From a virus (Duplodnaviria > Caudoviricetes), in the IMG/VR virus record IMGVR_UViG_3300049924_000058, positions 1 to 40,255 of that record: a stretch of 40,255 nt of DNA; one strand, 5' to 3'. The first letter of the stretch is position 1; each line of letters begins with the position of its first letter. The notes under the pieces were generated by a model. The model was not told where the DNA came from. It saw only the letters and a program-made list of their open reading frames with translations, and searched no databases. This document shows, piece by piece, positions 1-40,255 of this stretch. A program made the translations under genes and the position numbers.

Positions 1-654
1 TGGCTGAAAGATTGCTACTTAGAACTGCGTAAGTTCGACAGAATCTATTCCAAAGCCAAAGGCTTCCCTATCTCTATCAAACTCACGACTGTAAAGCCAT
101 CTGGAACGCTATCCTTGCTACCAGGTGTAACCCCAGGCGTGCATCCAGCTTACGCTCACTACATGATACGTAGAATACGCGTAGCAAGTAACTCACCTAT
201 CGTAGATGTATGTCGCAGACACGGCTATAAAGTAGAACCTCAGATTAGGTTCGACGGAACACCGGACCATTCGACAATGGTAGTAGAGTTTCCATTCAGC
301 TATCCAAAAGAAGCAGTCGTAGCTAAAGATGTATCAGCTATCGACCAGCTAGAGTTCGTAAGAAGACTACAAGCTGAGTGGAGTGACAACGCAGTAAGCT
401 GTACAGTGTATTACAAAAAAGAAGAACTTCCAGAAATCAAGGAGTACTTAACCAAGTACTACAACGACAACTTCAAGTCCATCTCTTTCCTACTGCACAG
501 CGAGCACGGCTTTATCCAAGCCCCTTATGAAGAAATCTCTAAAGAGGAATGGGAACGTATCACTGCCGAGAGTACTGTAATAACAAGTGTAACTGGAGAG
601 TTAAGCTTTGAAAGCGACGACGAATGCGCGACCGGAGTTTGCCCTATTAAGTGA
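1..654 (+). CDS. nrdJ: Class II (adenosylcobalamin-dependent) ribonucleotide reductase, C-terminal part (5'-truncated by the window edge)
   Basis: Frame is open from base 1 (WLKDCYLELRKFD...). It has the RNR motifs TTVKPSGTLSLL and WSDNAVSCTVYY, QAPYEEI, and a C-terminal redox pair ECATGVCPIK typical of monomeric class II enzymes. No nrdB follows. Confidence 0.88.
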   Translation, partial: WLKDCYLELRKFDRIYSKAKGFPISIKLTTVKPSGTLSLLPGVTPGVHPAYAHYMIRRIRVASNSPIVDVCRRHGYKVEPQIRFDGTPDHSTMVVEFPFSYPKEAVVAKDVSAIDQLEFVRRLQAEWSDNAVSCTVYYKKEELPEIKEYLTKYYNDNFKSISFLLHSEHGFIQAPYEEISKEEWERITAESTVITSVTGELSFESDDECATGVCPIK

Positions 655-820
655 TTCTGCGGAGTTAAAACCGAAGAAGTTTCGAGATAGAAAGACTCAC
701 GAACAGCGTACAAAAGAAAAACTAAAAACCGAGGACAGAGCTCATCCGGTACGAGAACCCTATAGACGGCCCCGTACAAGATGGGACTCGCTACTCGTAC
801 AAGAAGAAGATGATGACTAA
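608..820 (+). CDS. Small basic hypothetical protein with acidic tail
   Basis: Fills the RNR-exonuclease gap. TTG start with GGAG at about 595-598 inside the RNR gene; overlaps the next gene. Start is uncertain. Confidence 0.55.
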   Translation: MKATTNARPEFALLSDSAELKPKKFRDRKTHEQRTKEKLKTEDRAHPVREPYRRPRTRWDSLLVQEEDDD

Positions 821-1604
821 GTATCAACAGAAGCACTTCGACTTGGTTCCTCTCATTGACGGAGACATTCTGACCTACCGCCTAGGCTTCGCAGCCGACT
901 CGGGAGCAAAGAAAGAATCCGAAGAATGGGAAAGTCTAGATTATTTAGAATGGGCTTTGCATTTGGTAGACAACCAGATGCAGGACATTTTAGATAAGTT
1001 TGGAGGTAAAGGGGAAAGCTGGCTGTTCTTATCAGGTAAAGAGAATTACCGATTCGAAGTAGCTAAGATGAAACCCTACAAAGGCAACAGAGACCCGAAC
1101 AACAAACCCAAGTACTACAAAGAGTTGCGTGACTACATGACTCAAGAGTGGGGCGCAGTGATGTCGCAAGGAATCGAAGCCGACGATTGTCTAGGAATCA
1201 GACAATTTGCACACAATGATAAATCGACTGTTATATGCACTATAGACAAAGACCTGAATATGATACCCGGATATCATTATAACTTCGTTAAAGGAGAATT
1301 TTATGATGTCAAAATTAAAGACGCGGATATGTTCTTTCTTCGGCAGATGCTTACTGGGGACAGTACAGACAATATCCCCGGAATCAGAGGCGTTGGCCCT
1401 AAGACAAGTTTTAAACTCGTCCCAGAAGGAACAGAAACCGAAGCGGCCATACAAACGGTCGCCGAAGCCTATCGACAGTGCTACAAAGACGAGGCAACCG
1501 AAGCAGCCGAGGAAATCGCTAGACTCCTCTGGATTCAACGAAGAGAAAACGACAGACCGAAGTTCCTCGACGAAATCCAAGCGGCAATAAGTGGCCAGAT
1601 CTAG
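810..1604 (+). CDS. 5'-3' exonuclease / flap endonuclease (T7 gp6 / Pol I N-terminal-like)
   Basis: Motifs LIDGDIL, YKGNR, GIEADD, DKDL and helix-hairpin-helix GDSTDNIPGIRGVGPKT. Confidence 0.92.
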   Translation: MMTKYQQKHFDLVPLIDGDILTYRLGFAADSGAKKESEEWESLDYLEWALHLVDNQMQDILDKFGGKGESWLFLSGKENYRFEVAKMKPYKGNRDPNNKPKYYKELRDYMTQEWGAVMSQGIEADDCLGIRQFAHNDKSTVICTIDKDLNMIPGYHYNFVKGEFYDVKIKDADMFFLRQMLTGDSTDNIPGIRGVGPKTSFKLVPEGTETEAAIQTVAEAYRQCYKDEATEAAEEIARLLWIQRRENDRPKFLDEIQAAISGQI

Positions 1605-2067
1605 ATGGAAAAAGGTACACGCGACCTACACGCTGAGAAGCGGCTTTGAAAAACGCGTGGCAACTAGCCTAGATGAATTGAAAGTAACGTACACGTACGA
1701 ACTAGATAAGATTCCTTACACAATACCTGAGAGCGTCCACAAGTACGTCCCTGACTTCAGACTCTCGAACGGCGTGTATATAGAGGTAAAAGGTAATTTC
1801 GATGCTAAATCACGACAGAAGATGGCCTACGTAGTAGAGCAGAACCCTGACGTCGATGTACGTCTCGTATTTATGACCGATAACAAAATCAGCAAGTCGA
1901 GCAAGACTCGGTATTCCGATTGGTGTACCAAGCGTGGCATAGACTTTTGTGTGAGCCCGTCCGGTCAATTACCAAAAGAATGGCTAGTTGAAAACCCTAC
2001 AAGAATAACAAGAGATGTACCAAAGGAGAAAAAATGTCGCAAGACAACCAAGAAGCAACCCCTCTGA
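1591..2067 (+). CDS. T7 endonuclease I-like Holliday junction resolvase
   Basis: RSGFEKRVA...YVPDFRLSNGVYIEVKGNF PD-(D/E)xK signature and the TRYSDWC..GI tail. GTG start. Confidence 0.9.
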   Translation: MARSRWKKVHATYTLRSGFEKRVATSLDELKVTYTYELDKIPYTIPESVHKYVPDFRLSNGVYIEVKGNFDAKSRQKMAYVVEQNPDVDVRLVFMTDNKISKSSKTRYSDWCTKRGIDFCVSPSGQLPKEWLVENPTRITRDVPKEKKCRKTTKKQPL

Positions 2068-2291
2068 TTGAGGGTCAAGAATATGTAGCAACACTACGTC
2101 TAACCTCAGTTGGTGGAGAAGGTTCTCTTAAAGTAGAACTGATCAAGACTCCGGAGTCCTTCATGGAAGGAGACCCGAACGAACTGATTGAGATCCCGAT
2201 GAGTTTTCTCATCATAGATGAGATCGTTAAAGGTCTTATCGAAACAAACGACGTAGCACCAACCAAACCGAAACTATCACTAGTTCACTAA
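2034..2291 (+). CDS. Hypothetical acidic protein
   Basis: AAGGAG SD upstream of ATG; operonic packing. Confidence 0.7.
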   Translation: MSQDNQEATPLIEGQEYVATLRLTSVGGEGSLKVELIKTPESFMEGDPNELIEIPMSFLIIDEIVKGLIETNDVAPTKPKLSLVH

Positions 2292-2301
2292 GGAGAACCG
2301 A

Positions 2302-2484
2302 ATGACAAAAACAGCACGAGTAGAGCAAGCTCTACGCAAATCGCCCCTAACAGCTAAGCAAATCACAGCACGTTTCAAAGTTCCAAACGTTCGTGCAATG
2401 ATTTACGACCTGAAAAGAAAGGGAATCACAGTCCACCGTCATATGCACGGCACTTCCACTAAGTTCGCTATCGGGAGTCTGTAA
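2302..2484 (+). CDS. Small winged-helix/HTH DNA-binding protein
   Basis: AAGGAG SD; LTAKQITARF.VPNVRAMIYDLKRKGITV fits a wHTH pattern. Confidence 0.65.
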   Translation: MTKTARVEQALRKSPLTAKQITARFKVPNVRAMIYDLKRKGITVHRHMHGTSTKFAIGSL

Positions 2485-2485
2485 T

Positions 2486-2605
2486 ATGTACGGCACAGAC
2501 TTGTTAGATTTATTGGACGCAGCAGTACTAGACAAGACTGTAGATGATTTGAACGAAGAAGTAACAGAACTGGCAGCTTCAGTCGGAGAGGTAATTACCG
2601 CCTGA
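2486..2605 (+). CDS. 39-aa acidic peptide (not in the ORF track)
   Basis: MYGTDLLDLLDAAVLDKTVDDLNEEVTELAASVGEVITA*. GGGAG upstream; its TGA overlaps the next ATG (TGATG). Confidence 0.65.
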   Translation: MYGTDLLDLLDAAVLDKTVDDLNEEVTELAASVGEVITA

Positions 2606-3351
2606 TGAAACTACTATTCCTCGACATAGAAACAAGCCCTAATACGGCCCATGTCTGGGGATTGTGGCAGCAAAACGTCGGACTCTCTCAGTTAAGGGAG
2701 AGTTCGCGCGTCATGTGTTGGTCGGCAATGTGGGCAGGAGCAGACGAAGTTTACTTCAGCTCCGAACATAACGCCTCCCATAAGAACATGATTAAAGCTG
2801 CTCACGAGCTCCTAGATGAAGCAGATGCAGTTTGTCACTACAACGGGAAAAAGTTTGATATTCCTACCCTAAACAAAGAATTTCTAAAACACGGATTGCT
2901 ACCACCCTCTCCGTATAAACAGATTGACTTGCTAAGAGTAGCTAGATCTCAGTTCCGATTCCCCAGCAACAAGTTAGACTACGTTGCACAGCAACTAGGC
3001 TTAGGCAAGAAAGTATCCCACGAGGGACACGAACTCTGGCTTAAGTGTATGGCTGGTGATGACGAAGCCTGGGCTAAAATGGAAGAGTACAACATTAACG
3101 ACGTTCTACTCCTAGAAAAAGTATACGACCGACTGCTACCGTGGATTACAAATCACCCTAACATGTCGTATATCAAAAGAGACTATGTATGCCCTACTTG
3201 CGGAGGAGACCACTATCAACATCGTGGTTTCAGAACAACCGCTACAGGAACCTACAAACGTCTTCAGTGTAATGATTGCGGTACCTGGTTCTCCGATAAC
3301 AACATTATCGAAAAAACAGAACCTAGTCTCAGAACAGCCCGTATGAGTTAA
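2605..3351 (+). CDS. RNase H-fold DEDD 3'-5' exonuclease (RNase_H_2/YprB-like) with C-terminal zinc ribbon
   Basis: ExoI FLDIET, ExoII HYNGKKFDIP, ExoIII YNINDV; CPTC...CNDC. Confidence 0.88.
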   Translation: MKLLFLDIETSPNTAHVWGLWQQNVGLSQLRESSRVMCWSAMWAGADEVYFSSEHNASHKNMIKAAHELLDEADAVCHYNGKKFDIPTLNKEFLKHGLLPPSPYKQIDLLRVARSQFRFPSNKLDYVAQQLGLGKKVSHEGHELWLKCMAGDDEAWAKMEEYNINDVLLLEKVYDRLLPWITNHPNMSYIKRDYVCPTCGGDHYQHRGFRTTATGTYKRLQCNDCGTWFSDNNIIEKTEPSLRTARMS

Positions 3352-3431
3352 AGAAAAACCAGAGTGCTTCTGCAGATACGTAGCCGACCCGACGGTGAAA
3401 AGCACATCGGGACTAATTTAAGGAATTATAC

Positions 3432-3620
3432 ATGAGCGGCAAAGGCTCAAGAGAACGGCGTAAAGACGCAGTAAACAAAGCAAAAAAAGCTGTTTACGCA
3501 GCAAACGGAGTAGCACACCTAATAGTCAATCCATTCGACGATGAACGATGTTACCGAATATTTAACGAATACGTAAGCCAATGGTTAAATATCTACTGGA
3601 GGCACGAAAATAATGTTTAG
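3432..3620 (+). CDS. Hypothetical protein
   Basis: TAAGGA SD; overlaps the next gene. Confidence 0.6.
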   Translation: MSGKGSRERRKDAVNKAKKAVYAANGVAHLIVNPFDDERCYRIFNEYVSQWLNIYWRHENNV

Positions 3621-3816
3621 TTACGTAGCAAAATGTAAATACCCTGGACATGAAGACTTTTACTTTTTCACAAGAGAAATGGTAATAGACGACTTCAATA
3701 ATGTTCAGGATGTACTCAAGGATGAAGTACGAAAGCAGTGGAAGAAAGTATCTCCGCACACTCCTCCAGAGATCATAGAAATTCTGGCTGGCTTAATAAC
3801 ACTAGAAAGACAATAA
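3613..3816 (+). CDS. Hypothetical protein
   Basis: GGAGG SD; stops 1 nt before thyX. Confidence 0.65.
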   Translation: MFSYVAKCKYPGHEDFYFFTREMVIDDFNNVQDVLKDEVRKQWKKVSPHTPPEIIEILAGLITLERQ

Positions 3817-3817
3817 T

Positions 3818-4474
3818 ATGCAAACAGTAAGAACAATTGCAGTATCCAAGCCCGTCATTGACGGCCTGGCTTCGCCCGGCGACCTGGTGGCTTACGCCGC
3901 TCGGGTCTCTAACCCCACGAACCAGATGAATACGGAGACGTCACCCAGACTGCTAGCCTATCTGGCTAGGAACGCTCACTGGTCGCCATTTGAGATGGCG
4001 TCTCTGACGATGGAAATAACCACAACCCGAGACATTGCTCGACAAATCCTCAGACATAGAAGCTTCGCTTTCCAGGAGTTTTCTCAGCGTTACGCCGAAA
4101 CTGACGATACGATTATACACAGAGACTGTCGTCTCCAACACCCGACTAACCGCCAGGCCTCTCTGGAAGGCGCTAGTGACGAGAATATCTCTTGGTTCCA
4201 AGAGATGCAAGACGCGGTACAGCACATCACATCTATGGCCTACAAAGAGGCCCTAGAACGCGGAGTTGCTAAAGAACAGGCACGAGTCTTTCTACCAGAA
4301 GGACTAACAAAGTCTGTGATGTACATGGCGGGCTCAGTACGATCCTGGATTCACTACATCCAGATCAGAGCTGATGTGGCTACTCAAAAGGAACACAGGG
4401 AGATTGCACAGCTAGCTAGGCTAGAACTGCTCAAATACTTCCCTGAACTCGGAGACGTAATAGATGTTAAGTGA
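3818..4474 (+). CDS. thyX: Flavin-dependent thymidylate synthase ThyX
   Basis: HWSPFE, signature RHRSFAFQEFSQRY, EQAR..LP, TQKEHR. Confidence 0.96.
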   Translation: MQTVRTIAVSKPVIDGLASPGDLVAYAARVSNPTNQMNTETSPRLLAYLARNAHWSPFEMASLTMEITTTRDIARQILRHRSFAFQEFSQRYAETDDTIIHRDCRLQHPTNRQASLEGASDENISWFQEMQDAVQHITSMAYKEALERGVAKEQARVFLPEGLTKSVMYMAGSVRSWIHYIQIRADVATQKEHREIAQLARLELLKYFPELGDVIDVK

Positions 4475-4688
4475 AAAAGCATTGCACGAAGCCGAAGAGT
4501 TCGTTTGGGATAAACTAGAAACAGAAAAGTTTCAAACACACGACGACTGGATTACCTGGTCTTATGAAGGAGTTAGTTACGACATTAACATCTTCTTAGA
4601 TTTCTACACAGGCAAGATGGGAGCTACTATCTATCCTCTAAAAGACAATAGAACTACGGATACCCTCAAAGGCGTAAGAATTCTATGA
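4464..4688 (+). CDS. Hypothetical protein
   Basis: GGAG SD; overlaps the thyX stop. Confidence 0.65.
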   Translation: MLSEKALHEAEEFVWDKLETEKFQTHDDWITWSYEGVSYDINIFLDFYTGKMGATIYPLKDNRTTDTLKGVRIL

Positions 4689-4822
4689 AAACCAGTATAC
4701 CAGGGTACATCCTGTGTATCACGTATTATTTATTAGGCTTTGGGTGGCATTTGTATTCCCCTTACGACGAGAAGAAAGTATGTTTAATATGCTATAAAGA
4801 AAAACAAGAAAGCCCCAATTAA
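4685..4822 (+). CDS. 45-aa single-pass membrane peptide (not in the ORF track)
   Basis: ATGA overlap with the previous gene. MKTSIPGYILCITYYLLGFGWHLYSPYDEKKVCLICYKEKQESPN*; the stop lies in the terminator loop. Confidence 0.55.
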   Translation: MKTSIPGYILCITYYLLGFGWHLYSPYDEKKVCLICYKEKQESPN

Positions 4823-4833
4823 GGGGCTTTTTT
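4809..4833. terminator. Bidirectional rho-independent terminator separating the two genome arms
   Basis: AAAGCCCC-AATTAA-GGGGCTTT followed by a T run on +, with an A-rich run upstream (T-rich on -). Lies exactly where the + and - genes converge. Confidence 0.85.
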
Positions 4834-4864
4834 ATATATACGTACTTGGGATAACTATGCTGAC

Positions 4865-5500
4865 TCAGAAGGGATTGTCAGGCGGACCTTCTCCACCGGG
4901 ATCTCCTCCTCCACCAACGCCTCCGCCTCCCCCGCCTCCAGCGGGTTCAGTGTGGGTAATGACCGTAGGACCAGTATCGGAACAGTCTGCCCACCATGTA
5001 ACAAGATTATTGTTCTGATCTTTCAGAGTAATCTTAAACAAAGCTCTACGAGTAGCCGTACTGTCTTCAGCATACCATTTCCTTATGGTAGAGCCTGGGT
5101 ACAAAGTAAGCCACGTATCTGTAGCCGAGTTAGGAGCCATCTCAGTATCACCGCTCACTGCATCTACGTAGACTTGAACAGTATCACCACCTATAAAAGT
5201 AGCTGCAGGTTTCTTCCACGGACCTAGAGTGACGGACACCGCACCGCTCGAGGTGGACGCAGAACGAACCAGGTAAGCATCAGCCCCTGCAGTGCTAGGG
5301 AATAGTACCTGACCAGCTGCGCCAGCGTACGTGCCCTCTGGTGGAGCCTGTATCTTGATAGAGTTAGCATCCCAGTAGTATGGCCACGTAGCACCGCTCT
5401 TAAAGCGGCCAGTAGTGACGTACTGCCACACTCCAGCCACCCGTCTCTTATAGATGACGACGTTAGTCCATACTCCTGCCTTTTTAAACTTAAAAGTCAT
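4865..5500 (-). CDS. Putative tail-tip/adhesin protein with Gly/Pro-rich C-terminal tail
   Basis: Three N-terminal K/R-x-x-G-x-W repeats of the kind seen at fibre tips; ends PAGGGGGGGVGGGGDPGGEGPPDNPF; last gene of the late operon. Confidence 0.55.
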   Translation of the reverse strand: MTFKFKKAGVWTNVVIYKRRVAGVWQYVTTGRFKSGATWPYYWDANSIKIQAPPEGTYAGAAGQVLFPSTAGADAYLVRSASTSSGAVSVTLGPWKKPAATFIGGDTVQVYVDAVSGDTEMAPNSATDTWLTLYPGSTIRKWYAEDSTATRRALFKITLKDQNNNLVTWWADCSDTGPTVITHTEPAGGGGGGGVGGGGDPGGEGPPDNPF

Positions 5501-5503
5501 TAT

Positions 5504-6058
5504 TTAGCCCCAGATCCAGATATCGCCGTCTTCAGACTCAGTGCCTGTAGGCTCTGTAGCCTGTATGAACGTACGGGGTACCCGGACCTCTGCTGACGCA
5601 TTGGCATTAGGTTGATACCAGTTCTTACCAGTAAATCTAGCCATCTTAAAGACGGTAGCCCCTACCTTGGAATAAATCGAGTAGCTCTTATCGGTAGAAA
5701 TAAACGGACCAGCAATAGAATCAGATACGTTTGTAGTATAGCCGATAAGATTGTTCGTATCATTTGTTAGCTTAAGCCTCGCTGATGTAGGGTCTGCGTT
5801 GTTAGTAATTTGACTGCCGGAATCTGCCGTAAGATTCCACACGAAAGTACCGGTACCTAGTACCGAACCGTTCTTGTAAAAATCTCCGCCACCAGCCGAA
5901 ATAAGGCTGTTGTCAATCATATAGGTAGCTTGCCACGCAGCAAACTGAGCCCAAGTCATCTTACGTGTAGTGCCATCCCCTATCTGCCACAACGATAGCA
6001 GATTAGTGCTAGCGTCAGTAGTTTTAGCGTCCAGCTCACTGATTAGTTTATTTGCCAC
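5504..6058 (-). CDS. Putative short tail fibre/spike protein
   Basis: N-terminal K.ISEL motif and C-terminal FIQATEPT...DGDIWI motif, both common in phage fibre proteins. AAGGAG SD with GTG start. Confidence 0.6.
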   Translation of the reverse strand: MANKLISELDAKTTDASTNLLSLWQIGDGTTRKMTWAQFAAWQATYMIDNSLISAGGGDFYKNGSVLGTGTFVWNLTADSGSQITNNADPTSARLKLTNDTNNLIGYTTNVSDSIAGPFISTDKSYSIYSKVGATVFKMARFTGKNWYQPNANASAEVRVPRTFIQATEPTGTESEDGDIWIWG

Positions 6059-6068
6059 TCACTTCTCC

Positions 6069-9000
6069 TTAATCGTCAGTATCTTTGCGGTACACAGAAG
6101 GGGCTTTAGCGTTGATGCTCTCGGCTCCTGTAGGGTACTCACCTTCATTTAAATCGTCTACGTCTGTCATAATAGCATAGCCTTCACCAGCCACTACAGT
6201 ACCGAGGTCCTTACCATCCTTAGTTATAACTCTTGCTACTATACGGCCTTTATGGGTACCGTACTGGATGATTCTTACTTGGTCGTCCTTAAGCAGCTTC
6301 TTGATGTAAGCAGCTCCCTCTTGACCTATAGCCACAGTACCGTTGTCTATCTTCTGAGATAGTTCAAAAGCGTCTATGTTCTGGAGTCTTACTTTGAAAG
6401 TCCTGCCATTAGCATCAGTGACGTGAATAGTATCAGCGTCGTGGGCTCCGGTGACTCTAGCAGTAAACTCTTTTATTGGCTTAGGCTGTCCGAATAGAAC
6501 ATCTTCCATAGAAGCTTTATTTCTATTGGCTATGGCATGTTGACCTGCGTCTTCTCTACGACCAGGGCCTAGTTTGCCTAACGGAGAGATAGTTGTAGTG
6601 TCTAACAAGCCCTTCTTATTAGCCTTATAGAAGTCAGGAGCAGCGCCCTCTACGAAAGCTTTCTTGTGCTCTACAGCCTCTTTGTCTTTCAAGTCAGCGC
6701 CTTTAAGCACGCCAGCAGTCTTATCTCTAAGCTCTCCGAGACCTGTGTCATCTTTGATACCATCTAGGAACTCTTTCTTAGTCATCTTAGATGCTTTATA
6801 AGAGGCCATAGTGGTGTTATAGAAGTCTAGGTGCTTCATCTTGATACGATCAAGCATAGGCTCCATCTCTTCTGTCATCTGAGAGATGTTCATAGAATAG
6901 TCAGCAGCTATCTGGTCCTTCATAAACTTATGCAGGGTATTAGCTTCTGGGTCGTTCTTATTCTGAAGAGCAGATACGGCACCCCACTGTACATTCTGAA
7001 TACGCTTGAATGGGTCTATCTCAGTCATACCGAAGATATGGAACATAAAGCCCATAGTATTATCAGGGGTAGGATCTCCACCGAACTTATTAACGCTGTT
7101 GATAGCCTTGAGCAGACCAGCATTAGTGATTCTATCCCAAGTGTTGTCGAGAGTCTTACCCTCAAGTGCCATATCAGCCAAGAAACCGCTAGGCCATGTG
7201 TCTTTAAGTACAGTCAGGACATCTTCTCTAGCTCCAGGACTCAGAGCAGCGATAGCGCGCTTAATTAGAGTGTCAGCCACATCCAAAGGATGTACAATCA
7301 TCTTTAGATTGCTGTAAATGGGTGTACCAGCTTCAGACATACCAATGAAGACCATAAAGTTAGGATCTTCACTAGGCATAAAGTTCTGTTCAGCCATCCG
7401 CTTCAACTTCTTCTCTTCATCTTTCAGCTCTTCCTCTGGGAACTCCAGACCAGCTCTTAACAGAGTCATTAGGCCATAGATAGCAGCCCACTGAGCAGCC
7501 GTGCGAGCTAATACACTTGTCAAATGCAGAGAAGATGCAGCTAGTGCGTCTCCGTTACCTGCAGACTTAGCTTCTTTAATCATACTGGCAGCATCAGCCA
7601 CGTTTTGTGTAAGGCCGACAGTGGAAGCATACAAGGTCTGGTAGGTAAAGCCTAAGAACATAGACAAGCCTATTCTGTCAAAGAATTTAAGACCTATAGG
7701 CATGCCTTTGGCGCTCGGGAACTCCCTACGCACCTTATTACCCGCCTCAGCTGCAGTCAAAGGAGCCTGTCCCATAGCAGATTTATACTTATTTATCTCT
7801 TTACGGGTCTGTAAAACAGCAGCTATCTTAGGAATAGCCTCGACGAAGGTCCACGCAGCTATCACATTAGCCTTAGCGAGCTCAGTAGCCTGTCCAGCTT
7901 TGTCTAGGGAGCTCGTAGCTCCTCCTAGGAGCCTCTGGGCTGCGTCGAAGTCTTCAGTCTTACTCTCTACGCCTATCTCAGCAAACATGGCGCTGTCGAT
8001 GACCTCAGAGGCCATGATATACATGTAATCCTCAAACAACGGATCTGTAGGGTCGATAGGAGCACCAGCCCTGTTCGCAAGCCACATTTTAGAGATAGTA
8101 GTAGCATCTTTGATAATCTTGCCGCTAAAAGTAGCCTTTAGTCCGAAACTAAGCGCACCAACGCCGACGGCGGCCCACAATTTACCTGCTGTAAAGACAG
8201 ACCACATCTTAAAGTAGCCCACAAATTTAGCAAAGGTATTGAGTCCTTTGACTGCAATAGCATTAGTAAATGATTTAGCGTCATCCGCCAGAGCGGCTTG
8301 AATAGCCGTCTCTACTGGATCTCTAGTAGCCATGTTCTTGAGCACGTACTCAAAGTCCTTGTGGACTACCATGTTGGAATAGGTACTGGAGATACGAGAC
8401 AGTGGGGCCCTGACATATAGACTTTCCTGCCCTGCAGGAATCTGGTCTAGGGGGACTAGCACGCCTTGTCTGTGCAGAGCTTCTAGCATAGACAGACCGT
8501 TAATCATATTGATTTGATTCTCTACAGACTCAGAAACCCTACGACCGTAATCGTGCATCTCTCCGAGCAGATCTCTGAAAGGCTTATTCTCTGGGCCTTC
8601 TAGGACCTTAGCTTCTAAAGCTCCTGCTCCTAGACTGGTCTTACTGGTGTCGAGGGTGATACCAGAGTCTATGACCTTGCTATCCTTGAACCAGGACTCT
8701 AGGGCTAGCAGTGCAGCGTTGCGCTTCTGTTCCGAGTTAAGATTATCCCAACCGTCAGGACGGCTAGACGAGAATGCTGTAGCTGTTCCGTTCTCCCACG
8801 AGTCTACGACAGCACTAACGGCTGTGTCTACTAGAGCTATGGTCTGGATAGAGGTCTTGGTCATAAAACCAGCCAGACCGGTGTATGGGCGAGCAAAGCC
8901 TCTAGGATCGCTCTTAGCTGAGTCGATAGCTACCTTAATAGCCTTCTCCCAGACCTGAGCCGAGGATATAGAGAACTTGTGATACGTCTGGTACAGGTAA

Positions 9001-12000
9001 CGGCCCTTAGAGGCTAGAAGAGCATCCACGCCTTCCTGTATAGCAGCCGAGGACGTAGCGTAAGACCTGCCGCTAAGTATCTTAGCGATTAGCTTATCAA
9101 TCATAGAGTCTACACCGCGACGTAAGTCGTCGGAAGCAGCTATAACTGCGTCTACGCCAGCAGGATTACCTGTGGACTGAGCCCAGCGCTGTCTGAAAGC
9201 CGTACGCATAACGCGTCTAGCGCTAGGAGTCATACCGACTTCATCGTGAGCAATAAGACCTAGCATCATCTGGTCTCTTACAGCCATGTCCTGTGTAAGC
9301 TCATCCATAGCTAGATTCAGACGCTCTACACCTCCGTTAACATCCGACAAGGATGCTGCAGCCCAGGCTTCGGCCTGTTCCTTAACTGTACGTACGTTCT
9401 TGTGTTTGCTTCTATCCCATATCACACGGGAGAGCATGTTCAGTCCTACGGTAGCAGACATAGCAGAGCGCAGCTTAGAGACCAAGCCTCTATCTGTCAC
9501 TAATCCTACGGCAGCGTTAACGTCTTCTTTAGTTAAGATAGACTTAAATGTCTTGAAGAAAGAAGCCTTGGTTGAGGAGTCTAAAATAGAACCGCTTTCA
9601 AGGAAGCCAGTGTCTTGGTCTTCTTCTGACTTGTCTAGCAGACGACTCTGCATCACAGGCCGCTTACTAACTGGCTTAGCAGGACCGCCCTTTAATATGA
9701 TGACGTCTTTGGACGTGTAGGCTGAGGGTTTCAAAGAGGCGTAGTATTCAGGATTCTCGTAAGGCACGTAATACCCATCATTCTGTCTACTGCTTACCAG
9801 CTCTCCACCATCGTAGTACTTAGTGCTAGCTCTATAAGATATGTCAGCATCATTCATAAAGTAAGACTGGCCTAGATACGGATCTTTAGTAACATCAGGC
9901 TCTCGTGCATCATCAGGCAGTAGATTACTAGCTCCTGTGAAGTACTCGTCTCTTTCTAGAGCTTCCATAAGCTCTTCTGAGTCCGTCTGTGCTGTCTCTA
10001 TCTCTTCTTCAAGTTTGTCGATAGCCGCATCCATCTCTTCTATTGTATCGAACTCTGTGTCATCTAGAGAGGTGTAATCGTATTTGTTTTCAAAGGCGTT
10101 AGGATCTTTAAGAGCTTTCTCAGCTTGCTCGTAGACGTCATCATCATTAGGCCTATACTTATTGGCCTCTAGAAACCTACGACCTATGATTAAAGCAGCA
10201 GTAAGTTCTGCTTGCTGTTTTATGGCAGGAGTAGTTAGATTATACGCGTTGTAGGTATCGCCTTTATAATCGGTAAATAGAAAGTCTTCTTTCTCAAGAC
10301 CTGACAGCATTCCCAGCTCTTCCGCAGCCATCATAGAGGTCTTAAATTGAATCTGCATGTACACTGAGTTTACACGTTGTGCTATATGTGCAGCAAGTAG
10401 GTCCTGCATAGAACCAACTGGGATGATAGCATCTTTGAATTCTAGTCTACCTGAAGAGGTAGTAGAAACCTTTCCGTTCTCTCCTCGTACAACTACAGGA
10501 CGGCGAAGAATAATCTTTCCGTCTACCGTAGGAAGCTCCGGCATTATGCCTGTGTCAGCTTCTATAGCCAGCATGGCGTCAAATAGAGTGCCGAGGTATT
10601 TGTTATCGTCTACCATAGTAGGAGACTTGCCAGCAGCACGTAGTCTGTCGTAGACCATCTTCTGCATATTGATTAGAATGACATCCCTACTTTCTACAGT
10701 TGGGGAAGTTACTTTAGGTCCTTTATTTCTACTAGTAGTTTTATACATAGTAAAGATCTTACCCTCTTCCTTGTAACCTACACGCTTAACGATGTAATCA
10801 CTATACCAAGTATTACGAGCATCAGTAACTGTGCCTAGCTTGATGTTCTTAAGCAAGGCTATTCTGTCTTTCTCTTCTCCGCTGTGCAGAGCAGCTGATA
10901 TGTTATCAGCCAGCTGCTGCGCGTTAACATAGGCCAGGATCTTAGACCGTAGGGACTGCTCTGCGGAGTTGTAGTCTTTAGTTTTCTTCTTGGCGGAGTA
11001 CGGACGGTTAGCAAAGATAACATTTAATCTTTCTCTAGAGCCTGGCTTACCTGCCATAGCAGCATCATATTCCTTACGGAGCTTGGCAACAGTAGCCTTA
11101 AATCTAGCCTCCATAGTATTACTTTCCGCAAGCTTTCTACGGTGGGTTTCTGCCTCTACTTTACTACCGAATACTTTTTTATCTTTTACTTTAGCAGCTT
11201 CTTTCTTATCTAGAGCAGCTTGGATAGCTCTGTCGTGCTTAGCCTCTATGTATTGTCTGAACTCGTCTTCAAGCGCATCTGTGTTGCTCAGTATATACTT
11301 AGCTTTGATTCTCAGCGCTTTAAGAACAGAAGCCGAAGTATCGGAGCCTAGAGTATACATAGAAGCCCACTTTGTCTTGGTAGACGGGGCAGCACTGTCG
11401 GAAACACCAAAGGCACCAGTAGCCCCAATCTCTGCAGTCAGATCAGAATCAGACATAGCGCCTACGGCGGTGCCTTCCTGAGCAGCTAACTTGTTAGCAG
11501 AGTCTATAAGACCTGCGTTACCTTTAGGTGAGTAGATAGGAAGGGTGGTGTATATATTTCCTGCGAGACGGTTCTCTCCGTCAGCCATAGCGATGAAGTT
11601 ATCCGCTAGAACCTTAGTGGTAGCGCTGAGCTGAGGAACAAAGGACAAGTCTACAATGTCACGCTTCAAGGCGCCATCAATGTCAGCATCCTCTATACGC
11701 TTCTCTACCTGAGACAAAGCAATGACGCTATCTACGAAAGTTTCGTAGCGTTGTCCTGCTATTGTGTTCGACTCTAGAATACCACCAGAGACTTTATCAC
11801 GGACATACTTGCCCACGTCAAAGTTCTCTAGGTGCTTAAGCGTAGAGGTGTAGTTCAGGGCTCCTTGAGTTGTAGCCAGGATGAACATAGGCTGCAGCTG
11901 CGGAGTGTTAGCCATGTTAGAAAGGGCGGTGGTGTAGTACCCCAGGACTTCTAAGTAGTAACGGCTTGTGCCTGGCTTGATGTCTATAGACGCGACAAAG

Positions 12001-15000
12001 CTCTTCATGGCTTTCCATAAAGGGTCATGCGCAGCTTCCATCTGCAGGTCTATGTCTTTGAGTTGGTCTAAGCTAACGCCAGCTTCTAGGTCTTTGTCGT
12101 GCTGGAACTCGTGACGCACGGCGTCCATAAAGTTAGATGAGCTTCTCAGCAGTAGCGGAGTTTGTTCTTCGTAAAACTTCTGCATAGCAGCTCTGCGGGC
12201 TTTTACAGTCCACGCAGAAATCCCTCTAGCAGACTTAGCTAGGGTTTCACGCTCAGCCTTACGAGCCTCTAGGTTCTTACCAGTGAACTCAGCTAGGTTG
12301 ATGTAGATAGTTCTACTGCCTTTATCTATCTGACCTTCTTTAGTTGTAGCTTCGTCATAAACTAGATTAATCTTACCTGCAGCAATTGCCTTAAGTACAG
12401 AGTCTATCTCAGCTGCATTAGACGCACGGCGAAGCTGCTTAGCAACAGCTAGGCGCTGGAAGAAAGACATGTCCTTGAAACGTTTCTGCTTAGGACGCTT
12501 AGACAGATCTCTGGCAGAAGCTTGTTCTTCAGTAGTACGTCTATTAGCTTTGGTATTAGAGTCGGAGTCTAAGATATTAAGTCTTTCGCGCAAACGATCT
12601 CTTTTTTTAGTCAAAGAATCTACTGCTTTTTTATACTCCTTGAGCAGTGCTTTCTTGTCAGCCATATGTTTTTTATAATCTGAATCTCGCAAGGCGCCTT
12701 CATCGTCGTTATAGTTATACGGATCGAAACTATACTCGTGCTCACCTTTAGCAATTTCCCATGCCTCAGCTATAAGCTTCTTATCGGTGTCTATATAGCT
12801 CAGTTCTTTTGTGGCTGCTGCGTGGCGTGCGTTTCTAGCATTGAGTATCTCACTAGCTGGCTTTTTCTCTTCTTTTTCTTTCGGGGCAGCCCTGTCCATA
12901 AACTCAGCCCTAGCTGCTTTTACTTTCTCCAGGGCTTTGGAAGTCTCCTCTTTATGCCTAGTATACCAAGCTTTGTCGCCTACCCTCCTCTTAACTCGTC
13001 TAGCTAAGGAAGCGGCATTTAACTCGGCTTTACCAAACATAGGATCATTATTATTGAATTCAGCGACGCGCTCGGCCTCTGCTCTTATATCTTCTTTACT
13101 GGCCAGCGCTATAACAGTACGAACGTCTGCTATGTCTTCAGCAGCAGTAAGGCCGCCATTAAGCAATATACGTCTAGGATTCTTTAAGACGGCCTCTGGA
13201 TCTGTAAGGCTATCATTTAAATCCTCGCCAATATCCTCACCCATTCCTAAAGCTTCTAATTCACTTTTAATGTTATTAGAGAGACGCTGCCTATTGTCGC
13301 CAGAAAAAGAAACCACTTTAGTATCTGAGTCTAAAAGATCTGAATCTTTTTTAGGTCTGGTTGCTAGCACGTTAGCTCTGTCTACAGCAGTCTGTGCCTC
13401 TCTTGACATTATCTTGGCTAAGTTTTCATCACCATTAGTGAAGGCCTGGTCAGCATTATCAAACTGACGCTCAGAGAACTCTCTTAGAGCCTCTTCATCT
13501 TTAGACGCACGAATCTTGTCTATAACAGAAAGAGTATCTCTACCATCAACTCCCTTTCTGAAAGAGCGTACGCGAGCTTCTAGATCAACAGCTTTCTTTC
13601 CTTCAGGACTATTAGCAACCTCTTCGGCTTGCTTACGCTGCTTAACCTGCTCGACACGAGCGTACTCTTTCTCGAACTCGGCGACTAGTTCTGGGTTAGA
13701 ACCGTCAGCCTTAGCACGAGCTACTTCCTCACCGTACTGTTCTAAGGCAGCGGCTTGTTCTTCTTGTCCGCTATTGCGGAGTTGTTCTATAGAAGAGCTC
13801 AGAGATCCTCTGACACTCTTAGTAAAGTCTTCGTCTTTCTGTTTCTGTGTAGGCACTTCTGATGTAGGGTCTACGTCCTCAGCATACTCCACCTTATCTT
13901 TCTTAGGAGGGATGACTGCAGTAGAATCTCCAGGCAAGGGTACTCCAGCGACCTTAGATTCTTGTGAGCTAATGCCGTTAGATTGTGTAGCTGTAGGTGC
14001 GTGCACTTCCTGCATAGCGGCGGTAACGGAAGGGATCTCAGGCATGGAAGAGAGATTCTCAGCTTCCTTAGACTTCATCTTACTCGCTAGAGCTACGTCT
14101 TGTGCCGCTTGTACGCCAGCAGATGCCGAAGATAGAGTGCCGGAAGTCAAGCCTCCTAGCACCGCACCTTGGACCATAGCGCCGCCTACGTTCTGTAGAG
14201 CAGCTTCGCTGTCCCATTTCTTATCGTTTACAAGCACGTTGCCTAGGTACGTCTCCGAACCACTAGCAATGGATTCCTCAACAGACTCGGACGCTGTGCT
14301 CTTCGCTACGTCTAGCAATCCGTTATCTAGATTCTGCCCTAGACGCTGCTCTATAGTACGACCACCAATGCGGAAGATCTGCTCTGTAACGAAGTTAGCG
14401 CCCATAGAAATGTTACCTGCTATGGTAGCTTTACGTTCTACTTCTTCTGCACTCAATTCAGGCTGCTCAATAGCCAAGCGTTGTTTAGTAGCATAGTACG
14501 AATCGGCACCAGCGCCGGCATTCTCTATGGCGGTAGTAGCTATGTATCTACTGTTGCGCTGGACTGCTCCAAGCACTGGTAGGTTCTTAGCAGACTGCGA
14601 GAACTTCTCTATAGCAGCGCCGGCTTTAACAGCCTTAGTACCACCTATCAGAGCGCCGAACTTTCCTAGGCGGCCTAGAGGCACTACACCTAGCATCTCT
14701 TCGCCGACTTCGCTAGCCACATCTCTAGCTGCCCAAGCAGGGAGCTCAGAAGCAAGCTTAAGCCACGAAGATGCAGTAGCGCCTTTAACTTGTTTTAGGT
14801 TGTTGTATTCAGCTTGAGCGCGAGCTAGCATGACTTTGGCATCCTTTGGATTGATGCCGGATCTAGGATCTAAAGTAGCCGCTTCTGCCATAGCAATATT
14901 ACGTTGAGCTCGACTGATCTCGTCAGCAGCAGCTTTAGACTCGTCAAGACCTACACCGCCTGAGCTCTTATTTCTCATGTGCTCGATAGCAGCGATTCTA

Positions 15001-15539
15001 TCACCTAGCTGATAGAGTCTGTTGTTCTTAGTTGTTTCGTTTCTGTCAGACTCGTTCAAAAAGCCAAGGGCATTGAAGTATGATTCATCCTTTCTTGCCA
15101 TACGCACAGGGGCTTCTACAAGAGCATTACCTGTGCGCTCAGTGCCTTCAACCACAGCACCAGCCGTAGCCTTAGCTACGTCTAGTCCGGAGATAGCTTT
15201 GTACTTACGTTCTAGACGAGCTCTCCACGCATCAAAAGACTCTTCCACGTAGTTGCCTTCCGCGTCAGTAGAGGCAGTAAGTTTCCTAGCATCAGGGTCT
15301 TCTTTAAGACGGTCAGAGTTGTAAGAAGTAGCTTCTTTGATGCGAGCTTCTGTTTCCCTACTTGTGGCTTCTTTTTCAGCCTTATCTTGCTCTTTCTTCT
15401 TCTGTAAAGAAGACAGATACTCTTCTGCTTTGTCAGACTCGAGCACGTCCAAAGGAACGTCCTGAATGACGTCCCCGTATGCCTGACGTAAAGCCCTATT
15501 TCTGTTTAACTTTTCTGCTGTAGTCCGAGATATTTTCAT
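6069..15539 (-). CDS. Giant (3156 aa) internal virion/ejection 'polyvalent' protein with HExxH zincin-like motif and C-terminal thermonuclease (SNase) domain
   Basis: Sits after the nozzle and small ejection genes. Ala/Gly-rich hydrophobic segments near the N- and C-termini; HEFQH at 12099-12113; DADT...VRLQNIDAFE...GQEG...GRIVA at about 6160-6470. Confidence 0.8.
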   Translation of the reverse strand: MKISRTTAEKLNRNRALRQAYGDVIQDVPLDVLESDKAEEYLSSLQKKKEQDKAEKEATSRETEARIKEATSYNSDRLKEDPDARKLTASTDAEGNYVEESFDAWRARLERKYKAISGLDVAKATAGAVVEGTERTGNALVEAPVRMARKDESYFNALGFLNESDRNETTKNNRLYQLGDRIAAIEHMRNKSSGGVGLDESKAAADEISRAQRNIAMAEAATLDPRSGINPKDAKVMLARAQAEYNNLKQVKGATASSWLKLASELPAWAARDVASEVGEEMLGVVPLGRLGKFGALIGGTKAVKAGAAIEKFSQSAKNLPVLGAVQRNSRYIATTAIENAGAGADSYYATKQRLAIEQPELSAEEVERKATIAGNISMGANFVTEQIFRIGGRTIEQRLGQNLDNGLLDVAKSTASESVEESIASGSETYLGNVLVNDKKWDSEAALQNVGGAMVQGAVLGGLTSGTLSSASAGVQAAQDVALASKMKSKEAENLSSMPEIPSVTAAMQEVHAPTATQSNGISSQESKVAGVPLPGDSTAVIPPKKDKVEYAEDVDPTSEVPTQKQKDEDFTKSVRGSLSSSIEQLRNSGQEEQAAALEQYGEEVARAKADGSNPELVAEFEKEYARVEQVKQRKQAEEVANSPEGKKAVDLEARVRSFRKGVDGRDTLSVIDKIRASKDEEALREFSERQFDNADQAFTNGDENLAKIMSREAQTAVDRANVLATRPKKDSDLLDSDTKVVSFSGDNRQRLSNNIKSELEALGMGEDIGEDLNDSLTDPEAVLKNPRRILLNGGLTAAEDIADVRTVIALASKEDIRAEAERVAEFNNNDPMFGKAELNAASLARRVKRRVGDKAWYTRHKEETSKALEKVKAARAEFMDRAAPKEKEEKKPASEILNARNARHAAATKELSYIDTDKKLIAEAWEIAKGEHEYSFDPYNYNDDEGALRDSDYKKHMADKKALLKEYKKAVDSLTKKRDRLRERLNILDSDSNTKANRRTTEEQASARDLSKRPKQKRFKDMSFFQRLAVAKQLRRASNAAEIDSVLKAIAAGKINLVYDEATTKEGQIDKGSRTIYINLAEFTGKNLEARKAERETLAKSARGISAWTVKARRAAMQKFYEEQTPLLLRSSSNFMDAVRHEFQHDKDLEAGVSLDQLKDIDLQMEAAHDPLWKAMKSFVASIDIKPGTSRYYLEVLGYYTTALSNMANTPQLQPMFILATTQGALNYTSTLKHLENFDVGKYVRDKVSGGILESNTIAGQRYETFVDSVIALSQVEKRIEDADIDGALKRDIVDLSFVPQLSATTKVLADNFIAMADGENRLAGNIYTTLPIYSPKGNAGLIDSANKLAAQEGTAVGAMSDSDLTAEIGATGAFGVSDSAAPSTKTKWASMYTLGSDTSASVLKALRIKAKYILSNTDALEDEFRQYIEAKHDRAIQAALDKKEAAKVKDKKVFGSKVEAETHRRKLAESNTMEARFKATVAKLRKEYDAAMAGKPGSRERLNVIFANRPYSAKKKTKDYNSAEQSLRSKILAYVNAQQLADNISAALHSGEEKDRIALLKNIKLGTVTDARNTWYSDYIVKRVGYKEEGKIFTMYKTTSRNKGPKVTSPTVESRDVILINMQKMVYDRLRAAGKSPTMVDDNKYLGTLFDAMLAIEADTGIMPELPTVDGKIILRRPVVVRGENGKVSTTSSGRLEFKDAIIPVGSMQDLLAAHIAQRVNSVYMQIQFKTSMMAAEELGMLSGLEKEDFLFTDYKGDTYNAYNLTTPAIKQQAELTAALIIGRRFLEANKYRPNDDDVYEQAEKALKDPNAFENKYDYTSLDDTEFDTIEEMDAAIDKLEEEIETAQTDSEELMEALERDEYFTGASNLLPDDAREPDVTKDPYLGQSYFMNDADISYRASTKYYDGGELVSSRQNDGYYVPYENPEYYASLKPSAYTSKDVIILKGGPAKPVSKRPVMQSRLLDKSEEDQDTGFLESGSILDSSTKASFFKTFKSILTKEDVNAAVGLVTDRGLVSKLRSAMSATVGLNMLSRVIWDRSKHKNVRTVKEQAEAWAAASLSDVNGGVERLNLAMDELTQDMAVRDQMMLGLIAHDEVGMTPSARRVMRTAFRQRWAQSTGNPAGVDAVIAASDDLRRGVDSMIDKLIAKILSGRSYATSSAAIQEGVDALLASKGRYLYQTYHKFSISSAQVWEKAIKVAIDSAKSDPRGFARPYTGLAGFMTKTSIQTIALVDTAVSAVVDSWENGTATAFSSSRPDGWDNLNSEQKRNAALLALESWFKDSKVIDSGITLDTSKTSLGAGALEAKVLEGPENKPFRDLLGEMHDYGRRVSESVENQINMINGLSMLEALHRQGVLVPLDQIPAGQESLYVRAPLSRISSTYSNMVVHKDFEYVLKNMATRDPVETAIQAALADDAKSFTNAIAVKGLNTFAKFVGYFKMWSVFTAGKLWAAVGVGALSFGLKATFSGKIIKDATTISKMWLANRAGAPIDPTDPLFEDYMYIMASEVIDSAMFAEIGVESKTEDFDAAQRLLGGATSSLDKAGQATELAKANVIAAWTFVEAIPKIAAVLQTRKEINKYKSAMGQAPLTAAEAGNKVRREFPSAKGMPIGLKFFDRIGLSMFLGFTYQTLYASTVGLTQNVADAASMIKEAKSAGNGDALAASSLHLTSVLARTAAQWAAIYGLMTLLRAGLEFPEEELKDEEKKLKRMAEQNFMPSEDPNFMVFIGMSEAGTPIYSNLKMIVHPLDVADTLIKRAIAALSPGAREDVLTVLKDTWPSGFLADMALEGKTLDNTWDRITNAGLLKAINSVNKFGGDPTPDNTMGFMFHIFGMTEIDPFKRIQNVQWGAVSALQNKNDPEANTLHKFMKDQIAADYSMNISQMTEEMEPMLDRIKMKHLDFYNTTMASYKASKMTKKEFLDGIKDDTGLGELRDKTAGVLKGADLKDKEAVEHKKAFVEGAAPDFYKANKKGLLDTTTISPLGKLGPGRREDAGQHAIANRNKASMEDVLFGQPKPIKEFTARVTGAHDADTIHVTDANGRTFKVRLQNIDAFELSQKIDNGTVAIGQEGAAYIKKLLKDDQVRIIQYGTHKGRIVARVITKDGKDLGTVVAGEGYAIMTDVDDLNEGEYPTGAESINAKAPSVYRKDTDD

Positions 15540-15566
15540 GTGTAGTGCGTAGGTCTCTTAAAATTA

Positions 15567-16334
15567 TTATTGTGTTATGAGCCGGCCATCATCGCCTATT
15601 TCATCAGTGTCAGGGAAGTACAAATATTCAGCTCCCTCGTCTAAAGCGAGTATGGCTTTCTCTTCACCCCTCTCATATCTGCGTCCTAGATCTGCCCCAT
15701 TCTTAAAACCATACCTTTTTAGTAAGGCTTTAAATGCAGCAGTATCTTTAGCATTTCTGAAGTACACGCTTTTATTCTTGGCTAAAGATTTGCCTATAGC
15801 GTCTACGTGATCGGGCATTGGGATCTTATCTTCCTTGTCTCTACCAGAGCGCTCGGAAGCCCGTCTGGAGGCGTCCATTCCTGCTTTTTCGAGAGACCAT
15901 TTCTCTCCCATAGTAGCAGTAGCGAATTGTTCTTGCTTTAGGTTATTTCTTTTAATCTCAGAGTCGTACTCGTCGTCCTTTGCTTTTTGTTTCTTAGCAG
16001 CATCGTACTCTAAAAACTGGCGTATAAGACCAGGATCATTAACCTGTTCGGCATCAATAGTTACATTGCCATCAGCCCCTCTGCGCATAACTGTACGCAT
16101 GTAGTTACCACCATTAGTAGTATACATGCCCTTGATGTCGGTAGCCTCCTTAACTTTCTGGTCTGCATTCCACTCTTCCAGGGTATCCGCTTTTCTATCA
16201 GCGCGCTCAAGGGCGTACCTGCTCTCTTGGTACTTACGAGCATCCTCTATACGTAATTTGACAGTGTTGTCTTCGCGAAGCTTATCTAGTTGCTTAACAC
16301 CCTCTCCTGCAAAACCTCCCCAAAAAGCAGACAT
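15567..16334 (-). CDS. Putative internal virion (ejection) protein
   Basis: N-terminal MSAFWGGFAGEG followed by charged helical sequence; GGAGG SD; gene position. Confidence 0.6.
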   Translation of the reverse strand: MSAFWGGFAGEGVKQLDKLREDNTVKLRIEDARKYQESRYALERADRKADTLEEWNADQKVKEATDIKGMYTTNGGNYMRTVMRRGADGNVTIDAEQVNDPGLIRQFLEYDAAKKQKAKDDEYDSEIKRNNLKQEQFATATMGEKWSLEKAGMDASRRASERSGRDKEDKIPMPDHVDAIGKSLAKNKSVYFRNAKDTAAFKALLKRYGFKNGADLGRRYERGEEKAILALDEGAEYLYFPDTDEIGDDGRLITQ

Positions 16335-16335
16335 A

Positions 16336-16770
16336 TTACATGCCTCCCATTTGGTCTAGGCCGCCCGGAGCTCCCTGTTGAGGAGGAACCTGTTGGGGCT
16401 GTCCTTGCGGAGGAGCTTGTTGTCCTTGAGACTGTGCTTGCATTCCTTGCTCGATTACCTTTACTAGAGTGGCGAAGATCTCATCACTGAACTCAGGAGG
16501 CATATCAAAATGCTCTTCCATCATATTCAGTAGAGTCTCTACAACTCCGCCCTCGCGCAGGAACACTTTCATGTCCAACTGCATGTTCTTTTCTTGGGCA
16601 GCTGTAGCCACTTTCATAATAAGCTCGGCTAGGAATCTACCTAGAGGCTGTGCAGGATTCTGTGAGTCTAGGGCATCCTCTACGATGTTCCATCCGCCTT
16701 TGTTCATCAGCTGTAATACCAAAGGCATTATCTTAGCTAGGCTAGGATCTTGAGTTTTATTATCTTCCAC
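16336..16770 (-). CDS. Hypothetical virion-module protein with Q/P/G-rich tail
   Basis: GGAGG SD with GTG start; 1-nt spacing to both neighbours. Confidence 0.65.
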   Translation of the reverse strand: MEDNKTQDPSLAKIMPLVLQLMNKGGWNIVEDALDSQNPAQPLGRFLAELIMKVATAAQEKNMQLDMKVFLREGGVVETLLNMMEEHFDMPPEFSDEIFATLVKVIEQGMQAQSQGQQAPPQGQPQQVPPQQGAPGGLDQMGGM

Positions 16771-16771
16771 A

Positions 16772-17290
16772 TTAACCTCCAGGCATTGTTACAGAGCCGA
16801 TAGTAGCCTGGCCCGCTTTTTCTTGATTCTTAATCTTGACATTCTGCTTCTTCTGGTTACGGTGAGACACGTAATCGTCAGAGTTAGGCATCTTGCCTAG
16901 AGCTGCTGGTTTATACACATCTTTATAACCAGGAGCAATCTGTTCCATAGTATTGAACTGGTTGTAGTTCTCAAGGCCCATACGTCTCTCGCCTTTATCC
17001 TTACGCTTATACCAATCTTGTAAGGCCATAGCATAGCCAGTTTGAGCTAGGTTATTCTGTTGGTTAACCTTCTGGTCGGAGATAGCTTGGCGTCTAGCTG
17101 ACGCAGCCTGTATCCCACTCAGTACCATACCGGCTACCATGCCTACCGGACCACCAGCAAGGCTAGCTAAGCCAGCCATACCGCCCCCGGCAGCAGCCCC
17201 TCCTAAAAGAGCAGATCCGCCCATAGCAGCTCCAGGAGCTGAGTACATTGCTCCATCCAAACCGCCAGGCATTAAAGAGTCAAAGTTCAT
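16772..17290 (-). CDS. Putative DNA ejection/pilot protein (P22 gp7 / T7 gp14-like architecture)
   Basis: Gly/Ala-rich hydrophobic N-terminus (GGPVGMVAGMVLSGI) then Q/N-rich helix; located after the nozzle. Confidence 0.6.
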   Translation of the reverse strand: MNFDSLMPGGLDGAMYSAPGAAMGGSALLGGAAAGGGMAGLASLAGGPVGMVAGMVLSGIQAASARRQAISDQKVNQQNNLAQTGYAMALQDWYKRKDKGERRMGLENYNQFNTMEQIAPGYKDVYKPAALGKMPNSDDYVSHRNQKKQNVKIKNQEKAGQATIGSVTMPGG

Positions 17291-17904
17291 TAGCCGCCTC
17301 CTCCGTTAAGACCTTCACCGAAGAAGTTACTCATAACGTTCTGCATGTTAGACATGAAGAAATTAGTCATTCCGTTGATGTAGGATGGTGTATAGACATC
17401 AGGCTCTTGTGCAGCCATCATCGCAAAGTTATCAGAAAAGCTCAACGCACTCTGTAGAGGCAGTAGCTTAGCTGAGTTGTAGAAGTCATTCAAAGAGTTA
17501 GTTCTATCATAGATCCTATTAACTATACCTTGCGAGGCTTCTATAGCCCCGCGCTGGGAGTTGCCAGCCGCGATGCTGGAGTTCAGCAGACCTCTCTTAG
17601 AGGCGTGCTCTAAGCCCATCTGTCTAGCATTCTGGATGTAGGGGTTGTCTGAATTAAGAACCAGATCCTGAGTCTTCATCATATTGTCGGCAGACTGTTG
17701 CCAGTTCTGCTCGTTAGTAGGAGTAGACAGACTCATGCCTTGCGGCTTATATGAGTCTAGTGCTCTGTCAGCAGACGTGGCTCCTGGTTGGTTGTAGGCT
17801 CCGTTAGGGTTACCGGTACCTCCCTCAGTCATGGCGTAATTCTGCCCCTGTCGCAGTCTGGCAATGACACCTGCCACACCGCCGCCGTCTAAATTGTTAA
17901 GCAT
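17290..17904 (-). CDS. Putative internal virion protein
   Basis: N/Q/G-rich; ASKRGLLNSSIAAG motif typical of phage ejection proteins; overlaps both neighbours. Confidence 0.6.
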   Translation of the reverse strand: MLNNLDGGGVAGVIARLRQGQNYAMTEGGTGNPNGAYNQPGATSADRALDSYKPQGMSLSTPTNEQNWQQSADNMMKTQDLVLNSDNPYIQNARQMGLEHASKRGLLNSSIAAGNSQRGAIEASQGIVNRIYDRTNSLNDFYNSAKLLPLQSALSFSDNFAMMAAQEPDVYTPSYINGMTNFFMSNMQNVMSNFFGEGLNGGGG

Positions 17905-20050
17905 CTATCCTACCTCCGGGTTTATTTAGTGTTGTGATTAGCTGACATACGTGCGGTGGTTCAGGAACTAGGAGCTCTCTGCCGCTTATCTTTAGCTTGA
18001 AGCTAAGACCTGAATCAGCTAAATCTCTGATGTCTGTAGTGTCTGTAAAAGAATCTTTGTACAAGGCGGTAGTCCGCGGGAGGGCAAGATGCTGTTCTTG
18101 CGTAGTATTGTAGTCGTCTACAAATCCGTCATTAGTTCCAGACGTCTGTACCTTCAAAGAGGCCTTACCTTTAGACAGTCCGTGTAGCCGTAGCTTAGAC
18201 AGCCTAGAATAGGTAAACGGGTCTGAGGAAGAGGCGTTAGTCTCGAAGTGATACGTGATAGGCTTTCCAGCAAAGCCCCAACCCACGTCCATCTCCACAA
18301 CTCTATTCAGATTAAAGGGTAGGCGGTCATTATAGTGAGCAGCGAAAAGCTTCTCTGTACCATCCTGTGCCATCTGCGAACAGGTAGCTAGGGTTTGGAA
18401 CGTAGCGGTGCCTGGATTTTCTACCTCTTCATCGAACTGGTACTGCTGTGTGGTGAAGATGTAGCCGTTAGGCGTAACGCTCATCGTAAGCACGTACCCG
18501 TCTCTGAAGAACAGTCTGTACTGGTTCTTTGTTCTCACTACCATATTACCTGTAATGGCCGGATAGGAGAAGTAACGTCCTTGTATTCTCTTGAGTCTAG
18601 GACGTAACCAAGGGTCTACTCTCTCGGAGATAGACACGCCCAGGAAGTCTCCGTACTTATCTGTCTGCTCTATGGTCATAATGCCAGCAGCGGAGCAGTA
18701 GTACGGACGGCTCATAGCCGCTAGGGTGTACTCGATACAGCCTGTGTTAGGGCTAATTACGTGAACACCTAAATCTTTATCTAGGTAGTAGATGGAGTTC
18801 TCGCAGAAGACTCCTAGAGCCTCACCTGCCAGTACTTGCAAGCCTACAATCCTATCTCCGAAAGCAATCTCTGCAGCCCCGGATACACCATCGAAGTCGG
18901 TAGGATTGCCTACTACAGAGAGCAGCACAGACCCGTTGGTGTAACCTAATACGAGCCTATCTTGGAATTTAGCGATGTGGCGGGGCTTGTCTAGCTCAAA
19001 GGAAAGCCCTGTATTAATAAACAGGAAGTCCTCACCGTCATATACGAAAGCCCTGCTAACGCCGTTAGCGCCGTACAGGGACGTTGTAATCTCGGAACCG
19101 TAGAAGTTAGCTACTAGGAACTGATGTTGGCTCTGAGCGATCTCTAGGGCCTTTGCTGTGGGCAGTGAGTTGATGGCTACCTGAGCTCCGTCAGGGAAGT
19201 TCTGAGTAGAGGAACCTAGGTTCAACTCTTCCCATCCGACTACCCTGTCAGCGCCTGAATTGTCGTCCAGCAGTTGCTGGATAGTTCTAGCTCTCCACAG
19301 AGTACCTATATCCGCCTCTACCGTTAGGGTAGACGGGGCTACTGCGTGCAGGACGTCATTGTACCACACAAGGCCGCAGGGGCCGTACAGCTCTGTAATG
19401 ATGCCTCTAAGTACGGTAGCGTACTGTACACGATACGAATAGTTAGCTGTAGGATCGTAGACGATGCTGTTAAAACTGTACACGTTGGCGACAGTTGCAG
19501 TTACGGTATGAGCTCCAGTAGTAGGAGCTAACTTCAGCATAACTATACCAGCAGCCAAAGCGTCTTCGTTAACACAAGCTATCACGACACGGGTGGTATT
19601 GACTATCTCGACTACGGTACCTATGTGGATAGTCTTAGTCACAGTGGACGAAGGTATCACGCCGTAGAACGGAGATCCGTGTAGCATAAGCTCGGAGAAG
19701 GTGCTAGGAGAGTCTTTAGTGACCCCTAGGATACCGCCTACTTCGTGCAGGATTAGGTTATCTACAACGCCCATCTGGCCGTTGAACACCTGTGTAACGC
19801 CTACGTGGTCGCCCAGCGACAAGTCGTGCGGGGATGTAAAGTCTATAACTTTGAACGAGGAAGTGTCCGCAGGAGTCTGTCCGTCGTAGAACTCGAAGCC
19901 GTAGATGCGCGATAACCCAGCAGCATCGGATCTCTCGTAGTTCAGACACGACAAAAGGCTGCCAGGGACAGCAGCAGGTTTAGGTGTAGTCAGGTCCAGC
20001 CCTAGGTCTAGGGCCAGTAACTGAGGGGTAATTCCCTCTGCCTTAGCCAT
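17897..20050 (-). CDS. Tail nozzle (tail tubular protein B / P22 gp10-like)
   Basis: 717 aa, beta-rich, HIAKFQDRLVLG...SVVGNPTDF motif; follows the adaptor. Confidence 0.75.
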   Translation of the reverse strand: MAKAEGITPQLLALDLGLDLTTPKPAAVPGSLLSCLNYERSDAAGLSRIYGFEFYDGQTPADTSSFKVIDFTSPHDLSLGDHVGVTQVFNGQMGVVDNLILHEVGGILGVTKDSPSTFSELMLHGSPFYGVIPSSTVTKTIHIGTVVEIVNTTRVVIACVNEDALAAGIVMLKLAPTTGAHTVTATVANVYSFNSIVYDPTANYSYRVQYATVLRGIITELYGPCGLVWYNDVLHAVAPSTLTVEADIGTLWRARTIQQLLDDNSGADRVVGWEELNLGSSTQNFPDGAQVAINSLPTAKALEIAQSQHQFLVANFYGSEITTSLYGANGVSRAFVYDGEDFLFINTGLSFELDKPRHIAKFQDRLVLGYTNGSVLLSVVGNPTDFDGVSGAAEIAFGDRIVGLQVLAGEALGVFCENSIYYLDKDLGVHVISPNTGCIEYTLAAMSRPYYCSAAGIMTIEQTDKYGDFLGVSISERVDPWLRPRLKRIQGRYFSYPAITGNMVVRTKNQYRLFFRDGYVLTMSVTPNGYIFTTQQYQFDEEVENPGTATFQTLATCSQMAQDGTEKLFAAHYNDRLPFNLNRVVEMDVGWGFAGKPITYHFETNASSSDPFTYSRLSKLRLHGLSKGKASLKVQTSGTNDGFVDDYNTTQEQHLALPRTTALYKDSFTDTTDIRDLADSGLSFKLKISGRELLVPEPPHVCQLITTLNKPGGRIDA

Positions 20051-20948
20051 ATTGGCTATCCTGGAAGCGTGGTATCATTCCTGCATCTCTGTTTATCATG
20101 GTCGAGTATTCTCCGAATTCCCTATTGGCTGTAGACCAAAGGCGAGAATCTCTCTCGTAGTTAGCGTATTTCATAACAGCCCCAAGGACGATAGCTCTAT
20201 GTTGTGACTCTGGGAGCCGTGTCGGGACGTCGGAATAAGCAAAAAGTGTCTGCGGTTTCTGGTTACCGTACGCCAAAAGCGTGGTATCAAAACCGAGGTT
20301 GGGGTAGAAATAAAGGTACCCATCAGGGCTGGTAGTGTATAGCCTAGGAGTGCCGTACTCGCCCTTAAGCTCGTTCATCCAGGACTTCCATTCTACGAAC
20401 TGAACTGTAAAGTCTTGCCCCTCAATCCTTAGGATTATGGGCTTAGAGGTCAGGGCCTGTAGGGTACTGTCAAGCTCTGCTATAGAATAGCCAACAAAGC
20501 CACCTACCTTAAAGCTGTTGGGATTGATGTCTAAGGTATCTTCTATCCAGTCTGACCCGAGCTCCAAGACAGAGAAATCAGTATCTGCTCCTATGTCTAG
20601 GAAGCCAGTATAACTCCCAAGTAATTTATCTCCGGACACAGAAGGTCCTTCTGCGATTACGGAGATAACGTCGTCTGTAGCGTTGTAATACTGTTTTCCT
20701 ATTACGGTTGTAGTGGCCGCTAGATTATATACCCGCACACGAGGACGCAGTGATGTCACCACCACTGCGCTCGAAAAGTACGATTCCTTTCCCTTGGTTT
20801 GTAGTTCTCTCCAAGTGTCCGAAATCCAAGTTTTAAATCTAGAGTACATCTTACTTCCGGGAGGGCTGGCGAAGTTAGCCTGAGTCAGAGCATCTAATTC
20901 CACTCCTGCCTCTTTTGTTGCTTCGTTAACCAATTCCAGATAATTCAT
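20043..20948 (-). CDS. Head-tail adaptor (tail tubular protein A / gatekeeper)
   Basis: MNYLELVN start, GTPRLY, LYFYPN, P..LPESQHRAIV.GA: typical adaptor motifs. Confidence 0.75.
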   Translation of the reverse strand: MNYLELVNEATKEAGVELDALTQANFASPPGSKMYSRFKTWISDTWRELQTKGKESYFSSAVVVTSLRPRVRVYNLAATTTVIGKQYYNATDDVISVIAEGPSVSGDKLLGSYTGFLDIGADTDFSVLELGSDWIEDTLDINPNSFKVGGFVGYSIAELDSTLQALTSKPIILRIEGQDFTVQFVEWKSWMNELKGEYGTPRLYTTSPDGYLYFYPNLGFDTTLLAYGNQKPQTLFAYSDVPTRLPESQHRAIVLGAVMKYANYERDSRLWSTANREFGEYSTMINRDAGMIPRFQDSQYG

Positions 20949-20967
20949 TAAGAGTCTCCTGCTTTGT

Positions 20968-21639
20968 TTACGAGCCGAGTCTCATATCTTCCTCGGCACC
21001 TTTGCTAATCATCGTTTTGACGTCTACTTTCAATAGACCTTCTTTCTGTGCTTCCAGCAACTCAACGTGGTTAGGCCATCTTCCAAACAACTCGCGGAAC
21101 TTAATACGCGGGCCCATTGTTGAGGCCTTACCTTTTTCGAAGCCTGGACGTGGGTCTGGACCTGGGTTGGTAGACACTACCGAGAACGGATAAGAGAGCA
21201 TTTTCTTATACTCCCATCGCTCAGGTGCTCCAAGCGGCGCCTGATAGTTTTCTACTAGTCTGTGCTCTACGGCATCAGCTAGAACACCAACCACTTTAAT
21301 AGGAACATCAACATCAACGCCTCTAGGAATAGTAACGTTGTAACCATTTGCCCCAACAAACACTGGGTTGTTGGTAGCGCCTGGGGTTGGATCACGGTGG
21401 ACGTGGATTCTACTCCATCCTGCGGCTGGTCCTGTGGAACCTTCATCAACGATGAGGGCCATGTCTTGAACATTACGTTTGGCCTTGATAATCTCTACAA
21501 TTCTTTCTTTGTTCGCGTCTTTCGGTAGATTAATGCGATACAAAGCTGCATACTTACGCAAAGCCTGAATACTTAGTGTTTCCAGCTCTGTCGAATTTTC
21601 AAACTCGCCTTGGGCGATATTTTCTTCATCTTGGGACAT
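20968..21639 (-). CDS. Conserved phage protein with N-terminal HeH/Rho-N-like module
   Basis: LETLSIQALRKYAALYRINLPKDANKERIVEII, then PVFVGANGYNVTIPRGVDVDVP; AAGGAG SD. Confidence 0.65.
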   Translation of the reverse strand: MSQDEENIAQGEFENSTELETLSIQALRKYAALYRINLPKDANKERIVEIIKAKRNVQDMALIVDEGSTGPAAGWSRIHVHRDPTPGATNNPVFVGANGYNVTIPRGVDVDVPIKVVGVLADAVEHRLVENYQAPLGAPERWEYKKMLSYPFSVVSTNPGPDPRPGFEKGKASTMGPRIKFRELFGRWPNHVELLEAQKEGLLKVDVKTMISKGAEEDMRLGS

Positions 21640-21665
21640 ATTATGTCATCTCCTTAAACTAGTGG

Positions 21666-21689
21666 GTCGGGCCCCCGAAGGAGCCCGAC
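21666..21689 (-). promoter_or_regulatory. Stable C(UUCG)G hairpin downstream of the capsid genes (mRNA stabiliser/partial terminator)
   Basis: Minus strand reads GTCGGGCTCC-TTCG-GGGGCCCGAC, a 10-bp stem with one G-U pair. No U-tract follows. Confidence 0.65.
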
Positions 21690-21702
21690 GATTGTATTAC
21701 TA

Positions 21703-22359
21703 TTAAGCTTTACCAGCTGTACCAGCGAAGTCAACGTTAGCTGGGGTTGTGCCATACTGATAGAAACGCTTCATATCCGAACCGTCTACAGCAGTCTTCA
21801 TAGCGCGGACGAATGTGATGGACACATTGACAGCAGCGGTAGAAGCTGTTGGAGCGGCTAGAGTACCGGCCGACTGAACGTTGTTGATCAGTACAGGACG
21901 CGGATAGAAGATTACCAGTTTAGCAAAACCAGGCAGAGCAGCGATGGTAGCAGCCGAGGAGTTAACTCCAAGGCAAGCGCCAGCTTTGTCAAAACCTGCG
22001 TACATTGTGGTAGCCGATAGCGAGATATCCTTATGCAGTTTCCAGTCAGCTTGCGCGACCATATTACCGAATTCGGTTAGCTCGGCCAGACGCAGCGGAT
22101 TGGCACCCGAGGTCAAAGCCTTGTGGTTGAGGAAAGCGATAACCGAGTTTGTGGTACCGCCAATCTTTTCCACGACGCCTAGACCATCGCCGTTCTCACC
22201 ACGCAGCTCGGCTAGGATTGCGCAGTTAAGCGTAGATCCACCGTTAGCCACGTCTGTGTAGGTTACACCAGCGGGGACAGTAACAGAAATAGATTCCTGT
22301 TCTCCGTTAGCAGGACCGGCCTTATTGCCGTCCAGAAAAACTTTACTATAAAAAGCCAT
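21703..22359 (-). CDS. Putative capsid decoration/minor capsid protein
   Basis: Directly after the MCP, strong AAGGAGG SD, Ala/Gly/Thr-rich, codon style similar to the MCP. Confidence 0.6.
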   Translation of the reverse strand: MAFYSKVFLDGNKAGPANGEQESISVTVPAGVTYTDVANGGSTLNCAILAELRGENGDGLGVVEKIGGTTNSVIAFLNHKALTSGANPLRLAELTEFGNMVAQADWKLHKDISLSATTMYAGFDKAGACLGVNSSAATIAALPGFAKLVIFYPRPVLINNVQSAGTLAAPTASTAAVNVSITFVRAMKTAVDGSDMKRFYQYGTTPANVDFAGTAGKA

Positions 22360-22382
22360 TATTAAATCCTCCTTGGATTAGA

Positions 22383-23399
22383 TTAGGTCAGCGAACGCGC
22401 AGCGGCTTCGATACGGACACCCCAAGCTTCATTCAAGCGAGTTACGACGTACCACATTTTCCAGCTGCAGAAACCGCGCTGAGCCAACGGATCTTCGATA
22501 GAAGCAACCGGGTTCTTGAAGATAACTTCAGCGGATTCGTAGCCTTTAAGAGCAGTAACGGCGAAGAAGTCTTGTCCCAGAATAACCAGAGGATAGACGT
22601 CAACAGCGCCGTTCGAACCGAGCACGTCGGTCGAGACACCACCACCGCCAGCCGAAGTACCTGCACCGTAGAACGGATTCAAGTGCGGGGTCAGGATGAA
22701 GCGGATATCTTCAAACTTACCGATTTCTTGGTCCATGATACCGGAAATATTGCCGTACTTCTCACGTGGCACGAAGCCGGTAAGATCACGCAGATCCGAC
22801 TCTAGGTTGCTGTGACCGAGAGCGATGTAACCAGGAGCGACAGGCTCAGTAGCGGTGTTAACCGATGCCGAGATCATCTTGGTTAGTTGCTTGGCCAGGT
22901 TGCTTTTCAGAACGCGCTGAGCTAGACGCAGATCAGCTTCTTGTACTGGGGCGTTAACTGTAACGCGCGAGGTAGCGGTACCTGTGTAGATAACGTTTGT
23001 ACCAGCGCGGATAACGTTCCAGATAAGACCTTCTTTCACCTGAGCAGCTTGTTCCGACATTAGCTCGGTCATCTGATTCAGAATCGGGTCTTCGTGTGTG
23101 TCAGCGATAACGTCAGTGAATTGCACCCAAGCGCCGTACTGCGAGATAGCAGTTGTGACGTCTTCGAAGCGCAAGGCTTGTGGGGCTGGCGTAACGCCTT
23201 CGGTCAGAGCTACTAGCGAGGTGTCGAACGGAATCGCTCTGCGCCACTTGATAGTCTGGGACTTGTTTTTAGGAAGCGGTTGCGATGTAGCAAAACGCTC
23301 CAGAACTAGAATCGGTTGCGCATGTGCCAAAAACTTAGCAACTGCGTGAATACCGACTCGCGGCGAGATATCGCCGTACTGCATACCATTATAGGCCAT
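22383..23399 (-). CDS. Major capsid protein (N4-gp56 family)
   Basis: YGDISPR, PLPKNKSQTIKWRR, LTEGVTP, QYG, EIGKFEDIRF, DPLAQRG..SWK motifs. Confidence 0.93.
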   Translation of the reverse strand: MAYNGMQYGDISPRVGIHAVAKFLAHAQPILVLERFATSQPLPKNKSQTIKWRRAIPFDTSLVALTEGVTPAPQALRFEDVTTAISQYGAWVQFTDVIADTHEDPILNQMTELMSEQAAQVKEGLIWNVIRAGTNVIYTGTATSRVTVNAPVQEADLRLAQRVLKSNLAKQLTKMISASVNTATEPVAPGYIALGHSNLESDLRDLTGFVPREKYGNISGIMDQEIGKFEDIRFILTPHLNPFYGAGTSAGGGGVSTDVLGSNGAVDVYPLVILGQDFFAVTALKGYESAEVIFKNPVASIEDPLAQRGFCSWKMWYVVTRLNEAWGVRIEAAARSLT

Positions 23400-23417
23400 T
23401 TGTTAAATCTCCTTGGA

Positions 23418-24338
23418 TTAATATTGTCTTTGGTTGAGCTTCCGGTGCTCTTCAAATACTTTCTTGAAATAAGCCTCAGGGTCAGTCTCTTGTCGCTGAG
23501 CTGGCGAGGCAGCAGAGCTGCCAGGCACCTTAGCAGTAAGTTTTCTAGCCCTTTCTTCGGAAACGTCAGCCGCTTGTTTAGACGGGACCTTACCTGTGTA
23601 AAGGTTGAAACGCTCTATTGCCAGTACCACATCTTCGGCGTAGCCTGATTCTGCAAGTTGACGTTGGTTAGGAGTTAGTGTTTCCTTGTACTGAGTCCAT
23701 TCAGCAGATCTAAAGATCTCTGGCGCTTCAGGTACTGCGCTTACAAGTTTATTAAACTCCCGTTGCATGTCCTCTTGTTCCTCTACTTCGCGGAACGTGT
23801 TAGTGACTTCTCGGGCTGCTTCAACACTCTGCTTCTTCGTGGACGTAACCATACGGTTAAATGTTGCCTGAAGAGCCGCAGCAAGTGTGGGGTCTGTCTC
23901 TCTTATTAGTGCGAAATGCTCGTTGTCGAATGCGTCTGCTAGAGAGGCATCTCCTTCGGCATCTGAATCTGGTTTGGCGGAATTCTCAGCCATTGTTTGA
24001 AGTTTTTTGTCCAGCTCTGCCAGCTTACGCTGTAGCCCTGGAACTCTGCCAGCGTCTGATTTTAGACGGTGTTGTGCTGTCCTTGCTTCCTCTAGCTCTC
24101 TCCTGAGCTTGGTCGTCTCGTCTTCGTCTCCGTGATCTTCGGCTTCCTCGCGGACCTCTTCGGTCGGCGCTTCTTCCTCTACTACCACTTCCTCTTTGAC
24201 TTCTTCCGCGGCAACCTCTTGAATAGGTTCCTTAACTTCCTCTTCTTCTTTAGCCATCAAGGCGTCCATAGCTACTGTATCATTTGTCTCCATAGCACGA
24301 GAGATATCTTTAAATAGCTTATCATTTTCTTCTTGCAT
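23418..24338 (-). CDS. Capsid scaffolding protein
   Basis: Acidic coiled-coil protein between portal and MCP; RLKSDAGRV motif. Confidence 0.75.
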   Translation of the reverse strand: MQEENDKLFKDISRAMETNDTVAMDALMAKEEEEVKEPIQEVAAEEVKEEVVVEEEAPTEEVREEAEDHGDEDETTKLRRELEEARTAQHRLKSDAGRVPGLQRKLAELDKKLQTMAENSAKPDSDAEGDASLADAFDNEHFALIRETDPTLAAALQATFNRMVTSTKKQSVEAAREVTNTFREVEEQEDMQREFNKLVSAVPEAPEIFRSAEWTQYKETLTPNQRQLAESGYAEDVVLAIERFNLYTGKVPSKQAADVSEERARKLTAKVPGSSAASPAQRQETDPEAYFKKVFEEHRKLNQRQY

Positions 24339-24565
24339 TATCTATCCTTAGTTTGGGCCAGTACAGAACGGGCATCTTCTTCGAGTCCTATCGTCGCTTT
24401 ATACGCGAGGATACAACCCCTCAGTTTATTAGCTTCTCTATCATCAATATCACCACAAAGCTTAGATACACAATCATCAATTCTTCGTAGCATGATCTGT
24501 TTTACGTGGAACCAGTCTTTGCTGGAATAGTTAATTCCAATCACATCGGTCAAATGTTCGTTCAA
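24338..24565 (-). CDS. Small conserved protein between portal and scaffold
   Basis: AAGGAG SD with TTG start; W...LRG.I pattern; TAATG overlap with the scaffold gene. Confidence 0.7.
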   Translation of the reverse strand: MNEHLTDVIGINYSSKDWFHVKQIMLRRIDDCVSKLCGDIDDREANKLRGCILAYKATIGLEEDARSVLAQTKDR

Positions 24566-24575
24566 AAGTTACTCC

Positions 24576-26780
24576 TTAGATACCAGTCTTGCCTTGCTTT
24601 TTCAATTTAATCTCTTCTTTGTAAATCTCCAGTTCGGCATTCTTAATAGCATTCTCTTGTTGCATAGCAGCGACTTCGATCTGCTTGTCTACGTCGAACT
24701 TCATGGTATCAGCTTGCATGGTCATACCAGCAGCCTGAGCATCCACTTCAACCTTAGCCATCTTAGCCTGATAATCCAACTGAGCTTTGAGGGTAGAGGC
24801 TTGTGCAGACATAGCCATAGCTTGGTTGTTAGCAAGAGCAACTTGTTCTTTCATCTGAACAACTTGAGCTTCCATCTCCAACTTCATCTTGGTCAACTGC
24901 ATTTCCATCTGCATCTGCTGAGTTTCTATCTGCAGACGTTGTTTCTCTAGATCAAGCTTAGCCATCTCTACCTGCGCTTTTATCGCGTTAGGGTCACTCT
25001 TGGCCGCTTGTTCCTGCTGTTGCTTCTCCCAAGCATCAGCCTCTTCCTTAGAACGGATTAGGTCACGAGCAGGAATAGCCATCAGGGCTAGACGAGTGTT
25101 GGTTAGTACATCTTGATTAATCCACTTAGCTAGGTGCGGGTTACCAGCAGTCTCTACAGACAGCTTTTCTAGGTCACGTACGTGAATCTGCTTGTTCTTA
25201 TACTCGTTAGCAGAACGTACGTCTAGATTGTAGTTGCCTTTGATTTCTTTACGCTGACTATATTGCATGTTCCACCCGTACATACGACGGATGACCTTAG
25301 CAGTGATGTGGTCGTCCCACTCCTCTGAGGCAGCATCTAGCAAAACAGTGGAGTTCTTCTGGGCGAGCATGTCGCCAGTAGCAGAAGCTCCTACCTGTGT
25401 AGACTGCAATCCGGCTGCTAAAGCGTTAGTACCGGACTCTTCTTCAGAGAACTCACGGGCCATAGCTAGCACCGGAGTTAGATATTGAAGAACGTTAGGG
25501 ACGTCGAAGAACTGAATAGCATCACTTACCTTCATCATAGGGTCGGTTAGATACCAAACCTTACGAGGTCCCATTTCCCACTCTCCGTCCGCAGGAGTAA
25601 TATAACGCTGCTGTATCGCAGCTTGCGGACCAGAAGAAATAGAGGCGTTATCCAAGATCATGTGCCAGGTCTGCGTGACGACGCGTTGCTGGTCTTTCAT
25701 AGTCAGCGGATGAGCAAACCCGAACACGCTACCTGGATCTTTCTTCCAAGGAGCGATAGCGTACGGAGTCTCGAAAGAACCTTCAATGTTCTCCAACTCA
25801 ATACGAATAATTCTGTTGTTAACGATCCACACTTCCCCGAAGTAATCTTCGAGAGGAGTCTCGTAAGCAGGACGGATGCCTATGGTATCCAAGTCGCACT
25901 TCTTGATAGGACCGTGGTATTCTATTACGCAGTACTTGTTCTTGAACAACGCAGGATTAGCATCTACTAGACGCTTATACTCTACAAACGATTCAGACAT
26001 GTAAGCTTCGGGGTCTTCTTTAAGAGCTTCTTCTATCTCTTCTCTTTCGTAGCCTTCGTGATTGACGTAGGCAACTAGATCGTAAGCCGACATAGGATGC
26101 ACTTGAATAGCGTCACCAATCTTATCCGGATCTGCTACTGTGTCATCTGGGAAGAAGAACCAAGGGTCCACACGCTCGATAGCTGGCTTGTACACTACCT
26201 GTGACTTAGACATCCACTCGCCTGAGTATTGGTCTTGGGTATATACGGTAGTCACTGTGCCAGTATTGACTGGTCCTTTCAAGATACCAGTACCGAGGAT
26301 AACCCTATCCCGTATAGCTTCTCTTGAGTGGAAAGCGTAACGGCAGGTGTCTAGCTGTGCCTCAATCTCATCAGACATCATCTGACACTTGATGCTGTTG
26401 GCGGGATCTGTGTTATTGGCAGCTGGCCATAAGTCCCAGTTCTTCTCTCCAATAGCGAACTGCATGTCGATACACTGCGCAATAGCGGCATCGCACTTAG
26501 TTCGAACTATGTTGAAGTCGGGTCTAGCTTTTCTAGCTGCAGTACCAGCAAACGGAGTTTCTTTATACTCCAGGGAAGAATACATACTGCCGTAGTACAG
26601 GTGGGAGCTTTCCAGCCACTCTTCCTGTTTCGCAGCCCTGTTGGAAATTCGCTTCTTGAGCTTTGTCGTGAGGGTGTTGGCCAGCTTATTCATGCCGTCC
26701 TTACGCGCGCGGCGTAAGATCTTCTCGGCTTCTTGGGCTAGCTCTTCTTCCGTCATCAAGTTAGGTTCGTCGTTATACAT
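24576..26780 (-). CDS. Portal protein with long C-terminal coiled-coil barrel
   Basis: Follows TerL; ILGTGILKG, RVDPWFFFPD, KDPGSVFGF motifs; Q/M/E-rich C-terminal ~150 aa. Confidence 0.9.
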   Translation of the reverse strand: MYNDEPNLMTEEELAQEAEKILRRARKDGMNKLANTLTTKLKKRISNRAAKQEEWLESSHLYYGSMYSSLEYKETPFAGTAARKARPDFNIVRTKCDAAIAQCIDMQFAIGEKNWDLWPAANNTDPANSIKCQMMSDEIEAQLDTCRYAFHSREAIRDRVILGTGILKGPVNTGTVTTVYTQDQYSGEWMSKSQVVYKPAIERVDPWFFFPDDTVADPDKIGDAIQVHPMSAYDLVAYVNHEGYEREEIEEALKEDPEAYMSESFVEYKRLVDANPALFKNKYCVIEYHGPIKKCDLDTIGIRPAYETPLEDYFGEVWIVNNRIIRIELENIEGSFETPYAIAPWKKDPGSVFGFAHPLTMKDQQRVVTQTWHMILDNASISSGPQAAIQQRYITPADGEWEMGPRKVWYLTDPMMKVSDAIQFFDVPNVLQYLTPVLAMAREFSEEESGTNALAAGLQSTQVGASATGDMLAQKNSTVLLDAASEEWDDHITAKVIRRMYGWNMQYSQRKEIKGNYNLDVRSANEYKNKQIHVRDLEKLSVETAGNPHLAKWINQDVLTNTRLALMAIPARDLIRSKEEADAWEKQQQEQAAKSDPNAIKAQVEMAKLDLEKQRLQIETQQMQMEMQLTKMKLEMEAQVVQMKEQVALANNQAMAMSAQASTLKAQLDYQAKMAKVEVDAQAAGMTMQADTMKFDVDKQIEVAAMQQENAIKNAELEIYKEEIKLKKQGKTGI

Positions 26781-28380
26781 CGTATTTTAGAGTGCCCTTA
26801 TAAATGTTCGGCATTGCGCCTTTAGCGTATTTCTTGGATATGAACCTTATCTGGTTGTTCATCAGGTATCTAGTAGCATCCATAAGATGGTCGTGTTCCT
26901 TGATAATCTTTCCGTTAAGGTCCCTGCGATATAGCGTGTATTCTCTCTGCCAGTTGTGTAGTGTATCAAACACTTTAAGCTTACCGGCTGATAGAGCTGC
27001 GTATACTAGTTGTATTCCGCCCTCTACTTCGTTCTTGGCGGGAAAGATAGTCAACCCTACCTCTTTGTAAACTTCCATCAGCTTCTGGCCATCTATCTGG
27101 CTTCTGCCTCTAGATGCGGGATCTATGACCCCTTCTAACCATTTGCCTCTAGCGTGTATTGATTGGGCATGGATGGCAGGTTCTGCCTGTCCCATATAGT
27201 GTTCGTCGTAGATGTAGATAACCCCTGTATCGGGATTTCTGGCTCCGAAAGTAACAGCAGTTTTGTTCCAACCAACATCAAGCGCGTATAAGAATTCATA
27301 GTAGTCTGGTATCTGGAAAGGCTTGATAAGTATCTCGTCGAGCGGGATTGGGTAGACGTTACCGGAACCCATTGCAGGTTCACCCTTAGAACGGGCCGCC
27401 CGCAAGTGAGGCGGGGTATCGTCCAGCATTCGAGCTTTAGCTTCCTCGGTCAACCAAGGAGCGTCGTCCCATCCTGCTGTAATGATGCACTTAGAAACCA
27501 CTCGGTTAGCTAGTCTAGCATCTTCCCCTTCGAGCTCTTCTAGTATCTCTACGTCTTCTTTTGTTACACCGCGTAGGCCTTTACTGCCTATTAAGAGGTC
27601 TGCTTTAGAGAAGAAGTTGATGATTAGAGGCGTTATACCTTCCAGCGGTGTAAACGTTACGCAGATAATGCCGTTGGTGGTCATGGTACGAATTAAACAT
27701 TCGTTGTATATCTCTGCAGGAGCTAACTCATCGAGCCAGATCCAGTGCATGGCAGTACCGTAGTACGCGGACAACGACTGTTGGTAGTTCTTAAACGACA
27801 GGGTAGACATACCACCAGAGCTATGCTTAACTTCGATGGTATCAACACCCTGTGGGACGCCGCTGAGTGCCCAAGACTTGCCCATCTTTTCGAGAGGGAT
27901 AAGACCTGTGCCCCAAGCGCCAATAGGACCTAGTAGTTCTTTCTGTACAGTATCACGAGTAGACTTAGCATCCGAACCAGCAGCCCAAGCTCTGATAGGA
28001 TGGTCGAAGGTCACTCCGTTCCACCAAGCAGGATAATCGCCTGTTAGGTGACAAGCAGTAGCGTAGGCTCCTGCTAAGCTCTTGCCTACACGGTTACCCG
28101 CGCAGAAGAGGACTTCCTTGTACTTCGAAGTGGCGTCGAAGAACGCATGGTGTTTTGGGCAGTTCTCAATAGAGAACGGAGTGTTTTCTATAAACCACTT
28201 GCCTATACCAGCATTCTCCAGACTGGAGTTGTACTGATCTACCAGCTTACCTAGAGCCATAATAGCCCTATCGTTACCAGTATTCAGTTCTAGCTCTGGG
28301 AGAAGCTTTTTAACTTCTCCGTCAAAACTAGCTGATTGCAGGGACGTCAGTAAGTCGTCAGGATTACGAGGTTGTATCAA
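26773..28380 (-). CDS. terL: Terminase large subunit
   Basis: Walker A AGNRVGKS, Walker B WIWLDE, TFTP coupling motif, nuclease ALDVGW...DHLMDATRY. TTG start is uncertain. Confidence 0.95.
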   Translation of the reverse strand: MIQPRNPDDLLTSLQSASFDGEVKKLLPELELNTGNDRAIMALGKLVDQYNSSLENAGIGKWFIENTPFSIENCPKHHAFFDATSKYKEVLFCAGNRVGKSLAGAYATACHLTGDYPAWWNGVTFDHPIRAWAAGSDAKSTRDTVQKELLGPIGAWGTGLIPLEKMGKSWALSGVPQGVDTIEVKHSSGGMSTLSFKNYQQSLSAYYGTAMHWIWLDELAPAEIYNECLIRTMTTNGIICVTFTPLEGITPLIINFFSKADLLIGSKGLRGVTKEDVEILEELEGEDARLANRVVSKCIITAGWDDAPWLTEEAKARMLDDTPPHLRAARSKGEPAMGSGNVYPIPLDEILIKPFQIPDYYEFLYALDVGWNKTAVTFGARNPDTGVIYIYDEHYMGQAEPAIHAQSIHARGKWLEGVIDPASRGRSQIDGQKLMEVYKEVGLTIFPAKNEVEGGIQLVYAALSAGKLKVFDTLHNWQREYTLYRRDLNGKIIKEHDHLMDATRYLMNNQIRFISKKYAKGAMPNIYKGTLKYDV

Positions 28381-28792
28381 GAATAGTTCCTACTTCTGTT
28401 AACACCCTAGCCTCTGTGAACTCGGGGTTCAAGGACTTAACCAGCTTAGGAAGTTCTTTCTCAAGTCTAGCTCTAAGCTCTTTAATTGATTGTGCGTCAT
28501 TGGGATCAACAGCAACTGCTTCCAGTTTTTCTGCCCAGCCGTAGCGGTTCTTCATAACCATGACATACAGGGAGGTGTTAAAGGCCCTGTCGTTAAGATT
28601 CTTACGGGCTTTCTCCATCCACCAAGCGTGACTGAGCATACGACCGAAGTCAATGAGCTCTGCGAACTTGTCGTTATCTGTGTAAAGTTTAGAGAACTGC
28701 TTCAAAGTAATGCGCAGTTCCCTACAAACTTCTACATCTGAGTAACCTTCTTGGTATGCCTCAGTAACAATTTTAAGCCAGTCAGTGTTCAT
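28364..28792 (-). CDS. terS: Terminase small subunit
   Basis: N-terminal HTH; AWW...FNTSLY...MKNRYGW motif; immediately upstream of TerL. Confidence 0.8.
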   Translation of the reverse strand: MNTDWLKIVTEAYQEGYSDVEVCRELRITLKQFSKLYTDNDKFAELIDFGRMLSHAWWMEKARKNLNDRAFNTSLYVMVMKNRYGWAEKLEAVAVDPNDAQSIKELRARLEKELPKLVKSLNPEFTEARVLTEVGTILDTTS

Positions 28793-29145
28793 TAATTAGG
28801 TTCGAACCATCCGCCCTTACCGTCCGGAGACTTGTAGCGCGTTAGGCCGCCTTTATCTAGTATCTTAGCGAGAGGGTAAACGGAGCTGTTATTAGCGTCG
28901 TGCTGCTCAACTCCCACCAGGAGAAGCTCTTCGAAGCCAGTCTCAGTGTTCAGAGCACGCATAACTCCGATAGTATTCAGCATAGCGCCTTCGTAGAACA
29001 GACGGAGCAACGATTGTGCAGGAGCATCAGCGCCTTGATTGCTGAAGATGTGCATCAACAGCTCTACTTCTTTTGGTGCTTCTACAACATTTCCTTCCAC
29101 GTCTACATCTACAATATCGTCTTTTTTGGGGTTTACAAGCTTCAT
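28792..29145 (-). CDS. Hypothetical protein
   Basis: AGGAGG SD; TAATG coupling to terS. Confidence 0.7.
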   Translation of the reverse strand: MKLVNPKKDDIVDVDVEGNVVEAPKEVELLMHIFSNQGADAPAQSLLRLFYEGAMLNTIGVMRALNTETGFEELLLVGVEQHDANNSSVYPLAKILDKGGLTRYKSPDGKGGWFEPN

Positions 29146-29176
29146 CTGGGTCCTCCTAGGACTAGGGTATTTAGAG

Positions 29177-29452
29177 TTAAGGTTCCCGCTGCGTATCGTT
29201 TAGTATAGATTCTATACCTTCTAGGCGATTGTACATCTTGTCAGCAGTACCAGAGCACTCGTCGTAGAGGTCCAACAGTTCCTTATTTATCAACTGTCTG
29301 CCCAGGATCTGCCTGTAATATGCAATATTCTGGCAATGCTCGCGCTTTAGTAGCTCCGGGTCCACCGGTCTCACCAGCTTCCCAGGACATCCCGATAACA
29401 GCATCAGGGATGAAAGTACAAGCCCAGTCAGCAGCTTCTTTGTTATTGACAT
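29177..29452 (-). CDS. o-spanin (Rz1-like lipoprotein)
   Basis: Signal peptide with lipobox LLSG-C, PVDPELL; overlaps the 3' end of the i-spanin in another frame. Confidence 0.8.
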   Translation of the reverse strand: MSITKKLLTGLVLSSLMLLSGCPGKLVRPVDPELLKREHCQNIAYYRQILGRQLINKELLDLYDECSGTADKMYNRLEGIESILNDTQREP

Positions 29453-29735
29453 AGATATATTCCCTTTTAATTTTAGTTTTAGTGACGACTCTATCTATCA
29501 CTTTGTCTTTGTACACGATCTTAGGCAGTACTTCTTTCTCTTTTTTATCCGCGGCTTTGGCTACTGCTTTGTATCCGTCGATAATAGAATTGGCCTCTTC
29601 GAGGTCTTCTTTTACACCCATGTACATACACGAGGGTGTTATGAGTATACCTAGCACTACAACGAGAGCTACAATACGCAGCCAAAAAGCTAGGGTCTGC
29701 TTAGCGAACCAAGCCCCTATCTGTAAATGAAGCAT
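29283..29735 (-). CDS. i-spanin (Rz-like)
   Basis: Start revised to ATG 29735 (AAGGAG SD). N-terminal TM helix, coiled coil, WAC..IPDAV motif. Confidence 0.8.
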   Translation of the reverse strand: MLHLQIGAWFAKQTLAFWLRIVALVVVLGILITPSCMYMGVKEDLEEANSIIDGYKAVAKAADKKEKEVLPKIVYKDKVIDRVVTKTKIKREYIYVNNKEAADWACTFIPDAVIGMSWEAGETGGPGATKARALPEYCILQADPGQTVDK

Positions 29736-29745
29736 TTGAATCTCC

Positions 29746-29853
29746 TTAGAATGGGGCCGGATGGCCGCTGGCCAAGAACATGCAGGTAGGTACCATAACA
29801 AGTACCAGTACTGCTAGTAGTCCTAATATAGCTCTTGGGGTCGGACGTTTCAT
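29746..29853 (-). CDS. 35-aa single-TM peptide in the lysis cassette (not in the ORF track)
   Basis: MKRPTPRAILGLLAVLVLVMVPTCMFLASGHPAPF*. ATGA overlap with the upstream gene; its TAA overlaps the SD of the i-spanin. Confidence 0.65.
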   Translation of the reverse strand: MKRPTPRAILGLLAVLVLVMVPTCMFLASGHPAPF

Positions 29854-30155
29854 AATTGACATGTGTTCTTCCTTCTGGGCATTTTGGGCCGTATCCTAGA
29901 GGCAAATAGGAGCTCGGCTATTCCTGCTATTAGTAGTATATAAGCCTCGTGTACAAAAGAGTAGTCCCCTAAAATTGCTGAAAGTGCGCTACCAGCGGCA
30001 CCTGCAGCTATGCTTATGAGGCCCGAAGCATAGAAAATAGGATAAACGCATTTAAGATCCTTGAGGGACATAGCGTTCAGGCGAGGGACTACCCCCAGCA
30101 GTATACTCAAGCATAGTAGTATCAGAACTAACTTATACATCTTTCTTTCCTCCAA
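29850..30155 (-). CDS. Membrane protein (about 3 TM), holin/antiholin candidate
   Basis: Three hydrophobic segments and a basic C-terminus. True start may be ATG 30140 (MYKLV; GGAGG upstream). Confidence 0.65.
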   Translation of the reverse strand: MEERKMYKLVLILLCLSILLGVVPRLNAMSLKDLKCVYPIFYASGLISIAAGAAGSALSAILGDYSFVHEAYILLIAGIAELLFASRIRPKMPRRKNTCQL

Positions 30156-30567
30156 CTAAGTCTTGGAATTTGGAAAAAACTGTTCTGATAGTGTCAGGAA
30201 TGACGTCTATGATTGCTGGTATAACCCACCTACCAAACAGGCTGACTAGAAATCCTAGAACCTGGCTTGGTATCTGCTTTACCCATCCAAACCCTGGTAC
30301 GGTCGGTAGAAAACTCGAAGCCATAGCTCCAGCCATAGCAGAGGCTATAAAAATAGCCCACATCTTGGTTTTGGGTCTGAGAGGCTCAGCTATCATACTA
30401 GCTAAGAGAGCCCCTATTAAAGAGAGCAGCAACGTAGACAACCCGACAGAAAAGAGATACATTACTATATCATTCGAGGCTACGAGGCTTTTAGGGACTT
30501 TAGTGGCTGTTATACCGACAGCTGTACTTACAGCCATCCCAACAGTCACTATTTTAGTACTTAGCAT
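30133..30567 (-). CDS. Holin-like membrane protein
   Basis: 3-4 hydrophobic helices; directly downstream of the endolysin. Confidence 0.65.
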   Translation of the reverse strand: MLSTKIVTVGMAVSTAVGITATKVPKSLVASNDIVMYLFSVGLSTLLLSLIGALLASMIAEPLRPKTKMWAIFIASAMAGAMASSFLPTVPGFGWVKQIPSQVLGFLVSLFGRWVIPAIIDVIPDTIRTVFSKFQDLVGGKKDV

Positions 30568-30582
30568 AGTTCACATCCTTGT

Positions 30583-31005
30583 TTAGATTTTAGAGAGCTG
30601 GAAGTGCATTCCGTCCTTGGTATTCCAGTCACCGCCCCAGTCGAACCCAGCATCCTTAAAGCACTGGGCTAGTTCCTTAGACATGGTTACGGGCTTGTTG
30701 TAACCGTTCCATGCCGCGTTGATGTCGATAGCAACTCCCCAGCTGTGTAAGCTGGCTGTACTACCGCCTTTCTTCTTACGAATGTTGAAGCATCCATCCC
30801 AGGTCTTTACCTGGTCAGTAAGCTTTCTATCCACTATGTTCTTGAAAGCTGCCGATAAAGGAGCTATCATATCTTTATTGCAGTAGACCTTATCAGGTAA
30901 GAAACCTACTTCTAGAGCTGGCGGGACATCCCAAACCGTCATAAAAGCTTCCTTTTCCGGAGGTCCGTATTTCTTAAGGCACTGCGCGCTTGTTAACATA
31001 AACAA
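30583..31005 (-). CDS. Endolysin, M15 family (L-Ala-D-Glu peptidase-like)
   Basis: FNIR...SLHSWGVAIDIN...WGGDW..DGMHFQ Zn-peptidase motifs. Confidence 0.92.
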   Translation of the reverse strand: MFMLTSAQCLKKYGPPEKEAFMTVWDVPPALEVGFLPDKVYCNKDMIAPLSAAFKNIVDRKLTDQVKTWDGCFNIRKKKGGSTASLHSWGVAIDINAAWNGYNKPVTMSKELAQCFKDAGFDWGGDWNTKDGMHFQLSKI

Positions 31006-31008
31006 TCC

Positions 31009-31398
31009 TTATGGTTGTGTTAGAGTACGCCGTCCCCGAACAGGACGCTCTCTATCAGGGATATCTGTAGCAGTAGTAGTCACAGCTTCGTTGTACAGCT
31101 CATCGAATATACTTTTCAGTATAGGGCTTACCAGGAGTACTGGCAGCGTTGCTGGCTCAGGACCTCCCATATTAACCAAAGCCACACGACTGGCCAACTG
31201 CTCAATGGTTGCCTCGATGCTAGGCACTTCGGTATTGCGCACCATGCCGACGTAAACGTCGTCTTCATATACCATGTCCCACACTTCAAAAATAACTGAG
31301 CCTTGTCCCGTGCTCGGGTCCCATCTAATGATGGTAGTCGGAGATACTGCTTCTAAACGCTGTGTTACGGCAGGAGTAGTACTTATTCGTCTTGTCAT
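31009..31398 (-). CDS. Hypothetical (fibre-associated) protein
   Basis: AAGGT SD; operonic position after the propeller gene. Confidence 0.6.
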   Translation of the reverse strand: MTRRISTTPAVTQRLEAVSPTTIIRWDPSTGQGSVIFEVWDMVYEDDVYVGMVRNTEVPSIEATIEQLASRVALVNMGGPEPATLPVLLVSPILKSIFDELYNEAVTTTATDIPDRERPVRGRRTLTQP

Positions 31399-31418
31399 TA
31401 TTAATACCTTTTATATAA

Positions 31419-32354
31419 TTAAGGAGTAGCCAAAAGGCCGTATATATAATTACCTCCTAAGCTAAGATTAGCAGATATATCAGTCCATGTTATACCGTCG
31501 GAGCTATATTTACAAACGCTGGTCCCGGTACTACCCACCACAAAATTAGTACCGTCATAGGTTATTACTGCTACGCCAGAGGGCATTCCTGATATCTGAT
31601 ACTGAGTCCAGCTACTAAGAGAGGCATCACTTTTTCTATAATACCCTCCAGCTTCCATCAGAATAAGCCCCTTACCAGGACCAAAAGCTGCCCCGCCATA
31701 ATAAGCACCGGTACCTCTAGTACCTATAGTTAGGGCAGACCAGGTTACGCCGTCTGTGGATCTAACAGCCTCTAAGGAATTTGTAGTGGCTATAACAAAT
31801 TCGCTGCCTGTCCACACTGCACAATAAGGCAAGCTCCCTGCGCCAGTAGGCAATCCTGTAGTCACACTTGTCCAAGTAATACCGTCTGTAGAACGCATAA
31901 CCCTACCGTAACGGGCAGTCGCCAAGAAACAATTACCACCAAAAATCAAAGTACCTGTATTTTCCGTTCCTAAGGTGGATGTACGAGCAGTCCATGTTAT
32001 GCCATCAGGAGAGGACGCTAAGACATCAGACAAACCTGCTATAACTACAAAAACACCTGCCCCATACGCTACATTTTGTACATCAGCCCCTGCTAAAGGG
32101 GTCACAGGGCGGCTAGTCCACGCAGCACCGTCAGGCGACGTCCACACAGACTCGTAAGATCCTGTAACGTATAAACCACCACCAAAAGCCAGACTACCTC
32201 CTGAATAAGGGGATAGCGTTTGTGGGTTAGTCCAAGAACCAGAGGTTACAGGTAAGGCTTTATATCTAACTAAACCCCCAGTACCTATAGCAGTTATTCT
32301 AGAAAATCCCGCTGAAGGGCTCATTAAAAGGTTCCTAAGCATGATATTATACAC
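31419..32354 (-). CDS. Beta-propeller protein with Asp-box (S-x-D-G-x-x-W) repeats, putative receptor-binding protein
   Basis: SPDGAAW, SPDGITW, STDGITW, STDGVTW, SSDGITW at roughly 43-aa spacing. Confidence 0.75.
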   Translation of the reverse strand: MYNIMLRNLLMSPSAGFSRITAIGTGGLVRYKALPVTSGSWTNPQTLSPYSGGSLAFGGGLYVTGSYESVWTSPDGAAWTSRPVTPLAGADVQNVAYGAGVFVVIAGLSDVLASSPDGITWTARTSTLGTENTGTLIFGGNCFLATARYGRVMRSTDGITWTSVTTGLPTGAGSLPYCAVWTGSEFVIATTNSLEAVRSTDGVTWSALTIGTRGTGAYYGGAAFGPGKGLILMEAGGYYRKSDASLSSWTQYQISGMPSGVAVITYDGTNFVVGSTGTSVCKYSSDGITWTDISANLSLGGNYIYGLLATP

Positions 32355-34218
32355 TCTCCTGCATAGCGTAGCGCCAAGTAGTTCCGTTATCGAAGGTTTT
32401 AGCGCACAAGACGGTTACACTATTGGCTGCTAAACTTATACCTGTGTCCGAAGTACCAAGGGCCTTAAAAGAGGCTGGAAGAGCAAACGTTCTATTGCCA
32501 GTAGCGTCTTGCTTAATTTCTAGGTCTATCTCTGTTATATTAGAAGCACCTCTTAGATTAGTAAGGACTACTGAAGTGACGTTAGAGGTTAAAGTAACTT
32601 TAAAGTTTCTATACAAAGAGCAGTCAAGAGTTATTACTCCTGAGGATATACTCAGTGTGCCTAAGGCATCAGGATTAGTCTGAGCTACTACCCACCCAGT
32701 ATTAGTATTTACTCCTGACTCTTTCACCCATAAGGTCGTACCTGCGCCGCCGCTTAGGTTGCTATAGGTGTCACCGAGGTTGCCTCTCATCACGCCGTTA
32801 GGATTTCCAGTTCCGCATAGATGCCTGGATGTAATTGCGGTTTGGTCATAACGTAAGTCCAAAAATCCGCCTTGTAGCGTAAAAGCCGCCGACAAGGTAG
32901 CTAGGGATGTGTATGTGCGTTGAAGGGGAAAGTTACAATCGTTCCGTATTATCGCACTAGGAGAAGTGGAACTACCGAACTGCAAATTAAATGCCTTAAC
33001 GCTACACCCGTAAGCATCCTTGATAGCCAGAAACACATCGCCAGCTTTTAATGACGAGCCGGATAGTAAGTTAAATATGAGGGTATTTAAAGCCGCACAC
33101 ATAATCCAGCTATGGTAAGAGTAGCGAATAGAGCCAATACAAGTAAATTGCGCCCAGCAATAGAAAAGCGTTTTATCAAAGGCTGCCTGTACGTTGGCCA
33201 CCGGATAGCCGAGATTCACAAGAACGACTGTTCCGTTCGTGCCGATAGGTGCTAATGAATGCACTTCACACGAACCATCAGCCACATAAAGTTTAAACCC
33301 CTCGGCGTTGTATGGCTGTGAATTGTATGGGCTGTGAAGCGGCTGTAATGCGGTGGTGTCCAGGTAGGGATAAGAGCACCCAATAGCCGCCACTGGCTTT
33401 GCACCAATGGATGGGAGCGTTAGATATATCCATTCTTTATTGTCAGAGACTATCGCCACGCCGCTAATCGAAAAATTCCGAGGGAAGACTATGTAATAGC
33501 TATTGAGGTTAGAAGCTTCTGGTTTTATTCGGCACGGAAATCGGCTCTCTATAAGCGCTTTGTTTGCTACAAATTTAGCGGTCTCTTCGGACGCATAGTT
33601 AGCTGTTGATGATATAGCCGACCACTCACCCGTAGTGATGTTTGAAGGAGTGGATTTAGACTCGACAACGAACCGACAATTTGCAGATGCCGCTGCACCC
33701 GCAATGCCTAGAAAGGCGTTAGCCTCACCGCCGTCAACACCATAAGTAAACAGATGCATAAAACCTGTTGAGTAGTGATCGCCATCACCGAGCAACATGG
33801 TAATTATGTTATCGCCGTTCAGCGGCAGACGCGGTAGAATCTCAAGGATTGAAAGCACCGCCGCATAGACCGTCTTGAACTTGTACGGGTCGGTGATGCC
33901 TTCATCGGCGTTGGTGATGTCGATGTCGAAGGTGTAGGTTACGCCGTCGAAGAATATCCGCGGCTCCAGGCCGATCACGTCAGCGATCACATGGTCGTGC
34001 GCTTCGGGCGGAAACGTAGTAGGCTTATCGGTTAAGTCATTCCAGCTAGACACGCCCCCAGACGTTGAACCAGAATAATGTGCATGGTAGTCTCCTAGGA
34101 GATCCATAAGGGCTTTACTCTCACCAGAATTAAACCATGGCTGAAGCAAAGACCCAGATAGAGGTAAATTCTCAGGCTGTGTATCTAATGGTATGTAAGG
34201 ATCGTACGGTAATGGCAT
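32347..34218 (-). CDS. Tail fibre/tailspike (mosaic)
   Basis: SWNDLTDKPTTFPPEAHDH motif, beta-rich centre, GTGNPNG...GGAGTTLWVKESG..NTGW module and C-terminal KQDATGNRT...FDNGTTW module. Confidence 0.8.
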   Translation of the reverse strand: MPLPYDPYIPLDTQPENLPLSGSLLQPWFNSGESKALMDLLGDYHAHYSGSTSGGVSSWNDLTDKPTTFPPEAHDHVIADVIGLEPRIFFDGVTYTFDIDITNADEGITDPYKFKTVYAAVLSILEILPRLPLNGDNIITMLLGDGDHYSTGFMHLFTYGVDGGEANAFLGIAGAAASANCRFVVESKSTPSNITTGEWSAISSTANYASEETAKFVANKALIESRFPCRIKPEASNLNSYYIVFPRNFSISGVAIVSDNKEWIYLTLPSIGAKPVAAIGCSYPYLDTTALQPLHSPYNSQPYNAEGFKLYVADGSCEVHSLAPIGTNGTVVLVNLGYPVANVQAAFDKTLFYCWAQFTCIGSIRYSYHSWIMCAALNTLIFNLLSGSSLKAGDVFLAIKDAYGCSVKAFNLQFGSSTSPSAIIRNDCNFPLQRTYTSLATLSAAFTLQGGFLDLRYDQTAITSRHLCGTGNPNGVMRGNLGDTYSNLSGGAGTTLWVKESGVNTNTGWVVAQTNPDALGTLSISSGVITLDCSLYRNFKVTLTSNVTSVVLTNLRGASNITEIDLEIKQDATGNRTFALPASFKALGTSDTGISLAANSVTVLCAKTFDNGTTWRYAMQESV

Positions 34219-34231
34219 TGAGCTCTCTCTG

Positions 34232-36742
34232 TTATGCTATCTTTTGACACTCTACCTGATAGTAGTATAGTGTGGAGGTTAGTACTTCGTGCAGTTCTGC
34301 TGTAGGATTAGAATCAATTATAGCCTTATAAAGATCTGTTAGTTTAGAATTAAGCCACACAGTCTCTCTATTCTTAGATAAATTAGCTTCCTCTACAGCT
34401 TCTGTCTCTGTTATAGGACGGCCGTAGCCTATGCGTAATATAGTAGGAGTTTCAGGAGCTACATACACGTACGGCACGTACTCACATTTAGTTAACACCC
34501 TAGCCCACATGGCGTACTCAAGACCTCTAACGGTAGTATGAATACCTCTCTGGTTTCCCTTAGCTCTGAGCCCGTCAAATAACCTTACGTCATACTCGGT
34601 TACTGTAGAAGGTAGTGTGGAAGTTATGGTGCCTGTGAAGACAAGTAGAGCAGCTCCGTTTATACCAAGACTCCTAGCAGTTGCTAGGCTTCCGGTGTTT
34701 AGGATACTCTGTACTCCAGATATAGATGCTTGCTTTCCAGCAACAGCTGTACCTAGATTTAACTGGGCATTAGCTCCTGTCAGGAATACTATAACGTCCG
34801 AGCCTACTTGTGTGAAACCTTGCTGTACTGCTACAGAGGTTCCAGAAGCAGCTACTGTTTTAGTTGTTCCTAAAGAGCCTCTGGAAGCTGTAGTGTTTTG
34901 TCCAGTGATAGAGACTACTACTGAATTCTGCACTACAACCGAGGACTGTGCTATAGAAGTACTTTGTCCGGCCAGTGCAGCTTGTCTTGTAGAAACAATG
35001 CTTTGTTGCTGTACGCTAGCGGATTGTCCGCTTAGAGTTACTGTCTTGGTGAGCGTTAGCGAACCCGACGAAACTGTAGTGGACACGCCTGTTATAGAAG
35101 CCGTACCATCTGCTACACCGGTAGTAACTTCGGCTAGATTTGGAGCAGCTTGTATATTATTAGTCGGAGAGCTTGTGGCTCTTCTAAAATATAACTGAAC
35201 CTCATACGCAGTGTTTAAACTAAGCCCGCTCTGAGTTGTAGTTGCGCTAATCTCGCCTAGCTGATCTAGCTCACCGACCACTACACGGCAGTCTGCGATA
35301 GCCTCTATCTCAGTTCCTACATCAACCCAACTACCGCCTAGAGTTCTATACCTCCATATAGCGAAAGCATTGTAGATACCATCTGTTAGAGTACCTACAT
35401 CGTAGAATATGTAACCAGAAAAATCTAGTTTCCCTAAGGAACCAGATGACACTCTAAGTATGTCAGTAACAGCAGCAAAGCTAGTGCCTCCTGCTATGCC
35501 TGATATGGTATCAGCAGCGTAGGTAGGAGCTATGTCGCCTATGCTAGAACTTAGACTTGAGCCGCTTAGCGCTTTTGTGAGGCTTGTAGAAAGAGTACCA
35601 GTCTGGACTTGTGCTGACTGGCCTGTCAGGTTAACCGTAGCTGAGGTGGAGACAGTTACCGTACCAGCCGAGGAGCTTAACGCTTGTCCAGATACCGCTT
35701 TACTTATAGCGCTAGCTAAAGTACCAGCAGCTAAGGCTATAGAAACACCTGAAAGTGTTACTGAGTAACTAGCAGTTGTAGTTACTGTACCTGTATTGGC
35801 TGTAACCGCTTGTCCGGACAACGCCTTAGATAAGCTACTAGTTACTGAACCTATAGAGGCAGGTACGCTGATACCACTCAGAGATACAGTAGCACCCGTT
35901 GATGCTGTTACTGCCCCTGTTTGTAGAGCGTTGCTCTGTCCTGTTAGCCCTAGAGTCTTCGTTGTGCCTAAAGATCCCGCGCTTAGAGCTGCAGAGATGC
36001 CTGTAGGTAAGGCTAGTGTCTTTTGGGTTGTAGTAGATTGTAGAGCTAGGGTAGCGGCCTGCCCAGAGACAGGTACTGATAGTGTCTTTGTAACAGAGCC
36101 CTGAGAAGCGGACAAGGCTTGACCTGTTACTGATACCGAGACATCTCCGCTCACTTGCGCGGCAACGGCTACTGTTATGGGGATAGCCGCTATGTTGTTA
36201 GTCGGGGTCCCGGATGCCCTACGTAAATAGAGCTGTACTTCGTAGACAGTATTAGCCGATAACCCAGACTGGGAGGCTGCCGCTGAAATCTCACCAAAGT
36301 TGTCTAAAGCACCGCCCGTAACTGATGCGGGGAATGTCTGAGTGGTTTCAGTGCCTACATCAGTCCAGGAACCGCCTATTGTACGATAGCACCACAGCAA
36401 CCGCGCGCCATAAGTGCCATTAACCGTCTCGTTGGTGACGGTGTACTCCATAACCCCAGAGAAGTTCAGCTGTCCGCTGGACCCGCTGTTTATCGGCATA
36501 ACTTCCGTTATGGGGACAAAAGTGATGTCTGGTATGGATGTAGAGAGGACCGTACTCTCGTCGTACAGCGGAGCTAGTCTAGCTACCGCTACTGAGAGCC
36601 CCTGCCCAGTGATGGACACGGAGACGTCTCCGCCCCCAGCGTCTTGCACCAACCATTCATCAAACCAGTCGGATACGGGGACACTCCCATACCAACCTTG
36701 TAGGGTTAAGCTATCGCTGAATATCCGCTTAGGCGTTGCCAC
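34232..36742 (-). CDS. Repeat-rich fibre/appendage protein
   Basis: ~20-22-aa (V/L)(S/T)G(Q/V)...G(S/T)(V/L) repeats interrupted by two copies of a ~130-aa globular domain. Confidence 0.7.
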   Translation of the reverse strand: MATPKRIFSDSLTLQGWYGSVPVSDWFDEWLVQDAGGGDVSVSITGQGLSVAVARLAPLYDESTVLSTSIPDITFVPITEVMPINSGSSGQLNFSGVMEYTVTNETVNGTYGARLLWCYRTIGGSWTDVGTETTQTFPASVTGGALDNFGEISAAASQSGLSANTVYEVQLYLRRASGTPTNNIAAIPITVAVAAQVSGDVSVSVTGQALSASQGSVTKTLSVPVSGQAATLALQSTTTQKTLALPTGISAALSAGSLGTTKTLGLTGQSNALQTGAVTASTGATVSLSGISVPASIGSVTSSLSKALSGQAVTANTGTVTTTASYSVTLSGVSIALAAGTLASAISKAVSGQALSSSAGTVTVSTSATVNLTGQSAQVQTGTLSTSLTKALSGSSLSSSIGDIAPTYAADTISGIAGGTSFAAVTDILRVSSGSLGKLDFSGYIFYDVGTLTDGIYNAFAIWRYRTLGGSWVDVGTEIEAIADCRVVVGELDQLGEISATTTQSGLSLNTAYEVQLYFRRATSSPTNNIQAAPNLAEVTTGVADGTASITGVSTTVSSGSLTLTKTVTLSGQSASVQQQSIVSTRQAALAGQSTSIAQSSVVVQNSVVVSITGQNTTASRGSLGTTKTVAASGTSVAVQQGFTQVGSDVIVFLTGANAQLNLGTAVAGKQASISGVQSILNTGSLATARSLGINGAALLVFTGTITSTLPSTVTEYDVRLFDGLRAKGNQRGIHTTVRGLEYAMWARVLTKCEYVPYVYVAPETPTILRIGYGRPITETEAVEEANLSKNRETVWLNSKLTDLYKAIIDSNPTAELHEVLTSTLYYYQVECQKIA
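35141..36577 (-). repeat. Duplicated ~130-aa domain (36180-36577 and 35141-35533) separated by short tandem peptide repeats
   Basis: WCYRTIGGSWTDVGTE..GEISA..QSGLSANTVYEVQLYLRRASGTPTNNI versus WRYRTLGGSWVDVGTE..GEISA..QSGLSLNTAYEVQLYFRRATSSPTNNI. Confidence 0.9.
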
Positions 36743-36743
36743 A

Positions 36744-37649
36744 TTAGCTCACGCCAGCGTAAATCGTTACCAATCCGCCAGTGATTGCGGCGGCGGGGTC
36801 TGGGAGCGTTGTAGTCAAACCTGTGGTAGAAGTGCCGTGTAGGATGGGCACTGAGGATGCCAACTGACCACCTGTTTTCGCTGTACCGCCTTTCATGGTC
36901 ATCACTGTAGTGGCAGTCATATAGATGCCAATGTAATACAGTCCTGACGTAGGAACGCGGTAGGGGGTGAGCATAGCCAACGTCTTGACGGTGTTAGCTG
37001 CCCAAGCGGTAGTTGTCTGGTCGGCAGACTGGGCAAGCAAGGCACGATTGGCTGAATACAGCCCAACACGCCCGCCTGTGGGCGTACCTGCCGCTGTGGT
37101 TGCGGAACTTACGGTGATATTACTCACAAGCTGTCCTGCGTACAAATAGATAGCTTGCATGAACAGCGTACCAGAAGCGGTGGGTACAACAGTATTCACT
37201 TCAGGGCAGATTTCGCGGGGTATTGTTTCAGCGAAAATGTTCGTCATGCCTAGTACGCCGCGTGCAGGAACTGTATACGTATATGCCCCTAGCTGAGCGT
37301 CACGATGCACCCACGTACCATCCTCCTGCATATTCAAATGCTCATCAGGAAGCAGCGTGCAGTTGACTATATCAATGCTCGTGGTGCCGTCGAAGTGTTG
37401 CACCGTGACGGTTGTCGCCACTGTTGCATGGGTGTTGTGGATAAACAAGGCTTTCACGTTGCGCTGAGTAGAAGCCGCAGGAGAACCTACAACGGTTGTA
37501 GTCGCAGCGGTAGTAATAGGCGTAGTGTTTGTACGTCCGGGGGTTATAGTACCAGCGTTGTTATCCACCCACGAAGCATGGACGTCAACGTCAGCGGCCG
37601 CGCCCGTTACGATGCGGATAATATCTGATGTACTCGTCAGGAGTAGCAT
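36744..37649 (-). CDS. Thr-rich two-domain virion structural protein
   Basis: Beta-rich; TAATG coupling; part of the fibre cluster. Confidence 0.65.
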   Translation of the reverse strand: MLLLTSTSDIIRIVTGAAADVDVHASWVDNNAGTITPGRTNTTPITTAATTTVVGSPAASTQRNVKALFIHNTHATVATTVTVQHFDGTTSIDIVNCTLLPDEHLNMQEDGTWVHRDAQLGAYTYTVPARGVLGMTNIFAETIPREICPEVNTVVPTASGTLFMQAIYLYAGQLVSNITVSSATTAAGTPTGGRVGLYSANRALLAQSADQTTTAWAANTVKTLAMLTPYRVPTSGLYYIGIYMTATTVMTMKGGTAKTGGQLASSVPILHGTSTTGLTTTLPDPAAAITGGLVTIYAGVS

Positions 37650-38113
37650 TAGCTGATTCTCAGTAGACCAGTAGTTAGATCGTTGGTAGGCATGTTGATG
37701 GTAAAGTTACCAGCAGTGACTGTTTGCGAACCGAAAGTGAAGGCTGCGACAGCTTTGTTGCTTTGTGTGCTGTTATAGAGCAGAACGCAGTCAAAAGCGG
37801 TAGCTAGAGTGACTGTAGTCCACGAAAAAGCAGCGGAAGGTGTCCAGAAAGCAACGATTCCGGTACCACCAGTGTTAGCTGGGGCTGTTGCGTTGGTAAC
37901 GGTGACTCCGCCAGCGGTGTAGCCTGTTCCGGAGACCTCGTTAGTAGCCGAATAGGCGGTAGTAGTACTGTCTACGGTAGCTGTAGCCAGGTACAGAGCA
38001 GCTTTGAAGGTATCTGCACCAGTACCCGCCCTAACTACGGATGTGCCGAATGCGTGGATGCCATTTAGCAGCTCCACACGGAAGGTTTTGCAAATTGCTT
38101 GGGTATTGGCCAA
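37649..38113 (-). CDS. Conserved phage structural protein (fibre-base-like)
   Basis: FKAALY...TAYSATNEVSGTGYTAGG motif common in environmental phages; GAGG SD with TTG start. Confidence 0.7.
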   Translation of the reverse strand: MANTQAICKTFRVELLNGIHAFGTSVVRAGTGADTFKAALYLATATVDSTTTAYSATNEVSGTGYTAGGVTVTNATAPANTGGTGIVAFWTPSAAFSWTTVTLATAFDCVLLYNSTQSNKAVAAFTFGSQTVTAGNFTINMPTNDLTTGLLRIS

Positions 38114-38125
38114 AGGAATATCCTC

Positions 38126-38314
38126 TTAAAATGATTGTTGGTCGTTGGGTGTTTCTAATCCTCGCAGAATGTTAACATTAACATCTCTACGTACTAATTC
38201 TTCGCCTAAATACCACTCAGTAGCGGTAACTCGCGCGTTATCTTCTTCAGATATTACGTCTTTGGCGGTAAGCGCCTCTCTTTCGATAAGGCCTTTAGTG
38301 GTAATTACTAGCAT
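38126..38314 (-). CDS. Small conserved phage protein
   Basis: GGGAG SD; TTKG...EWYLGEELVRRDVNV. Confidence 0.7.
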   Translation of the reverse strand: MLVITTKGLIEREALTAKDVISEEDNARVTATEWYLGEELVRRDVNVNILRGLETPNDQQSF

Positions 38315-38387
38315 ATTGGGGTCTCCCTAGACTGTGGTTTGTATAAATTACGGGGTAATACGTTGTAAACCTAAACTTGCAATCATA

Positions 38388-38591
38388 TTACTTGCCATCG
38401 CCTTCGATCATTACGTCTACAACTTTAGCCACTTTCGCTGGCTTAGCCTCTACCTGCGCCTTTCCTGGCTTGCCCTCGATAGGGCCCGCCTCGTATGACT
38501 TAAGGACGTCCGCTACGAAGGCTGCGACGTACTTCTCGATTGCTTTGACTTGTTGGGCGTTAAACGACCCGTTTAGAAAATTAGGTGACAT
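38388..38591 (-). CDS. Hypothetical protein
   Basis: AAGGA SD; overlaps the upstream gene. Confidence 0.6.
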   Translation of the reverse strand: MSPNFLNGSFNAQQVKAIEKYVAAFVADVLKSYEAGPIEGKPGKAQVEAKPAKVAKVVDVMIEGDGK

Positions 38592-38886
38592 TAGTCGGTT
38601 CCTTAAATTTGGAGGTTAGAATTACTTGGGTGATCGCTTCGCTAAGACCGTCTACGAAAGCTTCGTTCTCGGACAGGTCTTGCCTACCCATTGTTTCCAG
38701 TATTGCGTGTACCGCTTCGTGGACAAACACCTGAAAGGCGAAGAACTCGGACCAGTCTTTCTTAGGCCTGGCGAGCTGGATCTCCTTCTTGTAGGTAAAC
38801 CACTCCCCGTAGCAATCCCTCAACCGGAGGTTATTGCGTACGGTTATCTTGTGAGCCCCGAGCTGGAACTCGTAGGGTATCTTCAT
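38581..38886 (-). CDS. Small zincin-like (HExxH) metallopeptidase-fold protein
   Basis: YGEW....EIQL hairpin, then FVHEAVHAIL...ENEAFVD. Confidence 0.75.
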   Translation of the reverse strand: MKIPYEFQLGAHKITVRNNLRLRDCYGEWFTYKKEIQLARPKKDWSEFFAFQVFVHEAVHAILETMGRQDLSENEAFVDGLSEAITQVILTSKFKEPTNVT

Positions 38887-39083
38887 CCCTTAATGCTCCC
38901 GGATGTATACGTAGCTGAGTCTGGGTGTACTCTGAACATATTAGAGTCGTCTGCTTTGTACGGAGAGCCTACTTTAAAGGGAGCCTGAAGCCCGCTCTTG
39001 TGTAGATTACAGCCACACTTCGTGACTGTAGGACCGTTCACATCCCCACATCTAGGACATATCCATCCCATATAACTACTCAT
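38883..39083 (-). CDS. Small zinc-finger protein
   Basis: GWICPRCG.VNGP....CGC; ATGA overlaps on both sides. Confidence 0.7.
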   Translation of the reverse strand: MSSYMGWICPRCGDVNGPTVTKCGCNLHKSGLQAPFKVGSPYKADDSNMFRVHPDSATYTSGSIKG

Positions 39084-39262
39084 TTCTTTTTACGCTCCAG
39101 CTCCTGAACTCGATCTTCGAGCAGGTTAAGCCTACGTTCGTGGTTAGCTACCCTACCCCACAGTTGAGGAGCAGTATTTACCAGCTGTTTCAGTTTGTAG
39201 GAGAAGCTATCTCCTCGCTTCGACGCTAAGAGCAGTCGAAGACTGCGTAGAAACTCTTTCAT
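39080..39262 (-). CDS. Small basic coiled-coil protein
   Basis: ATGA overlaps; HERRLNLLEDRVQELE. Confidence 0.65.
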   Translation of the reverse strand: MKEFLRSLRLLLASKRGDSFSYKLKQLVNTAPQLWGRVANHERRLNLLEDRVQELERKKK

Positions 39263-39732
39263 ACGATCTCGATATTGTCCAGAAACCAGTCCTTGCGAGA
39301 CTTGTCCTTCCGGGTTATAAAATTAAGCCCCACTTTATGGCAGGGAGCTATGTGTTCTTCGAACTCTTCCAGGGATAGGATGTTACGTATTCCGTACTTC
39401 CGTTTAAGGTAGTACCAGTAGGATCTTTCCAGGGAATCGTAGTAAGCTACCCTTTCCTTGAATCCGTACTCGCCCTGCCTACACTTCTGAGTCCTCTTTC
39501 TTGTGTCCTGGCGGATCTTCTGTTTCCGCTTGATTCTAGCACTTTGCTTCTTACGCTGAAGCTGCTTCCGGAAGATATCCTCCCTCCGCTTTAGTTCCGC
39601 CTTGCGGCGTACCGAGGAGTGAGGTAGAGGTCTACCCAGACCGAATACATCCGTAATTCTGCTGTTACCAGAATTCAACGAATTAATCAGGAGATTAATA
39701 TCGTCTGTACCAGGCTGTTTATTAGTATTCAT
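39259..39732 (-). CDS. Arg/Lys-rich protein with degenerate HNH-like C-terminus
   Basis: ~45-aa R/K/Q helix, then KRKYGI..LSLEEF...ITRKDKSRKDWFLDNIEI, reminiscent of the phage HNH 'DRID..gY..dN' end without clear catalytic residues. No SD; ATGA-coupled to the next gene. Confidence 0.55.
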   Translation of the reverse strand: MNTNKQPGTDDINLLINSLNSGNSRITDVFGLGRPLPHSSVRRKAELKRREDIFRKQLQRKKQSARIKRKQKIRQDTRKRTQKCRQGEYGFKERVAYYDSLERSYWYYLKRKYGIRNILSLEEFEEHIAPCHKVGLNFITRKDKSRKDWFLDNIEIV

Positions 39733-39736
39733 AATC

Positions 39737-40083
39737 TGTCTATATGAGCGGTTCTATAGAACCGCGAATCAAGCCAACCTTTAGGTTGGAGTAATAATAC
39801 CAGCTTAGGAGAAGCCGTAAGAGCTTCGACTAAAAGCTGGTCTCTATGAGAAACTTTAGTTTCGAATAGTACAGTAGTATTTACTGAAGAAGTACAATTT
39901 CTTGTACTTCGAAGCGACTCGACTCTTAGGAGAGTCGTACTACTGTCTAGAAGTAACTTAGAGAACGGAGTGAACTTAGTTACTTACCGCAAGGTCTCTC
40001 GCATCCGCCGCACCGGATGCCTAGACAGTTTGTAAAACTGTATAGTAGTTAAGGACCCCGCGAAAGCCAAAAAGATATAGACA
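39737..40083. ncRNA. Candidate large structured RNA (or structured ssDNA element), about 347 nt
   Basis: About ten stems packed nearly end to end and enclosed by a 9-bp terminal stem, TGTCTATAT (39737-45) / ATATAGACA (40075-83). No ORF of 60 aa or more in the track. Confidence 0.55.
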
Positions 40084-40111
40084 AAATGAAAATAAATTGA
40101 AAATAGGTCAA
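40083..40111 (-). promoter_or_regulatory. Possible sigma70-type promoter for the late arm
   Basis: TTGACC-17 nt-CATTTT on the minus strand in an AT-rich tract; the -10 is weak. Confidence 0.3.
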
Positions 40112-40140
40112 AATATTCACATTCTATTCAGTTAACTATA

Positions 40141-40206
40141 CTATACCCTCCCTGCTCGACGAGCGAGCCAGACTCGCAAGGAGATGTCCTTGCTCCTATA
40201 CCCTCC
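40141..40206. repeat. 11-bp direct repeat CTATACCCTCC x2 flanking short hairpins
   Basis: Copies at 40141-40151 and 40196-40206; GCAAGGA-GATG-TCCTTGC hairpin (40176-40193) between them. Confidence 0.7.
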
Positions 40207-40255
40207 AGATAGCATGTTTTGCCTTTATGAACAGAACCTGAACAGAGTTATAAAC

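Follow-up and report, generated by a model that had tools for sequence, protein, structure and literature searches.

An apparently undescribed folded element, tentatively a late-transcript leader, ahead of the late operon of a podophage-like virus

How a proposed new podophage family, that of the DES1/StenR_269-like phages (PMC10747016), switches on a 35-kb late operon is the question addressed by the locus described here. The window, that is, the whole 40,255-nt stretch of DNA analysed, is one entire linear virus record with a completeness estimate of 63%; two of the contigs aligned on it extend beyond 40254, so the physical genome end lies outside it. DNA-metabolism genes occupy the + strand at 1-4688, and a block of virion, packaging and lysis genes runs on the minus strand from 39732 down to 4865, an interval in which all long ORFs are on that strand. 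The best relatives of the capsid and large terminase proteins are found in Xanthomonas phage DES1 and Stenotrophomonas phage StenR_269 (58%/56% and 52%/50%). Parts of the window occur in 24 sequencing runs, labelled as freshwater or freshwater sediment (21), aquatic (1) and wastewater (2).

Other features of the genome can be noted here. Where the two gene blocks converge (4689-4864), a hairpin between A and T runs looks like a bidirectional terminator. The minus strand at 6069-15539 encodes a 3,156-aa protein without cysteine, with a C-terminal staphylococcal-nuclease-like domain (PF00565, E 3e-5). It resembles a large late protein of StenR_269, also Cys-free, for which a virion RNA polymerase role has been proposed; the StenR_269 authors present that role only as speculation (PMC10747016, section 3.2), and a crude pattern check of the 3,156-aa protein showed no polymerase catalytic motif. 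In a gap separating two late genes, downstream of capsid, 21640-21702 (-) forms a long, GC-rich hairpin that has a cUUCGg loop and lacks a T-run, possibly a pause, processing or stabilising site.

The region ahead of the late block, 39737-40083, comes to within 4 nt of the ATG that opens the first late gene and is overlapped only by ORFs of 21-28 aa. The original prediction held that nearly all of it is base-paired, and this is borne out: the folded structure is real. Under RNA parameters its z-scores are -7.66 (+) and -8.88 (-), none of 100 shuffled controls folding as well on either strand, and under DNA parameters they are -8.42 (+) and -8.14 (-). Among 51 windows of 347 nt it ranks first (-6.6; runner-up -3.3), whereas among 268 windows of 150 nt its best piece comes only 4th. 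Three coding 150-nt windows (901-1050, 2101-2250 and 35401-35550) exceed that piece, with z of -4.8 to -5.8 from 12 shuffles each. Every pairing arm that had been proposed is present in the sequence at its proposed position. The features of the locus are as follows.

39737..40083, minus strand: structured non-coding element, predicted 5' leader of the late transcript (folding, covariation)
39259..39732, minus strand: first late gene, 157 aa, 24% K+R, homologous to StenR_269 WQZ00994.1
39987..40063, minus strand: three-way junction with a 13-bp closing helix (39987-40000/40051-63) containing four G.U pairs
39951..39985, minus strand: hairpin with an 8-bp stem and an internal loop (folding; no listed change in the relatives that cover it)
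39871..39946, minus strand: three-way junction with a 9-bp closing helix (39871-79/39938-46) and four compensatory pairs
39850..39863, no strand assigned: short hairpin with the compensatory pair 39853:39860 in relatives X2 and X4
39774..39841, no strand assigned: two hairpins in a swappable segment, replaced in X2/X3 and X4
39748..39765, no strand assigned: perfect 18-bp palindrome, kept in X5
40067..40145, no strand assigned: AT-rich tract (78% AT) holding a short late-strand word at 40126-40133

The element, not recognised as a known family in the original prediction, matches no Rfam family at the gathering threshold. A search of the whole window against Rfam 15 at E<=1 gave two weak matches, both outside the element, and a search of 39600-40255 at E<=10 gave a single one (AniS, 20 bits against a cut-off of 50). 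No ribozyme family was matched in Rfam. A CUGANGA word at 39884-90 (+) was rejected as a hammerhead: it has two extra bases before GAA, is mutated in X2 and has no Rfam match. A CsrA sponge was dismissed with GGA at about chance level by inspection, and a MITE was rejected on the lack of a target duplication and the single copy in the contig.

On the + strand, pair probabilities of at least 0.9 confirm the hairpins 39748-65, 39774-89, 39799-39841, 39850-63, 39889-39910, 39951-85 and 40001-20; the proposed hairpin 40025-41 is less secure, at 0.78. The higher-order arrangement that had been drawn over them did not survive. The nested helix 39939-46/40042-49 has a pair probability of 0.03 (+) or 0.00 (-) and is not confirmed, because 39938-46 pairs instead with 39871-79 (0.72 on +, 1.0 on -); base 40046 is deleted in one contig of relative X3. 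In X2, X4 and one X3 contig, 39948-49 has changed without compensation, which breaks the CTAG/CTAG helix (probability 0.24), and with it falls the nested four-way junction, contradicted both by the pair probabilities and by the changes in relatives. The predicted minus-strand junction 39987..40063 is the most conserved part of the element; it encloses the hairpins 40001-20 and 40021-45 and a linker, 40046-50, in which the X3 deletion is located. The junction 39871..39946 contains a 9-bp hairpin that covaries (39889-39910) and has GAAA as its minus-strand loop, and a hairpin at 39915-37 with two possible registers. The outer stem does form in the isolated 347 nt but is rearranged once flanks are added, and in the more distant relative X5 4 of the 9 left-arm bases are missing.

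Whether this structure is maintained by selection was judged from contigs aligned on the window, since no full-length homologue was found. Blastn against 50,697 phage records returned only matches of 30-53 nt, and a genome index only short matches, apparently chance, to AT-rich or hairpin pieces. The 42 stretches picked up by a viral pattern scan showed no nhmmer similarity, and a second pattern picked up none; none of 598 metagenome candidates was confirmed among the matches listed, and protein-anchored scans of viral, metagenome and genome contigs found no homologue of the element. The 80 loci reached via a 154-aa neighbour belonged to unrelated phages and were discarded. The relatives compared are contigs from 8 of the 24 runs, including X2, X3, X4, X5, X8 and X24; those of X8 and X24 cover the ORF only, and X6 gave no contig.

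Over 39835-40120, X2 differs from the window by 16 substitutions, all inside 39853-39949. Ten of them make up five double-sided compensatory pairs: 39853:39860 (AT>GC), 39885:39913 (TA>CG), 39891:39908 (AT>GC), 39892:39907 (GC>AT) and 39916:39936 (GC>TA); the other 6 are unpaired in the model used, and the 39915-37 register was picked after the variants had been seen, the alternative register having two pairs broken in X2. Random placement within the variable span gave at least five such pairs in 15 of 200,000 trials and at least four in 372, a covariation signal that comes from one lineage (X2 and X3 are from one study and share a genotype; X4 shares one pair). All five changes are Watson-Crick to Watson-Crick, and the helix of each is present in some predicted fold. 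A deletion at 39868 in X2/X3/X4 breaks a 4-bp extension (39844-47/39866-69). Over 39950-40120, X2 has no substitution while the flanks diverge completely, those beyond about 40120 being unrelated among relatives. Whole segments have been exchanged, 39770-39834 in X2/X3 and 39652-39808 in X4. In X5, a single 151-nt contig of depth 2, the gene start reads like the 62-66% identical homologues; the 18-bp palindrome is kept and the interior of the next hairpin is replaced by a different hairpin, so structure, and not only sequence, is maintained. Selection on the single-stranded structure of the element is thus supported. Relatives that are otherwise near-identical also differ in the 5' end of the first late gene itself (39652-39732), which has at least two unrelated versions, with an exchange near 39651.

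The strand on which such a structure would act had been assigned to +, antisense to the late operon, from GNRA-type loops and a G-U pair. The conserved domain 39980-40070 favours the opposite strand as RNA: its energy is -40.1 kcal/mol (z -5.3) on minus and -27.5 kcal/mol (z -2.9) on plus, and under DNA parameters the two are nearly equal (-19.0 vs -17.6). This preference arises because of the 13-bp helix 39987-40000/40051-63, in which four G.U pairs on minus become A.C on plus. The other two sub-regions have no minus preference and lean slightly towards plus (z -5.3 vs -5.0 and -5.7 vs -5.0). All three + strand GNRA loops exist, but two of them, GCAA and GAAA, close only 2-3 bp and use the same bases as the 13-bp minus helix. 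The element's only GNRA loop on a perfect stem of at least 5 bp lies on the minus strand, which turns this line of evidence against +; a GAAA loop on minus caps the best-covarying stem. Across the five family regions, such loops number three on the late strand (the element, DES1 and G001) and none on the other. The minus-strand model prefers the 39920 register of hairpin 39915-37 (0.95), which X2 breaks twice, and the covarying 39915 register is the one preferred on +. On balance, a late-sense RNA is rather probable, folded DNA is unlikely and an antisense RNA improbable.

The neighbouring 157-aa protein has a long basic helix, with 22 K/R in 47 residues. Its own cluster aside, 14 homologues share 54-85% identity with it. 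Its homology to the first late protein of StenR_269 is shown (probability 91); DES1 is borderline (E 0.006) and B13 is reached via DES1 only. The first late protein of G001 has no profile match, and G001 serves as a positional analogue only. In all five genomes the first late gene is K/R-rich, with 15-16 K/R in the best 30 residues. Searches of Pfam, PHROG, PDB and folds gave no match for the 157-aa protein, nor any family or fold match to N-family antiterminators, with which only the K/R-rich helix is similar; an Atlas search with the ORF adjoining the element gave only unnamed clusters, at 0.80. A degenerate HNH origin of this ORF, suggested by eye, was abandoned without a family or fold match. 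By analogy, the protein is a candidate partner of the element.

The four podophage relatives carry a non-coding tract of 300-660 nt downstream, not upstream, of the first late gene. In three of the four it is folded, with a sequence unrelated to the element: z is -7.9 on the late strand and -4.8 on the opposite strand in DES1, -6.0 and -5.9 in G001, where both strands are equal, and -4.4 (late) and -5.6 (anti-late) in StenR_269. That of B13, with boundaries set by hand, is no better than shuffles (z -1.4). Comparison of the tracts across the family showed no extended shared sequence and no common fold. An apical hairpin at about 39810-27 matches a DES1 hairpin at 17 of 18 nt (E 0.008, in one of ten pairwise comparisons), in opposite orientation relative to the late genes, and DES1, StenR_269 and G001 all have a short recurring hairpin motif, oriented either way and adjoining AT-rich runs, an arrangement that fits a DNA site better. 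The homologous gene of StenR_269 starts about 310 nt from the genome end, as defined by PhageTerm (PMC10747016, section 3.2). CT(W)AG words are enriched in the element region (10 vs 4.0, P 0.008), in StenR_269, in G001 and in the right end of phage tf; they are not enriched in DES1 (7 vs 7.8), and counts reach 13 in other windows of this genome.

The same neighbourhoods hold further items. In the B13 contig, which is in a bacterial bin, 14 tRNA-like genes follow just after the first late gene on the late strand (7725-9817). In DES1 (23102-24254) the 658-nt, strongly folded tract (z -7.9) has no Rfam match and is followed by an HNH endonuclease gene. In the window, a perfect 11-nt direct repeat lies at 40141-40151 and 40196-40206, 55 nt apart; it resembles a purine-ATA-poly-C word found near the genome end of StenR_269 and G001 and also at the start of the right terminal repeat of phage tf.

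Signals for expression of the element are few. No sigma70 promoter was found upstream of it on the minus strand; on the + strand there was neither a promoter upstream nor a terminator downstream. The short late-strand word, here at 40126-33, is a candidate for a late promoter or a terminus signal; it stands upstream of the first late gene in four of the five genomes, but elsewhere occurs at chance-like frequency. Were it to mark the late promoter, the element would be a 5' leader here, and the tracts of the relatives would be internal and promoter-proximal. The word "promoter" does not occur in the StenR_269 paper (PMC10747016). Terminator-like sites are not enriched in the genome (22 vs 15.7+/-4.8). 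No strong terminator follows the element, and ahead of the first late gene the only intrinsic terminator is a weak 6-bp site with a poor T tail (39817-39801), inside the segment replaced in relatives. Among the 8 runs, the one true RNA run matched the ORF only (39600-39656), and an RNA-labelled run that is probably DNA yielded a 151-nt contig of depth 2.

The reading that we prefer, if tentatively, is that the element is an RNA leader, structured and cis-acting, with which a minus-strand late transcript of ~35 kb begins. Such a leader would fold during its synthesis and would control the late operon that starts 4 nt downstream; RNA polymerase would stay processive by means of the nascent RNA, to which the first late protein perhaps binds through its basic helix. 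By analogy, put/nut-like antitermination would be the likeliest mechanism, itself a doubtful one; with terminators not enriched and none strong after the element, it is without an obvious target. Translational control of the first late gene is the next option and a close second, because this gene lacks a Shine-Dalgarno-like sequence. The main rival, unlikely but serious, develops the origin or terminus signal already entertained in the original prediction, whose inference is supported as regards selection on structure and not supported as regards the + strand. Here the element would be a DNA signal near the right genome end, with single-stranded or cruciform hairpins serving origin function, priming or terminal-repeat processing. 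T7 has a right-end hairpin region that is a precedent for a folded DNA signal near a genome end, and GNA triloop hairpins, of which X5 has one on the + strand, are very stable in DNA. This reading accounts for the equal folding of both strands as DNA (z -8.4 and -8.1), for compensatory changes that are all Watson-Crick, as DNA structure would also give, for the adjoining 78% AT tract, for the StenR_269 gene lying about 310 nt from a genome end, and for the mixed orientation of the recurring hairpin motif beside AT-rich runs. The CT(W)AG enrichment also speaks for it, weakened by the DES1 count and by the higher counts (13) elsewhere in this genome. It is opposed by the 13-bp G.U helix, which gives a large strand preference only under RNA parameters, by the GNRA loops (3:0 for the transcribed strand) and by the lack, by eye, of Frpo-type paired -35/-10 stems. 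No paper was found in a literature search on the T7 right-end precedent and VpV262-type regions.

An independent late-sense non-coding RNA, cut or terminated from the late transcript and acting in trans or as an RNP with the basic protein, is a less likely prospect again. The outer 9-bp stem might delimit a discrete unit of 347 nt, the tract varies in position between relatives, and the B13 locus leads into 14 tRNA-like genes and so hosts RNA genes; yet the stem is not robust (flanks, X5), modules are swapped among close relatives without a family-wide fold or sequence, and the 3' end has no terminator. The + strand RNA antisense to the late operon is improbable. Its fold is strong (z -7.7), it predicts the covarying 39915 register, a G(CUUG)C-type loop has arisen on + at 39850-63 in X2/X4, and the hairpin in common with DES1 has a GUAA loop on + here. 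Against these stand the 12.6 kcal/mol that the conserved domain loses on +, the two GNRA loops on stems of 2-3 bp, the four-way junction broken in relatives, the lack of a + promoter upstream or terminator downstream, and the fact that the element overlaps no late gene. That the spacer is a neutral pile of palindromes might be argued from the free replacement of segments among close relatives and from B13, which has no comparable folding; the five compensatory pairs and the stretch 39950-40120, unsubstituted in X2 while its flanks diverge completely, largely refute this and leave it very improbable.

Set beside known systems, the putative leader resembles several in part. HK022 put consists of two small stem-loops and, as nascent RNA, by itself renders RNA polymerase resistant to termination; lambda N is a small protein with an arginine-rich helix encoded beside its hairpin RNA. 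Put is a phage RNA structure that forms close to the promoter of a long operon and acts on RNA polymerase, and the boxB hairpin recruits N in lambda (PMC12360218). The element is like put by position only, ahead of a long operon; unlike put, it is about 350 nt long, has two three-way junctions and belongs to a lytic podophage late region. Put lies just downstream of a promoter; the element precedes the first late ATG in minus-strand sense, with no sigma70 promoter found there and the word at 40126-33 as a candidate. As in lambda N/nut, a hairpin RNA would adjoin a gene for a protein with a basic helix, binding here being predicted; unlike N, the 157-aa protein is similar to no Pfam, PHROG or PDB entry. 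The element differs from an attenuator or Q-type late leader in having no strong intrinsic terminator before the first late gene. Frpo/ssi sites use a few hundred nt of folded single strand for priming (PMC11541004), whereas here the strand preference appears under RNA rather than DNA energies and -35/-10 stems were not seen by inspection. Like GOLLD, ROOL, OLE and phi29 pRNA, the element is a large, multi-branched, phage-associated predicted RNA structure; unlike them, it has no Rfam match, a narrow distribution and modular swaps. A pRNA role is not needed, since the genome encodes both terminase subunits.

Exact motifs of the element were absent from four supplementary files that accompany the largest survey of viral structured RNAs (PMC10690425), other supplements of which may hold alignments, and the StenR_269 paper, in section 3.2 and further passages, does not mention the folded tract (PMC10747016). 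The element thus seems to be an undescribed structure that probably belongs to the other strand, not the one first proposed. In all five podophages a K/R-rich protein stands first in the late region, with the adjacent folded tract freely remodelled, and it is conceivable, if rather unlikely, that a phage RNA of ~350 nt and this small protein work together as a two-part device where the late operon begins. The candidate pair of a folded tract and a basic first late protein is present in two phages available in culture, DES1 and StenR_269. The significance of the locus is bounded by its narrow distribution and by covariation from a single lineage. If the tract acts as DNA, it would locate the origin or terminus signal of the family; if it acts as RNA, it would be a new large cis-acting phage RNA, and if the two-part device is true, a new RNA-protein antitermination system or late-gene switch in a lytic podophage lineage.
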